Assembly: GCA_038323475.1 (NCBI GenBank)
Contig: JBBQHA010000001.1
Location: 720 to 64,719, forward strand
Length of the DNA stretch: 64,000 nucleotides
Reading direction: 5' to 3'
Origin: Lysobacterales bacterium
GTDB taxonomy: Bacteria; Pseudomonadota; Gammaproteobacteria; Xanthomonadales; Xanthomonadaceae
Part shown: positions 1 to 64,000 of the stretch, one piece after another
How the letters are laid out: each line of letters begins with the position of its first letter
Numbering within the stretch: the first letter of the stretch is position 1
Translations under genes and position numbers: made by a program
The notes under the pieces: model-generated
Told to the model about the DNA's origin: nothing
The model's database searches: none
What the model saw: only the letters and a program-made list of their open reading frames with translations

Positions 1-962
1 GCGCGGGCGTGGACCATCTTCTGGGCCTCGGCCACGTTCGCGGCGGTGTTCGCGCCCCAGATCTTCAGCGCCGCCGACTGCATCGCGCGGCCATAGCTGA
101 AGGACAGCGGCCACGGATGCGGACCCATCCGGTTCATCGCATCCAGGTGCGCGGTCGCGTCGCGGTCGGACTGGCCGCCGGACAGGAACACGATGCCCGG
201 CAGCACCGCCGGCACCGTCGTCCTCAGGCAGCGCAGGGTCGCTTCCGCGACGTCCTCGACACCGGCCTGGTCCGGGCAATCCTTGCCGGCGATGACCATG
301 CTGGCCTTGAGGATCGTGCCTTCCAGCAGCACGTTGTGCTCGTACAGCGCGCCGAACAGCGAACGCAGGGTCACTTCGGTGACTTCGTAGCAGACTTCGA
401 TGTCGTGCTCGCCATCCATCAGGATTTCCGGTTCCACCATCGGCACCAGCCCGGTTTCCTGGCACAGCGCGGCGTAGCGTGCGAGCGCATGGCAGTTCGA
501 TTCGATGCAGGTACCGGACGGGATGTCGTCGCCGATGTTGATCACCGCGCGCCATTTCGCGAAACGAGCCCCGAGCCGCGCATATTCCTTGAGCCGGTCG
601 CGCAGGCCGTCAAGACCTTCCGTGACGACCTCGCCCGGGAATCCGGCCAGCGCCTGCGGTCCCTTGTCGACCTTGATGCCCGGGATGATGCCGGCCTTGG
701 ACATCAGCGTCGCGAACGGCACGCCGTCGCGGGTTTTCTGGCGCAGGGTTTCGTCGTACAGGATCGCGCCGGAAATGTGCTCGCCCAGGCCCGGCGTCGA
801 CAACAGCATTTCGCGATAGGCGCGGCGGTTCTCTTCGTTGTTCTCGACGCCCACGCTCTGGAAGCGCTTCGCGATGGTGTTGGTGGATTCGTCGATCGCG
901 ATGATGCCCTTGCCCGGGGCCACCATGGCCTGGGCGGTTTCGGCAAGCTGGTCGATGCTCAT
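1..962 (-). CDS. fba: fructose-bisphosphate aldolase, class I (partial; C-terminus lies beyond the window start)
   Basis: Absent from the ORF track because it runs off the window edge. Manual reverse-strand translation from the ATG at 960-962 gives MSIDQLAETAQAMVAPGKGIIAIDESTNTIAKRF...IIPGIKVDKG...LVPMVEPEILMDGEH...GTILKASMV...VFLSGGQS...SFSYGRA, the class I (Schiff-base) aldolase pattern. Confidence 0.85.
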   Translation of the reverse strand, partial: MSIDQLAETAQAMVAPGKGIIAIDESTNTIAKRFQSVGVENNEENRRAYREMLLSTPGLGEHISGAILYDETLRQKTRDGVPFATLMSKAGIIPGIKVDKGPQALAGFPGEVVTEGLDGLRDRLKEYARLGARFAKWRAVINIGDDIPSGTCIESNCHALARYAALCQETGLVPMVEPEILMDGEHDIEVCYEVTEVTLRSLFGALYEHNVLLEGTILKASMVIAGKDCPDQAGVEDVAEATLRCLRTTVPAVLPGIVFLSGGQSDRDATAHLDAMNRMGPHPWPLSFSYGRAMQSAALKIWGANTAANVAEAQKMVHAR

Positions 963-1072
963 GTATGGGTTCCAGGGAGAGAAGAATGGATAGCCCATTA
1001 TTGTAGCCTAACGCCCGCGGCCGATCCGGGGCCCGCCATCGCATCGCCAGCGGCTCACGAAGGAGTGGCTCC

Positions 1073-2272
1073 ATGATCGGCACCAAGGCCCCAGCCCAGC
1101 TCGCATGCTCGCGCAACCCATCGCGTCCAGCGCGCTTCCTGCTGCTCGTGCTCATGCTCGCAATGGCTGCGCCGGCACTGGCGGGCAAGCCGCGCGCGCG
1201 CGACCTCGGCATTCCTTTCGACGGCACCCCGGGTCACAACAACGCGATCACCGATGTCGACGGCGTCACCGTCGGCTTCACGACCGTCATCGCCGACCTG
1301 CCAGACAAGGTCGCCGTGCGCACCGGCGTCACCGCGATCCTGCCGCGCGGCCGGGCGACGCTGGACCAGCCGGTGTTCGCGGGCCTGTTCGCGCTGAACG
1401 GCAATGGCGAGATGACCGGCAGCCACTGGGTCGAGGAATCGGGCTTCCTCGAAGGCCCGGTGATGCTGACCAATACGCACAGCGTCGGCGTGGTGCGCGA
1501 CGCGGTCATCAAATACCGTGTCGACCAAGGCACCCCCGACGCGTCGGGCTATTGGTGGTCGCTGCCGGTCGTCGCCGAGACCTGGGACGGCGACCTCAAC
1601 GACATCAACGGCTTCCACGTCACCCCCGAACACGTGGCGCATGCGCTCGACAGCGCGAGCGGCGGGCCGGTCGCGGAAGGCAATATCGGCGGCGGCACCG
1701 GCATGATCTGCCACGAATTCAAGTGCGGCACCGGCACCGCGTCGCGCATCGCCACGATCGACGGGCATGGCTACACCGTCGGCGCACTCGTGCAGGCGAA
1801 CTATGGAGTGCGCGGCGAATTGCGCATCGCCGGCGTTCCGGTCGGCCAGGAACTGAAGGACGACCTGCCGAGGGTCGTGTCGAAAGACCGGGGTTCGATC
1901 ATCATCGTGCTCGCGACCGACGCGCCGCTGCTGCCGACCCAGCTCAAGCGGATCGCGCGCCGCGCAGCGATGGGCCTCGCGCGCAATGGTTCCTACGCCG
2001 GCAATGGATCAGGCGACATCTTCATCGCGTTCTCGACCGCGAACCCCGGCACCGGCCAGCACCAGGCGACCGATCGCATCAGCATGCTCGGCAACGACGA
2101 GATCGATCCGTTATTCATCGCGGCGGTCGACGCGACCGAGGAAGCGATCATCAACGCGATGGTCGCCGCCGACAGCATGACCGGAACTGGCGGTTTTCAT
2201 GCGGCCGCGATCGACCACGAGGCCCTGCGCAAGGTGCTGAAGCAGTACGGGCGATTGCTGCCGGTGAAGTAA
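1073..2272 (+). CDS. P1/S58 family peptidase (DmpA-like aminopeptidase), secreted
   Basis: 399 aa. Signal-like N-terminus LLLVLMLAMAAPALAG. DmpA/S58-type motifs: NAITDVDGVTVGF, TGVTAILP, GNIGGGTGMICHEFKCGTGTAS, GSIIIVLATDAPL. Confidence 0.8.
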   Translation: MIGTKAPAQLACSRNPSRPARFLLLVLMLAMAAPALAGKPRARDLGIPFDGTPGHNNAITDVDGVTVGFTTVIADLPDKVAVRTGVTAILPRGRATLDQPVFAGLFALNGNGEMTGSHWVEESGFLEGPVMLTNTHSVGVVRDAVIKYRVDQGTPDASGYWWSLPVVAETWDGDLNDINGFHVTPEHVAHALDSASGGPVAEGNIGGGTGMICHEFKCGTGTASRIATIDGHGYTVGALVQANYGVRGELRIAGVPVGQELKDDLPRVVSKDRGSIIIVLATDAPLLPTQLKRIARRAAMGLARNGSYAGNGSGDIFIAFSTANPGTGQHQATDRISMLGNDEIDPLFIAAVDATEEAIINAMVAADSMTGTGGFHAAAIDHEALRKVLKQYGRLLPVK

Positions 2273-2285
2273 CCGCGCGACGCCC

Positions 2286-3764
2286 CTACAATTCCCCAAG
2301 CCCGTCCGCCACGCCGTCCTTGCCCACTTCCAGCAGACGCAACGTGTTGGTTGCGCCGCGCAGTTCCATCGTGTCGCCGCTGGTGAAGATCAGCTTGTCG
2401 CCTTCGGCGAGCAGGCCGGCCCGGAACAGCACGCCGACCGCGGAACGCGCGGCGTCGCGCGGCGGCAGGCCGCGGCTGTCGAACGCGATCGGGAACACGT
2501 CGCGCATCATCGCCATCCGCCGGCGCGCGTCGGCATGGCGCGAGAGTCCGTAGATCGGCACCGATGAGCGATAGCGCGACAGGAACCGCGCGGTGCCGCC
2601 GGATTCGGTCAGCACGACCACGGCGCGCACCTTGATGTGTTCGGTCAGGAACATCGTCGCCATCGCGATCGCCTGGTCGGCCTGTTCGAGGTTGCGCTGC
2701 GCCTTCTCGAAATCGGTGTCGGCCTCGAACTGGCGCTCGGCGCCGAGGCAGATGCGCACCATCGCCTCGACCGCGCGCAACGGATGCAGGCCCGACGCCG
2801 ATTCGGCCGACAGCATCACCGCGTCGGTGCCGTCGATCACCGCATTGGCGACATCGAGGACTTCGGCGCGCGTCGGGATCGGGTGGTCGACCATCGACTG
2901 CAGCATCTGCGTCGCGGTGATGACGACGCGACTGCGCGCGCGCGTCTCGCGGATGATCTTCTTCTGCAGGCCCGGCAATTCGGCGTCGCCGATCTCCACG
3001 CCGAGGTCGCCGCGCGCGACCATCACCACGTCGGACGCATCGATGATCTCGGCGAGGTTCTCGATCGCCTCTGCGCGCTCGATCTTCGCGACCAGCGCCG
3101 CGCGCGACCCCGCCTCGCGCGCGAGCCGGCGCGCCTCGTGCATGTCCTGCGCGGAACGGCAGAACGAAATCGCCATGAAATCCACGCCGATCTTCGCCGC
3201 ATGCACGATGTCGGCGCGGTCCTTGTCGGACAGCGCGCCCAGCGACAGCCCGCCGCCGAGCCTGTTCAATCCCTTGCGATCCGACAGCACGCCATCGGTG
3301 ATCACGACGGTGCGGATGTCGGCGCCTTCGATCGCGACCACGCGCAGCGCGATCAGGCCGTCGTCGAGCAGCAGCACGTCGCCCGCATGCACGTCGTCGA
3401 CCAGCCCGAGGTAACTCATGCCGACCCGGGTTTCGTCGCCCATCGGTGCATCCGCGCGGCACATCAGGGTGAAGGCCCCGCCTTCGCGCAGTTGCACCTT
3501 GCCCTCGGCGAAGCGCTCGACGCGGATCTTCGGGCCCTGGAAATCGGCGAGCACGCCGACTTCGCGACGCAGCTCCTGCGCGATCGCGCGCACCTCGGCT
3601 GCGCGCCGCGCGTGGTCCTCCGCCAGGCCGTGCGAAAAGTTCAGCCGCACCACGTCCACGCCCGCGCGCAGCAGCGATTCGAGCACGCCGGGCGCATCGG
3701 TGGAGGGACCGAGCGTGGCAAGGATCTTGGTGCGGCGCAGCTGGTCGGTCATGACGGGATCCAT
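2286..3764 (-). CDS. pykA: pyruvate kinase
   Basis: 492 aa with RRTKILATLGPSTD, VDVVRLNFSHG, MVARGDLGVEI and ATQMLQSM motifs. Start could be the internal Met 4 codons downstream. Confidence 0.95.
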   Translation of the reverse strand: MDPVMTDQLRRTKILATLGPSTDAPGVLESLLRAGVDVVRLNFSHGLAEDHARRAAEVRAIAQELRREVGVLADFQGPKIRVERFAEGKVQLREGGAFTLMCRADAPMGDETRVGMSYLGLVDDVHAGDVLLLDDGLIALRVVAIEGADIRTVVITDGVLSDRKGLNRLGGGLSLGALSDKDRADIVHAAKIGVDFMAISFCRSAQDMHEARRLAREAGSRAALVAKIERAEAIENLAEIIDASDVVMVARGDLGVEIGDAELPGLQKKIIRETRARSRVVITATQMLQSMVDHPIPTRAEVLDVANAVIDGTDAVMLSAESASGLHPLRAVEAMVRICLGAERQFEADTDFEKAQRNLEQADQAIAMATMFLTEHIKVRAVVVLTESGGTARFLSRYRSSVPIYGLSRHADARRRMAMMRDVFPIAFDSRGLPPRDAARSAVGVLFRAGLLAEGDKLIFTSGDTMELRGATNTLRLLEVGKDGVADGLGEL

Positions 3765-3828
3765 GCATGGGGAAAACGCGTTCGCGGGTCGGACTCTACG
3801 GCATGACCGTGCGAACGACGTGTCGGAT

Positions 3829-6243
3829 TCATTGCGAGTGGCCGGCCTTGCCCGCCGGCATCGCTGGCGAACCCGGCTGCGTGGCGGGCTGCTCCTGCAC
3901 CGGCTGCACGTACGCGCGGCGGGCCTTGTACATGTCCAGGCGCTCGCGCATCCGCATCGCCGTATCGGATGCGGGGTCGAGCATCGCTAGCGCGCGCGCT
4001 TGCGACGCGGTCGCGTCCTCGAAATGCGCGATGGCGGCCTGGCACGCGGCCAGCGTATCGACGAATCCGGCCCGAGCTTTCGCGGACGCGACGTGCTGCA
4101 CGGCTTCAAGCCCCTTGCGCGGATCGCGCGCGCCTGCATCCGGCGTCGTGCACAGCTCCCAGCCCATGTCGTTCCATGCGACGTCGTTGCCCGCCTGCGC
4201 GGATTTCGTCCACAGGTCGATGGCGCGCGCGCGATCGGATGCCAGCCCGACGCCGTTGAACATGTCGCTGGCGATCATCGTGGCGACGCCGGGATCGGCC
4301 TTGGCCAGCGCCTTCTCGGCCCACTGCTGGGCGCCATCGGCATCGCGCGGACCGAGTTTCCCTGCGTAAAGCGCACGCGCCAGCGTGACCATGGCGACCG
4401 CATCGCCCGTCTCCGCATCCTTGGTCAGCACGGCTTTCGCTCGCGGCAGATCGCGGGCGATGCCACGACCGTCGATCAGCATCTTCGCCAGGTGGCGGCG
4501 CGCGGTGAAACCGGCCTTGCTGGTGGGCATGTCCTGATCGATGGCCTGGTAGAGCGTGACGGACTGCTTCGACGAACCGGCAGGAAATCCTTTCGGCTCG
4601 TCCTCCATCAACGCGGCCAGGTCCAGCATCGACTCGGTGTCGCTGAGTTGGGTGGCGCTGAGGAACCATTCGGCCGCCAGTCGCGTGGAATCCGGCTGCG
4701 CCGACTGGTCCGCGTAATGCCAGGCGACGTAGCGCATCGACGGAATGTCTCCGAGCATGCCGGCCTGGGTCCGCCAGCGCAGCGCCTGCACGGGATCGGC
4801 GGGCACGCCCGGCTCATCGCCGGTTTCGTAGGCCCAGGCAAGAATCGAAACGACGGCAGCGCGCAGCCGTCCCGATGTCGTCATTCCGGCAATCGCTGCG
4901 GCATTGCGCATCGTCGCCGCACCGTCCTTGTTCCGCGCAGACACAGCGAGCGCATAGCGCGCACCGAAATAGCCGAGCCCCGCCTTGTCGACCTGCTGCC
5001 GGTAGCGTTGCACTTTGGCGGCATCCACATCGAACGCGGCGATCATGCCGGCCAGGCGCAATGCCATGCCCGCCGCGAGTGCGTCGCCGCCGTCGGCCGC
5101 CGCGGAGAGTTGCCCATGGGCCCAGCGCCGGAACGTGCTGGCGTCGTAGGTGTTCAGCCTGTCCAGCTCGAAATAGGCCTGGAACGCCGCGCCGACGCCT
5201 TCCTTTTTCGCGGCGCCCTGCATCAGCGCCTTCGCGGCTTCCTCGTCGTGCTTGATGCCCTCCACCTTCGTGTATGCGTAGGCCAGCAGCACCATCGGCG
5301 CCGCATGGCCCTTCTCGGCGAACGACAGCAAGTCGTCGACGGCCGTCATGGTGCAGCCGGCCTTCGGGCGCGCGAAGCAGTAGTCGGCCAGCACGATCGC
5401 CGCGGACATGTCGTCGACGGCCGCCAGTTGCTTGATGCGCGCAGCGCGTTTTTCCACGGGTTCTTCGTCGAGCGCACCCAGCGTCGTTTGCACGGATCCG
5501 GTCGTCATGGATGCGTCGCGAAACGCTTTCGCGGATTGCTGGAGCGCCAGGATGCGGATGTAGGGGGAACGGGACGCTTCCGGATTGCGGATGAGCCGCA
5601 GGCGCGACTGCACCAACTCGAACGACAGGTTGCGCTCGCGCCCGCTGACCTGATCGCGCAGGCCGGTGCGCCAGATGATGCCGTTTGCGATGTTGTCCAG
5701 GTCGACGTACGAGTACGTCACGGTCTCGCCACTGGCATCGAGCAATGCATTGCCGTCGATGACGGTGCCGATCGGGATCGGCGTCTGGCCATCGTCGGGA
5801 GGAACTCCGGCGAGCATGTCGCGCAGTACCGCAGCGAGCGCATTTTCGCTTGCGTCGCGCGCTGCGGCGCCGCCAAGCGCCTCTGCGCAGCGCACCTTGA
5901 AATACCAGACGCCCAGGCTCAGTGGAGCGTGCCGCGCCGCACGATCGAGCGCATCCGCATGCGCCCGGCAACCGGATGCGCCGACCTTGCCCTTGTCGAC
6001 TTCCATGAGTTTCGCGGCATGGAACGCCTCGTCGATCGCATCCACGCTTGCGGATGCCTCGAACTGCGCGCGGATCTGCGCAACCGGGGTTGTCGCAGGC
6101 GATGGAAATTCCGGCATCGTCGCCGCCGTGGCGGGCGCAACGCACACCCACAACCCAAGTGCAGCGCAGCCCACCGAGGCGCGCAGCGAGAGCGCATCCA
6201 AGGCCACCTCAATTCTTCCTGTCGGCATCGGGGCTGGCGCCAT
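3829..6243 (-). CDS. secreted Sel1/TPR-like repeat protein
   Basis: Long ORF with GC3-biased codon usage and a hydrophobic N-terminal segment GCAALGLWVCVAPATAA. The C-terminal half has Sel1-like units, e.g. AQQWAEKALAKADPGVATMIASDMFNGVGLASDRARAIDLWTKSAQAGNDVAWNDMGW. An alternative GTG start at 6207 lies just downstream of the upstream stop codon. Confidence 0.6.
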   Translation of the reverse strand: MAPAPMPTGRIEVALDALSLRASVGCAALGLWVCVAPATAATMPEFPSPATTPVAQIRAQFEASASVDAIDEAFHAAKLMEVDKGKVGASGCRAHADALDRAARHAPLSLGVWYFKVRCAEALGGAAARDASENALAAVLRDMLAGVPPDDGQTPIPIGTVIDGNALLDASGETVTYSYVDLDNIANGIIWRTGLRDQVSGRERNLSFELVQSRLRLIRNPEASRSPYIRILALQQSAKAFRDASMTTGSVQTTLGALDEEPVEKRAARIKQLAAVDDMSAAIVLADYCFARPKAGCTMTAVDDLLSFAEKGHAAPMVLLAYAYTKVEGIKHDEEAAKALMQGAAKKEGVGAAFQAYFELDRLNTYDASTFRRWAHGQLSAAADGGDALAAGMALRLAGMIAAFDVDAAKVQRYRQQVDKAGLGYFGARYALAVSARNKDGAATMRNAAAIAGMTTSGRLRAAVVSILAWAYETGDEPGVPADPVQALRWRTQAGMLGDIPSMRYVAWHYADQSAQPDSTRLAAEWFLSATQLSDTESMLDLAALMEDEPKGFPAGSSKQSVTLYQAIDQDMPTSKAGFTARRHLAKMLIDGRGIARDLPRAKAVLTKDAETGDAVAMVTLARALYAGKLGPRDADGAQQWAEKALAKADPGVATMIASDMFNGVGLASDRARAIDLWTKSAQAGNDVAWNDMGWELCTTPDAGARDPRKGLEAVQHVASAKARAGFVDTLAACQAAIAHFEDATASQARALAMLDPASDTAMRMRERLDMYKARRAYVQPVQEQPATQPGSPAMPAGKAGHSQ

Positions 6244-8290
6244 TTCCGTTGTCGTCCAGGATTCCCTTGACCAGCCTGCTCAACCGGTCCTCGCGCACTT
6301 CGGCGGTGTCGTTCCTGGACACCAGGAAACGCCGGTTGACCAGGTCGTTGACCTGGCGCTCGCCCTCGACCAGGCGCCCGACCGCATCGCCTTCGACGTA
6401 TGCGGCGGTGCTGCGGTAACGGTGCACGAAGCTCACCTGCGCATCCTTCTGGCTGGTCGTGAGCGAGTAGTTCATGCCGGGCACGTCGATCGACTTGTGC
6501 AGGTTCGCACCGCGCCACGACCAGCCCGGCGGAAGCTCGAACTCGATGCGCTGCTCGGCATCGACGGGATTGCTGAGCGCGATCGGATAGTGGTTTTCCA
6601 TGCCGGCCGGCAGCTGCACATAGGTTTCGATCGCATTGGCTTCGGTGTCGAAACCGCGGATCCCCTCGTCGAAATCGGCCCAGGGATCGCCCAGGGCGTA
6701 GCTTTCGGTGATGACGATGCGATTGGCCGCAGGATCGTCCTGCACCTGCAAGGGTTCGGCCACGCGGATATGGCTGTAACGCTTGCCGTAGTAGTTCATG
6801 TACTCGCTCTGCAGGCGTTCGCGATCGGTGTCGGCGAGGCGAGTGCGCATGCTCTCCGCCGCCGTGCCGCCGACTTCGGTGATCACCTGCAGGCGCACGT
6901 TCTTGCCGTCCGCATCCGGCTGGTAGCGCTCGTTCACGCGCCAGCGCGCGAGCGCGCCGGATGTCTGCGTCACCGGAACCAGCGCATCGACGCCGGCAGC
7001 CACCGGCAGGGCGTCGCCGAAATTCGAAACGGCGTGATCGTCGAGGCTGCCGCGTTGCTGGCTGCGGGTCGGATCGAGCCAGATCGTCCGGCTGCCGAGA
7101 TGCACCCGCACGATCACATGGTCGAAAGCCGCCGCCGAGGGCGGTTGCCGCGCCGCCCAAGGTCCGCCGCGACTGGCCACCAGCGCGGGTTCGGCGACGA
7201 TGCCAAGCCGGCCGAGGATGGTCGCGAGCAGGCGCGCCTTGTCCTTGCAATCGCCCGCGCGCTTGCGCCACACGTCCGCCGGTTCGGCCGGGCGATGCGA
7301 GTTCTCGCCGATCTCGACGCCGAAATAGCGCACCTGGTCCTGCACCGCTTCCAGCGCATGCACGACGCGCGACTCCTTGTCCGGCAGCGCCGACCATTCG
7401 CGGATCAGCGCCTCGAGGTCTTCCGGCAGCGGTTTCGCGGCCGGATACAGCGCACGCGCCCAGGTCGCGATGTCCCGCCAGCTATGACGTTCGGCGATGA
7501 TCGCGCGCGGCAGCGGAACGAACCACGACGGATAACTGCCGTCTTCCGAAACCGGCTTGAGGTTGTGCTGTTCGATGGTGATCAGTTTGCCGGCGGCGAC
7601 CGTCTCGACGCGCTCGGCGGGAATCCGCGCATCGCGCTGCACCAGCGGATCGGAACCGGCATCGAAGATCACCCGCATCCGCTGCCACAACAACGGGCTC
7701 TTGCCGCCGAAGCTCAGGTCTTCCGCGTCGAGTCCCGCGAGCACCGGGTTGGCACCTTCAACGGTGTAGCTGACCCGCACCAGGTCGCCAACGCGCAGGT
7801 CATCGAGCACCAGCAGCGCGGTGACCTCGCCCGTGGATAGGTCGGACTCGAAATCCGTTTCGCGCCGGGCCAGGGTGATCGCCTCGGGCTTCAGCCGCGT
7901 CGTCCAGCGACCGTCCCTCCGCAATTCGACGCGGTGGATCGTGAGCGACTGGAAATCCGGCAGGAAACCGATCTGGTACTTGGATGCATCCGCAAGCCCT
8001 GCCTGCGTCATCGGCTGGTAGATGTAGTCGTGGTAAACCGCGCGCTTGCCGTGGCGTCGGTCCACCTGGATGTCGTACTGCCAGTTGCGCCAGACCGCGC
8101 CGGTCGCCCCGGGCGCATCCGCCGCCCATTGCTCCGCAGGCCTCGCCGGATCGACCCAGTCCGGTGCGGGCGCAACGTCGAATCGGTAGCCACCGGTGTT
8201 GAATGCCTGCGCGTGCACGCCGACGACCGCCACCATCCACACCGCGCAGCACAGGGCGCACGCCTGCAATCCGTCCCGCAACCGTTTCAT
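6209..8290 (-). CDS. DUF3857-type N-domain / transglutaminase-like cysteine protease family protein, secreted
   Basis: Start placed at MKRLRDGLQACALCCAVWMVAVVGVHAQA (signal peptide; ATG at 8288-8290). Transglutaminase core triad context: RAGDCKDKARLLATILG (Cys), AFDHVIVRVHL (His), WLDPT (Asp). Confidence 0.75.
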   Translation of the reverse strand: MKRLRDGLQACALCCAVWMVAVVGVHAQAFNTGGYRFDVAPAPDWVDPARPAEQWAADAPGATGAVWRNWQYDIQVDRRHGKRAVYHDYIYQPMTQAGLADASKYQIGFLPDFQSLTIHRVELRRDGRWTTRLKPEAITLARRETDFESDLSTGEVTALLVLDDLRVGDLVRVSYTVEGANPVLAGLDAEDLSFGGKSPLLWQRMRVIFDAGSDPLVQRDARIPAERVETVAAGKLITIEQHNLKPVSEDGSYPSWFVPLPRAIIAERHSWRDIATWARALYPAAKPLPEDLEALIREWSALPDKESRVVHALEAVQDQVRYFGVEIGENSHRPAEPADVWRKRAGDCKDKARLLATILGRLGIVAEPALVASRGGPWAARQPPSAAAFDHVIVRVHLGSRTIWLDPTRSQQRGSLDDHAVSNFGDALPVAAGVDALVPVTQTSGALARWRVNERYQPDADGKNVRLQVITEVGGTAAESMRTRLADTDRERLQSEYMNYYGKRYSHIRVAEPLQVQDDPAANRIVITESYALGDPWADFDEGIRGFDTEANAIETYVQLPAGMENHYPIALSNPVDAEQRIEFELPPGWSWRGANLHKSIDVPGMNYSLTTSQKDAQVSFVHRYRSTAAYVEGDAVGRLVEGERQVNDLVNRRFLVSRNDTAEVREDRLSRLVKGILDDNGNGASPDADRKN

Positions 8291-8540
8291 CGTTCCTGCA
8301 CCCCGGCACCATCCATCGCTGCACAAGCTTACACAACCGCGCCGGTGCGATGCCGGGCCGGATCCTGGCGCATGCCGATGACCGCCGCTGGGTGCGTGCC
8401 GGGCCACGACCGACCCTGCGTTATCATGGGATCCGACCGCCGCCGGATGCATTCGCAATGCCGGCCTCGACATGTCCCGTGTTGCGAGTTGCCAGGCCAC
8501 GGCGGCTCGTCCTCATTCCGCTCCTGCACGAAATGGTTTG

Positions 8541-10775
8541 ATGACCCACCAAGACAAGACAGCCCCTTCGGACCGTCCGTTGTTGCGCGCAGCCCACGCC
8601 GCGGTCGAACAGGGCGACCTGCGACGCGCCAACGCCTTGTTCCTGGAACATCTGGAGCACACGCGCGACGATCCGGCCGGGCTTGCCGACTACGGCAATT
8701 TCTGCCTGCGCACCGGACGTCCCGAGCCGGCCTGCTATCTGCTTTACAAGGCCGGCAAGCTGATCCCCCGCAATGCGGGACTGTTGAGCGAACTCGGCCA
8801 CGCCAAGCTGGAAGCGCAGGATCCGCAAGGCGCCCGCCGAAGCTTCGGCGAGGCCCTCACGCTCGATCCCGCGAACGCCGCCGCGAACTACGGCATCGCG
8901 CTCTGCCACCAGCAGATGGAAGCCTGGCCGGAAGCCGCCGCCGCGTTCGAACGAGCGCTCGCGGCGCAGCCCGACACCCTGCCCATTCTGCTCAGTCTTG
9001 CCGACGCCCTCCATCGCATCGGCGATACGGGCAATGCCGCCATCCGCTTCGCGCAGGCCGAGCGCCTCGCACCCGATGATCCGGCGATGCTGCTGGAATA
9101 CGGCAAGTTCCTGCGCGATACCGGATCGATCTGGGAAGCGCTGCTGCGCCTGGACCGCTGCGCGCGCGAGCATCCGGACGAACCGCCCGTGCTGCTGGAA
9201 ACGGCACGCTGCATGCACGCGATGGACGAGCCCCAGAGTGCGATGCTGATGTTGGACAAGCTCTACAGATTGGCGCCGAACATGCCCGAATGCGTCGAGG
9301 AATACGGCAACTGCCTCGCATCCGTGGACGATGCCGCCGAGCGCGACCGACATTGGGGCGTGGCGTGCAGCCTGTGGATGGATGCAGAACGATTCGACGC
9401 CGCGTCTGCGCTGCTGGAAAAAATGCTGGCCGCCAATCCCGGCAATGCGCGCGCGTGGAACTCGAAAGGACTGCTGCACGACAAGCAACTGGACTTCGAA
9501 CTGGCCGAGGCCGCATTCCTTCGGGCCATCGAAATCGATCTCGGCCTGCTGGATCCCTACGCCAACCTCGGCAACATTTACGAACACAGAAACCGGCTGA
9601 CCGAAGCCAGGTCGTTGGCCGACTCCGGCTTGCACCTCGCCGCCGCGCATGCAGCCACGAGGCATGCCGCCGTGCCTAGCCTGCATCTGCTCCGCGCCCG
9701 GATCGCGCGGCGAGAAAAGCAATACGCGCTCGGCCTCGAGCACCTGGACGCCGCCGCGAATCTGCCGAAAACCAATCTCGAGCAACAGGCGGAACTGTTC
9801 GAGCGCGCCAAGCTATTCGACCTGCTCGATGATGTCGATGCCGCGGTGGCGACCTTCGACCGCGCGAATGCACTCGCGCTCTCCGAACTGGGCGCGCCGG
9901 ACCCGCAGGGCAACAAGTTCCTGCGCGGCATCGAATACATGATCGACCTCGCCGGCAAGGGCTGGCTGCGGACCTGGCGCAAGCCCGCTCCCGATCCCGC
10001 CGGTCCCACGCCGGCCTTCCTGGTCGGCTTCCCGCGGTCGGGGACGACGCTGCTGAACACGGTGTTGTACAGCCACAGCTCGATCCAGTTCATCGAGGAA
10101 AAGCAGACCATCGCGAAAATCCTCGGCGCGATGCGGCAGATGCCGAAGAGCTATCCGCACGCGATGCCCGAATGCGACGAACTGGACGTCGCCTACCTGC
10201 GCGAGGCGTACTGGAAGGCGGCCGCCGAGTACTGCGACCTCGATCCGGCGAAGCTGCTGATGGACAAGTTCCCGCTGCACCTCACCACCGCCGGGCTGAT
10301 CCACCTCACGTTCCCGCGCGCGCGGTTCCTGTTCGCCCTGCGCCATCCCTGCGACGCCGTGCTCAGCTGTTTCATGCAGAACTTCAAGCTCAACGATGCG
10401 ATGGCGAACTTCTGCACGCTCGGCGAGACGGTCGCGCTGTACGCGAAGACGATGGACATCTGGCAGATGTACCGTGACCAGCTGCCGTTGAACGTGCACA
10501 CCATCCGCTACGAGGACGTCGTCGACGACTTCGACGGCCAGGTGCGCGCGCTCTGCGAATTCCTGCAGGTTCCCTGGGAAGAAGGGCTGCGGGAGTTCTC
10601 GAGCCGCGCACTGGATCGCGGACGCATCAACACCCCGAGCTACGAACAGGTCAGCAAGCCGATCTATCGCGAGGCGCGTTACCGCTGGGAACGCTACCGC
10701 AAACATCTCGAACCGTTCCTGCCTGCGCTGCAGCCGTACATCGAACGCTTCGGCTACACCGCATCGTCCGCATGA
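8541..10775 (+). CDS. TPR-repeat sulfotransferase family protein (paralog 1)
   Basis: N-terminal TPR-like units of about 430 aa. C-terminal sulfotransferase fold with a PAPS 5-prime-phosphosulfate loop FLVGFPRSGTTLLNTVL and a 3-prime-phosphate motif FALRHPCDAVLSCF. Start set at MTHQDK (ATG 8541). Confidence 0.8.
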   Translation: MTHQDKTAPSDRPLLRAAHAAVEQGDLRRANALFLEHLEHTRDDPAGLADYGNFCLRTGRPEPACYLLYKAGKLIPRNAGLLSELGHAKLEAQDPQGARRSFGEALTLDPANAAANYGIALCHQQMEAWPEAAAAFERALAAQPDTLPILLSLADALHRIGDTGNAAIRFAQAERLAPDDPAMLLEYGKFLRDTGSIWEALLRLDRCAREHPDEPPVLLETARCMHAMDEPQSAMLMLDKLYRLAPNMPECVEEYGNCLASVDDAAERDRHWGVACSLWMDAERFDAASALLEKMLAANPGNARAWNSKGLLHDKQLDFELAEAAFLRAIEIDLGLLDPYANLGNIYEHRNRLTEARSLADSGLHLAAAHAATRHAAVPSLHLLRARIARREKQYALGLEHLDAAANLPKTNLEQQAELFERAKLFDLLDDVDAAVATFDRANALALSELGAPDPQGNKFLRGIEYMIDLAGKGWLRTWRKPAPDPAGPTPAFLVGFPRSGTTLLNTVLYSHSSIQFIEEKQTIAKILGAMRQMPKSYPHAMPECDELDVAYLREAYWKAAAEYCDLDPAKLLMDKFPLHLTTAGLIHLTFPRARFLFALRHPCDAVLSCFMQNFKLNDAMANFCTLGETVALYAKTMDIWQMYRDQLPLNVHTIRYEDVVDDFDGQVRALCEFLQVPWEEGLREFSSRALDRGRINTPSYEQVSKPIYREARYRWERYRKHLEPFLPALQPYIERFGYTASSA

Positions 10776-10791
10776 GTCCGGCGCGCCGTCA

Positions 10792-13014
10792 ATGAGCCCG
10801 TCCGATCCCGGCGACCGCCCTCTGTTGCGCGCCGCGCGTGCCGAAATCGAACGCCGCGATTACCAGCGCGCCGAAGCGCTGTTCCTGCAGCACGTCGCGC
10901 AGGCACGCGACGACGCGATCGGGTTGGCCGAGTACGGCATCTTCTGCCTGCGCAGCGGTCGCGCGGATTCCGCGTGCTATCTCCTGGACAAGGCGAATAC
11001 GCTGCAAGCCGGGCACCACGAATGGTTGAGCCATTCGGGCTACGCGTGCCTGGAGCAGCAGGCTTTCGAAGCCGCCCGGAGGAATTTCGAAGCTGCGCTC
11101 GCGTGCGTACCCGGAAACGCGCAGGCGAGCTACGGACTGGGCCTGTGCCACGAACATGCGGGCGCGTGGCCGGATGCGATCGCCGCGTTCGCCGGCACGC
11201 TGTCCGAACCGGGCGAAGCGCTTCCGGTCCTGCTGCACCTGGCCGATTCCTGCCACCGGGCCGGCGAACACGCGCAGGCGCGCCAGCACTACGAACATGC
11301 GCAGCGCGAAGCCCCTGACCACCCCGCATTGCTGCTCGCTTTCGGCACGTTCCTGCGCGAGCAGGGCGAGCCGGCGCGAGCGATGGCCATGATCGATCGC
11401 TGCGGCGCGATGCATCCGGACGAACCCAGGATCGTCCTCGAAAAAGCGCGCTGCCTGCGTGCGCTCGACGATGCGACGCATGCGTTGCGCTGGCTCGACA
11501 GACTCGAAAAGCTCTCGCCGGGCAAGCCGGAGACCAGCGCGGAACTGGGCGATTGCCTTGCGCATGCCGGCAGCATCGCGCTCGCGAACGCGCATTGGCT
11601 GCGGGCGATCGATCTGTGGGTCGCGGCCGGGGAACTTGCGGTGGCGGAGTCGCAGATCGAGCGCATGCTCAAGCGCGATCCGGACAATGCGGCATCCTGG
11701 AATGCGCGCGGAAACCTGGAGCGTGCCAAGCACGATTACGTCGCTGCCGAGGCCGCCTGGCGCAAGGCGCTGGGCCTGGAACCGGCGCGTCTGGATGCGT
11801 CCGCGGGCCTTGCCCTCGTGTACGAGAGCACCAACCGCGTCGTCGAAGCGAAGGCGATCGCGGAACGCGCCGCGACGGCGATCGGCAGCGGACGCGGCCA
11901 GCACGGGGCGATCGAGCTGCTGTTCGTGCTGGGCAAGACGTTGCGCCGCACGCACGATCTCGCTGGCGCGATGCGCGCGCTGGATCGGATCGATGCGCTC
12001 GCCCCGAACGAGACGCAGCGCATGGCCGCGAGCATGGAGCGCGGCAAGCTGCTCGACCTGCTCGACGACGCGCCCGGCGCGATGGCCGCCTTCGCGACCG
12101 GCAATGCGATCACGAGCGCGCGCTGGTTGCGCGGCAATCCCGGCCGCAACAAATACCTCGCCGGCGTCGACTACATGCTCGAGGCGATGCGCAGCGACTG
12201 GATACAGCGATGGAAGCCCATCGAACGCCTGTCGGAACATCCGAAGGTCGCCTTCCTGGTCGGCTTCCCGCGCTCCGGAACGACCCTGCTGAACCAGGTC
12301 CTCGACGGCCATCCGTCGATCCAGACGATCGAGGAAAAACCATCCGCATCGAAGATCACGGCGGGCCTGCGCGCGATGCCCGGGGGCTATCCGCACGCGC
12401 TCGCGGATCTCGACGCGTTCGACGTGACCTGGCTGCGCGACGCGTATTTCAGGTCGGCCGCCGAACACGGCGCGAGCGACCGCAGCAAACTGCTGCTCGA
12501 CAAGTTCCCGATGAACACTGCGCTCGCCGGGATGCTGCACCGGGTGTTGCCGCGGGCGCGCTTCGTGTTCGCGCTGCGGCATCCCTGCGACGTCGTGTTG
12601 AGTTGCTTCATGCAGAACTTCGAGCTCAACAACACGATGGCGAATTTCTGCACGCTCGCCGATACGGTGGCGCTGTACACGCGCACGATGGATCTCTGGC
12701 AGGCCTGGCGCGACGCGTTGCCGCTGGACGTGCACACGGTGCGCTACGAGGACGTCGTCGAGGACTTCGATGGGCAGGTGCGCGCCCTGTGCGATTTCCT
12801 CGGCGTGCCCTGGCAGGACGACCTGCGCGATTTCTCCGCCCGGGCGCTCGAACGCGGCAGGATCAATACGCCGAGCTACGAACAGGTCAGCCGGCCGATC
12901 TACCGCGAGGCGCTGTACCGCTGGCAACGCTACCGCGAATACCTCGAACCGTTCCTGCCCGCGCTGCAGCCGTACATCGATCGCTTCGGTTACTCCGATT
13001 CCCCGGCCTCGTGA
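10792..13014 (+). CDS. TPR-repeat sulfotransferase family protein (paralog 2)
   Basis: Same architecture as the upstream gene: FLVGFPRSGTTLLNQVL, FALRHPCDVVLSCFMQNFELN, VHTVRYEDVVEDFDGQVRALCDFL, GRINTPSYEQVSRPIYREA. Begins 17 nt after paralog 1. Confidence 0.8.
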   Translation: MSPSDPGDRPLLRAARAEIERRDYQRAEALFLQHVAQARDDAIGLAEYGIFCLRSGRADSACYLLDKANTLQAGHHEWLSHSGYACLEQQAFEAARRNFEAALACVPGNAQASYGLGLCHEHAGAWPDAIAAFAGTLSEPGEALPVLLHLADSCHRAGEHAQARQHYEHAQREAPDHPALLLAFGTFLREQGEPARAMAMIDRCGAMHPDEPRIVLEKARCLRALDDATHALRWLDRLEKLSPGKPETSAELGDCLAHAGSIALANAHWLRAIDLWVAAGELAVAESQIERMLKRDPDNAASWNARGNLERAKHDYVAAEAAWRKALGLEPARLDASAGLALVYESTNRVVEAKAIAERAATAIGSGRGQHGAIELLFVLGKTLRRTHDLAGAMRALDRIDALAPNETQRMAASMERGKLLDLLDDAPGAMAAFATGNAITSARWLRGNPGRNKYLAGVDYMLEAMRSDWIQRWKPIERLSEHPKVAFLVGFPRSGTTLLNQVLDGHPSIQTIEEKPSASKITAGLRAMPGGYPHALADLDAFDVTWLRDAYFRSAAEHGASDRSKLLLDKFPMNTALAGMLHRVLPRARFVFALRHPCDVVLSCFMQNFELNNTMANFCTLADTVALYTRTMDLWQAWRDALPLDVHTVRYEDVVEDFDGQVRALCDFLGVPWQDDLRDFSARALERGRINTPSYEQVSRPIYREALYRWQRYREYLEPFLPALQPYIDRFGYSDSPAS

Positions 13015-13158
13015 TCCTGGGTGAAACCAGGATGAGGGCCGACGCTCGCAGTCTTCGGTCTGCCATTCGGTGCATCGTCACGGCGCAATCAAGGGCGTTG
13101 ATGCAGCCCGGATGAAATCCGGGGAGTCCTTCGAATGGAGCCCCGCATTGCATGCGGG

Positions 13159-13791
13159 CTACGCGAGCAAGCCGGGCAACTCTCCCGGCATTGCGCACAA
13201 ACGCGTCGCGTCGCGCAATTCATCCGCCTCGCCGAAGCCCCACAGCACGCCGACCGATCGCATGCGGTGATGGCGCGCGCCGTCGATGTCCATGTGGCGG
13301 TCGCCGATCATCCAGCAATCGCCAGGATCGACGCGAAGGCGCTCCAGCGCTGCCGCGATCAGTTCTGGCTTCTCGCCAATGCGTCCATCGCTGGTCGCTC
13401 CGGAGACGGTCTCGAACAGGGCGCCGAACGGCAGGTGATCGACGATGCGTTGCGCATGCGGCTGGTTTTTCGCGGTCACCACCGCGAGGCGATGGCCGCC
13501 CGCGTGCAAGGCGAGCACGGCCTGTTCGATGCCTGGGTAGATCGTGTGCTCGGACCAGCCGATCGCATCGAAACGCTCGCGATACAGTTCCACCGCGCGC
13601 TCGGTACGCGCGGCATCGCCGAGCAACGGACCGAAGCTCGTCCGCAATGGCGGGCCGATCCAGCGCCGCAACGCTTGCATATCCGGCACCGGCTCGCCGA
13701 GCCGTTCGAGCGAATGCGCGACGCAGCGAGCGATGCCGACGGCCGAATCGATCAGGGTTCCATCGAGGTCGAAGAACAACGTGTCGCGCAT
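13159..13791 (-). CDS. HAD-superfamily hydrolase (phosphoglycolate phosphatase-like)
   Basis: Start at MRDTLFFDLDGTLIDS (HAD motif I DxDGT; ATG at 13789-13791). Also VVTAKN and MIGDRHMDIDGA (motif III-like). Lies 4 nt downstream of pgk on the same strand. Confidence 0.8.
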   Translation of the reverse strand: MRDTLFFDLDGTLIDSAVGIARCVAHSLERLGEPVPDMQALRRWIGPPLRTSFGPLLGDAARTERAVELYRERFDAIGWSEHTIYPGIEQAVLALHAGGHRLAVVTAKNQPHAQRIVDHLPFGALFETVSGATSDGRIGEKPELIAAALERLRVDPGDCWMIGDRHMDIDGARHHRMRSVGVLWGFGEADELRDATRLCAMPGELPGLLA

Positions 13792-13795
13792 CGCC

Positions 13796-14974
13796 TCAGG
13801 CCACCGCACGCGCCTTGAGCGCGGCGACCGCCGGCAATTCCTTGCCTTCGAGGAATTCGAGGAAGGCGCCGCCGCCGGTGGAGATGTAGGACACCTTGTC
13901 GGCGATGCCGTACTTGTCGACCGCGGCGAGCGTATCGCCTCCGCCCGCGATCGAGAACGCCTGCGAATCCGCGATCGCATGCGCGAGCGTTTCGGTGCCG
14001 TGGCCGAACGCGTCGAACTCGAACACGCCGACCGGCCCGTTCCACACGACAGTGCCGGCGTCGCGGATCAATGCGGCGTAGCGCGCGCTGGTCTCCGGAC
14101 CGATGTCGAGGATCATGTCGTCGGCGCCGACATCGGCAATGCGCTTGACCGTCGCCGGCGCATCGGCAGCGAATGCCGGCGCGACCACGACGTCGGTCGG
14201 GATCGGGATCTCGGCGCCGCGCGCTTTCGCATCCGCGATGATGTTGCGCGCGGTATCGAGCAGGTCGCGCTCGCACAGCGACTTGCCGACCGGATGGCCG
14301 AGCGCGGCGAGAAAGGTGTTGGCGATACCGCCGCCGACGATGAGTTGGTCGACCTTCGACACCAGGCTGGTCAGCAGTTCGAGTTTCGTCGACACCTTCG
14401 AACCCGCGACGATCGCGAGCAACGGACGCGCAGGTTCGTGCAGGGCCTTGCCGAGCGCATCGAGTTCGGCCATCAGCAGCGGCCCGCCGCACGCGATCGG
14501 GGCCTGCCGGATCACGCCGTGGGTCGAGGCCTGCGCGCGGTGCGCGGTGCCGAACGCATCCATCACGAACACGTCGCACAACGCCGCGTATTTCTTCGAC
14601 AGCGCCTCGTCGTCCTTGCCCTCGCCGACATTCATGCGGCAGTTCTCGAGCAGGGTCAGGCTTTCCGGCGCGACATCGACGCCATCGACCCAGTCCTTCA
14701 CCAGCGGTACGTCGATGCCGAGCATTTCCGACAGGCGTTGCGCGACCGGCGCGAGCGAATCCGCCTCGCTCCACACGCCTTCCTTCGGCCGGCCGAGGTG
14801 CGACATCACCAGCACGGTCGCGCGATTGGCGAGAGCGTGCTTGAGTGTCGGCAGCGAAGCCGCGATGCGCTGTTCGGAGGTGATGCGGCCGTTGTCTAGC
14901 GGCACGTTCAGGTCCTGCCGGATCAGTACGCGCGTGCCCTTCAGATCGAGGTCGGTCATGCGCAGGATGGTCAT
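13796..14974 (-). CDS. pgk: phosphoglycerate kinase
   Basis: 392 aa with [45 protein letters not shown] and [14 protein letters not shown] motifs. Confidence 0.95.
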
Positions 14975-15183
14975 ATTGGAAGGCTCCGGATCGCCGAAAG
15001 ACGCCTATTGTCCCCTGCCCGGCCCGTGCGCGACAAACCGCGCGAGGAAATCCGCGAATGCAGCGTGCGCAGGCCCGGCATGCGCGCGCCGCGACCAGCG
15101 ACAATCGGCTCGATCGGGTTCGATCGACCGGATGGCGATGGACGTCGGACTTTGCCTGCTCGTTTCCCGCGGACCGTTGTGGC

Positions 15184-15579
15184 CTAGGAGGAAATCTGGT
15201 TGCTGTCGATGCGTCGCACGGGGGCGGCTGGCACTGGAACCGATGGGGGCGGCAAGATCGCCAACCTGGCATGGCTGCGCACAGGCGCGACCGGAGCGGC
15301 ATTGCGGCCCTTGGTCAACACCCTGGACAGGCGCTTGAGGGTCATGATGAATCCGCGCCCTGCGATGACTTTCGGAGTCTCGATCGCTTCGGCGGTCGGA
15401 TCGCCATCCGATCCCCGCCACGACTGCACGCGGTCGACGTCGTAGTCGGCCCAGCGCGAGTGGAAGATGCCGTTGGCGAAGGTTCCGTGGATCGCCTGCT
15501 TGCGATCTTCGAGCATGAACTCGATCGGCTCACCCGTGTAGGGCAGGAAGGTCGAGCTGAAGATCCATTTCGTTTGCAT
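15184..15579 (-). CDS. hypothetical protein
   Basis: ORF 15184..15609, trimmed to MQTKWIFSSTFLPYTGEPIEFMLEDRKQAIHGTF. No recognisable family. The coding call rests only on ORF length and codon bias. Confidence 0.4.
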   Translation of the reverse strand: MQTKWIFSSTFLPYTGEPIEFMLEDRKQAIHGTFANGIFHSRWADYDVDRVQSWRGSDGDPTAEAIETPKVIAGRGFIMTLKRLSRVLTKGRNAAPVAPVRSHARLAILPPPSVPVPAAPVRRIDSNQISS

Positions 15580-15728
15580 GACGCGGCTCCCCGCCAGCGA
15601 CGCGCGCATCCCGCGCGCGAGGCGGTCGCGTCCTTGCGACCATTCGCTAGATCCTTGCGTGGCCCCGTCCCTAGGGCACAGCTTCCAGATCCTTCATCGC
15701 AATGGTGTGCGTTCTATCGGAAGCGGTC

Positions 15729-15744
15729 TGTCTGCCAGCGTACA
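15729..15744 (+). promoter_or_regulatory. CRP/FNR-like 16-bp box A (TGTCTGCCAGCGTACA)
   Basis: Imperfect 5-6-5 dyad, 14/16 identical to box E. Lies in the gap between the hypothetical gene start and the stop of Crp paralog 1. Confidence 0.4.
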
Positions 15745-15763
15745 TAGGCCGGAGTTGCAGCTA

Positions 15764-16480
15764 TCAGCAGCCGAGTAAGCTCGTGTAGGCGTCGCGATCG
15801 ATGCGGTAGCAGGCGCAGGAAACCGCTTCCAGGCCGGAGCGGTCGAGGATCGTGATCGTGCCGCGCGTGTAGCTGATCAGGCCTCTGTCCTGCAGCGCAC
15901 CTGCGGCCTTGGTGATTCCGACGCGGCGCATCCCGAGCATGTAACCGAGGAATTCCTGGGTCAGGTGGAAGGTGTCGCTGGACGAGCGGTCGTGGGTCAT
16001 CAGCAGCCAGCGCGCGACCCGCGCCTCGAGCAGGTGGAAACGCGTGCACGCGCCGGCCTGCGCCATCTGCGACATCAGCACATACACGTAGCGATCCAGC
16101 AGGCGCCGCAACGACGCATTGCGCGCGAGTTCGCGCCGGAACGCGGTGGCGTCCATGCGCAATGCCGAGCCCGCACCTTGCACGAGCGCGCGTTGCGGCG
16201 CGACGTCGACACCCAGCACCAGCGAAATGCCATGCATGCCCTCGCAACCGACCATGCCCACCTCGAAGCCGGCCTGGTGGTCGATCGGCGTGATCAGCGA
16301 GATGAAGCTTCCGATCGGGAAATACACATGATCGATGCGGTCGCCGCGTTCGCAGAGCACATCGGACTCGACGAGGTCCACCTCGTCGCAATGGGCGATC
16401 AATCGTTGCCGGTCGACATGCGGCAGGCGGGCGAGCAGGTGGTTCGCGGGAACCGGGGGCGCATTGGCGCGCAATGACAT
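15764..16480 (-). CDS. Crp/Fnr family transcriptional regulator (paralog 1)
   Basis: Start trimmed to MSLRANAPP (ATG at 16478-16480). cNMP-binding-like beta-roll (DHVYFPIGSFISL, GMVGCEGMHG), C-terminal HTH LTQEFLGYMLGMRRVGITKAAGALQDRGLISYTRGTITILDR, then the tail SCACY. Confidence 0.8.
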   Translation of the reverse strand: MSLRANAPPVPANHLLARLPHVDRQRLIAHCDEVDLVESDVLCERGDRIDHVYFPIGSFISLITPIDHQAGFEVGMVGCEGMHGISLVLGVDVAPQRALVQGAGSALRMDATAFRRELARNASLRRLLDRYVYVLMSQMAQAGACTRFHLLEARVARWLLMTHDRSSSDTFHLTQEFLGYMLGMRRVGITKAAGALQDRGLISYTRGTITILDRSGLEAVSCACYRIDRDAYTSLLGC

Positions 16481-16658
16481 GATGGACGGCCTGTGGTGGC
16501 GTTGGAGAACCCAACGGCCGGCACAAGGAGGATTCCATTCCAAATGTCGGATCAGCGGTGAATGAACGCACGATGCGTCCGGGACGACTATACACACTCC
16601 GAACTTCACGAAAATCGTGCGCAGCGCTTCCATTCATCTTCAACAACGCGATGCGGAC

Positions 16659-17399
16659 TCAAGCAGGCGTGAGTGGATTCGCGCTCGCCGTCGTGTCCCA
16701 CGGCAGCAGGCGCATGTATTCGCTGCGCACCGCCTCGTAGCATTCGCAGGCCAGTCTTTCCAGTTGCACACGGTCGAGCACGGTGATGCGGCCGCGCTGG
16801 TAGCGGATCGCACCCGCCTGCTGCAGCTTTCCGGCTGCTTCGGTCACGCCCTCGCGGCGCACGCCGAGCATGTTGGCGATGAGCTCCTGGGTCATGCTCA
16901 AGTCGCTGCCCGGCAAACGATCGATGCTCATCAGCAGCCAGCGGCATAGCTGCTGGTCCAGATTGTGGTGGCGATTGCATACCGCGGTCTGGCCGATCTG
17001 CATCATCAGGGCCTGGCTGTAACGCAGCAGGATCTGCTGGGCGGCTCCGGCACGCTCGAATTCCTTGCGCAGGTCGCGCGCCTGCATGCGCATCGCGACC
17101 CCGGCGGCCTGCACGATCGCGCGGTGTGGGGACTTGCTGCCACCAGTGATCACCGGCATCCCGACGAGGCCGTCGTTTCCGATGATCGCGACTTCGGCGG
17201 TGTCGCCGTCCTCCAGCACGTAGAGCAGCGACACCACGCAATCGATCGGGAAATACACCTGCGTCTGCGAAGCACCCGCTTCATGGACCACCATCCCGAG
17301 CGGCATCGGCACCGGCTCCAGGTACGCGGCGAGGCGCTCGCGCTCGTCGGCCCGGATCGAGTCGAGAATGTGGTTGGATTTCCTGCCGTTCTTGAACAC
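16659..17399 (-). CDS. Crp/Fnr family transcriptional regulator (paralog 2)
   Basis: 246 aa: QVYFPIDCVVSLLYVLEDGDTAEVAIIGNDGLVG, TAVCNRHHNLDQQLCRWLLMSIDRL, HTH MTQELIANMLGVRREGVTEAAGKLQQAG, GRITVLDR, ACECY. Confidence 0.85.
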   Translation of the reverse strand: MFKNGRKSNHILDSIRADERERLAAYLEPVPMPLGMVVHEAGASQTQVYFPIDCVVSLLYVLEDGDTAEVAIIGNDGLVGMPVITGGSKSPHRAIVQAAGVAMRMQARDLRKEFERAGAAQQILLRYSQALMMQIGQTAVCNRHHNLDQQLCRWLLMSIDRLPGSDLSMTQELIANMLGVRREGVTEAAGKLQQAGAIRYQRGRITVLDRVQLERLACECYEAVRSEYMRLLPWDTTASANPLTPA

Positions 17400-17486
17400 G
17401 AAAACACCCGCATGCGAATGGAGGTCGGGGACCAGAACGGCAAGACCCCTTGGTACCGAAGTTTATCTGCGGATTTCGGCCTGCTA

Positions 17487-17502
17487 TGTACGCTGACGCA
17501 CA
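17487..17502 (-). promoter_or_regulatory. CRP/FNR-like 16-bp box B (reverse strand TGTGCGTCAGCGTACA)
   Basis: 15/16 identical to box E. Lies 88-103 nt upstream of the Crp paralog 2 start. A -10-like TAAACT (17460-17465, reverse strand) sits 22-27 nt past the box on the gene side, which is class II CRP promoter geometry. Confidence 0.5.
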
Positions 17503-17919
17503 TAACCGATTTTCGTTTCGTGCATGCTCAGCGCCCCTGCACGAAGCGGCAGCATTCGACGCGTTCGCACCGACCACAGCGCAGGATATTGCGCACGGGA
17601 GACCCGCTCCGGCGGCAAGCAGCAACCAGATGATTTCCCGACGCGCACGCCATGTCGTCCGCGCGCGCCACTACGCGAATGCGCCAGTACGGCCGTTGTG
17701 ACCTCGCTGGAGCCGACAATGATCCTGGCAATGGGCGACGTGGTGCCGATGATCGCGCTCGCGATCCGGCTGCCGATCGCGCAGATGAACCAGCGGGTGC
17801 GCTGAGGGAATAAGGGCGCCTGCAGGCCAGGCATGGCTCCTCTGGCTTTGCCGCTCAGCGCGCCATCGTGAATCGAATCGTCCAGGTCATTAAGCTTGGC
17901 TCTCTGATCGGCCACTCTG

Positions 17920-17935
17920 CGTACGCTAACGCACG
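17920..17935 (-). promoter_or_regulatory. CRP/FNR-like 16-bp box C (reverse strand CGTGCGTTAGCGTACG)
   Basis: 13/16 identical to box B. Lies upstream of the GT2 synthase gene. A -10-like GAAAAT at 17957-17962 sits 22-27 nt past the box toward the gene. Confidence 0.45.
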
Positions 17936-18003
17936 GTGGCGCCCTTCCTGCGCCCCGAAAATGGCCGACCGCGACAAGGCCGCGATACGTCGACTGCGCA
18001 TGC

Positions 18004-19479
18004 GTGCAGTTGATTCGATGGCTTCGGTCCATTCCAGAGCGATCCCTGCAGATGACGACGGTCCCCCCCACCGTGGGTACTGGTGCGCACGACGAAATCA
18101 TGTCGGGCGAACCGCTACGATCCGGCCCGATGCGTCCGGGCCGGAGAAGTGACGGCCGCGGCATCTACCTTCCGGTGACGCTGAAGTTCGCAATCGCCTT
18201 GTCCGTCGCAATCGCTTGGTGCGTGCTGAGTATGTGGCTGTCGGAACCGTGGGTACGCGACCTGGCGAGGGTGACAGGGTGGCCGCTGGCGATCTTCGTG
18301 ATCACTTTCATCGCCTATGTGCCCGGTTTCATGAATGCGTTCCTGATCACGACGATTGCGCTGGATCGGCGCCCCAGGCGAGACCCGGTGGATCGCTATC
18401 CGGACATCAGCATTCTTGTCGCCTGCTTCAATGAGGCCGGCAAGATTGCCGACACCATCGGCAGCCTCGCATTGCAGCAGTATCCAGGACGCATGGAAGT
18501 CTTGCTTCTCGACGATGGATCGACGGACGCCACGATCGCGGTGGCGCATGCGGCGATTGCGGCCGCCACGGCGCAACCGGGACACACATTCCGGGTTGTC
18601 GTTGGCGGCAGCAATGTCGGCAAGGCGGGCGTGCTCAATCGCGGCCTGGCGATGGCTACCACCGACATCATCCTGACCATCGACGGCGATTGCTGGGTGT
18701 ACCAAGACGCGGTTCAACGACTGGTCGGGCGATATCTCAGCGACCCGCCCGGCACGCGGGCAGTTGCGGGCGCCGTGCTGGTGAGCAATTCACGCCAAAA
18801 CTGGCTGACCAAAGCGCAGGAGTGGGACTATTTCCATGGCATAGCCGCGGTAAAGCGCATGCAGAGCATGTACCACGGCACGCTCGTCGCGCAGGGCGCC
18901 TTTTCGCTGTACGACCGCGACGCGCTGAACGAGGTCGGCGGTTGGCCCGCCTGCGTCGGGGAGGACATCGTGGTGACATGGGCGTTGCTGGAACAGGGCT
19001 ATCGGGTCGGGTATTGCGAGGATGCGATCGCGTTCACCAATGTCCCCGAAAAACTCAAGATCTTCGCATTGCAGCGCAAACGCTGGTCGCGCGGCCTGAT
19101 GGAGGCATTCAAGCTGCATGGCGGCCTGCTGTTCAAGCCGCGACTGACCACGTTGTTCATCTGGTGGAACCTGCTGTTCCTGCCGCTCGACCTGGTCTAC
19201 ACGTTCGCGTTCATTCCCGGCCTGGTGCTGGCGCTGTTCGGCTACTTCTACCTTGCCGGCATCCTCACCTTGCTGGTGTTGCCGCTGGCAGCGCTGTGGA
19301 ACTACTGCATCTTCGTGGTGCAAAACCGGATGTTCAAGCGACAGGACCTGAAGGTACGCCGCAACGCTGGTGGCTTCCTGTTTTATGCGCTCGGCTATTC
19401 GCTGCTGATGCAGCCGGTGTGCGTGTGGGGCTACGTTGCCGAATTGCTTGGCATGAGCAAACGCTGGGGTACCAAATGA
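18004..19479 (+). CDS. processive family-2 glycosyltransferase (PgaC/IcaA/NodC-like polysaccharide synthase), integral membrane
   Basis: ISILVACFNEAG, LLLDDGSTDAT (DxD), TIDGDCW, VGEDIVVTW and the Q(R/Q)xRW motif QRKRWSRG, followed by C-terminal TM helices. The true start is uncertain; Met codons occur at 18004, 18052, 18100 and 18130. Confidence 0.85.
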   Translation: MQLIRWLRSIPERSLQMTTVPPTVGTGAHDEIMSGEPLRSGPMRPGRRSDGRGIYLPVTLKFAIALSVAIAWCVLSMWLSEPWVRDLARVTGWPLAIFVITFIAYVPGFMNAFLITTIALDRRPRRDPVDRYPDISILVACFNEAGKIADTIGSLALQQYPGRMEVLLLDDGSTDATIAVAHAAIAAATAQPGHTFRVVVGGSNVGKAGVLNRGLAMATTDIILTIDGDCWVYQDAVQRLVGRYLSDPPGTRAVAGAVLVSNSRQNWLTKAQEWDYFHGIAAVKRMQSMYHGTLVAQGAFSLYDRDALNEVGGWPACVGEDIVVTWALLEQGYRVGYCEDAIAFTNVPEKLKIFALQRKRWSRGLMEAFKLHGGLLFKPRLTTLFIWWNLLFLPLDLVYTFAFIPGLVLALFGYFYLAGILTLLVLPLAALWNYCIFVVQNRMFKRQDLKVRRNAGGFLFYALGYSLLMQPVCVWGYVAELLGMSKRWGTK

Positions 19480-20378
19480 TATTTCGAACCGTGCGAGGCC
19501 TGATCGCAGCGATCGCAGTGGTGGTGTCGGTGTCGGCGCATGCAGGTGGATACGGCGGCGTCGAGGGCTTCCTCTCCAGCGACGCCGATGGCACCGAGAT
19601 CGCGAAAACCGCACTGGATCTGGATTTCCGGCATGCGGACGGCGAACATTACCAGGGCATGTCGCTGGAACAGGCTCGATTCCGGCCGTTCGGACAGGGT
19701 TGGATCGGGGATCGCCGCGCCTACTGGCGCTTCGCAGATGGCGGCGGGCAATGGAAGTGGAACGGCCGGATCGGCACCGATGGGCGCACGCTGCTCGGCA
19801 ACGCGTCCATCCACAATGAAGTCCCGCGCCGGCAGGAATACTTCCTCGAACGCGAGATCGTCGAAACGCCGCTTGGCTTGCAGCGCGACATCTACTCCAC
19901 CTACACAGGCGCGGCATACGACCTGCCCTTCGACGACCGCAACATCCTCACCACCGTGCTGGGCGTCCAGGATTTCAGCGGGCGCAATGTGCGCCTGCAA
20001 TATCGCGGCAATTTCGTGCATGTCATCGCGCCCGCCTGGGGATTCAGCGCCCAGTTGCGGCTGCGCTACTTCCATGACAGCAATCCGCACGAGTTCGACT
20101 ATTTCTCGCCGCGCTGGTACGCGGAGGCGATACCCACGCTGCAGCTGCGGCGATTTCGTGCCGGCTGGCGCTATGCCATCGCGGCCGGATACGGTCGGCA
20201 GCGCGCCGCCGATTCAGGCTGGCACGATGCGCGGATATTCGTGGCTGCGGTGACCAGTCCGAAGGAAGGGCATGACTGGTTCTTCCAGGCGGGGTTCACC
20301 TACGCCAATACCCCCGTCAATAGCGGATTCACCTACGACTACAAGCAGCTGACGTTTTCGATCGGGCGTTCCTTCTAG
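19476..20378 (+). CDS. predicted outer-membrane beta-barrel protein (putative polysaccharide export porin)
   Basis: Start ATG 19476 overlaps the synthase stop (ATGA). Signal peptide MIFRTVRGLIAAIAVVVSVSAHA. Alternating aromatic/polar beta-strand-like segments. Terminal residues FSIGRSF end in Phe, as in OMP beta-signals. Confidence 0.6.
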   Translation: MIFRTVRGLIAAIAVVVSVSAHAGGYGGVEGFLSSDADGTEIAKTALDLDFRHADGEHYQGMSLEQARFRPFGQGWIGDRRAYWRFADGGGQWKWNGRIGTDGRTLLGNASIHNEVPRRQEYFLEREIVETPLGLQRDIYSTYTGAAYDLPFDDRNILTTVLGVQDFSGRNVRLQYRGNFVHVIAPAWGFSAQLRLRYFHDSNPHEFDYFSPRWYAEAIPTLQLRRFRAGWRYAIAAGYGRQRAADSGWHDARIFVAAVTSPKEGHDWFFQAGFTYANTPVNSGFTYDYKQLTFSIGRSF

Positions 20379-20393
20379 ACAAGCGCCTGCCTG

Positions 20394-20409
20394 TGTACGC
20401 TCGCGAACC
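20394..20409 (-). promoter_or_regulatory. CRP/FNR-like 16-bp box D (reverse strand GGTTCGCGAGCGTACA), weakest copy
   Basis: 13/16 identical to box E. Lies between the convergent ends of the barrel gene and Crp paralog 3. Confidence 0.3.
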
Positions 20410-20559
20410 GCGCGCCGGTGGCAGCAGCCGCAGGCTTCATCGCCGCAGAGACAGCTCATTCGATGAGGGATGGGATGCATGGCGCGATCGGCAACGGAGA
20501 CGTTGCCTGATGCAATGCACTCCTGGTTCGGAGAACAGGCGGAGTTCCGGCGTCTGCGC

Positions 20560-21279
20560 TCACGGCGTCATCGTTGCCGGCAGCAGGCGGTCGTATTCGT
20601 CCTTGACCACGGCATAGCACTCGCACGTGCGTCGTTCGAGCCCAGGTCGGTCGAGCACGGTGATTCGGCCACGCCGGTAGTTGATGAGCCCGGCCTGATG
20701 CAGGTTGCCGGCTGCCTCGGTGACGCCTTCGCGGCGCACGCCGAGCATGTTGGCGATGAGTTCCTGCGTCATCACCAGTTCGTTCGATTGCAGGCGGTCG
20801 AGGCTCAACAGCAGCCAGCGGCACAACTGCTGGTCGAGCGAGTGGTGGCGGTTGCAGACTGCCGTCTGCGACATCTGGGTGATCAATGCCTGGGTGTAGC
20901 GCAGCAGCAGGTGCAATGCGGGGCCTGCCCGGTCGAACTCCTCCATCAGCATGTTCGCCTTCAGCCGATAGCCGTGCCCGGCGCTCTGCACGACCGCACG
21001 GCTCGGCGTCGAATTGCCGCCCATGAACAGCGAAATGCCGACGACCCCTTCATACCCGACGATCGCGATCTCGGCCGAGGAGCCGTTTTCCATCACGTAC
21101 AACAGCGAGACGATCGAGGTCGTCGGGAAATAGACATGGGCCAACTTGTCGCCCGACTCGTAGAGCACCTTCCCCAGCGGCATGTCCACGCTCTCGAGGT
21201 ACGGCAGCAAGCGCTGCCATTCGGCATCGGGAAGCGCCGCAAGCAGTCCGTTATGGCGCGGGTCGGCAGTGACGCTCAT
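20560..21279 (-). CDS. Crp/Fnr family transcriptional regulator (paralog 3)
   Basis: Start trimmed to MSVTADPRHN (ATG at 21277-21279). HVYFPTTSIVSLLYVMENGSSAEIAIVGYEGVVG, TAVCNRHHSLDQQLCRWLLLSLDRL, MTQELIANMLGVRREGVTEAAGNLHQAG, GRITVLDR, TCECY. Clearly paralogous to 16659..17399. Confidence 0.85.
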   Translation of the reverse strand: MSVTADPRHNGLLAALPDAEWQRLLPYLESVDMPLGKVLYESGDKLAHVYFPTTSIVSLLYVMENGSSAEIAIVGYEGVVGISLFMGGNSTPSRAVVQSAGHGYRLKANMLMEEFDRAGPALHLLLRYTQALITQMSQTAVCNRHHSLDQQLCRWLLLSLDRLQSNELVMTQELIANMLGVRREGVTEAAGNLHQAGLINYRRGRITVLDRPGLERRTCECYAVVKDEYDRLLPATMTP

Positions 21280-21418
21280 CCGCACCTCATGCGCCGCAAG
21301 GTCGTCGAATCCGGCATTGCGGAGGGGTTCGCGCAGTGCCGATCGGAAAGAACGATTTTGGACCTGCCCAGCAGCCACCGCAACACGGCAGCGCACGGAT
21401 ATCCGACAAGCCGGGGCG

Positions 21419-21434
21419 TGTGCGCCAGCGTACA
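21419..21434 (+). promoter_or_regulatory. CRP/FNR-like 16-bp box E (TGTGCGCCAGCGTACA)
   Basis: Best TGTGC-N6-GTACA match. Lies in the 532-bp divergent gap between Crp paralog 3 and the hypothetical gene at 21812. Followed by CGAAATC and GGTACC elements, as downstream of box B. Confidence 0.5.
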
Positions 21435-21811
21435 GATGCCCCGCGAAATCGCGACTAGCTTGGTACCGTTGCCGCTTCCAGCAACCTTGCAACCCTGGGC
21501 TCCCGGCATGACCGTGCAATTCCGTGACAAAGCGGACACCAGTCGCTATGCAGCCGCGGAGGATGCCTTTACCTCGGAAGGCGGCCATGTGGCGCTCGAA
21601 GACGAGGCGCCGGGGAAGGACGCCGCCACGGACCGTGGAAGCCTGCAGCCCGCCAGCGATTTCAGGACGACGATCCGTCGTTATTCTGCGCAGATGCATG
21701 CCGTTCTGGCGGGTTTCCGTCGCGGCGGGTCGCGGCGTGCACAGCGATCCGCGAACAATTCCACTCGGTAGCGCGCGAACGCGCGGCCGCCAACTCACTC
21801 GGGAGCAGCAC

Positions 21812-22243
21812 ATGGACAGGCAATTCCCAGTCTTCGCACCGCTCGGACGTCTTTACGATCCGCTGCCGCAATTGGCCGAGCGCGTCCATCGCGCCTTGCT
21901 GATCAAGGAGAAGATCGTCTGGACCGACAACAATGGCTACGTTTTCGCGACTCCGACGGATGGCCTGCGGACGATCGCGCCGCACGCGACCATCGGTGTC
22001 TTTGCGAAGTGGACGCCATTGCCGATGATCGAAACGGGCTTGCGGGTCGCGTTGCGCGAACGCGCGAGTGCGTGGATCGTGGACTGGAAGGCGCAATCGC
22101 CGGGCAAGCGGGGTGATGGCATCCAGATCATCCGGTTCGCGCCAGCGCGCAAGCGCCGGCGCAAGGCGACCGACGGGGCGACCCGGGCGACACTGCCGAA
22201 TGTCCATGTCCCGCAACCCGACCCATTGCAATCGCGGCTGTAG
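21812..22243 (+). CDS. hypothetical protein
   Basis: 143-aa ORF tail (MDRQFPVFAPLGRLYDPLPQLAERVH...) with GC3-biased codons and a basic C-terminus (ARKRRRK). No recognisable family. Confidence 0.4.
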   Translation: MDRQFPVFAPLGRLYDPLPQLAERVHRALLIKEKIVWTDNNGYVFATPTDGLRTIAPHATIGVFAKWTPLPMIETGLRVALRERASAWIVDWKAQSPGKRGDGIQIIRFAPARKRRRKATDGATRATLPNVHVPQPDPLQSRL

Positions 22244-22261
22244 GCGCACCGACCTCGCGAC

Positions 22262-22288
22262 AAAAAAAACGCCCCGGAACCGGGGCGT
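22262..22288 (-). terminator. rho-independent terminator of the M4 protease gene
   Basis: Reverse strand reads ACGCCCCGG-TT-CCGGGGCG followed by TTTTTTTT (8-bp GC stem at 22270-22287, A-run 22262-22269 on the plus strand). Located 69 nt past the stop codon. Confidence 0.75.
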
Positions 22289-22356
22289 CGTGTTGCGAAA
22301 GACGGAGCACACCACGCACTCCGGCTTCCGGAACCCTCTGAAAGAACCGCAACCGA

Positions 22357-23949
22357 TCAATGCACGTTGAGCGCGCTCCAGGCTGCATTGACGGCCTTGT
22401 ATTGCGTCGACGTCCCGCCGTACAGGTCCTTCGCCGCATACAGGGTCGCGGTGCGCGCGGCGTGGTAATCGGTGGCTGAGGTCATGTACACGGTCAGCGC
22501 GCGATACCAGATCTTCGCGGCCGCGGTACGGCCGATGCCCTTGAGCGTGCTCGGACCATGGCACACCAGGTCGGCCGGGGTGAGGCCGAACCCGTTGACG
22601 ACCGGGACGACGCTGCCTTCGGCGAGCAGGTAGTAGAAGTGATTCGCCACGCCGGACGAATAGTGCACGTCCAGGTAGTGCTGGAAGAAGTCGAGGTAGT
22701 CCGGATCGGTCGGATAGCAATCCGGCGAGATGCCGTCCAGGCTGGGCTTGAACATCGAGCGCAACGCGGAGTTCCCGGTGTTGCCGATGAACAGCTTCTC
22801 GCCGATCAGGTAGTTCGGCGGGTTGGCCGGATTGTTCGCGTAGAACTCGACCATCGTGCCCATCATGTCGGAATTGGCTTCGTTGAGCCCGCCCGACTCG
22901 CCTTCGTAGGCGAGATTCGCGGTGCGCGCGGTGACGCCGTGGCTCATCTCATGACCGGTAATGTCGATCGCGGTGAACGGGTTCGTGTTGACGCCGTCGC
23001 CGTCGCCGAAGGTCATGCAGAAGCAGTCGTCGTTCCAGAACGCGTTCGAGAAGTTCTTCTGGAAATGCACGCGGGCAAGCGCGCCGACACCGTCGTTGGC
23101 GACACCCGCACGGCCATGGACATTGAGGTAGTAGTCCCAGGTCTGGCCGATGCCGTAATGCGCGTCGACTGCGACGGTTGCGCGATCGGACAGCGCGAAG
23201 TTGCCCCAGACATTGTCGGCATCGACGACGAGCACGCCGTTGCCGCGGAATGAGTTGCCCATGTCGGTGGTGTAGCCACCGCCGCGGGTCGGATCCTTCA
23301 TCTCGTAGTAACCGCGGCTGTTGCGTTGTGTATTCAGCGCGACCGTGCCCGCCTGCAGCGAATGGCCGCTGCCGACGACCGGCGTTCCGGAGCCGACGGT
23401 TTCGACCGTGTCCCAGTTGGCGATGATCGTCCCGCTGTCCGCATCGACGTAGTAATGCATGCGGGTCGGCGTGCGGTCCGCGCGGGTGCCGACGAACAGC
23501 ACCTCGTACGCGAGCCTCGGTACGCCGCCGCGCGCATAGACCACGAGGCTCGCGGTCGGCAGCCCTTCGAAGCCGGTGCCGAACACGACCCCGGCGCGGA
23601 CGATCGCCTCGTCGGCTGTCAGGCGCGGATGCGTCGCCACGTCGATCGGCTTGGCGAGCGTCATGCTCACGCCGCCGAATCCACCGGCGGTCGTGTGGAC
23701 CACCATGTCGCCGCCGATCACGCGCAGGCCGCGGAACGTGCGGTCGAAGCGCACGTGCTGGTCGCCGTTGGGATCGACGATCACGTCGCGCGTCACGAAT
23801 GCGTCGCTGCCGGAGGCATGCGCGAGGACCGGGTTCGCACGGATCAGCGCGAGCGCACGACCAACCATCTGGCCGTTGTTCGCGGCGTGTGCCTGCGCAC
23901 CGAGCGCGGCGGTCAATGCAAGCAGCAGGACTTGTTTGCGGAACGCCAT
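22357..23949 (-). CDS. secreted M4 (thermolysin-like) zinc metalloprotease
   Basis: Start at MAFRKQVLLLALTAALGAQAHA (signal peptide; ATG 23947-23949, GGAGAGG upstream). HEMSHGV zinc motif and downstream GGLNEANSDMMG third-ligand motif. Propeptide-like N-region. Confidence 0.9.
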   Translation of the reverse strand: MAFRKQVLLLALTAALGAQAHAANNGQMVGRALALIRANPVLAHASGSDAFVTRDVIVDPNGDQHVRFDRTFRGLRVIGGDMVVHTTAGGFGGVSMTLAKPIDVATHPRLTADEAIVRAGVVFGTGFEGLPTASLVVYARGGVPRLAYEVLFVGTRADRTPTRMHYYVDADSGTIIANWDTVETVGSGTPVVGSGHSLQAGTVALNTQRNSRGYYEMKDPTRGGGYTTDMGNSFRGNGVLVVDADNVWGNFALSDRATVAVDAHYGIGQTWDYYLNVHGRAGVANDGVGALARVHFQKNFSNAFWNDDCFCMTFGDGDGVNTNPFTAIDITGHEMSHGVTARTANLAYEGESGGLNEANSDMMGTMVEFYANNPANPPNYLIGEKLFIGNTGNSALRSMFKPSLDGISPDCYPTDPDYLDFFQHYLDVHYSSGVANHFYYLLAEGSVVPVVNGFGLTPADLVCHGPSTLKGIGRTAAAKIWYRALTVYMTSATDYHAARTATLYAAKDLYGGTSTQYKAVNAAWSALNVH

Positions 23950-24130
23950 CGTCTTTTCCTCTCCGGGTTGTCGGGGCGATTGCTGCGGACGCAACAATCC
24001 ATCATTCGAACGATCAGTGTGCGGGACGCCGCACGCGGAACAGCCCCCCATTTCAGGGGGGACGCGATCGGCGGCAGGCTGTTCCACTGGTCATGCCTGC
24101 ACCCAGCGGGCGCCGCACACAGAGGCCCGC

Positions 24131-24589
24131 ATGACCGTACGACCCGATTGCGCACTGCTCTGGCAGGAAGCCATGGACCATCTCGAAGCGCAGCGCTTTC
24201 CCGAGGCTGAAGGATGTTGCCGACGCCTCATCGCCTGTGCCCCGGAACAACCCTTGAGCTACGCGATGCTGTCGCGATTGAGCCGACTGCGCGGACTTGC
24301 GCGCGCGACATCCCTGTTCGCATTCGAGGCCTGCAAGCGCATGCGCGGTTCGCCCTGGCACGACCATCTGCTGGTCGGCGAGTTCCTGCGGAAAGCCGGC
24401 GAAACCCAGCTCGCCCGCGAAGTGCTGTCGCTGATCGACCCGCACGATGGGGTCGACCGGGACGGCCTCGCGAAGCTCGCACGGCACTTCGAAGCGCTTG
24501 GAGACCAGCCGCGCGCGCGCTATTGCAACGACCTCGCGGGATCGCTCCCCCGGCGATCGCGCATCGTGAAGGTTCCCGCGCATACCTGA
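24131..24589 (+). CDS. hypothetical protein (possibly TPR-like)
   Basis: 152-aa tail of ORF 23576..24589 starting MTVRPDCALLWQEAMDHLEAQRFPEAE. Moderate GC3 bias. No family recognised. Confidence 0.35.
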   Translation: MTVRPDCALLWQEAMDHLEAQRFPEAEGCCRRLIACAPEQPLSYAMLSRLSRLRGLARATSLFAFEACKRMRGSPWHDHLLVGEFLRKAGETQLAREVLSLIDPHDGVDRDGLAKLARHFEALGDQPRARYCNDLAGSLPRRSRIVKVPAHT

Positions 24590-24707
24590 TCGGAAACAGG
24601 CCGGATCGAACGCGATCGCCCACCTCACCAGCCGAAGCCGTAACCGACAGCGGCTGGATCGCCACTGCCGTTGAAAGTGCGACCGAAGCAGCAGTTGCAT
24701 ACCGTCC

Positions 24708-26960
24708 TTACCAGCTGAAGCCCGCGCCGGCGTTGATGCTGCTTTCACTATCGCTGAAGGCCCCGCCGATCGAGATGCTGGCGTGGTTGTTGTTGAACGC
24801 GCGTTGATAGCCGACCGCAAAGGCTTGCTGGCCGCCCTGGTTGCCGAAACCCACTCCGACCCGATTTGCGCCCGCCAGGCCGGAGGTGTTCATCGCCATC
24901 CCGGAGAGCGCCGATCCCATCGCACCGATCGTGCTGATGCGGCGATCCTGGAGCGCGAACCGGTTGTCGACGCTGATCGACAGCGCGCCCATCGCGCCGG
25001 TGGTGAAGTTGTTGGCGGAGGCCAGGGTGGACGCATCGCCGGCCTGCATCTGCGACAGGTTCACCGCATCGTTGGCGCCAGTGCCCGCAGCGACATTGAC
25101 GATGCGGCGTCCATTTCCAGCGCTGCCCACCGAGACAGTGTTGGCCTGGTTGGCCACCGATCCCGCGCCGAGCGCGACGGCATTGGTGGCGTCGGCCGCG
25201 ACCGAACTGTTGGCGCCGAACGCCGAACTGGAATCGCCGAGCGCCTGCGCGCTGCTGCCCATGGCCGTACTGTCAACGCCGGTTGCGAGCGCCAATGAAC
25301 CGGCTGCGGTCGAATGGGCGCCGCTTGCGTTCGCGTCATCGCTGCCATCGGCGGGACCGGAGGCCTTGAAATAATGCTGGGCCGTCGCGACGCCGGAGGA
25401 GAGCGCATTCAGCTGTTCCATGGTTGCCGCATCGTGCGCATCGGTGCCGTCGGCGATGTTGGTGATTTGCCGATACATTCCGGTGCTCGCATCGCCTACC
25501 GAAACCGTGTTCGCGCGGGTTCCGGTCGAGGAATAGCTGCCCAGCGCGACGCTGTTGTCGGCCGATGCGGTGGCATGCGCGCCAAGCGCGGTGCTGACCG
25601 CGCCCGAGGCCGTGCTGCCTGCACCGCTTGCAGTGCTGTTCGATGCGGAAGCCGTGCTGCCTGCGCCGGTTGCGGTGCTGCTGTCGCCGGACGCCGTGCT
25701 CATCGCGCCGGTGGCGCTCGCATAGGCGCCGCTCGCGCTGCTCCTGTAACCAGTGGCATTGCTGCCGATGCCCGCTGCCGTGCTGTAAGCGCCGAGCGCC
25801 GAACTGAAATCGCCGGTCGCCGTGCTGGTATCGCCGAGCGCCGTGCTCGATGTTCCCGCCGCAACCGCTGCCGAGCCGATCGCGGTACTGGAGTCGCCGA
25901 TCGCGACGCTATACGCACCATTCGCCGTGCTGAGATTGCCGAGCGCATGGCTGTAGGCGCCTTCGGCGGAACTGAAGTCGCCGAGCGCCACGCTGTACGC
26001 GCCGGTTGCATTGCTGTGACCGCCGGTCGCCTGTGCATACACGCCGTTGGCCGTGCTGAAGTCGCCGAGCGCGCTGCTGTAGGCGCCGGTCGCCGTGCTC
26101 GCAAAACCGGATGTGTAGGTGTGGTTGCCGGTAGCCGTGGAGAAATCGCCGCCCGCGTATGCGGCAGCGCCGGTAGCGCTGGAGAACTTGCCCAGGGCCG
26201 TGCTGTAGGTGCCCGCGGCATGGCTGCCATAGCCGATCGCATAGCTGCCGGCTCCGGTTGCATCGCTCCTGATGCCATATGCGAGCGAGTGATACCCCGT
26301 GGCTGTCGACACATTGCCGATGGCATCGGCACCCGCACCGGTCGCAGTGGAATAGTTGCCGAGTGCGTGAGCATTCGCGCCGGTTGCGGTGGAAGCGCCA
26401 CCCAGCGCGTAGGCGGCGCCGGTCGCCGTGCTGAAATCGCCGACGGCATGACTGCCTGTGCCGATCGCGGCGGCGAAGATGCCTTCGGCCTTGGCACCAA
26501 GCCCGATCGCAGTACTATAGGCGCCGGTGGCCTGGCTGAAGTTGCCGATCGCGGTCGCGTAACCCTTCTCATTTCCGCCGTTCTGCCCGCTGTTCGAGCC
26601 GCTCGCGTTGGCGTAGGCGCCGATCGCCACGCTGTTGTTGTAGGCGTAGGAGTGGTAGCCGATCGCAGTCGAGGCTGCCCGGAACCCATATCCACCGGAC
26701 ACGCGATCGGCAGACCGCGCGTATGCCCCGATCGCGATCGCGCCGTTCGCCGCACCGACGGTTCCCGCCGAGCTGCCGTAGCCGACCGATGTGCTGTATC
26801 CGCCGACCGCATTGCCGTTCGCGCATTCGGTGCTGGTGCCGTCGTCGCAATCCTGCGCGAGCGCGATGGTTGGCGCGACGCCCATCGCAACCAATACGGC
26901 AGCTGCGAGCAGGGTGCGAGCATGGCAGCTCGAGCGAAGGGTGCGTCGGACGATGGTCAC
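24708..26960 (-). CDS. trimeric autotransporter adhesin (YadA/Hia-like)
   Basis: C-terminal YadA anchor (ISTIGAMGSALSGMAMNTSGLAGANRVGVGFGNQGGQQAFAVGYQRAF...AGAGFSW). Long head-motif array (xSTAxG units) and neck-like segments (VSVGDASTGMYRQITNIADG, VSVGSAGNGRRIVNVAAG). Start assigned to GTG 26958-26960 (VTIVRRTLRSS...AVLVAMGVAPTIALA) with GGAG 7 nt upstream; ORF-track residues upstream of that look non-coding. Confidence 0.85.
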   Translation of the reverse strand: MTIVRRTLRSSCHARTLLAAAVLVAMGVAPTIALAQDCDDGTSTECANGNAVGGYSTSVGYGSSAGTVGAANGAIAIGAYARSADRVSGGYGFRAASTAIGYHSYAYNNSVAIGAYANASGSNSGQNGGNEKGYATAIGNFSQATGAYSTAIGLGAKAEGIFAAAIGTGSHAVGDFSTATGAAYALGGASTATGANAHALGNYSTATGAGADAIGNVSTATGYHSLAYGIRSDATGAGSYAIGYGSHAAGTYSTALGKFSSATGAAAYAGGDFSTATGNHTYTSGFASTATGAYSSALGDFSTANGVYAQATGGHSNATGAYSVALGDFSSAEGAYSHALGNLSTANGAYSVAIGDSSTAIGSAAVAAGTSSTALGDTSTATGDFSSALGAYSTAAGIGSNATGYRSSASGAYASATGAMSTASGDSSTATGAGSTASASNSTASGAGSTASGAVSTALGAHATASADNSVALGSYSSTGTRANTVSVGDASTGMYRQITNIADGTDAHDAATMEQLNALSSGVATAQHYFKASGPADGSDDANASGAHSTAAGSLALATGVDSTAMGSSAQALGDSSSAFGANSSVAADATNAVALGAGSVANQANTVSVGSAGNGRRIVNVAAGTGANDAVNLSQMQAGDASTLASANNFTTGAMGALSISVDNRFALQDRRISTIGAMGSALSGMAMNTSGLAGANRVGVGFGNQGGQQAFAVGYQRAFNNNHASISIGGAFSDSESSINAGAGFSW
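25530..26810 (-). repeat. intragenic tandem array of degenerate 7/14-codon head repeats in the adhesin gene
   Basis: The protein reads ...GAYSTAIG, GDFSTATG, GNYSTATG, GNVSTATG, GTYSTALG, GDFSTATG, GAYSSALG, GDFSTANG, GAYSVALG, GDFSSAEG, GNLSTANG, GDSSTAIG, GTSSTALG, GDTSTATG, GDFSSALG... The DNA shows the matching 21/42-nt periodicity. Confidence 0.8.
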
Positions 26961-27253
26961 GATAAGTCTCCTCAGGGATGGACGATGGCCGGACCCGGGA
27001 CTCCGGGCGCGATGCGCGGATGTGCGATGCGCGCATGCCGGCCGCAAGTAATCCCGGCGACGATAGAGCAAACATGCCGATACGCGACGTGATATCCGCG
27101 AATACCCCCCGCGCCGGGGGGGCATTTCGGGCCAGCGGTACGGTGCCAGACCAGCGCTAGCCGGAAAACCGTGACGCAATCGAGCATCGTCGATCCATCG
27201 AGACGGCCTGGACGGTATCGATGCGCCATCCGAAGTCGATGAAGTACCGAAGT

Positions 27254-27410
27254 TGTGCGCTCTCAGGCCTGCTTGTGCGATTACCGAACATGGCATGTGC
27301 GACTGCCGGCATGTTTGTGCGATTACCGCACACAAATCGCGGCGACATCGTGCAGAATCCGCACGCCATTTCGTGCGCCCAATGTGTCGATTAGCGACGC
27401 GACGCACACA
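27254..27410. promoter_or_regulatory. phased TGTGCG / CGCACA repeat array (candidate operator cluster) in the adhesin-luxR divergent region
   Basis: TGTGCG hexamers start at 27254, 27274, 27296 and 27316 (spacing 20, 22, 20 bp). A 14-bp perfect direct repeat TTGTGCGATTACCG occurs at 27273-27286 and 27315-27328. Dyad TGTGCG-N5-CGCACA at 27316-27332. Degenerate copy TGTGTCGATTAGCG at 27383-27396, with CGCACA at 27403-27408. Confidence 0.4.
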
Positions 27411-27647
27411 TTCCGCCGCGCTTCGGACGGGTCGATCGGTTACGCTTGCATGCGGCATCGACGATGCAATCCGCCGACCGGTTTCACTTCGACGGTCATA
27501 TCGTTTGGCAGACAAGAAACATGCGACGCAGGTTTTGACATGACCTCCCTCACCCCGCCATCGGCGCCGCCGATGGTTCCCCCCTCTCCCGCGTAGCAGG
27601 AGAGCGAGGATCGCGTCGCTTCACGACTTTCACGTTGATGGCGAGAC

Positions 27648-30320
27648 ATGTCCGAACCCGAGTTCATCCTCAAGACGACCCCGCCACGGCTGCCGCGCAC
27701 GGCGCTGGAGCGCGAGCGTCTGTCCCGGATCTGGGACATTGTCTGCGACCGCACCGCGATCGCGGTGTTCGCGCCGCCCGGCTTCGGCAAGACCACGCTG
27801 CTCGTGCAATGGCGGCGCCGCTGGCTCGCGCAGGGATCGCTCGTCGCGTGGCTCACGTCCGACCGCCACGACGACCCGGCACGCTTCAACATGGTCCTGC
27901 TGCATGCGATCCGAACCGCGAGCGGCCGCACGTCGCTCGACACCTCCGCGATGGAAGGAGCGGCAAACACCGACCATGGCATCGACACATTGACCGGCAT
28001 GCTCGCCGAGATCGCGAGCCTCGGAAAACAGACCGTGCTGATCGTCGACGACGCCGAGCGCCTGCCCGAGGCGAGCCGGCAATCGCTCGCCTACCTGCTC
28101 TACAACGCGCCGCCGAACCTGCACGTGGTGATCGGTTCGCGCGTGCCGTTGTCGTTGCGGACCGGCGAACTAGCGGCAAAAGGCAACGTTGCGATCCTCA
28201 AGGTCGAAGACCTGCGGCTGCAACTCGAGGAATCGACGGCGATCCTGGAGAAGCGTTTCGGCACGCGGTTGAGCCTCGACGAATGCGTACGCCTGCATGA
28301 GGCGACCGAAGGCTGGCCGATCGGCCTGCAGCTTGCCGTCGCGACCATCGAGCCCGAGTCGGACCTGTCCGCGGCGATCAATTCGCTGTCGGGCCGGCAC
28401 GGCGACATCGAACGCTATTTCATCGAATCGCTGTTCTCGAAGCTCTCGCCAGCAGTCGCGGATTTCCTCACCCGCATCGCGATCCTCGACCGCATGAGCG
28501 CGCAGATGTGCGAAGCGGTCACCAGCTGCGCTGCGTCCTCGAGCTACCTCGACCAGCTCATGCTGGACACGCCGATCCTGATCGTCGCGGAACTGCAGGG
28601 CTGGTTCCGCCTGCACCCGCTCATGCGCGATTTCCTGTTGAGCCGGTTCGAACAGCTGTCGGCGACCGAGCAGAAGGACTTGCACGTCCGCGCCTGCCGC
28701 TGGTTCTCCGAACAGGAACGTTTTCCGGAAGCCGCATCGCATGCGCTGGCAGCGGGCGACGAAGCGCTTGCGCACGAATACGCGGTGAAGTCGCTGTGGA
28801 CGCTGCGCACGCAGGGCAAGTTTGCCGAAGCGCAGGCGTGGCTCAGCCGCATCCCGCCGGAAAACATCGCGAACGACGTGAACCTGCGGCTGATCGCAGC
28901 ATGGGTTATCGCCCTCGGCGAGCGCAATGCGGAAGCGTTCAAGGTCGCGCAGGAAGTCCTCGCAGATCCGGCGACGGATGCGTCGACGCAATTCATCGCC
29001 ACCCTCGTCGCATCCAGCGCCACCGGATATTCGGACCATCTCGGACTCGTGCCCGACCTGTTCGCGCGCTGGCCGGAATTTCCGGCGGAGTGCACCGAAC
29101 CCGTATGCGCGCTGGCCTACCGCAATGGCATGGCGAACCTGGAATTGCATACCGGCCACAGCGACAACGCGCGACGCATCCTGACCGCAATTCCGGTCGA
29201 TGCGGAAAACGACTCGGCGATGCTGGCGCTGTCCTACCGGACGATGCTGCTCGGCCTGAGCCATCTCTGGGACGGCGACGCCTACCAGACCGAAGCGATC
29301 TTGCGACCGGCGCTGATCCAGGCCGAGCGCGTCGCCGGCCGACGCAGCATGGTCGCGAGCATGTTCGCCGCGGTGCTCGCCGCCGCCCTGCACGAGCGCG
29401 ACCAGCCGGCGGTCGCGCAGGCCCTGCTCGCGAACAGGCTCGACGTGATCGAACGCACCGGATTCCCCGACGCCATCCTGCTGGCCTACCGCACGCTCAC
29501 CTACGTCGCGCTGAGCCAGGACGACGAACGCCGCGCGCTGAACCTGCTCGACAGCCTCGCTGCATTGGCCGAGCGTCGTCGCCTGCCGCGGCTGACCCTT
29601 CACGCGCTCGCCGAACAGATCCGCATCTACGCGCTGCGTTCGTGCAGCGAGACCGTCGATCGCCTCATGCGACAGCTGGACGAGCTCGCTGGCGCGTTCG
29701 AGTGTCCCGAATTCCTGCCGTACCTGCCGCAATACCTGCTCGCCGCCGCGATCGCGAAAACCTACGCCGCGCTTGCAAGGCACGATGTCGATGCGGCCGA
29801 ACGCCACCTGCACGAAGCGGATGCGTTCGCGAGCCAGCTGCACCGTCGCCGCGATGCGTTGACGGTCAAGGTCCTGCGCGCGGTGCTTGCGCGGCAACGC
29901 AATGCGACGCACGCGCTGTCGCTGCTCGCCGAAGCGCAGAGCCTGGCCACCATCGGCGGCAATGCGCGGCTGCTCGCCGATACCCATCCGCTCGCAGTGC
30001 AGATGGCCGCCGGGCTGCACATGGCGACCACCGGCCTGCGCATCGTGCGCACCACCGCTCCTGCGGCCGAACCGCCTGCGCATGCAACTGCCGCACCCGG
30101 CAAGGTCACCCAGTTGCGTTGCGGCCCGCTCACGCCGAAGGAAGCCGAAGTCCTGAGCCTGCTCGACAAGGGCATGTCGAACAAGCTGATCGCGCGCGCG
30201 ATGGACATCAGCGACGAAACGGTGAAGTGGCACCTCAAGAACCTGTTCCTGAAACTCTCGGCCGGCACCCGCAAGCACGTCGTCGATCGCGCGCGCCTGC
30301 TCGGCCTCGTCGGCACCTGA
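27648..30320 (+). CDS. MalT-like LuxR-family transcriptional regulator (NTPase + TPR-like + LuxR HTH)
   Basis: 890 aa. Walker A IAVFAPPGFGKTTLL, Walker B-like VLIVDDAERL, long helical repeat region. C-terminal LuxR/GerE HTH LTPKEAEVLSLLDKGMSNKLIARAMDISDETVKWHLKNLFLKL. Confidence 0.85.
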   Translation: MSEPEFILKTTPPRLPRTALERERLSRIWDIVCDRTAIAVFAPPGFGKTTLLVQWRRRWLAQGSLVAWLTSDRHDDPARFNMVLLHAIRTASGRTSLDTSAMEGAANTDHGIDTLTGMLAEIASLGKQTVLIVDDAERLPEASRQSLAYLLYNAPPNLHVVIGSRVPLSLRTGELAAKGNVAILKVEDLRLQLEESTAILEKRFGTRLSLDECVRLHEATEGWPIGLQLAVATIEPESDLSAAINSLSGRHGDIERYFIESLFSKLSPAVADFLTRIAILDRMSAQMCEAVTSCAASSSYLDQLMLDTPILIVAELQGWFRLHPLMRDFLLSRFEQLSATEQKDLHVRACRWFSEQERFPEAASHALAAGDEALAHEYAVKSLWTLRTQGKFAEAQAWLSRIPPENIANDVNLRLIAAWVIALGERNAEAFKVAQEVLADPATDASTQFIATLVASSATGYSDHLGLVPDLFARWPEFPAECTEPVCALAYRNGMANLELHTGHSDNARRILTAIPVDAENDSAMLALSYRTMLLGLSHLWDGDAYQTEAILRPALIQAERVAGRRSMVASMFAAVLAAALHERDQPAVAQALLANRLDVIERTGFPDAILLAYRTLTYVALSQDDERRALNLLDSLAALAERRRLPRLTLHALAEQIRIYALRSCSETVDRLMRQLDELAGAFECPEFLPYLPQYLLAAAIAKTYAALARHDVDAAERHLHEADAFASQLHRRRDALTVKVLRAVLARQRNATHALSLLAEAQSLATIGGNARLLADTHPLAVQMAAGLHMATTGLRIVRTTAPAAEPPAHATAAPGKVTQLRCGPLTPKEAEVLSLLDKGMSNKLIARAMDISDETVKWHLKNLFLKLSAGTRKHVVDRARLLGLVGT

Positions 30321-30363
30321 TCGAGCACGCTGCGACGTCCGCCGATGCGGGCATGGATCGCGC

Positions 30364-31038
30364 ATGGCAGGATGCGCGCTGGAGGTGGCCGTGCGCGACA
30401 TCGACGTGGTCCGGATATCGAATCCCCTGTGGAGTCGCCTGCTGTCGGCATTGCCGGATGCGGTGACCGCGGGCGGCTGCCTGGTCGTGTGGATCGCGCC
30501 GTTCGCGCTCGGGCCGAACGCGGTGAAGACAGTCCTGCTGATGATGCTGATGGAATTCATCCTCGTGCACGCGACCGGATTTTTCACCGTGATCGCATCC
30601 CCGGACGGCACCCGGCCGGCCAAGCGCATCGCCATGCTGGCGGCGCTGTCGTTGTTCTACATGCTGTTCGTCGGCGTGTGGGCCTTCATGTTCCACGCAT
30701 GGTGGCCGGTCATGGTGTTCGTGTGGCTTGTGGTCGGCAAGGTTGGCTGGATCTTCGCGAATCCGCGCGGGCGCGAGGACGAGACGGGCCGGCAGATGGT
30801 GGCGTGGGCGTATTCCGTCGCAGCGTACCTCGGTGGCGTCTTCGGCGGATTGTTCCTGCCGCTGCCGCGGCTCGGCCTGGACGACGCGACCGTGGCGAGC
30901 CTGCAGCTCTCCATGAAGGGGGAGTGGATGGATCGCCCGCACACCGCCATCGCCGGCGCGGTGCTCTACTACACGGCGCTCGCGCTGTTCAAGGCATGGG
31001 GCGGCCCGCGCCTGCCGCGGATGCCGAGGACCGCATGA
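30364..31038 (+). CDS. integral membrane protein, unknown function
   Basis: 224 aa with about 5-6 hydrophobic helices (VKTVLLMMLMEFILVHATGFFTVI, MLAALSLFYMLFVGVWAFMF, WWPVMVFVWLVVGKVGWIF, AYSVAAYLGGVFGGLFL). Its stop overlaps the next start (ATGA). Confidence 0.55.
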   Translation: MAGCALEVAVRDIDVVRISNPLWSRLLSALPDAVTAGGCLVVWIAPFALGPNAVKTVLLMMLMEFILVHATGFFTVIASPDGTRPAKRIAMLAALSLFYMLFVGVWAFMFHAWWPVMVFVWLVVGKVGWIFANPRGREDETGRQMVAWAYSVAAYLGGVFGGLFLPLPRLGLDDATVASLQLSMKGEWMDRPHTAIAGAVLYYTALALFKAWGGPRLPRMPRTA

Positions 31039-31598
31039 ACCTGAAGGACTCCACCGCGATGCAAACACTGCCGCTGCTGGAAGGCGAGCGCGTCCGGCTG
31101 CGCCCATACCGCAACGACGACATCGATGCCTTGTATGCGATCTATTCCGATCCGGCGGTGATGCGCTTCTGGAGCTATCCGCCATGGATCGATCGCGCGC
31201 AGGCGGATGACTACCTCCAGCGCGACCGCGACTACGTCGGCGACGGCATGCTCGCGTGGGGCATCGCGCTGCGCGAAGACGATGTCCTGATCGGAACTGC
31301 CACCCTGTACGGCATCGATCGAGCGCAGGGTCGCGCCGAAGTCGGTTACGCGCTTGGGTGCGCGCACTGGGGCCGCGGCTATGCGCAGGAAGCGCTGCGG
31401 CTCGCGCTCGCGCACGCATTCGATGCCCTGCGGCTGCGCCGCATCGAGGCCGATGTGGATCCGCGCAACACCGGTTCGTGCCGCCTGCTCGAACGCATCG
31501 GCTTCCAGCGCGAAGGACTGCTGCGCGAACGCTGGCTGGTCGCCGGCGAATTGCAGGATTCGGTGATCTACGGCCTGCTGCGTGGCGAGCTGGCATGA
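31035..31598 (+). CDS. GNAT family N-acetyltransferase (RimJ/RimL-like)
   Basis: LLEGERVRLRPYRNDDIDALYAIYSDPAVMRFW..., acetyl-CoA loop-like CAHWGRGYAQEAL, RIEADVDPRNTGSCRLLERIGFQREGLLRERW. Start ATG 31035 (an alternative Met lies 8 codons later). Confidence 0.85.
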   Translation: MNLKDSTAMQTLPLLEGERVRLRPYRNDDIDALYAIYSDPAVMRFWSYPPWIDRAQADDYLQRDRDYVGDGMLAWGIALREDDVLIGTATLYGIDRAQGRAEVGYALGCAHWGRGYAQEALRLALAHAFDALRLRRIEADVDPRNTGSCRLLERIGFQREGLLRERWLVAGELQDSVIYGLLRGELA

Positions 31599-32356
31599 CG
31601 ACGGCGCGCACACGGATGCTTGCGCTGCCCGCACTGCTGCTGTGCGCGCATCCGGCGCTTGCCGACGCGCCCGCGTTCGATCGCCCGGGCATCTCGTTCG
31701 CGACATCGGTCTTGCCGGCCGGCGCATTCGATTGGGAACAGGGCCTGCCGGACCTCGAGCGCGACAGCGCGGACGGCATGCGCAGCACCGCGTACGCCGC
31801 CGGCACGACCGTTCGCGTCGGCCTGGCATCGACGCTGGAAATGCAGCTCGCCGGTTCGCTGTGGAATCGTCTCGACCTGCGCGCAGCGGGAGTGTCGAGA
31901 CGTGAGGAAGGCGCGGGCGACACGAAGCTGGCTTTGAAATGGGCCCCACCCATGTCGAACAAGGACGTGTCGCTGGCGGTGCTGGGCAGCATCACGCTCG
32001 ACACCGGCTCGGCTGCATTCACGAATGGGCGGCCGGTGGTTTCGCTCGGCGCCACCATCGCGCGCGACCTGGGCGCAGGTCGATCGATCGCGTTGTACGC
32101 GAATGTCGACCGCAGCGGCGGCACGAATACATGGACCATCTCGCCGAATTTCGGTTTTCCGATCGGCGAAAATCTCGGCGGCTACGTCGAAGCCGGCCAC
32201 AGCTTCGGCGGCGGCGCGTCGAGCAGCGTCGCCGGCGGCGGCCTGACCTGGCTCTGGCACGATCACGTGCAGTTCGACCTGTACGGACTGCGAGGCCTGA
32301 CCTCGCACAGCCCGGACCTGCAGGCGGGCTTCGGCGTCTCGATGTATTGGAACTAG
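31595..32356 (+). CDS. outer-membrane beta-barrel transport protein (MetA-pathway/Transp_2-like)
   Basis: Start ATG 31595 overlaps the GNAT stop (ATGA). Signal peptide MLALPALLLCAHPALADA, then FDRPGISFATSVLPAGAFDWEQG. Alternating beta-strand pattern, aromatic-rich C-terminus GFGVSMYWN. Confidence 0.55.
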   Translation: MTTARTRMLALPALLLCAHPALADAPAFDRPGISFATSVLPAGAFDWEQGLPDLERDSADGMRSTAYAAGTTVRVGLASTLEMQLAGSLWNRLDLRAAGVSRREEGAGDTKLALKWAPPMSNKDVSLAVLGSITLDTGSAAFTNGRPVVSLGATIARDLGAGRSIALYANVDRSGGTNTWTISPNFGFPIGENLGGYVEAGHSFGGGASSSVAGGGLTWLWHDHVQFDLYGLRGLTSHSPDLQAGFGVSMYWN

Positions 32357-32542
32357 CCGGTTCCGGAATCGCCGCCCGCCGCAGTGGTGCCGCTCGCGAA
32401 GACAAATCAGCAAGCACTGGAAACCGCCCGTCAAAACGCGCACCGTGTCCGGGTCATCCACTGGACGACGTTGGCCAGTGCATGCATGGCGTGCGCGCAG
32501 GTCGTTCCTGCCGGCCTTCGCCATGTCCCGGGGAGAAACACG

Positions 32543-35266
32543 ATGCGCAAGTCTGCGACGGCGGGCCGCTCGTTCGGTGCTTCGGATGCAACCCGACGCG
32601 CCGCTGGTTTTCGATCTGGCTTCGGCCGAGTGCTGCTGGCGTTGCTGCTGATCCTCGCGGGCTCGTGGTGCCGGGTCGCATCGGCAGATGTTCTCGATGG
32701 CTGCGACCTGCAGACGGTAGCGCCGACGGCGCTCTCCGGGCCGCCCGGAAGCACGCTCAACTTCAAGTTCAATGCGGTCGAACTCGGCTCCTGCGAGGTC
32801 AATCGCACGACTGGTTCCCTCATCATCGTCTCGGACGAGACCGGTGGAGCAACAGTCAACCCGACCACCTACAGCAGCGCCGGTTCGCAGCAGTTCGATT
32901 TTTCGGTCACCCTCGGCCCGAACCCCGGCAACGTCGTCGTCGAGATCGCCTGCACGTTCGCTTGCGGCCCCACCAGCCTGATCGTCTACACGGCCACGGC
33001 GACCGGTGCGGCCGGAGGCTGCAACCTCCAGGCAGTAGCGCCTTCCACGCAGTCCGGGGCGGCCGGCAGCACGCTCGCCTACAACTTCGACGTGATCGAC
33101 ACGGGCGGATGCCGGAACTCGGGTGTCAGCGGCGCCATCGCGATCACGTCCGATACCACCGGTGGTGCGACCGTCACACCCGGCGGCTTCAGCGGAGTTG
33201 ATGGCCGCTATCCGTTCTCGCTAACGCTGGGCCCGAACCCCGGCAGCGTCAGCATCGGCATCCACTGCGACATCGCCTGCAGTCCTACCGCCACGCTGAC
33301 CTACACCGCCACGGCGACGGGTGGCACCGGCAGTCCCGACATGTCCGTGACCAAGGCGCTGACCAATGCGACCGATCCGGATTCCTCCGATACGGTGACC
33401 CAGAACGACGTGCTGACCTACCAGGTCACAGCACGCAACACCGGCACTGTCCCGCTGACCAATGTGCAGGTCACCGATCCAATAACGACGCCCAGCAGCG
33501 CGACCTGTGCGAGCCTCGCGGTCGGTGCGACCTGCGTGCTGACCGGCACTCACACGGTGACCGCGGGGGACGCGGCAACCGGATCGATCACCAACATCGG
33601 CGCAGCGGACGCCAACGAACTCCCGGACGGAGAGAACACCTTGCCGCTGGTGATCACGGTGTTTGGCGGCGGCAGCGGTCCGGCGACGCTGGCGATCGTA
33701 TCGGGCAACAACCAGAACGTCGTGGCGGGCGCACCGTCTGCTCCGCTGGTGGTCGAGTTGCACAATGGCGCCGGCGCCCCGGTCAACGGCGCAACCATCA
33801 ACTGGTCGACGACCAATGGCACGCTCGCGCAGCCGACCACGATCACCGATGCCAGTGGCCGCAGTAGCAACACGACGATCCTGGAAGTGGCAGGCGCGGC
33901 CACGGTCACGGCTTCGTCGGACAGTCCGGTCGCCGGACCTGTCGCCTTCAGCCTCAATGGCATCACTGCCGGCATCGCCCAGCTCCCGGGCCTGACCGAC
34001 CGCCAGCGCGCGATCGCGCTTGCCCTCGACAACGCGTGCCCGGCGCTCGCCGGCCTCGGCAGCCGCACGCCTGCGGAAAGCGACCTGCTTCTGCGCTGCT
34101 CCGAACTCGAACAAGCCGCGGCCAGCAATCCGTCGGATGTCGGCAACGCACTGGATGAATTGTTCGCAGGTTCGGCGTTTCTGCAGTCCACCGCCGCGCT
34201 GCAGATTTCTGCAACGCAATTCGACAACATCAAGGCGCGCATCGCAGCGCTGCGCAGCGGGACTGGCGGCAGCCACTTCGGCGGCCTCGCGCTGAACGGC
34301 CCGGGCGGCGCATTTCCGATCGGCAGGACGATCGATACGCTGCTCGGCGCGACCGACCAGAAACAGCAGACCGGCGCCGGTTTCAGTCGCTGGGGCTTCT
34401 TCGCATCCGGCACGCTCGGGCGCGGCAGCGCCGACCCGAGCCATGTGCTGCCAGGCTACGACTTCGATACCAGCGGCCTCACCGCGGGCGTGGACTATCG
34501 CTACAGCGACAGCTGGATCTTCGGCGCATCGGCCGGCTATGCGCGCTTCAACAGCGACCTCGACGCGAATCGCGGCCACATGAACACGCGCGGATGGACC
34601 CTGTCCGCCTACTCCACCGTGTTCCACCGGGACAGCTGGTATGTCGACAGCGTGCTGACCTGGGGCCACAACAGCTACGACATCAATCGCCGCATCCTCT
34701 ACTCCGTGACCACACCGTCGGGAACCACCAGCATCAATACCCGCGCAACCGCGAACAGCGGCGGCAGCAACCTTGCCGGCTCGCTGACGGTGGGCTGCGA
34801 CTTCCAGAAGGGCGGCTGGTCGATCGGCCCGTATTTCCGCGGCAACCTTGCGCGATTGAGCTTCGACGACTACCGCGAAGCGCTGCCGGCAGGAACACCG
34901 GGAAGCGGCCTCGGACTGCTGGTCAGGAGCCGCGACGTGCAGTCCGCATCCAGCGTGCTCGGCGGCAAGTTCACCTATGCAGCGAGCCAGAGCTGGGGTG
35001 TGCTGATGCCGCACGTCCAGGTCGAGTGGGAACACGAATTCAGGACCGATCCGTACCGGCTCGAAGCGCATTTCCTCAACGACCCCACCGCGACGCCCTT
35101 CCTTGTGCAGGGCGATCCGGTCGACAACGACTTCTTCCGGCTCGGGCTGGGTCTGTCCTTCGTGCTGACCGGAGGCAAGTCGGGCTTCGTGTACTACGAG
35201 AAGACGCTTGGCCGCGAGGGCATCACCCAGGACAACATCGCGCTGGGGATACGGATCGAGTTCTGA
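32543..35266 (+). CDS. classical (type Va) autotransporter with repeat-rich passenger
   Basis: Start at MRKSATAGRSF (ATG 32543, GGGAGA upstream). Signal segment VLLALLLILAGSWCRVASA. Two tandem Cys-containing modules, a DUF11-like unit (VTQNDVLTYQVTARNTGTVPLTNVQVTD) and a Big-like unit (LAIVSGNNQNVVAGAPSAPLVVELHNGAGAPVNGATINWSTTNGTL). C-terminal autotransporter barrel ending ALGIRIEF. Confidence 0.85.
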   Translation: MRKSATAGRSFGASDATRRAAGFRSGFGRVLLALLLILAGSWCRVASADVLDGCDLQTVAPTALSGPPGSTLNFKFNAVELGSCEVNRTTGSLIIVSDETGGATVNPTTYSSAGSQQFDFSVTLGPNPGNVVVEIACTFACGPTSLIVYTATATGAAGGCNLQAVAPSTQSGAAGSTLAYNFDVIDTGGCRNSGVSGAIAITSDTTGGATVTPGGFSGVDGRYPFSLTLGPNPGSVSIGIHCDIACSPTATLTYTATATGGTGSPDMSVTKALTNATDPDSSDTVTQNDVLTYQVTARNTGTVPLTNVQVTDPITTPSSATCASLAVGATCVLTGTHTVTAGDAATGSITNIGAADANELPDGENTLPLVITVFGGGSGPATLAIVSGNNQNVVAGAPSAPLVVELHNGAGAPVNGATINWSTTNGTLAQPTTITDASGRSSNTTILEVAGAATVTASSDSPVAGPVAFSLNGITAGIAQLPGLTDRQRAIALALDNACPALAGLGSRTPAESDLLLRCSELEQAAASNPSDVGNALDELFAGSAFLQSTAALQISATQFDNIKARIAALRSGTGGSHFGGLALNGPGGAFPIGRTIDTLLGATDQKQQTGAGFSRWGFFASGTLGRGSADPSHVLPGYDFDTSGLTAGVDYRYSDSWIFGASAGYARFNSDLDANRGHMNTRGWTLSAYSTVFHRDSWYVDSVLTWGHNSYDINRRILYSVTTPSGTTSINTRATANSGGSNLAGSLTVGCDFQKGGWSIGPYFRGNLARLSFDDYREALPAGTPGSGLGLLVRSRDVQSASSVLGGKFTYAASQSWGVLMPHVQVEWEHEFRTDPYRLEAHFLNDPTATPFLVQGDPVDNDFFRLGLGLSFVLTGGKSGFVYYEKTLGREGITQDNIALGIRIEF
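32702..33334 (+). repeat. two tandem ~105-codon modules in the autotransporter passenger
   Basis: Module 1 (32702-33019) is CDLQTVAPTALSGPPGSTLNFKFNAVELGSC...TLGPNPGNVVVEIACTFACGPTSLIVYTATATG. Module 2 (33020-33334) is CNLQAVAPSTQSGAAGSTLAYNFDVIDTGGC...TLGPNPGSVSIGIHCDIACSPTATLTYTATATG. Four Cys are conserved in each. Confidence 0.8.
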
Positions 35267-35308
35267 TCCGGGCCGTCCGGCTCACGCGAGTGATTGCGCG
35301 GACGCAGC

Positions 35309-35333
35309 AACAAAGAACCCCGCCGAAGCGGGG
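35309..35333 (-). terminator. rho-independent terminator downstream of gapA (and of the gap relic)
   Basis: Reverse strand reads CCCCGC-TTCG-GCGGGG followed by TTCTTTGTT (stem 35318-35333). It also lies 43 nt after the convergent autotransporter stop. Confidence 0.6.
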
Positions 35334-35361
35334 CTCGATGGACACACGGTGAAAGCCGCGA

Positions 35362-35414
35362 TTATTTTGCGGCGATCACCTTGACCATCTCCAGGCACTT
35401 GTTTGTGAGCCCCA
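35362..35414 (-). pseudogene. relic copy of the last ~14 codons of a gap gene
   Basis: Reverse strand encodes ..[16 protein letters not shown]-stop. The intact gapA 77 nt upstream ends ..[17 protein letters not shown]-stop. Over the shared 13 codons plus stop there are 7 nucleotide differences: 5 are synonymous codon changes and the other 2 convert the stop TGA to TAA. Homology breaks 5-prime of NKC. Confidence 0.7.
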
Positions 35415-35441
35415 CGCGTCATCGGGCTCCCGATTGCGCGG

Positions 35442-36518
<1,077 letters not shown>

Positions 36519-36569
36519 TTAACTGTCCACGCCCGCTAAGACACCCCCATGGGCGAACCAAGGACGCAT

Positions 36570-37379
36570 ATGCGCATTCCATTCCGGCATGTCCTGCTGG
36601 CCACCCTGCTGTGGCCCCTGCTGGCAGGCGCCTGGGGGCCGCACGGACACCGCATCATCGGCGAACTTGCGCAGCGCCAGCTCACCCCGCGGGCGGCGGC
36701 GGCGGTCGCCGACCTGTTGCGCGACGAGCCCGAGCCGACCCTGGCCGGGGTTGCGAACTGGGCCGATGAGCTGCGCGCGAGCGATCCGGATTTCGCCAGG
36801 CGCACCGCGCGCTGGCATTACGTCAACATCCACAGCCTCGACTGCGACTACGATCCGGTGCGCGATTGCCGCGATGGCAATTGCGTAGTCGCCGCGATCG
36901 ATGCCCAGTTGCGCGTGCTCGGCGATCGCTCGCAACCGCGCGCGAGCCGCGTGCAGGCGCTGAAATTCGTGACGCACTTCATCGGCGACGAACACCAGCC
37001 CTTCCACGCCGGCAATCGCGACGACCGTGGCGGCAACGATTTCCAGGTCAGCTTCCACGGTCATGGCAGCAACCTGCATGCGCTGTGGGACAACACGATC
37101 CTGCCGCGGCAGGCCTCCAATCCGGCCGGCTATGCCGCACGCCTGGCCGCGACTCCAGTCGCCGCCGTCGATGCGCGCGTCGGCGCGGGATCGGTCCAGC
37201 GCTGGGCGGAGGAATCCTGCCGGGCGATCGACGCGAATACGCTGTATCCGCCGGCCCACATCGTCGATGACGCCTATCTGGACGCGCACCGCGCGCTGGC
37301 CGATCAGCGCCTGCGATTGGCAGGCGCGCGCCTTGCGGCGGAACTCAACGCCACGCTGGGAAACGCACCTCGCAAATGA
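36570..37379 (+). CDS. secreted S1/P1-family nuclease
   Basis: Start ATG 36570 with AAGGA 5 nt upstream (the ORF track starts at 36549). Signal peptide MRIPFRHVLLATLLWPLLAGA, then a mature N-terminus WGPHGHRIIG, the hallmark Trp1 zinc ligand. Also WHYVNI, HFIGDEHQPFHAG and NLHALWDN zinc-site motifs. Confidence 0.85.
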   Translation: MRIPFRHVLLATLLWPLLAGAWGPHGHRIIGELAQRQLTPRAAAAVADLLRDEPEPTLAGVANWADELRASDPDFARRTARWHYVNIHSLDCDYDPVRDCRDGNCVVAAIDAQLRVLGDRSQPRASRVQALKFVTHFIGDEHQPFHAGNRDDRGGNDFQVSFHGHGSNLHALWDNTILPRQASNPAGYAARLAATPVAAVDARVGAGSVQRWAEESCRAIDANTLYPPAHIVDDAYLDAHRALADQRLRLAGARLAAELNATLGNAPRK

Positions 37380-37395
37380 TCGCTGACGGAATGAA

Positions 37396-39180
37396 TCAAC
37401 CCCTCGGGTCAAAGATCACCGGCACCACCACGTATGCCGGCACAGGATGGCCCTTCGCATTCCTGGCGGGAGCGAAGTGCCATTGTTTCGCTGCATCCAG
37501 ACTGGCCTGATCGAATACGCCCTTCGGATGCGACGACACGACTTCGGCATGTTTCACCGTGCCAGTGGCACCGACCTGCAATTTAAGCCGCACTTCCCCG
37601 CCGATATGCCGTGCCAGCGCTGCTGCCGGATAGTGGGGCGGCGCCTCGCGCGTCGTTCCGTCCGGGGGCGCAGGAGGAACAGGTGGCGCTGGCGGCGCGA
37701 GCGCAGGCACGGGCGGAACCGGTGGCGTGGGCGGAGGCGGAGCCAGCGCCGGTGCGACTGCATTGCGCGCGTAATGTGCATGCGAGGGTGGTGCCGGGGG
37801 AGCCGGCGGCGGCGGGGTATTCGCGCGCGCAGACGGTGCCGATGGAGCCTCAGGGGGCGGTGGGAGATCCGCGGGCACTGGTGGCGCGGGCGGCGCGGGC
37901 GGAACCGGAGGGGTTGCCGTCGCCGAGACCAAGGCCTCGATGCGATAGGAATGTCCCGCATCGTCTTTCGTTGCGAACACCGCCGGGACTCCCGAAGTCG
38001 TGGAGAAGTGCCCATAAAGGATGTCGTGATCCTCCTTCCTGGTGAAGACAACGCCATCGATCATCACGGCCGCGTTTTTCGATCCGGGCTCGGGTCCAAC
38101 CCTGAAATGCAGGCCCCATGGCATCCCGTTCGCGTCCAACTTGACGCTCGCCTCGTCGCCGGCGCGGGTGATGACCGAAGGATTGGCGACGCGCTTGCCG
38201 TCGATGTTCATCGCCAACGTCACCCGGTAGTAGTGCCCGGCGAACGGTGAGGCGGTCGATGCCGCGAGTGCGTTCGCGGTGCTCCAGGCGGAATCGTGGC
38301 CTGCCATTGCGAAGCCGGCCGTTCCGAGCGCAGCAGCCGACACCAGGATCGCGCCTGCAAGACGCGCACGGCGCATGGGCAATGCGTGTTTGAGCAACAT
38401 GATCCTCTCCTTCATCGGTGGTGTGTGGTGCCAGAGGCAGCCAACCGGCACGAAGTGCTCGGCGATCTGGGTCTTGAGCAAAGCGGTGGCGTAACGCTGC
38501 CGCGAACCCGGATGCATGCGCAGCACCGCCGCGTCGCAGGCCATTTCGACATCGCGGCGGAAACGCATCGCGGCGAACTGGACGATCGGGTTGAACCAGA
38601 AAAGGGTGCGCAGCAACGCGCAGACCGCGAGCGCCCACGGATCGCGGCGCAGCTGGTGCATGCGTTCGTGCGCGATCACGAGTTGCTGCTCCTCGTTGCT
38701 GTAATCGGACTCGAAACGCTCGGGCAGCACCAGCTTCTGGCGAAGCACGCCGAGCACGGCGGGAGCCGCATCGGACATGCCGCTGCGCCAGCTGCCGTCG
38801 TCGCCACGGCGCAGCCGCAGGCGCGCGACGAACCGCCGCTGCTGCCTCACCAGGACTGCGAGCAATGCGCATGCGCCCAGCATCCAGATCGCGAGCAGCC
38901 AGCGATCGGCGTCCATCGACCGCAGACTGCTGGTGACGCGCACGACCACCGCTGGCGCCGCAGCGAAGGTCACCGGCGCGGCGAGTGTCGCCTCCGGCGC
39001 GGGCTGCGGCATCGAGAAGCATGCGGCCAGCGCTGCCAGCGGCAGCACGATCCACAGGCGATACGCGATCTCCGCGCCGAGCCAGCGCTGCAACGGCATG
39101 CGCAGCAGCAGGACCGCGACCCCGGCGAGCGAGGTCGCGACGGTCGCATTGATGAGCCATGCAAGCAGTTCAGTTTTCAT
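37396..39180 (-). CDS. BlaR1-like M56 peptidase fused to a Pro-rich linker and a TonB C-terminal domain (sensor 2)
   Basis: Start at MKTELLAWLINATVATSLAGV (ATG 39178-39180). Zinc motif AHERMHQLRRDPW. Long PPxP linker. TonB_C-like end YPAAALARHIGGEVRLKLQVGATGTVKHAEVVSSHPKGVFDQASLDAAKQWHFAPA. Confidence 0.8.
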   Translation of the reverse strand: MKTELLAWLINATVATSLAGVAVLLLRMPLQRWLGAEIAYRLWIVLPLAALAACFSMPQPAPEATLAAPVTFAAAPAVVVRVTSSLRSMDADRWLLAIWMLGACALLAVLVRQQRRFVARLRLRRGDDGSWRSGMSDAAPAVLGVLRQKLVLPERFESDYSNEEQQLVIAHERMHQLRRDPWALAVCALLRTLFWFNPIVQFAAMRFRRDVEMACDAAVLRMHPGSRQRYATALLKTQIAEHFVPVGCLWHHTPPMKERIMLLKHALPMRRARLAGAILVSAAALGTAGFAMAGHDSAWSTANALAASTASPFAGHYYRVTLAMNIDGKRVANPSVITRAGDEASVKLDANGMPWGLHFRVGPEPGSKNAAVMIDGVVFTRKEDHDILYGHFSTTSGVPAVFATKDDAGHSYRIEALVSATATPPVPPAPPAPPVPADLPPPPEAPSAPSARANTPPPPAPPAPPSHAHYARNAVAPALAPPPPTPPVPPVPALAPPAPPVPPAPPDGTTREAPPHYPAAALARHIGGEVRLKLQVGATGTVKHAEVVSSHPKGVFDQASLDAAKQWHFAPARNAKGHPVPAYVVVPVIFDPRG

Positions 39181-39242
39181 CGTCGATCTCCGCGCCGCAT
39201 TCCTCTTGCACGCCGACCCGGCAACGGTCGGCGCGTGCCTGG

Positions 39243-40463
39243 TCAACCCGCCGTGGCGGTCTTCTTGTCCGAGTCCGGCCTGAAATCAACCGGCACCCGC
39301 ACCCAGCCGTCAACGGACTTCCCATGCGACGTGGGGGGATTGAACTTCCACTTCGATGCGGCATCGACCGCGACCTTGTCGAACATGCCGGCGGGCTTCG
39401 AGCTTTCGACCTTCACCGACTTCGGCTTGCCATCGGCACCAACGTGTACCAGCACAACCACCCTACCGCCGATCTTCCTGGCCACAGCATCCGCAGGATA
39501 GCGAGGAAGCGCCGCGTCTCCGGCAAAACTGGTGGCGGTCGACGCCGGATCCGTGGCGGCTTGTTTGCCGCTGTGCGTCGTCCGGGCGGGTTGCGCAGCC
39601 CATGCGGAATAGCTTCCGCCGAGGACCACGACCGCGACCAACAGTGCTCCCGCTATCTGCCGCGGCATGCCGGGCAATGGTTTCTTCAACATGGCGATAC
39701 GCTCCTTGAGTGGGTGACTCGACTGCCAGTGACAACCGATCGGCAACCCGATTTCGGCCATCTTGGTTTTCAACATCGCGTCGGCATAGCTGCGTCGCGA
39801 CATCGGGAACTGCTCCAGGACGGCGGCGTCGCAAGCCAGTTCCTGGTCGAAGCGGAAGCGCGCCACCGCGTAATGGAGCAACGGGTTGCACCAGAACACG
39901 CAACGCAGCGCGGTCGCGAGCGTTTGCGCATGCACGTCGCCGCGCCGCAGGTGCACGCGTTCATGCGCGAGCACCAGCGTTTGCTCGGCTTCGTTGTAGC
40001 GTTGCCTGAAATCGACAGGCAGGACGATGCGCGGTCGCCACAGCCCGGCGATAGCGGGACCGTGAGCGATCGCTTCGTCGTAGGGCATGTCGTCCCGGCG
40101 CCGGATGAAGCGATTGAAACGGGATTGCCGCATCGTGAAGACGACGACTGCGAGCACCGCGCCTGAGAGCCAGCACACGAACAGGATCGATGACGCATCG
40201 GTTCCGGAAGCTGGCACAAGGGCCTGCGTCAGCGCACGCGGCATGCCGACCCATGCGGATGTGGCGGCCGGCGACATCACTGCCATGCTCGGCGCAGGGA
40301 GCAGCGCCGCGAGCGCCGCCATCGGCACCAGCAGCCAGACGGCATAGGCAGAACGCGCACCCAGCCCATGACGCAGCGGCTTGCGCACCAGCAGGACAAG
40401 CAAGATCGCCAGGCTGGTCGCGATGCCCGATTGCAGCAGCCCCGCAAGCATGTCAGCGATCAT
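39243..40463 (-). CDS. BlaR1-like M56 peptidase fused to a TonB C-terminal domain (sensor 1)
   Basis: 406 aa. MIADMLAGLLQSGIATSLAILLVLL, zinc motif AHERVHLRRGDVH. C-terminus YPADAVARKIGGRVVVLVHVGADGKPKSVKVESSKPAGMFDKVAVDAASKWKFNPP. Confidence 0.8.
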   Translation of the reverse strand: MIADMLAGLLQSGIATSLAILLVLLVRKPLRHGLGARSAYAVWLLVPMAALAALLPAPSMAVMSPAATSAWVGMPRALTQALVPASGTDASSILFVCWLSGAVLAVVVFTMRQSRFNRFIRRRDDMPYDEAIAHGPAIAGLWRPRIVLPVDFRQRYNEAEQTLVLAHERVHLRRGDVHAQTLATALRCVFWCNPLLHYAVARFRFDQELACDAAVLEQFPMSRRSYADAMLKTKMAEIGLPIGCHWQSSHPLKERIAMLKKPLPGMPRQIAGALLVAVVVLGGSYSAWAAQPARTTHSGKQAATDPASTATSFAGDAALPRYPADAVARKIGGRVVVLVHVGADGKPKSVKVESSKPAGMFDKVAVDAASKWKFNPPTSHGKSVDGWVRVPVDFRPDSDKKTATAG

Positions 40464-40827
40464 TGTCGAGTCCCTCGATCAGTTTCTTCAGCTCGTTGAT
40501 GTCCTTCCTGCTCAACTTGCCCTTTTCGCTGAAATGCGCGACCAGAGGCGCGACACGGCCGCCGAACAAACGGTCGAGCAGGCCCTCGCTCTGTCCATGC
40601 ACCCAGTCCGCGCGGGCGAGCACTGGCGAATACAGATAACGGCGTCCGTCCTTCGCGGCGCGGATCGCTTTCTTCTTCAGCAACCGGTTGAGCAAGGTCT
40701 TGATCGTCGCTTCCTGCCAGTCCTGGCTTTTGTCGAGGGCGGCCACGACTTCGTCGGCGCTGAGCGGACTGCGCCGCCACAACACGTCCATGACCGCCGA
40801 TTCGGCTTCGCTGATCTGCATGCGCAT
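40453..40827 (-). CDS. BlaI/MecI/CopY family transcriptional repressor
   Basis: Tail of ORF 40453..41016: MRMQISEAESAVMDVLWRRSPLSADEVVAALDKSQDWQEATIKTLLNRLLKKKAIRAAKDGRRYLYSPV (winged helix of the penicillinase-repressor family). Overlaps the start of sensor 1 by 11 nt. Confidence 0.85.
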   Translation of the reverse strand: MRMQISEAESAVMDVLWRRSPLSADEVVAALDKSQDWQEATIKTLLNRLLKKKAIRAAKDGRRYLYSPVLARADWVHGQSEGLLDRLFGGRVAPLVAHFSEKGKLSRKDINELKKLIEGLDNDR

Positions 40828-40842
40828 ACCCGTCCCTATTCG

Positions 40843-40880
40843 ATTACGTCTGTAATTGACCATATGTTTACGCGTGTAAT
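40843..40880. promoter_or_regulatory. two BlaI/CopY-type TTAC-N4-GTAA dyads (putative operators) upstream of the blaI-like gene
   Basis: ATTAC-GTCT-GTAAT at 40843-40856 and TTTAC-GCGT-GTAAT at 40867-40880 (centres 24 bp apart), 16-53 nt upstream of the repressor start. The TACA/TGTA-type dyad is the known operator class of BlaI/MecI/CopY. Confidence 0.55.
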
Positions 40881-40916
40881 CACTGCCTGTCAACCCGTGC
40901 GTGCGATACTTTCTGC

Positions 40917-42884
40917 ATGATCGCGCCCCGCACAGTTCCGGCCCGTTTCGACAACCTCGACGCGGCCGTGGAATTCGTGCTCGCGCGGATCGGCAAGCGC
41001 ATCGTGATGGGCGCACCGCTCGGCATCGGCAAGCCGCACCGGTTGTTGAACGCCATCTATGCGCGCGTCGCCGCGGATCCTTCGATGCATCTCGCGATCA
41101 GCACGGCGCTGTCGCTGACGCCGCCGCGCGCGCCGAACGCACTCGCGGCGCGCTTCCTCGACCCGTTCCTCGCGCGCCAGTTCGGCACGGACTTCCCGAG
41201 CCTGGCATGGGTCGATGCGGAAATCCGCGACGCATTGCCGGCCAACATCACGGTCGAAGAGTTCTACATCCAGGCCGGCGTGCTGCTGCACGCGCGTCCG
41301 GCGCAGCGTCGCTACGCCAGCCTCAATTACACCTACGCCGCGCGTGCGATGGCCGACCACGGCATGAACGTGCTGGTGCAGAAGGTCGCGCTGGAACCCG
41401 GCGGCACGCGGCTGTCGCTGAGTTGCAATCCGGACCTGACCTTCGATGCGGTCGAGGCGGTGGTCGCAGCGGGATTGCCGCGCCCGTTGCTGATCGCCGA
41501 AATCGACGCGACGCTGCCATGGCTCGGCGGCACCGCTGCCGTCGATGCGGACTGGTTCGATGCGGTCATCGACCTGCCCGGCCCGACGCCGCAATTGTTT
41601 GCGCTGCCGCGACAATCGGTGTCGGATGCCGATTTCGCGATCGGCCTGCATGCGAGCGCGTTGGTGCGCGATGGCGGCACCCTGCAGATCGGCATCGGTG
41701 CGCTGTCGGATGCGCTGAGCCACGCATTGATCCTGCGCCACACGCGCAATGCGGACTATCGGGCGATCCTGGAAGCGCTCTCGCCAGGCCTTGCCGAAAC
41801 CCGGCTGGTCCGCGACTACGGCGGCGTCGATCCGTTCGCGATCGGCCTGTATGGCGCGAGCGAAATGATCAACGACGGATTCATGCGCCTGATCCAAGCG
41901 GGCATCGTGCGTCGCCGCGTGGTCGACGACATCGAGGTGATGCGCAGGGTCAACGACGGCACCGCGAACGCACTCGACCACGCCCTGCTCGAAAACGAAG
42001 GCCGCTTCGTGCACGGCGCGTTCTACCTCGGCTCCAAGGACCTGTATCGCTGGCTGCGCGAACTGCCCGCCGCAACGATGCGCGGCATCGGCATGACCCG
42101 CATCTCCCACATCAACGAACTCTACGGCGGCTTCGAGGCGATGGAGCGGCTGCAACGGCGCGACGCGCGCTTCTTCAACACCTGCATGCTGATGAACGTG
42201 CTTGGCGCGGCGACGTCCGATGGCGTCGACGATGGACGGGTGGTGTCCGGCGTGGGCGGGCAGTACAACTTCGTTGCGATGGCGTTCGCGTTGCAGCACG
42301 CGCGTTCGGTGCTGATGTTCCGCGCGACGCGCGAGAGCGGCGGCCGCATCGAATCCGACGTGGTGTGGAACTACGCGCACTGCACGATCCCGCGCCATCT
42401 GCGCGACATCGCGATCACCGAATTCGGCATCGCCGATCTGCGCGGCCGCTGCGACGAGGATTGCGTGATCGCGATGGCGGCCATCGCGGAAACGCGTTTC
42501 GTCGACGGCCTGCTCGCGAAGGCGAAGACCGCGCTGAAACTGCGCACGGATTTCGTCGCGCCATCCGCGTGGGCGACCCACACCGCCGAGCATCTTGCCC
42601 GGACGCTGCGCCCGTTCCGTCGCGCCGGACTGCTGCCCGACTATCCGATGGGCAGCGACTTCACGCCGGAAGAGGAACGCCTCGCGAAGGCGCTGGGCTG
42701 GCTTGCATCGAACACCGCGACGCCGATGAAGAAACTGCGCACCGTCGTGTCGGCGGCCATGAGCGGACGCAGCGACGATGCCGAAGCGATGCAACGCATG
42801 CGCCTGGATGCGCCGCGCGGGATCGGCGAATGGATCGAGGCGCGGCTGGTCGGACTGGCATTGGCGACGACGCGCACCGCCTGA
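40917..42884 (+). CDS. acetyl-CoA hydrolase/transferase family protein
   Basis: 655 aa. IVMGAPLGIGKPHRLLNAIY N-domain. C-terminal family motif VVSGVGGQYNFVAMAFAL, then EFGIADLRG. Confidence 0.7.
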   Translation: MIAPRTVPARFDNLDAAVEFVLARIGKRIVMGAPLGIGKPHRLLNAIYARVAADPSMHLAISTALSLTPPRAPNALAARFLDPFLARQFGTDFPSLAWVDAEIRDALPANITVEEFYIQAGVLLHARPAQRRYASLNYTYAARAMADHGMNVLVQKVALEPGGTRLSLSCNPDLTFDAVEAVVAAGLPRPLLIAEIDATLPWLGGTAAVDADWFDAVIDLPGPTPQLFALPRQSVSDADFAIGLHASALVRDGGTLQIGIGALSDALSHALILRHTRNADYRAILEALSPGLAETRLVRDYGGVDPFAIGLYGASEMINDGFMRLIQAGIVRRRVVDDIEVMRRVNDGTANALDHALLENEGRFVHGAFYLGSKDLYRWLRELPAATMRGIGMTRISHINELYGGFEAMERLQRRDARFFNTCMLMNVLGAATSDGVDDGRVVSGVGGQYNFVAMAFALQHARSVLMFRATRESGGRIESDVVWNYAHCTIPRHLRDIAITEFGIADLRGRCDEDCVIAMAAIAETRFVDGLLAKAKTALKLRTDFVAPSAWATHTAEHLARTLRPFRRAGLLPDYPMGSDFTPEEERLAKALGWLASNTATPMKKLRTVVSAAMSGRSDDAEAMQRMRLDAPRGIGEWIEARLVGLALATTRTA

Positions 42885-42894
42885 CCGCTTGCGT

Positions 42895-44127
42895 TCAATC
42901 CACCCGCAACGCCGCGATCGGATCCAGTGCCGCTGCCTGGCGCGCCGGATACACGCCGAAAGCCAATCCAACCGCAGCGCACAGCACGGTCGATAGCAGG
43001 ATCGGCAATGGCGCCCAGGCGACCTGCCAGCCGGCGAACGCAGCGATCAGGTACGCCAGCAGTGCACCGAACACCAGCCCCAGCAACGCGCCCGCTGCGC
43101 AGATGACGGTCGATTCGCGCAGGAACTGGGCGACGATATCGCTGCGGCGCGCACCCAGCGCGCGCAGCAATCCGATCTCGCGGCGACGCTCGAGCACGTT
43201 CGCAAGCATGATGTTCATGATGCCGATGCCGCCGACGAGCAGGCTGACGCCGGCGATCGCACCCATCACCACGCGGAAGATGTTCTGCGTTTTCTGGTGC
43301 TGCTGGAACAACTGCTGCGGCACCAGCAACGAATAGTCCTCGACGCCGGCATGGCGCTGGTCGAGTAGCGCAGACAGCACCTGCGCGCCGTCGGCCATCG
43401 TGGCCGGATCGGCCAGCCGCAGCATCATGCGATCGATTTCGGCATCGAGCGGCTGGAAGCGGAAACGCATGCGCGCGGTCGACAGCGGCATGAACACGCG
43501 GTTGGTTTCCAGGCCCAGTTGCACACCCTCGAACTTGTCTCCGCCAAGGTCGCGATCGGCGAGCACGCCGACCACCTGCAGCCAGACATGATTGATCTTG
43601 ATCGGCTGGCCGACCGCATTGCCCGCGGGAAACAGGCTGCGCGCCGCCTGGTGGCCGAGCACCGCGACCTGCGCGACGTCCGCATCGTCGGCAACAACGA
43701 ATCCGCGCCCCTGCTCGACCTTCAACGAGGACATTGCAAAGAAACCGGGGCTGACGCCGCTGGCAGTGGCATCGCTGGAAGCAAGATCGCTGAAGATCGA
43801 ATCGACGCGGACTTCCTTTTCCGCCGCCCAATCGGTCGCACCCGGCACGACCGAGCGCGCGGCGGTCGCATCGGCGAGGGTGAGGCCGAGGCTGCGGGCG
43901 CGCGCCTCTTTCAGCGACTGGTCGTCCTGTTGCCTGGCTTGCGCGATCAGGTTGTTCAGGCCCAGGCCCTCCACCAGGTGCAGCGCTTCGCGCCGGCTGC
44001 CTTCGCCGACGGCCTGCATCGCCACGATCGCGCCGATGCCGAAAATCAGCCCAAGCAAGGTCAGTCCGGTGCGCAGTTTGCGCCGCGACAATTCCTCGAG
44101 CGCCTCGCGCCAGACCAGCGGGATCAC
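42895..44127 (-). CDS. ABC transporter permease, MacB/FtsX type
   Basis: 410 aa. N-terminal TM (LRTGLTLLGLIFGIGAIVAM), large periplasmic domain. C-terminal FtsX helices with GGIGIMNIMLANVLERRREIGLLRALGARRSDI. Confidence 0.85.
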   Translation of the reverse strand: MIPLVWREALEELSRRKLRTGLTLLGLIFGIGAIVAMQAVGEGSRREALHLVEGLGLNNLIAQARQQDDQSLKEARARSLGLTLADATAARSVVPGATDWAAEKEVRVDSIFSDLASSDATASGVSPGFFAMSSLKVEQGRGFVVADDADVAQVAVLGHQAARSLFPAGNAVGQPIKINHVWLQVVGVLADRDLGGDKFEGVQLGLETNRVFMPLSTARMRFRFQPLDAEIDRMMLRLADPATMADGAQVLSALLDQRHAGVEDYSLLVPQQLFQQHQKTQNIFRVVMGAIAGVSLLVGGIGIMNIMLANVLERRREIGLLRALGARRSDIVAQFLRESTVICAAGALLGLVFGALLAYLIAAFAGWQVAWAPLPILLSTVLCAAVGLAFGVYPARQAAALDPIAALRVD

Positions 44128-45323
44128 GAACCCTCGCCCTTGCCGCGCGCCGGCAGCAGCAGGATGCGCTGGCCGGCGACCAGGCCCTTGGTGACCTCGG
44201 AACGCGCCGTGCCGCGCGCGCCGAGGACGACTTCATGGCGCTCGACGCGGCCGCCATCCGCGACCTGGACATAGGTATGGCCGGATTCGGTGATCAAGGC
44301 GACGTTGGGAACGGTGAAGCCGCTCTTCGCGCGCCGGATGAAGATGCGCGCATGGAATCGCTGGCCGGGCACCCATGCATGGCCAGCCGTATCCGCCGCG
44401 GAGACCGTCGCCTTCATCAGGATGTATTTCACCGGACTCGACTGGCTGCGTACCTGCGCGGAACCGGCGACCCACGAGAGCCTGGTTTCGATCGCCTGCG
44501 CCGGACGGCCGGTCGGATACAGGCTGACCGCGTCGCCCACCTGGGCGCCTTGCACATCGAGTTGCGGCAACGCGAGCTCGACTTCCAGCGCATGCGAATC
44601 GGGCAGGCTCGCGAACGGGCTGCCCGCCCACAGATTCGCCCCGAGCTGCGGTTTGTCGCCGTTCCAGCCCTCGTTGAGCATCAACACGCCGTCGTGCGGC
44701 GCAGTCAGTACGAGGGCGTCGAGATTGCCTCGCAGGTTCTTTGCGCTGAGGTCGAAGGTCGCGCGCTGCGCGTCGAGCACGGCGAGTTCGGCGCCGCTGC
44801 GCTTGCCCGACTGTGCGCGCTTCCATTCCAGCATGTCCTGCTTGGCGCCGAGGTAGTGCTGGTCCTGCACCGCATCGAGCACCTTGCTGCGCGCATACAT
44901 GTCCAGCGGCATGTTTGCGTAGCGGCGGGCGATCCCGAGGTCGGTGGCGACCTGCGCCAGGTCCACGTCCACGCGGCCCTGGGCCGCATCGAGGCCGTCG
45001 TGCTTGGCCGCGTGGGCGAGCGCATTGCGCTGCAGGTCGAGCATCGCCTGTGCAAGCTGCAGCCGGCTGTCGGCCGCGGTGAAGCGCGCGACGACCTGGC
45101 CGGCTTTCACCACGCTGCCATCGGGCAACATCCAGGTCAGTTGGCGCTGCGCCCATTGCGGCCCGGGCACCGGCAGCAGTGTGGCCTTGGTCGACTTGAG
45201 TTCGCCGGTCGCCTCGGCCACCAGTTCGACCGGTTCGACGCGCACGGTCTCCATCGGGCCGGTCCCGGCGGAGTGGCTGCACGCGGCGAGCAGCAGCAAC
45301 AGTGCAAGGGGTGGCTGTCTCAT
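44124..45323 (-). CDS. periplasmic adaptor (HlyD/MFP family) lipoprotein, copy 3
   Basis: Lipobox LLLLLAAC, lipoyl-like VKAGQVVARF, coiled-coil region, APHDGVLM beta-barrel segment. ATGA overlaps at both ends. Confidence 0.75.
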   Translation of the reverse strand: MRQPPLALLLLLAACSHSAGTGPMETVRVEPVELVAEATGELKSTKATLLPVPGPQWAQRQLTWMLPDGSVVKAGQVVARFTAADSRLQLAQAMLDLQRNALAHAAKHDGLDAAQGRVDVDLAQVATDLGIARRYANMPLDMYARSKVLDAVQDQHYLGAKQDMLEWKRAQSGKRSGAELAVLDAQRATFDLSAKNLRGNLDALVLTAPHDGVLMLNEGWNGDKPQLGANLWAGSPFASLPDSHALEVELALPQLDVQGAQVGDAVSLYPTGRPAQAIETRLSWVAGSAQVRSQSSPVKYILMKATVSAADTAGHAWVPGQRFHARIFIRRAKSGFTVPNVALITESGHTYVQVADGGRVERHEVVLGARGTARSEVTKGLVAGQRILLLPARGKGEGS

Positions 45324-46279
45324 GGCGCCCTCGCGTCCGTCGCCGTGATCTCGACCCGCACCGGCTGTCCCGGGCGCAGTCGTGCCGTGCCGGCTTCGAG
45401 CGCGATCAGGACTTCGACCACTGGAATCGGCTGCACGCGCGATTTGCTGCGCACTGCGTGTCCGATCTCGACGACGCTGCCACGCAAGGTCGAGCCCAGG
45501 CCGCCTTCAACCCGGATGCGGACGGCGGCCCCCGGCGCGATGCGCATGAGGTCGCGCTCGGGCAGGTCTGCGCGTACGGCAAGCGTACCCATGTCCGGAA
45601 TCTGCGCGATCGACTGGCCTCGCCATGCCTGCGAGCCGACGTCGAACTTCTGGCCATCCCAGTTGGAGTTGTGCAGCATCACGCCGGCCCGCGGAGCGCG
45701 CACGCTGAGCGCTGCGATCGAGCCCTGCAACGACCCGACCTCGGCCTGCAACTGGCCGGCTTCTGCCTCGACCAAGCGCCGCTCCTGCAGGCGTTGCTCG
45801 GCGGCGAGTTGCTCGCGGTCCTGCACCAGCGCCATGCGACGCTGGGCCTGGCGAAGCCCGATCAGCAGTTTTCTGTACTCGATCCCGGCCACCAGTCCCT
45901 TGGGCTGGCTGGCCTTGCGCTGCGCCTTGTCCAGGTTGGCCCGCGCTTCGTCGGTCGCCAGATGCTCGGTGCGCGCGCGCGCGTCGAGCTCGATGAGCAG
46001 TTGCGTGCGCTGGCTCTGCTTTTCCTTGAGCAGGCTCTGCTTTTCGGTCAGCTTGGTCGCCAGCTGGCCGCCATCGAAACTGGCCACGACCTCGCCCTTC
46101 GCCACTGCCGCGCCGTCGGCGGAGAGCTGGGTGATGTTCATCATCCAGAGATCGTCGATCGCCGGCGGCGTGATCGCCGCGCTTTGCCGGGCGATGATTT
46201 CACCTTCGGCGCGCACGCTGTCCACCCGCGCATCGGCACTCGCCGACAACAGCAACAGGATCGACAGGACCGCCTTCAT
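45320..46279 (-). CDS. periplasmic adaptor (HlyD/MFP family), copy 2
   Basis: Start at MKAVLSILLLLSASADA (ATG 46277-46279). VAKGEVVASFD lipoyl-like motif, long coiled coil, RAPRAGVMLH, PGQPVRVEI. Confidence 0.75.
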   Translation of the reverse strand: MKAVLSILLLLSASADARVDSVRAEGEIIARQSAAITPPAIDDLWMMNITQLSADGAAVAKGEVVASFDGGQLATKLTEKQSLLKEKQSQRTQLLIELDARARTEHLATDEARANLDKAQRKASQPKGLVAGIEYRKLLIGLRQAQRRMALVQDREQLAAEQRLQERRLVEAEAGQLQAEVGSLQGSIAALSVRAPRAGVMLHNSNWDGQKFDVGSQAWRGQSIAQIPDMGTLAVRADLPERDLMRIAPGAAVRIRVEGGLGSTLRGSVVEIGHAVRSKSRVQPIPVVEVLIALEAGTARLRPGQPVRVEITATDARAP

Positions 46280-47271
46280 GGCGCAGCCACCCTGGCTGGC
46301 GCACTCGCATTTGCCGGCACTGTCACGCGGACGCTCATGCCCGGGCGCAGCGGCAGCTGCGATTGCGCGGGCAGCGCGATATCGATCCGGAAATAACGTC
46401 CGTCGCCCCATTCGCCTTTCGCTTCCGGAGCACCGGAGATCATGGTGATGCGGCCTTGCACGCGGCGGCCCGGCAAGGCATCGAACACCAGCTCTACAAC
46501 CTGCCCGGGCGCCAGGCCGACCCGATCAGGCTCCAGCGCGTAGGCGCGCACCGCCATCGTTCCGCCGCCCACCACTTCGCCGATCTTCTGTCCTGGATAG
46601 CTCGACGAACCTTCGTCGTAGCGACCACCGGTTTCGTTCGTGCTGTTGAACCCGTGAATCAGGATGCCGGCGCGATCGGCGCGCACTTCCGCAAGCTGCA
46701 CCTGGGCCTGGTTGAAATCGCGCTCTGCAAGGAGCTTGCCGGCTTCGAGCCGGCCATCGGCGATCCGTCGATCGACTGCGGCGCGCGCCGCCGCGAGTTC
46801 GCGGGTCTTCAATGCCAGTTCGCGTTCGGCGCGATCGCGCTCCCCACGATGGCGGTCGAAGTCGATGCCCGGGATCAGTTCGTGCGGGATCGCCGCATCC
46901 ACGCGCGCGGTTTCCAACGCAGCGTCGGCATCGACCTGCGCGAGTTCCGCGTCCACTGCCTTGACCCTCAGTTCGGCAACTTCCTTGGCCGTCCTGGCCC
47001 TGGCCTGCTCCATCTGCGCATCCAGCTGCCGCACCTGCGTCGCGGCCTGGCCCGGATCGATCCGCACCAGCACGTCGCCGGGCTTCACGCGGGCACCTTC
47101 CGCCACGAAATAGCGCAGCACCACTGGCGAGGAGTTGGATGGCGGCGTGTTGATCTGCTGCGCATCGACGGCCCGCACCTCGCCGGTCAGCATTGGCGCT
47201 GCGCCGACGGCGGCCGCGGCCAGCAGGCACGCAACGGCCACCGCAATGCTGCGTTCAAGCTGCCGAATCAT
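46276..47271 (-). CDS. periplasmic adaptor (HlyD/MFP family), copy 1
   Basis: Start at MIRQLERSIAVAVACLLAAAAVGA (ATG 47269-47271). VKPGDVLVRID, coiled coil, RADRAGILIH, RPGMSVRVTV. Confidence 0.75.
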   Translation of the reverse strand: MIRQLERSIAVAVACLLAAAAVGAAPMLTGEVRAVDAQQINTPPSNSSPVVLRYFVAEGARVKPGDVLVRIDPGQAATQVRQLDAQMEQARARTAKEVAELRVKAVDAELAQVDADAALETARVDAAIPHELIPGIDFDRHRGERDRAERELALKTRELAAARAAVDRRIADGRLEAGKLLAERDFNQAQVQLAEVRADRAGILIHGFNSTNETGGRYDEGSSSYPGQKIGEVVGGGTMAVRAYALEPDRVGLAPGQVVELVFDALPGRRVQGRITMISGAPEAKGEWGDGRYFRIDIALPAQSQLPLRPGMSVRVTVPANASAPARVAAP

Positions 47272-47929
47272 GTTCCACCTTGCCGTCGTGCAGACGGATG
47301 CGCCGCTGCGCGCGCGCCGCGACATCGGCGTCGTGGGTGACCAGCACCACCGTCTGGCCGCTGGCGTGGACTTCCTCGAACAACTGCAGGACATCGTCTG
47401 CGCTCTTCGAGTCGAGGTTGCCGGTGGGCTCGTCGGCAAGCAGCAAGGCGGGCTGCATCAGCAGGGCGCGCGCGATCGCCGCGCGCTGCATCTGGCCGCC
47501 GGACAATTCGTTCGGACGATGGCTTTGGCGATCGGACAAGCCCACGCGCGCAAGCAGCGAGGCCGCATGCACCGATGCCTTCGGGTCGGGCGTGCGCGAA
47601 AAGCGCAGCGGCAACAGCACGTTTTCCAGCACGGTCAGGCGCGGCAGCAGGTGGAAGGACTGGAACACGAAACCGATCCGGCGGTTGCGGATGTCGCTGG
47701 TCGCCTCGTCGTCGAGCTGCGAAACATCCCGGCCTTCGAGCCGGTAGCGACCTGCATCCGGACGATCCAGGCAACCGAGCAAGTTGAGCAGGCTGGACTT
47801 GCCCGAACCCGACGGCCCGGTGATCGCGACGAATTCCCCACGCCGTATCGTCAGGTCGATGCCGTCCAGCGCATGCACGGTTTGCCCGCTCATCGCATAG
47901 CGCCGATGGACTGCTTCGATCTCGATCAT
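47255..47929 (-). CDS. ABC transporter ATP-binding protein (MacB/LolD-type)
   Basis: 224 aa. Walker A GPSGSGKSS, Q-loop FVFQSF, signature LSGGQMQR, Walker B LLLADEPTGNLD, H-loop VLVTHD. Confidence 0.9.
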   Translation of the reverse strand: MIEIEAVHRRYAMSGQTVHALDGIDLTIRRGEFVAITGPSGSGKSSLLNLLGCLDRPDAGRYRLEGRDVSQLDDEATSDIRNRRIGFVFQSFHLLPRLTVLENVLLPLRFSRTPDPKASVHAASLLARVGLSDRQSHRPNELSGGQMQRAAIARALLMQPALLLADEPTGNLDSKSADDVLQLFEEVHASGQTVVLVTHDADVAARAQRRIRLHDGKVEHDSAA

Positions 47930-48198
47930 CTACGGCGTGTCCTCGGCTGCACCTTCAGGAAACCCGGAACCGGAATTGGCGACCTCATCGAGGACAACCG
48001 CGCGAAACCCTGAAGGAAGCGCATCGTAATCCGTCGCGCGGCATCCGTGAATGGATCGAGGCGTGATTGATGGGACTGGCGCTTGCGCGAACGTCAGAGT
48101 AGCCGGATCGCGAGCGCATCGTGCCGATCAAGCCGGATCATCCGAATCGCACCCCGGGCGACGCATCCGGGCGCCGGCCAGGCGACACGACGATGCAA

Positions 48199-48636
48199 TC
48201 AATGCGTCCGCTGGTAGTGCACCAGCAGGATCTGCGAGCCCGCCGGCGAGGTCAGGTCGCGCGGCCTGATGCCCGGGCCAAGTTGATAGACGATGTCGAG
48301 TTGATCGCCATTGATCCGGTAGCGCGCCGGGATGATCTTGCCTGCGTTGGATCCACGTTCTCCGTGGATGTCCATCCGCGCCGGAGGATCGGCGTCGACC
48401 ACCACGTAGGTTCCCTGGTCGCCGGCGAATTCGTAGTCGCTCTGGGTCAGATGGAGCGAAGCGCCGCCGAAGTTCGAGACCGGAAAATCCTTGCCGCCCA
48501 TCTCGGCGCTCACCGGTGTCCACTGACCGGCAAGGGCGGCGCCCGGCGGAACGTCGGGTTCGACCGACGCTTCCCTGGCGAAGCAGCACGACATGGCGAA
48601 AGACAACAACAGTCCACACAGGACGCGACGATTCAT
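48199..48636 (-). CDS. secreted hypothetical protein
   Basis: 145 aa. Signal peptide MNRRVLCGLLLSFAMSCCFA. The remainder (GQWTPVSAEMGGKDFP...ARYRINGDQLDIVYQ) resembles small lipocalin-like periplasmic domains; the family is not certain. Confidence 0.5.
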   Translation of the reverse strand: MNRRVLCGLLLSFAMSCCFAREASVEPDVPPGAALAGQWTPVSAEMGGKDFPVSNFGGASLHLTQSDYEFAGDQGTYVVVDADPPARMDIHGERGSNAGKIIPARYRINGDQLDIVYQLGPGIRPRDLTSPAGSQILLVHYQRTH

Positions 48637-48742
48637 GGTTCCCCTCCCAGTGCTGGAGCGCAGGTATCCGGCGCATGGCGCCCCATGGCACGCGGCGGCA
48701 TGCGCACGAGGATACCGCAGCCGCGTGGCAGGCTCTACGGAT

Positions 48743-50758
48743 TCAAAGCGACTTGACGGTATCGACCACGCGCTCGGGCGTGAACCCGAAATACGGGAAC
48801 AGCGCTTCCGCCGGCGCCGATGCGCCGAACGTGTCGATGCCGATCACCGCGCCGTCGAGGCCGACGTACTTGCGCCAGAAATCGGTAACGCCCGCCTCGA
48901 TCGCGACGCGCTTGCGGCACCACGACGGCAGCACGCCTTCGCGCCATTCGACCGGCTGGCTGTCGAACGTTCCCGTCGACGGCATCGACACCACGCGCGC
49001 CTTGACGCCATCGGTCGCGAGCCGGCGCGCTGCTTCCATCGCCAGTTCGACTTCCGAGCCGGTCGCGATCAGGATCACGTCGAAACGCGCCTCGGGCGGA
49101 TCGCTGAGCACGTAGCCGCCGCGCGCGATGTCGGCGACCTGCTCCGCGCTGCGCTGCTGGTGCTGCAGGTTCTGTCGCGAGAACACCAGGCAGGTCGGGC
49201 GATCGCGGCGGGTGATCGCGACTTTCCAAGACACCGCCGATTCGACCGCATCGCAGGGACGCCATACGTCGTTGCCCGGGATGAGGCGCAGCGATGCGAG
49301 GTGCTCGATCGGCTGGTGGGTCGGGCCGTCTTCGCCGAGGCCGATCGAATCGTGCGTGTAGACGTGGATCACGTGCGCCGGGATCAGCGCGCTCATGCGC
49401 ACCGCGTTGCGCATGTAGTCGGAGAACACCAGGAAGGTCGCGTCGAACGGCAGGAAACCGCCGTGCAATGCGAGGCCATTGCCGATCGCACCCATGCCGA
49501 ATTCGCGCACGCCGTAGTGGACGTAGTTCGCGTTGCGCGCGTCGTCGGATCCGGGATCGACTGTGACGCTGCGGCTCGCCTTCCACAAGGTGAGGTTGGA
49601 ATGGGCGAGGTCAGCCGAGCCGCCGATGATTTCGGGCAGCAGCGGAGCGAAGGCTTCGATCGCCATCTGCGATGCCTTGCGCGAGGCGATCGTCAGGCCG
49701 TCCGCCTGCAGCTTCGCGATGAATGCATCGGCATTTTCGGCGAAATCCGCGGGCAGTTCCGCATGCGAACGACGGGTGAGTTCGTCCGCGAGTTCCGGAA
49801 ACTGCTGCGCATACGCATCGAAGCGCTTGTTCCACAATTCCTCGCGCACGATGCCGGTGTTGCCGGCGCGCCAGCCGTCGTAGATCTCCGCGGGGATCTC
49901 GAACGGCGCGTACGGCCAGTTCAATGCCGCGCGCGTCGCGGCGACTTCGTCCTTGCCCAGCGGCGCACCGTGCGCGGATTCCTTGCCCTGCTTGTTCGGC
50001 GATCCGAAACCGATCGTGGTGCGGCAGCAGATCAGGGTCGGCCTGTCGTGTTCGGCGAGCGCCGTTTCGATCGCGGTCTTGATGTCGTCCGGATCGTGGC
50101 CATCGACGCCGCGGATCACCTGCCAGCCGTAGGCCTCGAAGCGCGTGGCGGTGTCGTCGGTGAACCAGCCCGCAGTGTCACCGTCGATCGAGATGTGGTT
50201 GTCGTCCCAGAACGCGACGAGTTTGCCGAGCTTCCACGTGCCGGCAAGCGATGCGGCTTCGTGCGACACGCCTTCCATCATGCAGCCGTCGCCCATGAAC
50301 ACCCAAGTGCGGTGGTCGACGATTTCATGCTCGGGGCGATTGAAGCGCTGCGCGAGCAGTTTCTCGGCGAGCGCGAAGCCGACCGCATTCGCAAGTCCCT
50401 GCCCCAGCGGACCGGTCGTTGTTTCCACTCCCGGCGTGTCCTTGCGCTCGGGATGCCCTGGCGTTTCCGAATGCAGCTGGCGGAACAGCTTGATCTGTTC
50501 GATCGGCAGGTCGTAGCCGGACAGGTGCAGCAATGCGTACTGCAGCATCGAGCCGTGCCCGTTCGAGAGCACGAAGCGGTCGCGGTCGAACCATTTCGGG
50601 TTCTTCGGCGCGTGCTTCATGAAATCGTTCCACAACACCTCGGCGATGTCGGCCATGCCCATCGGCATGCCGGGATGACCGGAATTCGCCGCCTGAACGG
50701 CGTCGACGGCGAGGAAGCGGATGGCGTTTGCGAGCTCGCGGCGGGTGGGCTTGGACAT
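48743..50758 (-). CDS. tktA: transketolase
   Basis: Start trimmed to [36 protein letters not shown] (ATG 50756-50758). Also [30 protein letters not shown]. Confidence 0.95.
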
Positions 50759-50858
50759 GGCGGCGGCGGGCCTGGGAAGTGGTGGGGTTGGAACAGGGGA
50801 CGCGCATTGTCCCACCCGTCGGCCGGGCTGTCGCCGTTGCATGCTGGCCGGTGCGGTG

Positions 50859-52214
50859 TTAGCCGACCGGGGGCTGATCTTCCGCCAGCGCATGCGGCAG
50901 CCCGGCTTCGCCGCTGCGTTCGGACACCACCACGGCGGTCGCCAGGTCGCCGGTCACGTTCAGCGCGGTGCGGCACATGTCGAGGAAACTGTTGACGCCG
51001 ATGATGATGCCGATGCCTTCCGGCGGCAGGTGCACGATTCCGCAGATCATCGCGATGACCGGCAGCGAACCCGACGGAATCCCCGCCGTGCCGATCCCGC
51101 CGAGGATGCACAGCCCGAGCACCATCACCTGCTGCGGCATGGCCAGGTGCATGCCGAACACCTGGGCGAGGAACAGCACGGTCACGCCCTCGAACAGCGC
51201 GGTGCCGTGGTGGTTCGCCGACGCGCCGACGGTCAGCACGAAACGCGACACCTTGCGCGGCAACATCAGGTTCTGCTCGGCCACGCGCAGCGTCACCGGC
51301 AAGGTCGCGGTGGAGGATGCGGTCGCGAACGCGGTGAGGATCGCTTCCTGGCTGTCGCGGAAGAAACGCAGCGGCGACATCCGCCCCATGAAGCGCACCC
51401 ACAGCGGCAGCACCACGAACATGTGCAGCGCGAGCGCGCCGACCACGGTCCCGACGAACCAGCCCAGGCTGACCAGCACGTCCCAGCCCAGCTGCGCGCA
51501 CAGGTTGAACATGAAGCACGCGACCGCATACGGCGCGAGCCGGATGAACAGCCCGATCAGCCGCATCGCGATTTCGAACAGGCCCTGCAACGCATTCTTG
51601 AATGCCGTCGTGCCCGCGCCCGGCGTCATCACCAGGCCGATGCCGATCATCAGCGCGAAGAACACGATCCCGAGCTGCTGCTTCTCGTCGACGGCGGCTG
51701 CAAGCACGTTGCGCGGCACGATGTTGACGATCAGGTCGACCGCATTGAGCTGCTGGCCGCTGGTCACGATCTCGCCGGCTTTCACCGCATTGCTCGCCAT
51801 CGCCTTCTGCACGAGTGCCGGATCGATGTGCAGGCCGGGCTGGACGAGATTCACCATCAGCAGGCCGATCGCGACCGCCATGCCGGTGACCGCGGCGGTG
51901 TACATCAGGGTCTTCCAGCCGAGCCGGCCAAGGCTCGCGATATCGCCGAGTTCGCCCACGCCGAGCACCAGCGCCGAGAACATCAGCGGGATCACCAGCA
52001 TGAACAGCAGGTTGAGGAAGATCTGCCCGAATGGCTTGCTCAGGTATTTGATGATCGCAACGACTAGCGGCGCATCCGGCGCGTAGAAGTGCACCGCCAG
52101 GCCGAGCGCCGCGCCGAACATGAAACCGATCAGCACCTTCACGTGCAGCGGAAGGCCGCGATCGCGCGCTTCGGGATCGGGCGGAATGGCATGAACCGGC
52201 GCCGCGTGGCTCAT
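50859..52214 (-). CDS. dicarboxylate/amino acid:cation symporter (DAACS family)
   Basis: 451 aa, polytopic. [57 protein letters not shown] family motifs. Confidence 0.9.
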
Positions 52215-52367
52215 GCGGACACCGCGGTCGCGGATGTCGCGATGATGGCCTCGTCGCGACGACGGATGTGTGCGTGCGCACGGCGCGCGTTGCGATGCGT
52301 CTTCATGGCCATCCCCTGCGATCCGCGCCGAGCATACACCACGGCCCCGATCGCCCCACCGGCGCGG

Positions 52368-54017
52368 TCAGGATGGATACAACGGCGGTAGCGCGTCGTC
52401 GTTCGATGCCGGCCGCGCGCGTCCGATCCAGTGCGGCGGCCGTTTGAACGCGGCGCGCATTTGCACGAGCGCCTGCGCGGACGGCATGCCATCGGCGCTC
52501 CAGCGCGCGGCGTCGAATGCAAGCACGGCATCGCGCTGGGCGGTATCGCCGAGGCGTTGCGCGACCTCGCCCAGGTTGCGCGCCGGCACGCCCGGCGCAG
52601 CTTCCAGCAGGGCCTGCGCGATCGCGGATGGATCGCCGAGCGCCAACGAGCGCGTCAGCGTCGGCGCGCGGTTCGGCATGCGCGGCTCCGCATCGTCGCC
52701 GTCCACGGTTGCGATCACCTCGCCGCGGCCGCGACGCCAACCCCACCACAGCGACAGCGCGAGCAGCACGGCAAGTCCCAGCGTCGCGGCCTGCCACCCA
52801 CGCAATGCGGAAGCACCCACGCCTGCGGCCACTGTATCGCCGGCGTTCGACCCCGCATGCGCGCCGTTGTCGGCCGGCACCGTGATACCCGGCAATACCT
52901 GCCAGACGTGCAAGGCCGCGCGCGCCGTCGCGGCGCGGTCGTTGACCACGTCCCACCACGGCACGATGAGTTCAGGCATGCGCAATACGCCGGCGCTCGC
53001 CGGCACGATCGCGAAGCGGCGCGAGCGCTCGGCCAGCAGGCGGCCGTCGCGTTGTTGCTCGGCGGTGGACGATGGCTCCGGATACACCTGCGCGCCGGGA
53101 ATCGCCGGCAGCACGATCTCCGGCAATTGCGCCGCAGTGACGCCTTCGCCTTCGAGCCTTACCACGATGCTGAAAGGTTCGCCCGCGCGTACCGGGACGG
53201 TCACCGGATCGACGAGGACCGCGATCGTACGCGCAGGCAGCCATGGGTTGCCCGCCTGAGCCGGACGCGGGCGCACCTGGACATCGAGCTGCTTGCCGAC
53301 CGCGCGCGCCAATGCGCCGTCGTCGAACACATCGCTGTTGTCGCCAAGCGTGCGGCCGGTAAAGCCCGGACCCGGGATATGCATCGCGCCGCTGCGTTCG
53401 GGCTGCAACAGGTAGTGGCGTTCGAGCACGTTGAAACGGTGGCCCTGCAGCATCACCGAATTCGTGGTGTCGGCGCCGAGCTGACGCGCGTCGCCGTTGT
53501 CCGGCACCGGCGCATCGAGCGCCCCGTTGAGCAGGGTGACCGCGTAATACAACCGCTCCGTGTAGACCATCGCCTGCTGCACGTACGGACTGGCCGGTTC
53601 GACCGTCGTCTCGATGAAGACCGGCGCGTTTGCGTTCGCCTGCGGGGACGACTGCCCAGGAACCTGCGCGCTGACGCCGATGCGCAACGGCGGTGTCGTT
53701 TCGCTGCCGACCGCGAGCGCGGGGATATCGATCACGCCGCCATGCCGCGGCACCAGTTCGACCGACCATTGCGTGCTCGATTGCATGCGGCCGTTGGCGA
53801 TGTTGGTCTGGCTGCTGGTCGATGCGCCGCGTATTTCGAAATCCTTGCGCAGCGGCGCGAGGTCGGGTTGGGTGTCGGACGTATCGGACGTGATGGTCAG
53901 GGTCACGCTGTCGCCGAGGGCGATCGAATCGCGATTCAGCGACGCCTGCGCGGTCGCCAGCGCATCCGGCATCGCTCCGAGCAGCAGCAATGCAACCGGG
54001 ACGTGCAGGATCCTCAC
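52368..54017 (-). CDS. batD: BatD-family protein (Bat/aerotolerance operon)
   Basis: 549 aa with signal peptide MRILHVPVALLLLGAMPDALA, repeated beta-rich modules and a late TM segment (ATLGLAVLLALSLWWGW). Last gene of the MoxR-VWA operon. Its start overlaps the upstream stop (ATGA). Confidence 0.7.
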   Translation of the reverse strand: MRILHVPVALLLLGAMPDALATAQASLNRDSIALGDSVTLTITSDTSDTQPDLAPLRKDFEIRGASTSSQTNIANGRMQSSTQWSVELVPRHGGVIDIPALAVGSETTPPLRIGVSAQVPGQSSPQANANAPVFIETTVEPASPYVQQAMVYTERLYYAVTLLNGALDAPVPDNGDARQLGADTTNSVMLQGHRFNVLERHYLLQPERSGAMHIPGPGFTGRTLGDNSDVFDDGALARAVGKQLDVQVRPRPAQAGNPWLPARTIAVLVDPVTVPVRAGEPFSIVVRLEGEGVTAAQLPEIVLPAIPGAQVYPEPSSTAEQQRDGRLLAERSRRFAIVPASAGVLRMPELIVPWWDVVNDRAATARAALHVWQVLPGITVPADNGAHAGSNAGDTVAAGVGASALRGWQAATLGLAVLLALSLWWGWRRGRGEVIATVDGDDAEPRMPNRAPTLTRSLALGDPSAIAQALLEAAPGVPARNLGEVAQRLGDTAQRDAVLAFDAARWSADGMPSAQALVQMRAAFKRPPHWIGRARPASNDDALPPLYPS

Positions 54018-55900
54018 TTCTCCCCCTCCTGCTGGCGGCGTGCGTATTCGAGCGCGAACTTGCGGCGCAGCAATCCGCCTGGATCGTCCGGCACGCGTTG
54101 CAGCAAGGATTCGATCGCGTCGCGTTGCTCGCGTTGCGCGTCGGTTTCCTTCGCTGCCATGGCTTTGGGCTTCGCATTCGGAGCGGTCGGCTTGCCGCCG
54201 CTCAACGCCTGCTGCAACGCGCGTTTTTCCGCCGCGTCGGCCTGCGCCTGCTTGCTTCCGTCCGGCGCCGGTTGTTGCGACTGGGACTGCTGCTGGAGGT
54301 CCTGCTTGCGCTGGTCGTTGCCTTGCTGGGCCTGCTGCTTCGGATCCTGCTGCCGATTCCCGTCCTGTCGCTGCTGGCCCTGTTGCCCGGCTTGTTGCTG
54401 GCTCTGTTGCATGTTTTCCTGGTTCCGGCTATGGCCGTCCTGATCGGGTTTCTTCTGGCCCTGTTGCCCGTTCTGCTGGTTCTGGTCCTGTGGCTGCTTG
54501 CCCTGCTGTTGCTGTTCTTGTTGCCGTTGCAGTTGCTCGACGATCCTGAGGTTCGCCTGCGCATCGGCCATCCCGGGGCGCTGCCCCAACGCGCGTCGAT
54601 AGGAGGCGATCGCTTCCGGATAGCGCTTGAGCTGGGCCAGCGCATTGCCGTGGTTGTAGTTCGCGTCGGCGTCGTCGAGCCCGGTCCAGGCCTGCGCCGC
54701 CGTCGCGAAGTCGCCGCTGCGATACGCCGCTGCCGCGCGTTGTTCGGGCGTCCGCGCAAGCGTGGTCGCGGTCCGCGCATCGCCCGCACGCAGCGCACGA
54801 TCGGCGCGCTGGTCCGCACGCTGCCACAGCGCATGCCACCAATCCGCATCCGCCGCCGACGCACGCTGGACCGGCATCGCGAGCATCGCCACCAGCACGA
54901 CCGCGAGCCAGCCGCGACGGAACCCCAGTGCGACCAAAGGCAACAATGCGAGCAGCAGGAACGGACCATCGTCGCGCCAACGCAGCGACTCCGCATCGCC
55001 GCGACGCACTCCGGCATCGGCCGCGTTGTCGAGAACGCCGAGCGCATCGAGATCCTTCGCATCGGTGGTCAGCGCGGCATAGCGGCCTCCGCCGGCCTGC
55101 GCGAGCGAGCGCAGCGCGTCCGCATCCAGCCGCGCGACCTGCATCGCCCCGCCCGCATCCTGCGCGAAGGTTCCATCGGCCGACGGCAGCGGCGCGCCGT
55201 TCGCGGTGCCGACACCGAGCGCGGCCACGCTGTAGCCCTTCGCCAATGCATCGCGCGCGGCCGACTGCGCCGCCGCATCGGCGCCATCGCTGAGCAGCAG
55301 GATCTGCCCATGCGCGTAGCCGGCCTGGGCGAGCAGGTCGACGGCGCGCCGGATCGCGCGGTCGGCGCGCTGGCCATCGACCGGCATCGTGTCCGGCGCG
55401 AGTGCGGGCAGCAGGTCGCGCAGGCTGTTGGCGTCGTCGCTCAGTGGCGCGACCGTGAAGGCATCGCCCGCATAGGCGACCAGGCCGATCTGTCCGCCCT
55501 TGCGCGCGGACATCAGCTGCTCGATCTTCAACCGCGCACGCAGCAGGCGCGACGGCGGCAAGTCGGCCGCAAGCATGTGCGAGGACGTATCCAGCACCAC
55601 CACCAGCGGCGCAGCCGGCGTGTACAACGCGACCGGCAGTTGCCGCCACGAGGGACCGGCCAGCGCGAGCACCGACAATGCATACCCCGCGCCGAACAAC
55701 CATGCGACGCGCTGCTTCGATGCCGGCGCCGCCTGCAGCAGGCTCGGCAACAGGTGCGCGTCCACTGCGTGCCGCCACGGCGTTTCCCGGTTCGCATGGC
55801 GGCGGCGCAGCCACCACAGCAGTGGCAAGGCGAACAGCGCCAGCATCCACCAGGGACGCAACAGGTGCGGGGCGATCGTCGCGAACGACCCAAGGTTCAC
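54014..55900 (-). CDS. VWA-domain plus TPR protein (BatB/BatC-like fusion) with Gln-rich tail
   Basis: Start assigned to GTG 55898-55900, overlapping the batA stop (GTGA). N-terminal TMs, VWA core VVVLDTSSHM...GQIGLVAYAGDAFTVAPLSDD...ILLLSDGAD, and a TPR unit NYNHGNALAQLKRYPEAIASYRRAL. Confidence 0.75.
   Translation of the reverse strand: MNLGSFATIAPHLLRPWWMLALFALPLLWWLRRRHANRETPWRHAVDAHLLPSLLQAAPASKQRVAWLFGAGYALSVLALAGPSWRQLPVALYTPAAPLVVVLDTSSHMLAADLPPSRLLRARLKIEQLMSARKGGQIGLVAYAGDAFTVAPLSDDANSLRDLLPALAPDTMPVDGQRADRAIRRAVDLLAQAGYAHGQILLLSDGADAAAQSAARDALAKGYSVAALGVGTANGAPLPSADGTFAQDAGGAMQVARLDADALRSLAQAGGGRYAALTTDAKDLDALGVLDNAADAGVRRGDAESLRWRDDGPFLLLALLPLVALGFRRGWLAVVLVAMLAMPVQRASAADADWWHALWQRADQRADRALRAGDARTATTLARTPEQRAAAAYRSGDFATAAQAWTGLDDADANYNHGNALAQLKRYPEAIASYRRALGQRPGMADAQANLRIVEQLQRQQEQQQQGKQPQDQNQQNGQQGQKKPDQDGHSRNQENMQQSQQQAGQQGQQRQDGNRQQDPKQQAQQGNDQRKQDLQQQSQSQQPAPDGSKQAQADAAEKRALQQALSGGKPTAPNAKPKAMAAKETDAQREQRDAIESLLQRVPDDPGGLLRRKFALEYARRQQEGEK
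54242..54535 (-). repeat. Gln-rich low-complexity coding tract (about 98 codons)
   Basis: Encodes QLQRQQEQQQQGKQPQDQNQQNGQQGQKKPDQDGHSRNQENMQQSQQQAGQQGQQRQDGNRQQDPKQQAQQGNDQRKQDLQQQSQSQQPA. The plus strand shows reiterated CTG/TTG-rich DNA. Confidence 0.7.
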
Positions 55901-56910
55901 GCGATTCCCCTGCGCATGGAAATCGCGGGCGCGCCGATCAGCAGGACGCCAAGCAGCAACGCCGCCGCGAGCGGCCACGGATACAGTTCGGTGCGCGGAC
56001 GTTCGATGCGGCCCGCGCGCAGGGCCGGTTCGACGCGATCGAGTTCGGCATAGATGCCGGCGAGCGCCTCGGTATCGCGCGCGCGGAAAAAGCGTCCGCC
56101 GGTGCGCTGCGCGATCGTGCGCAGGGTCTGTTCGTCGACGCTGTCTCCCTGGGTCGGCAGCGCGAAGCCCAGCAGGGGATCGGCCTGTCCGTCGCCGCCG
56201 AAACCGATGGTGTAGATGCGCAGGTGTTCGGCTGCAGCGACGTCCGCCGCCTTCAGCGGCTCGATCGCGCCCGCATTGTTGACGCCATCGGTGAGCAGTA
56301 CGAGGACGCGCGTCGAAGCCGCGCCGGGCTGCTTCGGTTGCACCCGCAGGCGCTTGACCGCGAGCGCGATCGCATCGCCGATCGCGGTGTTCTGGCCGGC
56401 GAGTCCGACCTCGCTGGAGCGCAATTGCTGGCGCACCGACTCGCGATCCCAGGTCAGCGGCGTGACCGCATAGGCCTGGGTGCCGAACAGGATCAGGCCG
56501 ACGCGATCGCCGACGCGGCGGCTCAGGAAATCGCCGAGCACCGCCTTGATCGCAGTGAGTCGATCGACCGACGTCCCGCCGAGCCGCATGTCTTCCTGGC
56601 GCATGCTGCCGGACAAGTCGACCGCGAGCAGCAGGTCGCGCCCGCTATGCGGCGGCTGCACGATCTCGCCGAGTTGCTGCGGACGCGCCGCGGCGATGCA
56701 CAGCAGCAGCCAGCCCAGCAGCGGCAGCCAGCGGCGCAGGCGCGGGCGGCGCGAACGGTCCGCGGATGCGCGCATCGCTTCGAACGCGCGCGCATACGGA
56801 ACCCTCAACGCCGCCTGCAAACGCTGCGGCGCGACGGGCAGGAAGCGCATCGCCAGCCACGGCACCGGCAACGCGAGCAATGCCCATGGCCATGCGAAAT
56901 CAGGCACCAT
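55897..56910 (-). CDS. batA: VWA-domain membrane protein (BatA-like)
   Basis: Start at MVPDFAWPWALLALPVPWL (ATG 56908-56910). MIDAS motif LLLAVDLSGSM. VLVLLTDGVNN. C-terminal TM. Confidence 0.8.
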   Translation of the reverse strand: MVPDFAWPWALLALPVPWLAMRFLPVAPQRLQAALRVPYARAFEAMRASADRSRRPRLRRWLPLLGWLLLCIAAARPQQLGEIVQPPHSGRDLLLAVDLSGSMRQEDMRLGGTSVDRLTAIKAVLGDFLSRRVGDRVGLILFGTQAYAVTPLTWDRESVRQQLRSSEVGLAGQNTAIGDAIALAVKRLRVQPKQPGAASTRVLVLLTDGVNNAGAIEPLKAADVAAAEHLRIYTIGFGGDGQADPLLGFALPTQGDSVDEQTLRTIAQRTGGRFFRARDTEALAGIYAELDRVEPALRAGRIERPRTELYPWPLAAALLLGVLLIGAPAISMRRGIA

Positions 56911-57367
56911 CGCGCTCCAGCAAGGCGACGAATCGCGCGCGCGCAAGCGCCAGCGCCGGCGCGATGTCGTCGGCAATGTCGCGACGGAAACCGCCGTCGC
57001 GCAGCAAGCGTCCGGGCCCGCTCGTGAACGGTTGGGCGGGGTCGTCGCCGTCCAGGAAGCGCAGCCACGCATCGCCTTCGAGCAGCGCGGAGGCGGCATC
57101 GCGCGTCATTGCTGCGCGGCGCAGCAGTTGCGAGGCGGCGGCGATTTTCGCCGGGGCCGCACCCGCATCGTTGAGGGCGCGGTCGTAATCGCCAAGTCCG
57201 CAGCGGATACGGTCGCGTCGATGCCGCGTGCGCAGCGCCCGGCGCGCAAGCCACCACAACGCGACCGCCAGCAATGCGGCGAGCACCCACCAGCCGGGCG
57301 CCGGCGGCCACCAGCCTGGCGATGACGGCAGATGGATGTCGCGCAAAGCAGGCACGGGACCGGTCAT
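56900..57367 (-). CDS. DUF4381-like membrane protein
   Basis: Start at MTGPVPALRDIHLPSSPGWWPPAPGWWVLAALLAVALWWL (ATG 57365-57367). Position and size match the DUF4381 member of MoxR/Bat operons. Confidence 0.6.
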   Translation of the reverse strand: MTGPVPALRDIHLPSSPGWWPPAPGWWVLAALLAVALWWLARRALRTRHRRDRIRCGLGDYDRALNDAGAAPAKIAAASQLLRRAAMTRDAASALLEGDAWLRFLDGDDPAQPFTSGPGRLLRDGGFRRDIADDIAPALALARARFVALLERDGA

Positions 57368-57380
57368 CGTCGGGAGCCGG

Positions 57381-58325
57381 TCATGCGGCGATGCGGCGCT
57401 GGTCGAGCAGGGCCGCCAACAGGGTGTCGGTGCCGTCGTCGCTGCGCAAGGTACGCACGCGCGCACCCATGCCCTGCAATCGTTGCGCCTGCGCGTGCAC
57501 TCCGTCGGCGAAGACATGCCGCCAGCGCGCGCGCGCGACTGCACCTTCAAGGTCGAGCTCGACCCGCGCATCCCCGAGCGCGAACGGCAGGCGCTCGTGC
57601 GGCGGCTGCAGTTCGAGGGGATCGGTCAACAGGACCATCAGCAGGTCGTGGTGGGTGGCAAGTGCGGCCAAGCGCCCCTGCGGGACATCGGCGACCGATC
57701 CGGCGTCCGCAAGCACGACCAGGCTCGCACCCGGATGCAACAGACGCGTGGCGGTCGCGAGCGCATGGTCGAGCCCGAGGTCCGCGACCGGCGGTTGCGC
57801 GTACCAGCGCACCAGCGCATCGAGCGTGCGCAAGGCGCCGCGACTGCCGCCGCTCGGCGTCACCGGGGATTCCGACGACGTGCCGCGCAACGCGCCGATG
57901 CGATCGCCGCGCCGCTGCGCCGCCCACGCGGCGACGGCGCCGGCGCGCGCCGCCTGCACCGACTTGAAGCGCACCCGCGTCCCGAAATACAGCTGTGGCG
58001 CGGTGTCGACGACGACCAGGGTGATCCGCTCGCGCTCGGCCTGGAACAGTTTCGTATGCGGTTTGCCGCTGCGCGCGGTGAGCCGCCAGTCGATGTGGCG
58101 CGCATCGTCGCCGGGCGCATACGGCCGCGACTCGGCGTATTCCATGCCGCGACCACGGAATGGCGATGGCGCAGGACCCGCCACGCTCGCGGCGCCCCGC
58201 TGCGCAGGCGGCCAGCCGCGCACACGATCGCGCAACGCGATCAGCTCGGACAAGCTCGGCCGCAGTCCATCGGAATGCGTTGGCGACGCGTGCGAAGGCA
58301 TGGCGGCTTCAGGGAAGCGGTACAC
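57381..58325 (-). CDS. DUF58 domain protein (MoxR-associated)
   Basis: FRGRGMEYAESRPYAPGDDARHIDWRLTARSGKPHTKLF is the DUF58 signature. An alternative Met lies 8 codons downstream. Confidence 0.8.
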   Translation of the reverse strand: MYRFPEAAMPSHASPTHSDGLRPSLSELIALRDRVRGWPPAQRGAASVAGPAPSPFRGRGMEYAESRPYAPGDDARHIDWRLTARSGKPHTKLFQAERERITLVVVDTAPQLYFGTRVRFKSVQAARAGAVAAWAAQRRGDRIGALRGTSSESPVTPSGGSRGALRTLDALVRWYAQPPVADLGLDHALATATRLLHPGASLVVLADAGSVADVPQGRLAALATHHDLLMVLLTDPLELQPPHERLPFALGDARVELDLEGAVARARWRHVFADGVHAQAQRLQGMGARVRTLRSDDGTDTLLAALLDQRRIAA

Positions 58326-59298
58326 GATCGATCAACGCGCGCACCAGTTTCTCGCCATCCCAGCCTTCCGCGATCGCCTCGTAGCTGGGCAGGATGCGGT
58401 GGCGCAACACGTCGGGTGCGACCGCCTGTACGTCCTCGGGGGTGACGAAATCCCGGCCGCCGAGCCAGGCGCGCGCGCGCGCGCAGCGCTCCAGCGCGAT
58501 CGATCCGCGCGGACTTGCGCCCCACGCGATCTTTGCGGCGAGCGCGGGGTCGTAGCGAGCCGCATCGCGACTGGCCAGCACGAGTTCCACGAGATAACGC
58601 TCCAGGGTCGGCGCCAGATGCAGGTCCAGTACCGCCTCGCGGGCATCGAACAGCTCGCGCTGGGTCAGCATGCGCGCGGGTACCGGCGCGGCGTGCATGG
58701 ACGAACGCGCGCGTTCGCGGACGAGCCGAAGAATCTCGGTCTCGGTGCCCGCTTCGGGATAGCCTACGCGCACGTGCATCAGGAACCGGTCGAGCTGGGC
58801 TTCGGGCAACGCGTAGGTGCCCTCCTGCTCGATCGGATTCTGCGTGGCCATCACCAGGAACAACTGCGGCAGCGGATAGGTCGTGCGGCCGACGGTGATC
58901 TGGCGCTCGCCCATCGCTTCGAGCAGGGCCGATTGCACCTTTGGCGGCGCGCGGTTTACCTCATCGGCGAGCAGCAGGTTGTGGAACATCGGTCCCGGCT
59001 GGAACTCGAACCGACCGTCGGTGGCGCGCCAGATGTCGGTGCCGGTGAGGTCGGCGGGCAGCAGGTCCGGGGTGAACTGGACGCGGCTGAAATCCGCCTC
59101 GATGCGTGCCGCGAGTTCCTTGACGGCGGTGGTCTTGGCGAGACCTGGAGCTCCTTCGACCAGGAGGTGGCCGTCGGCAAGCAATGCGATCAGCAGGCGC
59201 TCGACCAATGCGGCCTGGCCGATCACCGCCGTCGACAGGTCGGCGCGCAGTGCGGCGAAACGGGCATGCAGGCTGGAAGTATCGATGGGAGTGTCCAT
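58309..59298 (-). CDS. moxR: MoxR-family AAA+ ATPase
   Basis: Start at MDTPIDTSSLHARF (ATG 59296-59298). VIGQAALVERLLIALLADGHLLVEGAPGLAKT (Walker A), LLADEVNRAPPKVQSALLEAM (Walker B/sensor), ATQNPIEQEGTYALPEAQLDRF. Confidence 0.9.
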   Translation of the reverse strand: MDTPIDTSSLHARFAALRADLSTAVIGQAALVERLLIALLADGHLLVEGAPGLAKTTAVKELAARIEADFSRVQFTPDLLPADLTGTDIWRATDGRFEFQPGPMFHNLLLADEVNRAPPKVQSALLEAMGERQITVGRTTYPLPQLFLVMATQNPIEQEGTYALPEAQLDRFLMHVRVGYPEAGTETEILRLVRERARSSMHAAPVPARMLTQRELFDAREAVLDLHLAPTLERYLVELVLASRDAARYDPALAAKIAWGASPRGSIALERCARARAWLGGRDFVTPEDVQAVAPDVLRHRILPSYEAIAEGWDGEKLVRALIDRVPLP

Positions 59299-59378
59299 GC
59301 GGGAGCGATAGGGTTCGGCGGAGCGAGGGTGCTGCGGATGGTGCACGATTTCGACAGGAGCGTCCCGCGAAGGTTCCG

Positions 59379-60626
59379 TCATGCGTCCCGCTGCAGGGAT
59401 GCGCGGGCCACGAGGACCGCTTCGAGAGTCTGTGGCTTGCCGATCAGGTAGCCCTGCGCATAGCGGCAGCCCATCTCGCGTAGCAGTTCGAGTTGTTCCG
59501 GGGTTTCCACGCCCTCCACGACGAGGTCGGCATGGATCGCGTGGCCCAGCGCGATGACCGCGCGTACGATGCTCATTGCGCGTTCGGAGCTGAACATCTC
59601 GCGCACGAACGCCTGGTCGATCTTGATCGCATCGAAATCCAGCTGGTGCAGATGGGTCAGGTGCGAGTAGCCGGTGCCGAAGTCGTCGAGCGACACCGCG
59701 ATGTGGTTCGCGTGGCAGTGTTCGATGATCCCGGCCACCTGCAGGTAGTCCAGCGCCTGGCTTTCGGTGATTTCGACCTTGATGCATCCTGGCGGCAGGC
59801 CGAGCGCCTCGCGCCGCCCGACCACCCGATGCATGAGTCCTTCATTGGCAAGCTGGCGCGCGGACACATTGACCGCCACGAAGGGCATCGGATCCGCCCG
59901 CAGGCGCTCGAGCGCGGCGCAGGCTTCATCGAAGACGTATTCGCCGACCGGCACGATCAGCGAGGTTTCCTCGGCAAGCTTGATGAATTCGTCGGGCGAC
60001 ACCGGGCCTCGCGTCGGGTGCTCCCAGCGTACGAGCGCCTCGTAGCCCACGATGCGACGGGTCGCGATCTCCAGGATCGGCTGGTACCGCACTTCGAGTT
60101 CGTGCTTCGACAGTGCATCGCGCAGATGGCTCTCGAGTCGGAACTTGCTCAGGCCTGGATCGACCTCGCTCGCCAGCTCGTCGGCCGGCACTCCAGACAA
60201 TGAGGTATCGGCCGGCTCGCTTCCGCGCAGTAGGGCAAGCATGCCGCGATAGCGCTTCATCTGCCCCTCCAGCAGCATGCGGACGATCGGATCGGCGTTG
60301 GCGAGTCGATCCCTGATCTGCTCGCTGTCGATCACCAGCAGCACGCTATCCACCGCTGCCACAGCCGTCGCGGTACGGTGCGACCGGTCCACGACCGACA
60401 TTTCCCCGATCAACTCGCCCGGTCCGAGCCGTGCAAGCACCAGCGGCCGGCGAGGCTCACCCGCACGCGTCGCGCGCGTCGCGCGGATCTCGATCGCGCC
60501 TTCCTCGATCAGGAAGGCCGACGTGGATGCCTCGCCTTCCCTGAACAGGTACTCGCCGGCAGTCAGCGTCTTGCGTAGCAATGCGGCTCCCTGGTGCGTC
60601 GGACCAAAAAAGTGAAAGGGCCGCAT
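59379..60626 (-). CDS. cyclic-nucleotide-binding domain / EAL-domain phosphodiesterase
   Basis: N-terminal cNMP-like roll (GEYLFREGEASTSAFLIEEGAIEI...GPGELIGEMS). EAL domain motifs YEALVRW, VNVSARQL, KVEITES, SLDDFGTGYS, KIDQAFV, VVEGVET, QGYLIGKP. The annotated ATG lies inside the pilQ terminator hairpin. An alternative TTG start at 60581 has GGAG 5 nt upstream. Confidence 0.8.
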   Translation of the reverse strand: MRPFHFFGPTHQGAALLRKTLTAGEYLFREGEASTSAFLIEEGAIEIRATRATRAGEPRRPLVLARLGPGELIGEMSVVDRSHRTATAVAAVDSVLLVIDSEQIRDRLANADPIVRMLLEGQMKRYRGMLALLRGSEPADTSLSGVPADELASEVDPGLSKFRLESHLRDALSKHELEVRYQPILEIATRRIVGYEALVRWEHPTRGPVSPDEFIKLAEETSLIVPVGEYVFDEACAALERLRADPMPFVAVNVSARQLANEGLMHRVVGRREALGLPPGCIKVEITESQALDYLQVAGIIEHCHANHIAVSLDDFGTGYSHLTHLHQLDFDAIKIDQAFVREMFSSERAMSIVRAVIALGHAIHADLVVEGVETPEQLELLREMGCRYAQGYLIGKPQTLEAVLVARASLQRDA

Positions 60627-60640
60627 GGCGGCCCTTTCAC
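60606..60640 (-). terminator. rho-independent terminator after pilQ
   Basis: Reverse strand reads GTGAAAGGGCCGC-CAT-GCGGCCCTTTCAC followed by TTTTTT (13-bp stem 60612-60640, U-tract 60606-60611). Begins 30 nt after the pilQ stop. Confidence 0.8.
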
Positions 60641-60669
60641 GATAACACCGGCTTGCTGCCTGACGCGCG

Positions 60670-62958
60670 TCAGTTGGCGCGTTGGGCGACCTGGAGGATC
60701 TTCGGGGTGACGAAGATCAGCAGTTCGGCCTTGTCGCTGCTCTTGTGCTTGTTCCGGAACAGGTTGCCCAGGCCCGGCAGATCGCCGAAGAATGGCACCT
60801 TGGACAGGTCCTCGCGGGTCTTGAACTCGTACACGCCACCGATCACCACGGTCTGTCCGGAATCGACCAGCACCGCCGTATTGATTTCGCGCTTGGTGAT
60901 CTGCGGCACATCGCCGAAGTTCGCCACACTCAGGAACTTCACCAGCTCATCCTTCTTGACCGCCAGCGACATGTAGACGCGGTTGTCGTTGGTGATCGTC
61001 GGGGTGACCTTGAGCTCAAGCAACACGTCCTTGAACTGCACATTCGGGGTCGCGGGGCTGCCCGGCGCCGGCGCGGTGATCGTCACGTAGCCGATCTCGT
61101 CGCCCTGGCGGATCACGGCTTCCTTCTGGTTGCTGGTGATGACGCGCGGGTTCGAGATCACTTCGCCGCGGCCTTCGGTCTGCATCGCGGTCAATTCCAG
61201 ATCCAGGATGTGACCGCCATTCATGATCGTGAAGGCAAGCCCACCTGCCGCATTCGCGACGGGCAGATTCACGTTCAAGCCCCGGGTGATGGTGGGGTTC
61301 TGGAACACCGGAAGCGGTACGGTCGCCGGATTCACCGCAGCAGCGACGGCAGCCAGATACGCGGCTTGCGCGGCTGCATTGGAACGGTCCGTGGACAGGA
61401 CCGAATTGTTGCTCGCACTGGTAGCGTCAATATTGCCGCCGTAGCCCACCAGGCTGTGCGCACCGCTGTTGACGCCGTTCAGGCCGAGACGCGCACCGAG
61501 GTCGCGGGCGAAGGATTCCGAAGCGATCACGATCCGTGCCTCGATCAGCACTTGGTCAACCGGTCGATCCAGCAATGCGACCAGTTGCTTGATTTCGGCG
61601 ACCCTCTTCGGCAGGTCGATTACCAGCAAGGTATTGCTGCGACGGTCGAAGCTCACGCTGCCGCGCGGCGAGAGGAAGCCGCGCTGCTGGGCACCATTGC
61701 CGCCTGCATTGTTGCTGGTCTTGCTTTCATCCGTGAGCAGCTTCGCGATGTCTTCGGCATTGCCGTAATTGACCGGAATGTACTCGGTAACGGTTTCGGC
61801 GCGCTGTTCAATCGCGATGCGGGCGTCTTCCTTGGCCTGCTCGTAGTCGGCCAGTTCCTTCTGCGGGGCCACCCAGATCACGCCACCGTCCTGGCGCTTG
61901 TCAAGCGACTTGGCGCGCAGGACGATGTCCAACGCCTGGTCCCAAGGCACATTGATCAGGCGCAAGGTCACATTGCCCTGTACGGTATCCGCCGCAACGA
62001 CGTTGAGATTGGACTCCTCGGCGATCAGTTGCAGCACCGTGCGTACCGGAACGTCCTGGAAATTGAACGTGGCAGGCTTGCCCTTGTAGGTCACCTTGCC
62101 GATCGCACCGATGCGGCTGCTATCACCCGAATCCGCTCGATCGTTGCTGGCGCTCTTCTTCGGATTGATTTCGACGACATATTCGTTGCCGGTCTGGTAG
62201 GCCGACGAATCGAACGCACCGCTGGTGTTGATCGTCAACCGCGTACCGCCCGCCTGCGTGCGTGGGTCGATCGACTGCACCGGCGTGGCGAAGTCGCTGA
62301 CGTCCATATGTTTGGACAGGTTTGCCGGAATCATCGCGTTGCCGACATCCAAGACCACGCGCGAGCCTTCGGTGCGCATGTTGGCGTTGGCGCCATCACC
62401 GCTGAAGCGGATCACGACCCGGCCAGAGCCGTTCGGACCACGACGGAAGTCGATATTCGACACATTGAGCGCGCCGATGACCCGACGCGAAGGATCTGCG
62501 CTGTTCGCCAGCACCGGGCCCTTGACTGCCGATGCCGAGGCCATTCCAGGACCGGCCACCGACAACACAAGGCGATTGCCCTCAATGCGCGATTCGTAAG
62601 CTGCGGTCCGGAACAGGTCGACGACGACGCGCGTCCGCCCATTCGCCTCGGCAGCGGAAACCGCGCTTGCGGAACCATTGCCGATCGTCACCTTGCGCTC
62701 GGCCATCCCGTTATGGGTGTCGGGCAGATCGATGGCGATACGTGGCGGGTTATCGGTCGTGAAGACCTGTGCGTCCGCGATCGGATCGGCGAACTGCAGG
62801 GTGATGTCCACCCCGCCCTTCGCCCCCGGCGCGTGGCTGACCTGTTGCAGCGTATTCGACGCGAACGCGGGGAATGCGCTGCAGAGCAGCCAGACACCCA
62901 AGCCCAGCGCCGTAGCGCGCGACCGGTTGGTCCGGCGAATGACTTTGATTGCGCTCAT
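60670..62958 (-). CDS. pilQ: type IV pilus secretin PilQ
   Basis: 762 aa. Signal peptide, two AMIN-like N-domains, N0/N1 domains. Secretin core VIGGVYEFKTREDLSKVPFFGDLPGLGNLFRNKHKSSDKAELLIFVTPKI. Confidence 0.9.
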   Translation of the reverse strand: MSAIKVIRRTNRSRATALGLGVWLLCSAFPAFASNTLQQVSHAPGAKGGVDITLQFADPIADAQVFTTDNPPRIAIDLPDTHNGMAERKVTIGNGSASAVSAAEANGRTRVVVDLFRTAAYESRIEGNRLVLSVAGPGMASASAVKGPVLANSADPSRRVIGALNVSNIDFRRGPNGSGRVVIRFSGDGANANMRTEGSRVVLDVGNAMIPANLSKHMDVSDFATPVQSIDPRTQAGGTRLTINTSGAFDSSAYQTGNEYVVEINPKKSASNDRADSGDSSRIGAIGKVTYKGKPATFNFQDVPVRTVLQLIAEESNLNVVAADTVQGNVTLRLINVPWDQALDIVLRAKSLDKRQDGGVIWVAPQKELADYEQAKEDARIAIEQRAETVTEYIPVNYGNAEDIAKLLTDESKTSNNAGGNGAQQRGFLSPRGSVSFDRRSNTLLVIDLPKRVAEIKQLVALLDRPVDQVLIEARIVIASESFARDLGARLGLNGVNSGAHSLVGYGGNIDATSASNNSVLSTDRSNAAAQAAYLAAVAAAVNPATVPLPVFQNPTITRGLNVNLPVANAAGGLAFTIMNGGHILDLELTAMQTEGRGEVISNPRVITSNQKEAVIRQGDEIGYVTITAPAPGSPATPNVQFKDVLLELKVTPTITNDNRVYMSLAVKKDELVKFLSVANFGDVPQITKREINTAVLVDSGQTVVIGGVYEFKTREDLSKVPFFGDLPGLGNLFRNKHKSSDKAELLIFVTPKILQVAQRAN

Positions 62959-62973
62959 CTTGCTACTCCCCGA

Positions 62974-63507
62974 TCATTGATTTGGTAGTGCGATGGAAGC
63001 CGGGCGCTCGATCCAGCTACCTGCCCCATCCGGCACCAGTTCGGTGATATCGATCTTGGCCGGCCCCACTACTGTAACGCGACCATCGTTCTGCCCCATG
63101 TGATTGTTCGGGGTCACCCGATGCGTGACTTTGTCTGGCGACATCACCAGCCCCACGATGCTGCTCCCCCCGCCCAGCGTACCGACCATGACGAGGCTAT
63201 CCAGCGGATAGGCCTCAAGTGGCTCTTTGCGGCGATCCGGGTCGGGACGCGGCCCGGTGGATTTGTTACTCGTGTCCAGAGGCGGCGCGAACGGGTCGCG
63301 GAGCCCCTGGTCGTTGTAGATGAAGGTCTCGAAACGCTGCATCACCGGAACGGGCGGAAGCGGTGGCGCCGGCTTGGCCTTGACTTCGGCCACCCATTGC
63401 TCGAGGTCCTGGGTGCTGCGTCCGCAGCCAGCCAGTACCGAAACCGCGACCAGAACCGTTGCGCAACGCAATGCGAGCTTCAATGCAGACTCCCGATTGC
63501 CGACCAT
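62974..63507 (-). CDS. pilP: type IV pilus assembly lipoprotein PilP
   Basis: 177 aa. Lipobox VLAGC, Pro-rich linker. Conserved C-terminal beta domain (EAYPLDSLVMVGTLGGGSSIVGLVMSPDKVTHRVTPNNHMGQNDGRV). Sits between pilO and pilQ. Confidence 0.8.
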   Translation of the reverse strand: MVGNRESALKLALRCATVLVAVSVLAGCGRSTQDLEQWVAEVKAKPAPPLPPVPVMQRFETFIYNDQGLRDPFAPPLDTSNKSTGPRPDPDRRKEPLEAYPLDSLVMVGTLGGGSSIVGLVMSPDKVTHRVTPNNHMGQNDGRVTVVGPAKIDITELVPDGAGSWIERPASIALPNQ

Positions 63508-63508
63508 G

Positions 63509-64000
63509 TCATTTTCCTCCCGACGGCGGGGCTGCAGAAGGCGCCTGCGTAGGGGCAGCGGCGTCCTTCGCGGCGGTCTGCTGGGCGGCCAGTTCGGTAT
63601 CGTCGAGATAACGATACGTCTTTACTGTGCCTTCCAGGGTCAGACTGCCATCCGCTGTGATCTTGCCCGTCTTTTCAGTCGGCTTCAGCGAGATGTCGTG
63701 CATGGTCAGGATGACTACGCGCGGCAGGGAAGCTACGCCACTCATGAACGAGCCGAACTGGTGATAGGTACCCACCATCCGCAGCTGGATCGGCTTTTCC
63801 GCATAGAACTCCTGCGGTGTTTCGGGCCCTGGCTGGAACAGCTCGTTCACGATTCCGGTTGCCAGTGCGGTCTGCGAAATGTCGACGATCAAGTCGGGCA
63901 TTTCCGTCTTGCTGGGCAACTGGCGCATCATCTGCTGCAGCATCTCTTCCATCTGCGCAAGCTGGATCTTCAGCGGTTCCAGATTTGCAGCGCGGCCTTG
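63509..64000 (-). CDS. pilO: type IV pilus assembly protein PilO (partial; N-terminus beyond window end)
   Basis: The reading frame is open to the window edge. Sequence LPSKTEMPDLIVDISQTALATGIVNELFQPGPE...YAEKPIQLRMVGTYHQFGSFMSGVASLPRVVILTMHDISLKP is typical PilO. Confidence 0.75.
   Translation of the reverse strand, partial: QGRAANLEPLKIQLAQMEEMLQQMMRQLPSKTEMPDLIVDISQTALATGIVNELFQPGPETPQEFYAEKPIQLRMVGTYHQFGSFMSGVASLPRVVILTMHDISLKPTEKTGKITADGSLTLEGTVKTYRYLDDTELAAQQTAAKDAAAPTQAPSAAPPSGGK

What the first reader, a model, noticed from the sequence alone, without database searches (positions are those of the whole stretch)
15729..21434. Five copies of a 16-bp CRP-like box confined to the gaps around three Crp/Fnr paralogs and a synthase-porin pair
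Reading the non-coding DNA by eye gives five 16-mers fitting TGTGC-N6-GTACA. A is 15729-15744 (+) TGTCTGCCAGCGTACA. B is 17487-17502 (-) TGTGCGTCAGCGTACA. C is 17920-17935 (-) CGTGCGTTAGCGTACG. D is 20394-20409 (-) GGTTCGCGAGCGTACA. E is 21419-21434 (+) TGTGCGCCAGCGTACA. B and E differ at 1/16 positions, A/E at 2/16, C/B and D/E at 3/16. All five sit in intergenic gaps of one 6-kb block. The 5-6-5 imperfect dyad is the layout of CRP/FNR operators (E. coli CRP: TGTGA-N6-TCACA). The adjacent regulators carry recognition helices RREGVT / RRVGIT resembling the CRP R-E-T-V contact residues. For B (toward Crp paralog 2) and C (toward the GT2 synthase), -10-like hexamers TAAACT and GAAAAT lie exactly 22-27 nt past the box, which is class II CRP-promoter geometry. 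Together this suggests a self-contained, auto-regulated circuit of three paralogous regulators controlling an exopolysaccharide module. I do not recognise this box as a described regulon.
Basis: partly seen in the sequence, partly recalled or inferred. Interest (0 to 1): 0.78.

Follow-up and report, generated by a model that had tools for sequence, protein, structure and literature searches.

The report
Operator boxes of Crp-paralog cassette
The five 16-bp boxes are real; at least four are very probably binding sites where a conserved but uncharacterised set of tandem Crp/Fnr-type regulators switches on its own genes, small stress-type genes and, in this lineage, a recently inserted two-gene polysaccharide export module.

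Summary
All five boxes are at the stated coordinates. A weight matrix built only from foreign genomes ranks them as the top five hits in the 64-kb window.

The true motif is a 20-bp palindrome, T-n-TGT-n-CG-n-TA-n-CG-n-ACA-n-A. It lies upstream of crp3 orthologs in 61 of 80 Beta- and Gammaproteobacterial loci. 92% of sites are intergenic.

A -10-like hexamer (nAnnnT) sits exactly 21 nt past the box nine times more often than at other offsets. That puts the box centre at about -41.5, which is class II activator geometry. Boxes A, B, C and E each have such a hexamer pointing at a gene. Box D is weak, not conserved and has no target.

The cassette crp3-(crp2)-crp1 is ancestral. Close relatives have it uninterrupted, so the GT2 synthase, the PgaA-like 16-strand barrel and a gspF relic are a lineage-specific insertion. 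Even so, the GT2 promoter box is conserved in other genomic contexts.

The regulon is not self-contained. Elsewhere the box precedes CsbD, BON, DUF1328, DUF3309, OmpA and PAS hybrid-kinase genes.

I found no published description.

The parts
15184..15579 (-). Small gene (131 aa, no Pfam match), the predicted target of box A
   Evidence: ORF translated. Homologs lie directly after crp1 in L081 and L082, and beside the crp2-side boxes in the rearranged L083. No Pfam or NCBIfam match.
15702..15707 (-). -10-like hexamer CACCAT, 21 nt after box A, toward the small gene
   Evidence: Read. The same offset carries CAGCAT in L081 and CACCGT in L082.
15727..15746 (-). Box A (20-mer TATGTACGCTGGCAGACAGA), asymmetric subclass TGTRCG-N4-CAGACA
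   Evidence: PWM score 20.3. Positional orthologs lie 18-19 nt after the crp1 stop in L081 and L082. The subclass recurs in 29 places.
15764..16480 (-). crp1, Crp/Fnr paralog (238 aa), recognition helix RRVGIT
   Evidence: Pfam HTH_Crp_2 2e-16. 81-88% identical orthologs in L081/L082. A crp1-type gene is present in 48 of 80 loci.
16659..17399 (-). crp2, Crp/Fnr paralog (246 aa, GTG start), recognition helix RREGVT
   Evidence: Pfam HTH_Crp_2 6e-16. 85-87% identical orthologs in L081/L082.
17460..17465 (-). -10-like hexamer TAAACT, 21 nt after box B, toward crp2
   Evidence: TAGGCT (L081) and TAGACT (L082) are conserved at the same column.
17485..17504 (-). Box B (20-mer TATGTGCGTCAGCGTACATA), the strongest site
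   Evidence: PWM score 28.3. Aligned orthologous boxes in L081 (30.3) and L082 (28.0) lie between crp3 and crp2.
17689..17805 (+). Relic of the 3' end of a gspF (type II secretion) gene, at one edge of the inserted segment
   Evidence: NCBIfam TIGR02120 GspF, profile positions 365-401 of 401, E 4e-7, on ORF 17524-17805. Absent from L081-L089.
17918..17937 (+). Box C (20-mer TGCGTACGCTAACGCACGGT), variant with CGT...ACG outer bases
   Evidence: PWM score 14.4. Box columns are invariant in an alignment with the GT2 upstream regions of L083 and L086, which sit in different genomic contexts.
17957..17962 (+). -10-like hexamer GAAAAT, 21 nt after box C, toward GT2
   Evidence: CAGAAT (L083) and CAGGCT (L086) sit at the same offset.
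18052..19479 (+). GT2 processive synthase, PgaC/NodC-like (475 aa from ATG 18052; the ORF is open from 18004)
   Evidence: Pfam Glycos_transf_2, Glyco_tranf_2_3 and Chitin_synth_2. NCBIfam PgaC_IcaA 151 bits, below the 422 cut-off. Orthologs are 475 aa.
19476..20378 (+). 16-strand outer-membrane beta-barrel, PgaA/BcsC-like (300 aa). Its ATG overlaps the GT2 stop codon (ATGA).
   Evidence: AlphaFold2 pLDDT 88.6, signal helix plus 16 strands. Best TM-scores to the PgaA barrel 4Y25 (0.66/0.68) and BcsC. Homologs reach the PF21197 PgaA_barrel threshold.
20392..20411 (.). Box D (20-mer TGTGTACGCTCGCGAACCGC), doubtful or orphan site between two convergent gene ends
   Evidence: PWM score 12.2, the weakest. 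Not conserved at the homologous place in L083. The only -10-like hexamer (CAGGCT, 20431-20436, + strand) points into the 3' end of crp3.
20560..21279 (-). crp3, Crp/Fnr paralog (239 aa), recognition helix RREGVT. It is the most conserved member of the cassette.
   Evidence: Pfam HTH_Crp_2 3e-15. 75-89% identical orthologs across Xanthomonadales/Rhodanobacteraceae and Burkholderiales. CRP/FNR fold.
21417..21436 (+). Box E (20-mer CGTGTGCGCCAGCGTACAGA)
   Evidence: PWM score 21.6. Aligned orthologous boxes in L081 and L082.
21456..21461 (+). -10-like hexamer TAGCTT, 21 nt after box E, toward the divergent small gene
   Evidence: TAGCGT (L081) and CATGCT (L082) sit at the same column. The spacing toward crp3 is not conserved: there are indels of about 80 nt.
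21508..21771 (+). Small gene (87 aa, no Pfam match), the predicted target of box E
   Evidence: Homologs (45-55% identity) lie in the same divergent position in L081 and L082.
21812..22243 (+). Second small ORF (143 aa), possibly co-transcribed with the 87-aa gene
   Evidence: ORF only; no family match and no homolog found in the fetched loci. Its membership in the system is inferred from position.

Best explanation
The boxes are operators of a conserved, horizontally spread subfamily of Crp/Fnr regulators that occurs as a tandem cassette: crp3-crp1, or here crp3-crp2-crp1.

A regulator dimer is inferred to bind the 20-bp palindrome T-n-TGT-n-CG-n-TA-n-CG-n-ACA-n-A. In most promoters the site is centred about 41.5 bp upstream of the transcription start. 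There it overlaps a weak -35 (core GAC) that lies 17 bp from a YAnnnT -10. The regulator would therefore recruit RNA polymerase as a class II activator, as CRP and FNR do.

In this window four such promoters are predicted:
- A to the 131-aa gene
- B to crp2 (and probably crp1), giving positive feedback
- C to the GT2 synthase and PgaA-like barrel
- E to the divergent 87-aa gene

Box D is probably a weak or orphan site.

The synthase-barrel pair was inserted between crp3 and crp2 in this lineage, and it brought or acquired its own box.

Shown: motif, conservation, spacing, synteny, insertion. Inferred: which protein binds, the sign of regulation, the transcription starts. Unknown: the effector. 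The family has invariant Cys/His residues, and its cNMP pocket is not canonical.
For: - Foreign-genome PWM: the five boxes are the top five window hits.
- Unseeded dyad search: TGT-N10-ACA is the top dyad upstream of crp3 orthologs, 57 observed against 2.5 expected.
- Position: 72 pattern hits fall in the bin from -250 to 0 relative to the crp3 start, against 1-7 in other upstream bins. 61 of 80 loci have a site there.
- Positions not used for selection are conserved: T at -2, TA at the centre, A at +17, each about 0.75.
- 222 of 240 sites are intergenic, although about 69% of the DNA is coding.
- Spacing: TANNNT occurs at offset 21 in 70 cases against about 2 elsewhere, and NANNNT in 145 against about 16. 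139 of 210 sites have it. The promoter-proximal flank reads G-A-C.
- Boxes A, B and E have aligned orthologs in L081/L082. Box C has them in L083/L086.
- Reverse association: 26 of 80 metagenome contigs chosen by the bare consensus encode a crp3/crp1-type gene.
- The CRP R180/E181 equivalents are kept in Crp2 and Crp3. HTH_Crp_2 and the CRP/FNR fold are present.
- No consensus sigma-70 promoter lies in the block, as expected for activator-dependent promoters.
Against: - There are no binding, transcription-start or expression data for any member, so the identity of the binding protein and the sign of regulation are inferred.
- Box D lacks conservation and a target.
- Box E is not at class II distance from crp3 in this lineage, so crp3 autoregulation here is unproven.
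- No box lies between crp2 and crp1.
- L088 and L089 carry the GT2-barrel pair without a box, so its control by the box is lineage-specific.
- One third of sites show no -10-like hexamer at offset 21.
Confidence: 0.75

Rival explanations
1. The boxes are operators of the same Crp paralogs, but they act mainly as repressor sites. Negative autoregulation would work by occluding the -35 region rather than by activation.
For: The site overlaps the -35 position. A site there can repress as well as activate. Box E lies about 78 bp upstream of a possible crp3 promoter, at a spacing that is not conserved.
Against: The promoters have poor -35 hexamers and often weak -10 hexamers (CAnnnT). No consensus sigma-70 promoter is found in the block. 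This is the signature of activator-dependent promoters. The exact, phase-locked 21-nt spacing is what class II activation requires, and occlusion does not need it.
Confidence: 0.12
2. A different transcription factor binds the palindrome, for example the partner of the box-associated PAS hybrid kinase. The crp genes would then be targets only.
For: No binding data exist. PAS hybrid kinases are recurrent neighbours and targets (13 loci).
Against: The dyad has CRP/FNR spacing (TGT-N10-ACA) and class II placement. The box tracks the crp cassette across classes and even onto pKLC102. The hybrid kinase is absent from this window's block and from L081/L082. Crp2 and Crp3 retain the CRP residues that read the TGTG half-site.
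Confidence: 0.08
3. The boxes are non-functional sequence repeats: a REP/MITE-like dispersed element, or leftovers of duplicating paralog promoters.
For: B and the + direction of E share about 50 nt of similar box-plus-promoter sequence. The paralogs arose by duplication.
Against: Only five copies occur in 64 kb, all in one block. The flanks of the five copies do not align. The motif is conserved at fixed promoter geometry in genera of two proteobacterial classes, and 92% of sites are intergenic.
Confidence: 0.02

Closest known systems
E. coli CRP (CAP) at class II promoters, consensus TGTGA-N6-TCACA centred at -41.5
   Same: Same protein superfamily (HTH_Crp_2, CRP fold). Same outer dyad TGT-N10-ACA and central TA (CRP ideal site TGTGATCTAGATCACA against TGTGCGCTAGCGCACA here). 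Same inferred -41.5 placement. The R180/E181 equivalents are kept in Crp2 and Crp3.
   Different: Positions 5-6 of each half-site are CG, not AT. The R185 equivalent is E or K. The cAMP-contacting RS motif is not aligned. Identity is only 18%. There is a C-terminal extension of about 25 residues with an invariant CxC. The genes occur as two or three tandem paralogs.
NtcA (cyanobacterial global nitrogen regulator; GTA-N8-TAC, class II)
   Same: Best NCBIfam and among the best PDB sequence matches. In every window box one half-site reads TGTA...TACA, as at NtcA sites. Class II activator.
   Different: NCBIfam score of 30-32 bits against a cut-off of 245, so it is not an NtcA. The family-wide consensus prefers TGTG and needs the inner CG. 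There is no link to nitrogen genes.
FNR/Anr and the Burkholderia cenocepacia lxa low-oxygen motif (TGA-N6-TCA)
   Same: CRP/FNR superfamily. Stress or persistence-type regulon. Paralogous Crp-family regulators in Burkholderiales (PMC3721108).
   Different: The lxa/FNR box is TTGA-N6-TCAA-like (PMC3721108). The FNR N-terminal Cys cluster and the E--SR helix are absent here.
BerA (Bcam1349) of B. cenocepacia and Clp of Xanthomonas: Crp-family effectors that activate exopolysaccharide genes
   Same: A Crp/Fnr-type regulator coupled to a polysaccharide locus (PMC5552954). The crp3 family is present on B. cenocepacia chromosome 2.
   Different: I could not establish a sequence relationship to BerA. 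berA is sigma-54/BerB dependent, whereas crp3 orthologs carry a sigma-70-type class II box. No BerA consensus was available for comparison.
pgaABCD / bcs synthase-dependent exopolysaccharide systems
   Same: A GT2 processive synthase plus a 16-strand export barrel structurally closest to PgaA and BcsC.
   Different: Only two genes. No PgaB deacetylase, PgaD or TPR periplasmic domain. The GT2 scores far below the PgaC equivalog cut-off. The polymer is unknown.

Membership tests
CRP/FNR transcription factor superfamily (the three regulators) | C-terminal Crp-type winged helix-turn-helix | tested here: met
   PF13545 HTH_Crp_2 scores 56-60 bits against a cut-off of 27 for all three.
CRP/FNR transcription factor superfamily (the three regulators) | N-terminal cNMP-type beta-barrel sensor domain followed by a long dimerisation helix | tested here: met
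   By sequence it is only borderline: PF00027 gives 26.5 and 23.9 bits against a cut-off of 27.5, and nothing for Crp1. The AlphaFold2 model (pLDDT 72) has the barrel plus a long helix. It aligns over its full length to GlxR, M. tuberculosis CRP, NtcA and FNR with TM 0.6-0.66.
cAMP-dependent CRP proper | cAMP-contacting residues (E72, R82, S83, T127, S128) and the AR1 surface | tested here: not met
Identity is 18%. AR1 was not examined.
FNR / Anr | N-terminal Cys cluster plus C122, E--SR recognition helix, TTGAT-N4-ATCAA box | tested here: not met
   There are no N-terminal cysteines and the helix is RREGVT/RRVGIT. The box is TGTnCG-N4-CGnACA.
NtcA | Score above the TIGR03697 equivalog cut-off | tested here: not met
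   30-32 bits against a cut-off of 244.95.
CRP-type operator | Two-fold symmetric site with TGT and ACA 10 bp apart, enriched upstream of the regulator's own gene and of its targets | tested here: met
Class II CRP/FNR-dependent promoter | Site centred near -41.5 relative to the transcription start, overlapping the -35 region | tested here: inconclusive
   A -10-like hexamer lies exactly 21 nt after the box in 139 of 210 sites and for boxes A, B, C and E. This implies -41.5, but no transcription start has been measured.
Class II CRP/FNR-dependent promoter | Regulator binds the site and activates transcription | not testable with these tools
   Needs EMSA or DAP-seq, and reporter or in-vitro transcription assays.
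pga (PNAG) operon | PgaC equivalog together with PgaA, PgaB and PgaD | tested here: not met
   The GT2 scores 151 bits against 422. The barrel is PgaA-like by fold. No PgaB or PgaD gene is in the block.
REP / MITE dispersed repeat | Many dispersed copies with conserved flanks, usually outside promoters | tested here: not met
   There are five copies in 64 kb, all in one block. Their flanks do not align.

The most novel reading that the evidence does not exclude
This may be an uncharacterised, horizontally mobile Crp/Fnr subfamily. It is 75-89% identical across Xanthomonadales and Burkholderiales and is also found on P. aeruginosa pKLC102. Its sensing would depend on an invariant Cys/His set (C142, H146, C153 and a C-terminal CxC in Crp3), that is on a redox, metal or Fe-S signal, rather than on a cyclic nucleotide. 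It would work as a cascade or as heterodimers of two or three paralogs. These differ at the CRP-E181 position (E in Crp2/3, V in Crp1) and so may read position 4 of the half-site differently. It would control a general-stress-type regulon (CsbD, BON, DUF1328, DUF3309, OmpA, hybrid kinase), into which some Xanthomonadales have wired a minimal synthase-plus-barrel exopolysaccharide module.
Probability: 0.35. Interest if true: 0.7.

Novelty: new member of a known kind. Interest (0 to 1): 0.55.

Why it matters
The result defines a consensus operator, a promoter architecture and a first regulon sketch for a very widespread Crp/Fnr subfamily. That subfamily is still annotated only generically: more than 8000 close homologs were found in the protein search, and it occurs in Variovorax, Polaromonas, Dyella, Burkholderia, Ralstonia and on pKLC102. 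The predictions are directly testable: four transcription starts and four box mutations.

It also gives a clean example of regulon growth by insertion, in which a mobile synthase-barrel module landed inside the regulator cassette and carries the cassette's operator.

If the invariant cysteines prove to be the sensor, this would add a new input type to the CRP/FNR superfamily.

Tried and rejected
- **Source contig.** An exact look-up of the window's Crp3 found nothing. The 100%-identical P0001 exists on a 76.9-kb NCBI contig, but I did not fetch it.
- **lxa motif of B. cenocepacia.** Read and rejected. It is TGA-N6-TCA, FNR-like.
- **BerA (Bcam1349).** The relationship is left open.
- **Literature.** Searches on the motif string, on CsbD/BON/DUF1328/DUF3309 with Crp, and on CRP/FNR superfamily surveys found no description of this box or cassette. 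The S. maltophilia paper concerns the canonical crp (as annotated in the paper; my reading is that this is the Clp-type gene) and was not used.
- **Barrel family against PDB by sequence profile.** No hit. Fold comparison was needed.
- **Paralog heterodimers, tested through half-site position 4.** Mixed G/non-G sites number 120 against 104.5 expected, only marginal (my chi-square about 4.7). Not claimed.
- **GT2-barrel as conserved neighbours of crp3.** They are absent from all 80 genome loci apart from weak GT2 hits. This led to the insertion reading.
- **Weak PWM hits at 2636 and 15884.** Both lie inside long ORFs and were treated as chance.
- **Consensus promoter scan.** No sigma-70 consensus promoter in the block.

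Full report
**Observation**

The core AGCGTACA occurs four times against 0.49 expected.

That pattern was derived from the sites themselves, so I built an independent test. A search for relatives of the third regulator (Crp3, 20560-21279, minus strand) returned 80 loci from GTDB species genomes. They share 75-83% protein identity and span Rhodanobacteraceae/Xanthomonadales (Dyella, Rhodanobacter, Dokdonella, Thermomonas), Burkholderiales (Variovorax, Polaromonas, Aquabacterium, Collimonas, Ramlibacter) and Chromatiales.

A relaxed palindrome scan found a site within 350 nt upstream of the crp3 ortholog in 61 of the 80 loci. 72 hits fall in the single 250-bp bin before the start codon, against 1-7 in other upstream bins. 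An unseeded search over all inverted trinucleotide dyads with gaps of 0-16 gave TGT-N10-ACA as the top dyad upstream of crp3 orthologs: 57 observed, 2.5 expected.

The matrix made from those foreign sites shows conservation at positions that were not used for selection: T at -2, TA at the centre and A at +17, each about 0.75. Only 0.4 hits of score 12 or more are expected.

**Genes in the block**

All three regulators carry the Crp-type HTH (PF13545, 56-60 bits). Two have a borderline cNMP-domain match. The Crp3 model has the CRP/FNR fold but no close solved relative, at 14-22% identity.

The synthase is a GT2 of the PgaC/NodC/chitin-synthase type, well below every NCBIfam equivalog cut-off. 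Comparison with orthologs puts its start at ATG 18052, giving 475 aa.

The "porin" is a signal peptide followed by a 16-strand barrel (pLDDT 88.6). Its best TM-scores are to the exopolysaccharide export barrels PgaA (4Y25) and BcsC, with PelB scoring somewhat lower. Close homologs reach the PF21197 PgaA_barrel threshold. Its ATG overlaps the GT2 stop codon. "Synthase-porin pair" is therefore a fair description. It is not a pga operon, because PgaB and PgaD are missing.

**Promoter geometry**

I took the 210 intergenic sites of score 14 or more in the 80 loci and examined both directions from each.

- TANNNT begins exactly 21 nt after the 16-mer in 70 cases, against about 2 at any other offset.
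- The looser NANNNT does so in 145 cases against about 16. 139 of the 210 sites have it in at least one direction.
- On that side the three bases after the box are G-A-C. With a 17-bp spacer to the hexamer, these sit where the GAC core of a -35 element would be.

This places the box centre at -41.5 if transcription starts about 7 nt after the hexamer. That is the class II arrangement of CRP and FNR (established knowledge).

In the window each box has such a hexamer:

| Box | Hexamer | Coordinates | Points toward |
|---|---|---|---|
| A | CACCAT | 15707-15702 (-) | 131-aa gene |
| B | TAAACT | 17465-17460 (-) | crp2 |
| C | GAAAAT | 17957-17962 (+) | GT2 |
| E | TAGCTT | 21456-21461 (+) | divergent 87-aa gene |
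| D | CAGGCT | 20431-20436 (+) | only the 3' end of crp3 |

A consensus scan finds no sigma-70 consensus promoter in the block. That is consistent with activator-dependent promoters.

**Synteny and the insertion**

Two close relatives were examined: L081, a Xanthomonadaceae MAG, and L082, a JGI contig that also shares the PGK and TPR-sulfotransferase neighbours. Both have crp3, crp2, crp1 and the 131-aa gene contiguous, with no synthase or barrel.

- Boxes A, B and E have aligned orthologs there.
- The B promoter is conserved down to the -10 column.
- Toward crp3 the spacing from E is broken by indels of about 80 nt, while the -10 toward the small divergent gene is kept. In this lineage E therefore serves the small gene.

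The roughly 3-kb segment that holds a gspF 3' relic, GT2 and the barrel is therefore an insertion between crp3 and crp2.

The same two-gene module occurs elsewhere in varied contexts:

- L083-L085: between crp3 and an inverted crp2-crp1 pair.
- L086/L087: beside a two-partner secretion pair and a PAS protein.
- L088: beside an AraC-family gene.
- L089: next to a tRNA gene.

In L083 and L086 a box of the same variant type (CGT...ACG outer bases) lies upstream of GT2 with a -10-like hexamer at offset 21. The three upstream regions align with the box columns invariant. L088 and L089 have no box.

Box C is thus a conserved feature of the GT2 promoter in part of the Xanthomonadales. Box D is not conserved in L083, where homologous DNA follows the barrel gene. 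I regard it as a weak or orphan site.

**The regulon elsewhere**

In the 80 loci, 222 of 240 sites of score 12 or more are intergenic, although about 69% of the DNA is coding by my rough gene calls. Genes downstream of sites cluster as follows:

| Gene family downstream of a site | Count |
|---|---|
| Crp paralogs | 84 |
| PAS-HisKA-HATPase-REC hybrid kinases | 13 |
| A 128-aa family of unknown function | 10 |
| CsbD | 8 |
| Fatty-acid hydroxylase | 6 |
| BON | 5 |
| OmpA | 4 |
| DUF1328 | 3 |
| DUF3309 | 3 |

This looks like a stress or envelope regulon, not a self-contained circuit.

As a reverse test I scanned metagenome contigs for the bare consensus TGTGCGCTAGCGCACA. 26 of 80 mostly short contigs encode a crp3/crp1-type gene, and 34 of 80 have both flanking T and A.

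The cassette itself is conserved. 51 of 80 loci hold two or three paralogs, and 35 have a same-strand paralog starting within 600 nt after crp3.

**Which protein binds, and what it senses**

This part is inference. Crp2 and Crp3 have the helix RREGVT, which keeps the CRP R180 and E181 equivalents that read the TGTG half-site.

From established CRP genetics (Ebright's E181 substitutions; my recollection), such a change relaxes the preference for G at the fourth half-site base. That base is the variable one here: G 0.55, T 0.22, A 0.18. Mixed half-sites are only marginally over-represented, 120 against 104.5 expected, so I do not claim heterodimers.

The cAMP-contacting motif does not align. Instead all Crp3 orthologs keep C142, H146, C153 and a C-terminal C219-x-C221, and Crp1 orthologs keep C145, H149 and C222-x-C224. 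These lie in a roughly 25-residue extension that CRP lacks. A redox, metal or Fe-S input is possible but untested.

**Comparison with known systems and novelty**

The site resembles the ideal CRP site: TGTGATCTAGATCACA against TGTGCGCTAGCGCACA. The placement is class II. The proteins are nevertheless far from CRP, FNR and NtcA.

The B. cenocepacia lxa motif is FNR-like and different. BerA is sigma-54 controlled and no site consensus was available.

The family is present in B. cenocepacia, Ralstonia, Cupriavidus and on P. aeruginosa pKLC102. On pKLC102 boxes flank the homolog, which sits next to a GH94 glucan-synthase gene.

Six literature searches found no description of this box or cassette. 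The library is incomplete, so "undescribed" is provisional. I file the finding as a new member of a known kind: a CRP/FNR class II activator with its operator.

**Verdict**

It needs three corrections. The true consensus is a 20-bp palindrome. The synthase-barrel pair is a late insertion into an older cassette. The regulon extends well beyond this block. Interest is moderate.

Noticed in passing
window 17524-17805 (GspF-like part about 17689-17802): A short ORF whose last 37 residues match the extreme C-terminus of the type II secretion protein GspF (profile positions 365-401 of 401, E 4e-7). It looks like a truncated gene relic at one edge of the inserted GT2-barrel segment.
   Followed up: partly
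window 20560-21279 (Crp3), 16659-17399 (Crp2), 15764-16480 (Crp1): All Crp3 orthologs keep C142, H146, C153 and C219-x-C221. Crp1 orthologs keep C145, H149 and C222-x-C224. The CxC lies in a C-terminal extension absent from CRP. This could be a redox, metal or Fe-S sensing site.
   Followed up: partly
window 15729-15744; L008, L012, L020, L026, L048, L057, L059, L081, L082 and others: A recurrent asymmetric box subclass, TGTRCG-N4-CAGACA followed by GAC. The degenerate half is always promoter-proximal. It typically precedes crp1, or the gene after crp1.
   Followed up: partly
window 19476-19479: The barrel gene's ATG overlaps the GT2 stop codon (ATGA), which suggests translational coupling of synthase and exporter.
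   Followed up: no
L211 (P. aeruginosa pKLC102, NC_019202 86782-101483): A 71%-identical Crp3 homolog sits on the mobile element pKLC102 next to a GH94 (cyclic-glucan-synthase-like) gene. Six box-like sites lie in the surrounding intergenic gaps, one with TAGACT at offset 21.
   Followed up: partly
L083-L085 versus the window: In these contigs the GT2-barrel pair also lies between crp3 and crp2/crp1, but the crp2-crp1 segment is inverted relative to the window. The cassette has been rearranged more than once.
   Followed up: partly
L089 about 6270-6350: In L089, one of the two contexts where the GT2-barrel module lacks a box, it lies directly after what looks like a tRNA gene from the sequence; I did not run a tRNA scan. 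This would fit a mobile module.
   Followed up: no
L015, L016, L036, L039, L050, L056, L062, L080 and others; L086 5970: PAS-HisKA-HATPase-REC hybrid histidine kinases, or PAS-rich proteins, are repeatedly preceded by strong boxes near the crp cassette. They may be an input or output link.
   Followed up: partly
window 2636-2655 and 15884-15903: Two weak PWM hits (10.1 and 8.4) lie inside long ORFs and are probably chance matches.
   Followed up: partly

Follow-up and report, generated by a model that had tools for sequence, protein, structure and literature searches.

Two adjoining genes in a 64,000-nucleotide stretch of Lysobacterales DNA (hereafter, the window) raise the question of whether a membrane synthase and an outer-membrane pore may suffice to produce a polysaccharide and carry it out of the cell. 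The canonical synthase-dependent exopolysaccharide system of Gram-negative bacteria comprises a synthase, a c-di-GMP receptor, a periplasmic modifying enzyme, and a TPR/porin component (PMC7112194), of which the present pair shares only the inner-membrane synthase and the predicted outer-membrane pore. Both open reading frames lie on the + strand of the window, and a literature search returned no description of the pair and no experiment on any member. From the evidence assembled here, the pair is probably a self-contained synthase-dependent polysaccharide module, in which a PgaC-type synthase is joined to a barrel of the PgaA/BcsC/PelB kind.

The GT2 synthase gene occupies positions 18052–19479 (+ strand; 475 aa), as assigned from Pfam, NCBIfam, an alignment to PgaC, an AF2 model, and Foldseek. 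An earlier interpretation made without database searches (the sequence-only reading) had placed the start at GTG 18004, the first GTG of this open reading frame, which is probably 48 nt too early; ATG 18052 is favored because the resulting 475-aa form matches a 475-aa protein-database entry at 100% identity and coverage, and the closest homologs are 473–476 aa long. Four motifs can be followed along the protein, all on the + strand and compared across 42 homologs. DDGSTD (residues 154–159, 18511–18528) is the UDP-binding Asp motif, in which D155, G156, S157, and D159 are invariant; DGD (residues 211–213, 18682–18690), the DxD motif for metal and nucleotide-sugar, is invariant throughout. Also invariant is GED (residues 303–305, 18958–18966), which contains the putative catalytic base, occupies the TED position of BcsA/PgaC, and was aligned with the TED of Escherichia coli PgaC. 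Finally, QRKRW (residues 341–345, 19072–19086) is the invariant QxxRW acceptor-binding motif of the interface helix and aligns with QRLRW of PgaC. The motifs and predicted fold of processive membrane synthases, as claimed beforehand, are therefore present, with DDG, DGD, GED, and QRKRW invariant among the 42 homologs.

The predicted enzyme is PgaC-like in layout, running from a disordered N-terminus through two TM helices to a GT-A domain, after which come the interface helices and the C-terminal membrane helices. In the AF2 model (pLDDT 80.9), helices are found at residues 42–63, 77–103, 335–361, 365–395, 403–430, and 439–465; the first two are the N-terminal TM helices (18175–18360, + strand; AF2, hydropathy, and translation), and the last three make up the C-terminal membrane region (residues 365–465, 19144–19446, + strand; AF2 and hydropathy), which consists of two hydrophobic helices and a third, less hydrophobic one. 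The C-terminal TM bundle of the sequence-only reading accordingly reappears as two or three membrane helices. When the predicted model was submitted to Foldseek, BcsA was the top structural match, accompanied by the hyaluronan synthases of Chlorella virus (Cv-HAS) and Xenopus and by chitin synthases (Chs), with E-values of 1e-15 to 1e-10 and TM-scores of about 0.5–0.6. The helices surrounding the catalytic domain are thus predicted to be able to form a polymer channel. Both QxxRW and the cellulose-synthase-like fold occur in non-processive enzymes as well, the non-processive GT21 enzymes among the carriers of QxxRW, and the enzyme is presumed to be processive from its motifs and modeled fold together.

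Family models describe the synthase in less specific terms. Pfam matches were obtained with Glycos_transf_2, Glyco_tranf_2_3, Glyco_trans_2_3, and Chitin_synth_2 (54 bits for the last), and the top NCBIfam model was PgaC_IcaA (TIGR03937; 151.4 bits over model positions 28–315 of 407), followed by NodC (109 bits), with CelA at 69 bits. The highest family scores therefore go to GlcNAc-transferring synthases (PgaC_IcaA and NodC), and a GlcNAc-type donor sugar is the best guess, albeit one slightly more apt to be wrong than right. However, 151.4 bits falls far under the curated cut-off of 422.3 bits for the PgaC/IcaA equivalog, so that the product is not nameable from the family score.

The same matches can be turned toward a product of another type, namely a membrane glycolipid or short oligosaccharide (a glycosyl-ceramide, a glycosyl-diacylglycerol, or NodC-like oligomers) that the barrel would handle after synthesis. 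NodC is second among the NCBIfam matches, the best PDB sequence match is a Pyrobaculum mannosyltransferase (a small archaeal membrane enzyme), and the Pfam ceramide glucosyltransferase family Glyco_transf_21 was matched at 3e-9; its 37 bits are nevertheless outscored by the GT2-family models at 97, 89, and 70 bits, and the strongest structural matches are channel-bearing processive synthases. Sphingomonadales and Caulobacterales, which produce glycosphingolipids, are frequent among the carriers of the pair, but Lysobacterales carry it too, and the partner barrel resembles polysaccharide-secretion porins rather than lipid transporters. A glycolipid or oligosaccharide product is, on this balance, improbable.

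A further feature of the synthase is found at its extreme C-terminus, where WGTK (19465–19476, + strand) may constitute a gating-loop signature. K470, W472, T474, and K475 are invariant among the 42 homologs, and the WGTK residues are preserved despite synonymous codon changes at 80 loci. The gating-loop motif of BcsA is FxVTxK. The invariant KRWGTK of the present enzyme, which lies in a low-confidence part of the model (pLDDT <50), resembles the WGTR of the gating loop in hyaluronan and chitin synthases (PMC11750622, PMC8434796), and could act as a gating loop by this likeness. A search of PDB sequences with the C-terminal fragment gave zero matches.

The second gene (19476–20378, + strand; 300 aa) is predicted from its AF2 model, TM-scores, and the PF21197 family to encode an outer-membrane 16-strand beta-barrel devoid of a periplasmic domain. 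The protein begins with the signal peptide MIFRTVRGLIAAIAVVVSVSAHA (19476–19544, + strand), which was recognized from the translation and from helix 2–18 of the model, with cleavage after AHA and no lipobox Cys, and it terminates in SIGRSF, of which the final Phe is at least 90% conserved. In the AF2 model (pLDDT 90.9, pTM 0.82), 16 strands are connected by very short loops (≤12 aa), and the mature protein, 277 aa long once the 23-aa signal peptide is removed from the 300, is entirely barrel, so that the TPR domain of PgaA-type proteins is not contained in it. The 300-aa signal-peptide porin with a C-terminal Phe that had been proposed is hence upheld by the signal peptide, the conserved Phe, and the modeled barrel, and the 16-strand fold resembling the C-terminal part of PgaA, which had been suggested as a check, is indeed predicted for 19476–20378 (pLDDT 91). 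The highest TM-score in the PDB list was to the PgaA barrel 4y25 (0.68/0.71), followed by BcsC (0.65) and PelB (0.62), and general porins reached 0.41–0.50. The residues facing the lumen, counted crudely, are 16 basic, 12 acidic, and 14 aromatic, and they give no clear charge signature for the polymer.

At the sequence level, the relationship with PgaA appears to be remote and transitive, passing through a far more diverged branch of the barrel family. The window protein itself gave zero matches to Pfam and NCBIfam models, including PF21197, and PF21197 (PgaA_barrel) is the sole Pfam family matched by members of the barrel family (10 of 41), the best of them having an E-value of 2.8e-6 and a score of 27.1 bits, where the cut-off is 27. 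Using hhalign, the window barrel family was connected to the diverged branch with a probability of 100%, and the diverged branch to the PgaA barrel with a probability of 87% (E 3.8e-6) through the FSDxNxR and YFNP motifs; the direct comparison of the barrel family with E. coli PgaA alone was not significant (E 0.05), and that with a 13-sequence PgaA alignment gave a probability of 3.7% in a different register. The first shared motif takes the family form FSGRNVR (19974–19994, + strand; F167 and R173 invariant, G169 and N171 at least 90% conserved), and FSDxNxR was aligned by hhalign to the same motif in PgaA. The second is PHEFDYFSP (20085–20111, + strand; E206, D208, Y209, and P212 invariant), located in the predicted sixth extracellular loop; in the alignment to PgaA it takes the place of the YFNP/YYNP motif found in PgaA-type barrels, and it was used as a search pattern. 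A barrel-family profile run against PDB sequences returned one spurious match only. An exhaustive representative search with the barrel returned 300 clusters, and among the best 150 of these nearly all members stand alone, at about 300 aa or as fragments, and none has the length of PgaA.

The barrel might, alternatively, serve as a porin for general or uptake purposes whose position beside a glycosyltransferase reflects no functional link. OmpG ranks first by Foldseek E-value and the window barrel matches no curated family, as such a reading would allow; against it, the TM-scores are higher for PgaA, BcsC, and PelB than for porins, and adjacency of the two genes was found at 80 of 80 loci and again at all 5 of the diverged-branch loci, with the codon overlap kept across orders and changing neighborhoods, which leaves an unlinked porin highly improbable. 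In the former set, drawn from Lysobacterales, Caulobacterales, and Sphingomonadales, the GT2 gene is situated immediately upstream of the barrel gene, and the latter set, examined through exact-protein look-ups (n = 5), carries the same GT2. This pairing is far beyond chance. In the window, the two genes meet at an ATGA stop/start overlap (19476–19479, + strand; ATG at 19476–19478 and TGA at 19477–19479), and overlapping codons recur in 73 of 79 related loci, with the 4-nt (A/G)TGA form in 69 and TGATG in 4 more. The coupling read at this site therefore holds beyond the window; the overlap implies translational coupling of the predicted synthase and barrel, and the pair is clearly under selection for co-translation. 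At the species level, at least 162 genomes keep the pair; the carrier genera include Lysobacter, Luteimonas, Brevundimonas, Sphingopyxis, and Sphingobium, which are soil, water, and plant-associated bacteria.

Apart from the pair, little in its surroundings is constant. The flanking genes vary: they are hisS/argH in Lysobacter and Solilutibacter and queA/tgt in Sphingomonas sabuli; in the closest relative, the pair has a gene of the AraC type beside it. As described in the sequence-only reading, Crp/Fnr-like regulators do flank the pair in the window, where three paralogs occur; none of the 80 loci shows this arrangement, nor does the closest relative, and these regulators are consequently placed outside the module. 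A third conserved gene (≥90 aa) was sought beside the pair, and no cluster was common to more than 16 of 81 loci; among small ORFs (≥40 aa, within 1.5 kb), none was common to more than 9 of 81. A rise in GC3 at 17620–17800 hinted at a small upstream gene, for which no convincing ORF was found. Rfam gave zero matches for the whole window and, at permissive thresholds, for the 650-nt upstream region, and c-di-GMP or other riboswitches are accordingly not indicated there; promoter and terminator scans at the locus were uninformative.

The accessory genes of related systems were sought in the same survey. No PgaD/IcaD-like small co-subunit is conserved beside the pair at the 81 loci, where a divergent partner located elsewhere is possible; a PgaB/IcaB deacetylase is found neither among the scanned window genes nor in the annotated flanks of the relatives; and, of the genes scanned in the 64-kb window, none encodes a CE4 deacetylase or is GH13-like or PgaD-like. 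Neither of the two proteins contains a c-di-GMP-binding domain, co-polymerase, modifying enzyme, or TPR, and no conserved neighbor supplies one. The reported lack of accessory genes is thus extended from the window to 80 genomes, in which no PgaB, PgaD, BcsB, TPR, or PilZ-type gene is conserved beside the pair, and the neighborhood survey that had been recommended identifies the pair itself as the conserved, mobile unit and not as a fragment of a larger operon.

These absences bear on the possibility that the pair is a stripped-down pga system, producing ordinary poly-beta-1,6-GlcNAc with a PgaB-type deacetylase, PgaD-like subunit, or TPR scaffold provided from elsewhere in the genome. Much of the likeness to pgaABCD/hmsHFRS is real: the synthase shares the helix layout and motifs of PgaC, is 32% identical to that of E. 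coli, has PgaC_IcaA as its top NCBIfam model, and is labeled 'PgaC' by JGI pipelines, and PgaA is, by TM-score, the closest solved structure to its 16-strand outer-membrane pore. Moreover, environmental bacteria whose pga genes are arranged with neither pgaB nor pgaD were noted in a published survey of these operons (PMC7112194); its supplementary tables list Brevundimonas, Sphingopyxis, and Phenylobacterium only as genomes surveyed and not under the operons found. On the other side, the synthase, at 151 bits, stays far short of the cut-off of 422, its clade is 51–83% identical internally and so forms a separate orthologous group, the pair shifts between unrelated neighborhoods and bacterial classes with no accompanying accessory gene, and the genes scanned in the window include none of the CE4, GH13-like, or PgaD-like kind. 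The pair further differs from pgaABCD/hmsHFRS in that it has no PgaB deacetylase/hydrolase and no PgaD, its porin is a TPR-less protein of 300 aa whereas PgaA has 807 aa and a TPR domain, and its order is synthase followed by porin, with overlapping codons. E. coli PgaC requires PgaD, and the export of PNAG requires PgaB; a system with neither PgaD nor PgaB is, to our knowledge, unprecedented. The pair may depend on unlinked genes, yet a reduced pga system is considered unlikely, and the preferred reading of a self-contained module is carried forward.

Other systems resemble the pair in part. The Bcs (BcsA/BcsC) and Pel (PelF/PelB) systems follow the same logic of an inner-membrane synthase and a 16-strand outer-membrane barrel, whereas the pair is devoid of a PilZ domain, BcsB, BcsZ, PelC, and a TPR superhelix, and CelA models give only 69 bits. 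In E. coli, the small synthase-dependent NfrB/NfrA system (the N4 glycan receptor) likewise joins an outer-membrane protein to a GT2 synthase. NfrB binds c-di-GMP through a C-terminal domain, the periplasmic portion of NfrA is large, and the system requires the epimerase NfrC; the pair, likened to it by description only, has no c-di-GMP domain, large periplasmic part, or epimerase. Stand-alone, TPR-less barrels homologous to the PgaA barrel are used for polysaccharide export by Myxococcus WzpX/S/B (PMC9603273). The pair's barrel is likewise stand-alone and TPR-less, but the Wzp proteins have 18 strands and work with Wza-type OPX partners in Wzx/Wzy pathways, in contrast to 16 strands and a synthase partner here; no OPX gene is conserved near the pair, whose GT2 is the only conserved neighbor of the barrel. 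Xanthomonas xagABCD, a glycosyltransferase-based biofilm polysaccharide locus, belongs to the same bacterial order as the host (PMC3609779), and XagB-like proteins are annotated as monoglucosyl-diacylglycerol-synthase-like (PMC4643136). Compared by description only, this four-gene operon was set aside, and so was the promonan pathway of Sphingomonas, which is Wzy-dependent and unrelated to the pair.

In the proposed mechanism of the module, the synthase would take a UDP-sugar from the cytoplasm and use its GED/QRKRW site to elongate the chain, which would be driven through the synthase's own membrane helices to the periplasm. The C-terminal Trp-containing tail of the enzyme may serve for gating. 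The stop/start overlap would allow the barrel to be produced in a fixed ratio to the synthase; the barrel would then be secreted and inserted by BAM in its compact 16-strand form, as the passage for the polymer across the outer membrane. We infer this passage from the fold and pairing of the barrel, and the type of sugar is guessed from the family scores of the synthase. Since TPR, deacetylase/hydrolase, PgaD-like, and c-di-GMP receptor components are all missing from the module, the polymer would be expected to exit unmodified and control to be transcriptional or exerted in trans. The sequence-only reading had considered neither the polymer nor its export route to be predictable; this still applies to the polymer, but the route is now predicted to run through a PgaA-superfamily porin.

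The pair is therefore read as an uncharacterized variant of synthase-dependent polysaccharide secretion that is devoid of TPR, PgaB, and PgaD, and, among the known machines of this kind that make a surface polysaccharide and export it, the pair looks like the smallest. A bolder reading, put forward tentatively as a possibility, is that the two proteins form a complete trans-envelope machine of a further secretion type, passed on horizontally as a cassette of two genes between Alpha- and Gammaproteobacteria, in which an unmodified polymer is handed to a TPR-less porin in the absence of a scaffold, a modifying enzyme, a PgaD-like co-subunit, and a built-in c-di-GMP receptor. Models of synthase-dependent secretion, as established for cellulose, PNAG, alginate, and Pel, count a periplasmic TPR scaffold among the core parts, usually together with a c-di-GMP receptor and a modifying enzyme; a two-gene cassette without these parts would, if true, reveal the real minimum and offer the simplest available system in which to reconstitute the crossing of two membranes by a polymer. 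Automatic annotation, in which the synthase is called 'PgaC' and the porin 'hypothetical', has hidden the module from operon surveys, and common genera that live in soil, in water, or with plants may, through the pair, have a glycan of the matrix or surface that has gone unrecognized.

The GT2 glycosyltransferase gene ends at 19479 (+) and overlaps the 300-codon barrel gene at 19476–20378 (+) through an ATGA at 19476–19479, which is present in the sequence as the sequence-only reading had claimed. That reading placed the GT2 start at the first GTG, 18004; ATG 18052 is likelier, because the protein-database entry is the 475-aa form starting there and the closest homologues, 473–476 aa long, agree with it. 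The G+C content of the pair region (0.61–0.63) is slightly lower than that of its flanks (0.65–0.68). The GT2 matches the Pfam families Glycos_transf_2, Glyco_tranf_2_3, Glyco_trans_2_3, and Chitin_synth_2, and its NCBIfam scores, led by PgaC_IcaA (151 bits), NodC (109), XrtG-associated GT (99), and CelA (69), all lie far under the family cut-offs (422 bits for PgaC_IcaA). E. coli PgaC is 32% identical to it across 279 residues (E 6e-33). The GT2 carries the synthase motifs DDGSTD (residues 154–159), DGD (211–213), GED (303–305), and QRKRW (341–345), all invariant across 42 aligned homologues. In the AlphaFold2 model (pLDDT 80.9, pTM 0.81), 34 disordered residues precede two membrane helices, a GT-A domain, and a long interface helix bearing QRKRW; model and hydropathy together indicate two clearly hydrophobic C-terminal helices and a less hydrophobic third, a helix and domain layout that is the same in E. 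coli PgaC. The top Foldseek matches in the PDB (E-values 1e-15 to 1e-10) are BcsA, the Chlorella-virus and Xenopus hyaluronan synthases, plant CesA, and chitin synthases. The GT2 has no PilZ or other receptor domain.

The GT2 ends in KRWGTK, of which W472, T474, and K475 are invariant in the 42-homologue alignment; PgaC ends in ...RARWVSPDRGILRG. In hyaluronan synthase WGTR is the essential motif of the gating loop, and it also serves as a signature of chitin synthases (PMC11750622, PMC8434796). By analogy the tail, a region where the model is unreliable, is a possible gating loop; a sequence search of the PDB with the C-terminal part gave no match. At window 19465–19479, and at the same position in the 80 other loci (L006–L085), the WGTK codons and stop also hold the barrel start codon, with a G-rich run lying 9–12 nt 5' of it inside the last GT2 codons. 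The tail residues are unchanged across related loci despite synonymous codon changes, which shows selection on the protein motif.

The barrel protein begins with a signal peptide, MIFRTVRGLIAAIAVVVSVSAHA, without a lipobox, ends in ...GRSF, and matches nothing in Pfam or NCBIfam; its 360 homologues are unnamed and nearly all 290–310 aa long. The suggested check for a PgaA-like 16-strand fold came out positively: an AlphaFold2 model built from 41 homologues (pLDDT 90.9, pTM 0.82) has 16 strands, and its top TM-score is with PgaA 4y25 (0.68/0.71, rmsd 5.0). No loop between the predicted strands exceeds 12 residues, so there is no periplasmic domain. The best Foldseek E-values belong to OmpG, with TM-scores of only about 0.5, while the top TM-scores fall on the three solved polysaccharide-secretion barrels, PgaA, BcsC (0.63–0.65), and PelB (0.62), versus 0.41–0.46 for general porins. 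A rival explanation, a glycolipid or oligosaccharide synthase with a dedicated barrel, is improbable. The sequence evidence for homology to PgaA, though remote, is consistent. Of all Pfam families only PF21197 PgaA_barrel is matched, by 10 of the 41 homologues, and the strongest of these matches (2.8e-6) sits right at the cut-off. Direct profile comparisons of the family with PgaA gave nothing significant. An exhaustive search yielded a diverged branch of ~300-aa barrels bridging the two: its match to the window family spans the full length at 100% probability, and its match to the PgaA-barrel alignment reaches 87% (E 3.8e-6) through the shared motifs FSDxNxR and Y(F/Y)NP, which read FSGRNVR and DYFSP in the window barrel. 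At five loci of this branch the barrel is 25–28% identical and the upstream GT2 51–58%, with the two genes overlapping in all five; the GT2 is the constrained partner, and the pairing is old. One such locus, L090, has two small same-strand genes after the barrel (2871–3173 and 3236–3835; 100 and 199 aa) that lack Pfam matches and are not present in the window's clade.

Relatives of the barrel were sought in one genome per species, and the best 80 of the 162 found were analysed. These come from Lysobacterales (Lysobacter, Luteimonas, Arenimonas, Pseudoxanthomonas, Vulcaniibacterium, Solilutibacter), Caulobacterales (Brevundimonas, Phenylobacterium), and Sphingomonadales (Sphingopyxis, Sphingobium, Sphingomicrobium, Novosphingobium, Qipengyuania, Allosphingosinicella), with a few from other groups. 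An orthologous GT2 (50–81% identity) lies immediately upstream on the same strand in 80/80 loci, and stop and start overlap as (A/G)TGA in 69 of 79 scorable loci and as TGATG in 4 more; adjacency by chance is hardly credible beside these counts. The claimed lack of accessory genes holds, with no conserved third gene, large or small, in 81 loci: when every ORF of 90 aa or more in the 7-kb flanks was clustered, most loci shared just the pair and antisense shadows (next cluster, 16/81), and a second pass, down to 40 aa and out to 1.5 kb, yielded no ORF common to more than 9 loci. The proposed neighbourhood survey revealed annotated flanks that differ completely between relatives; in Solilutibacter and a Lysobacter MAG the pair has hisS and argH on either side, in Sphingomonas sabuli it is flanked by queA and tgt, and in the closest relative (GT2 80% identical) its neighbour is an AraC-type gene. 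Lysobacterales GT2s (Lysobacter concretionis 66.5%, Luteimonas terricola 66.8%) are no nearer the window GT2 than those of Brevundimonas (B. diminuta 66.8%), which therefore points to horizontal spread of the pair as a cassette.

The pair belongs to a variable part of the window bounded by pgk (13796–14974) and gapA (35442–36446). Three Crp/Fnr-type paralogues with HTH_Crp_2 (15764–16633, 16659–17399, and 20560–21300, all −), 40–60% identical to one another and two with a weak cNMP-binding domain, bracket the pair; the flank reported earlier is thus present, but it is local and outside the module, because homologues occur within 7 kb in 0/80 other loci, and it looks like a local regulatory acquisition. 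Just outside these genes are two 141-aa ORFs without Pfam matches, 15184–15609 (−), with strong coding-type third-position G+C, and 21818–22243 (+). The 650 nt upstream of the GT2 have no Rfam match; in this gap third-position G+C rises to 0.77–0.83 at 17620–17800, as if in a short gene, with only unconvincing ORFs to fit (17524–17805, +, and part of 17484–18164, −). Genes for surface and secreted factors also cluster in the pgk–gapA stretch; they encode a thermolysin-like M4 protease with FTP/PepSY propeptide (22357–24087, −), a YadA-type trimeric autotransporter adhesin (24708–27515, −), and a classical autotransporter carrying Big_1 and DUF7507 domains (32384–35266, +), together with a MalT/LuxR-type regulator (27648–30320). 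Elsewhere, 8472–10775 (+) and 10792–13014 (+), the latter without an obvious signal peptide, encode tandem ~750-aa proteins with N-terminal TPR repeats and a C-terminal Sulfotransfer_3 domain. A protein at 59379–60626 (−), adjoining a PilQ-type secretin (60670–62958), combines cyclic-nucleotide-binding and EAL (c-di-GMP phosphodiesterase) domains and possibly links cNMP and c-di-GMP signalling in the organism.

The canonical system, as described in PMC7112194, has four parts: the synthase, a component that binds c-di-GMP, enzymes that modify the polymer in the periplasm, and a pore with its TPR domain. The pair has just synthase and pore. Among the window genes scanned, none near the pair encodes a deacetylase, glycoside hydrolase, TPR-porin, PilZ, or GGDEF protein. 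A pga system with accessory parts supplied in trans is an unlikely explanation. A survey of pga operons mentions that environmental bacteria can have an arrangement lacking both pgaB and pgaD (PMC7112194). The stand-alone PgaA-like barrels already known have 18 strands and work with OPX proteins in Wzx/Wzy pathways (PMC9603273); none of the papers searched describes the GT2–barrel pair. The minimal module of synthase and outer-membrane barrel noticed from the sequence is real, and its interpretation is supported: the pair is best read as a minimal synthase-dependent system of a PgaC-architecture synthase and a dedicated 16-strand porin. PgaC/IcaA, NodC, and chitin synthase all use UDP-GlcNAc, and because these are the three best-scoring families of the GT2, itself a member of none, a GlcNAc-type polymer is the best guess. 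The GT2, probably processive, would polymerise and translocate this glycan, and the barrel, made in fixed ratio to it, would let the polymer pass across the outer membrane.
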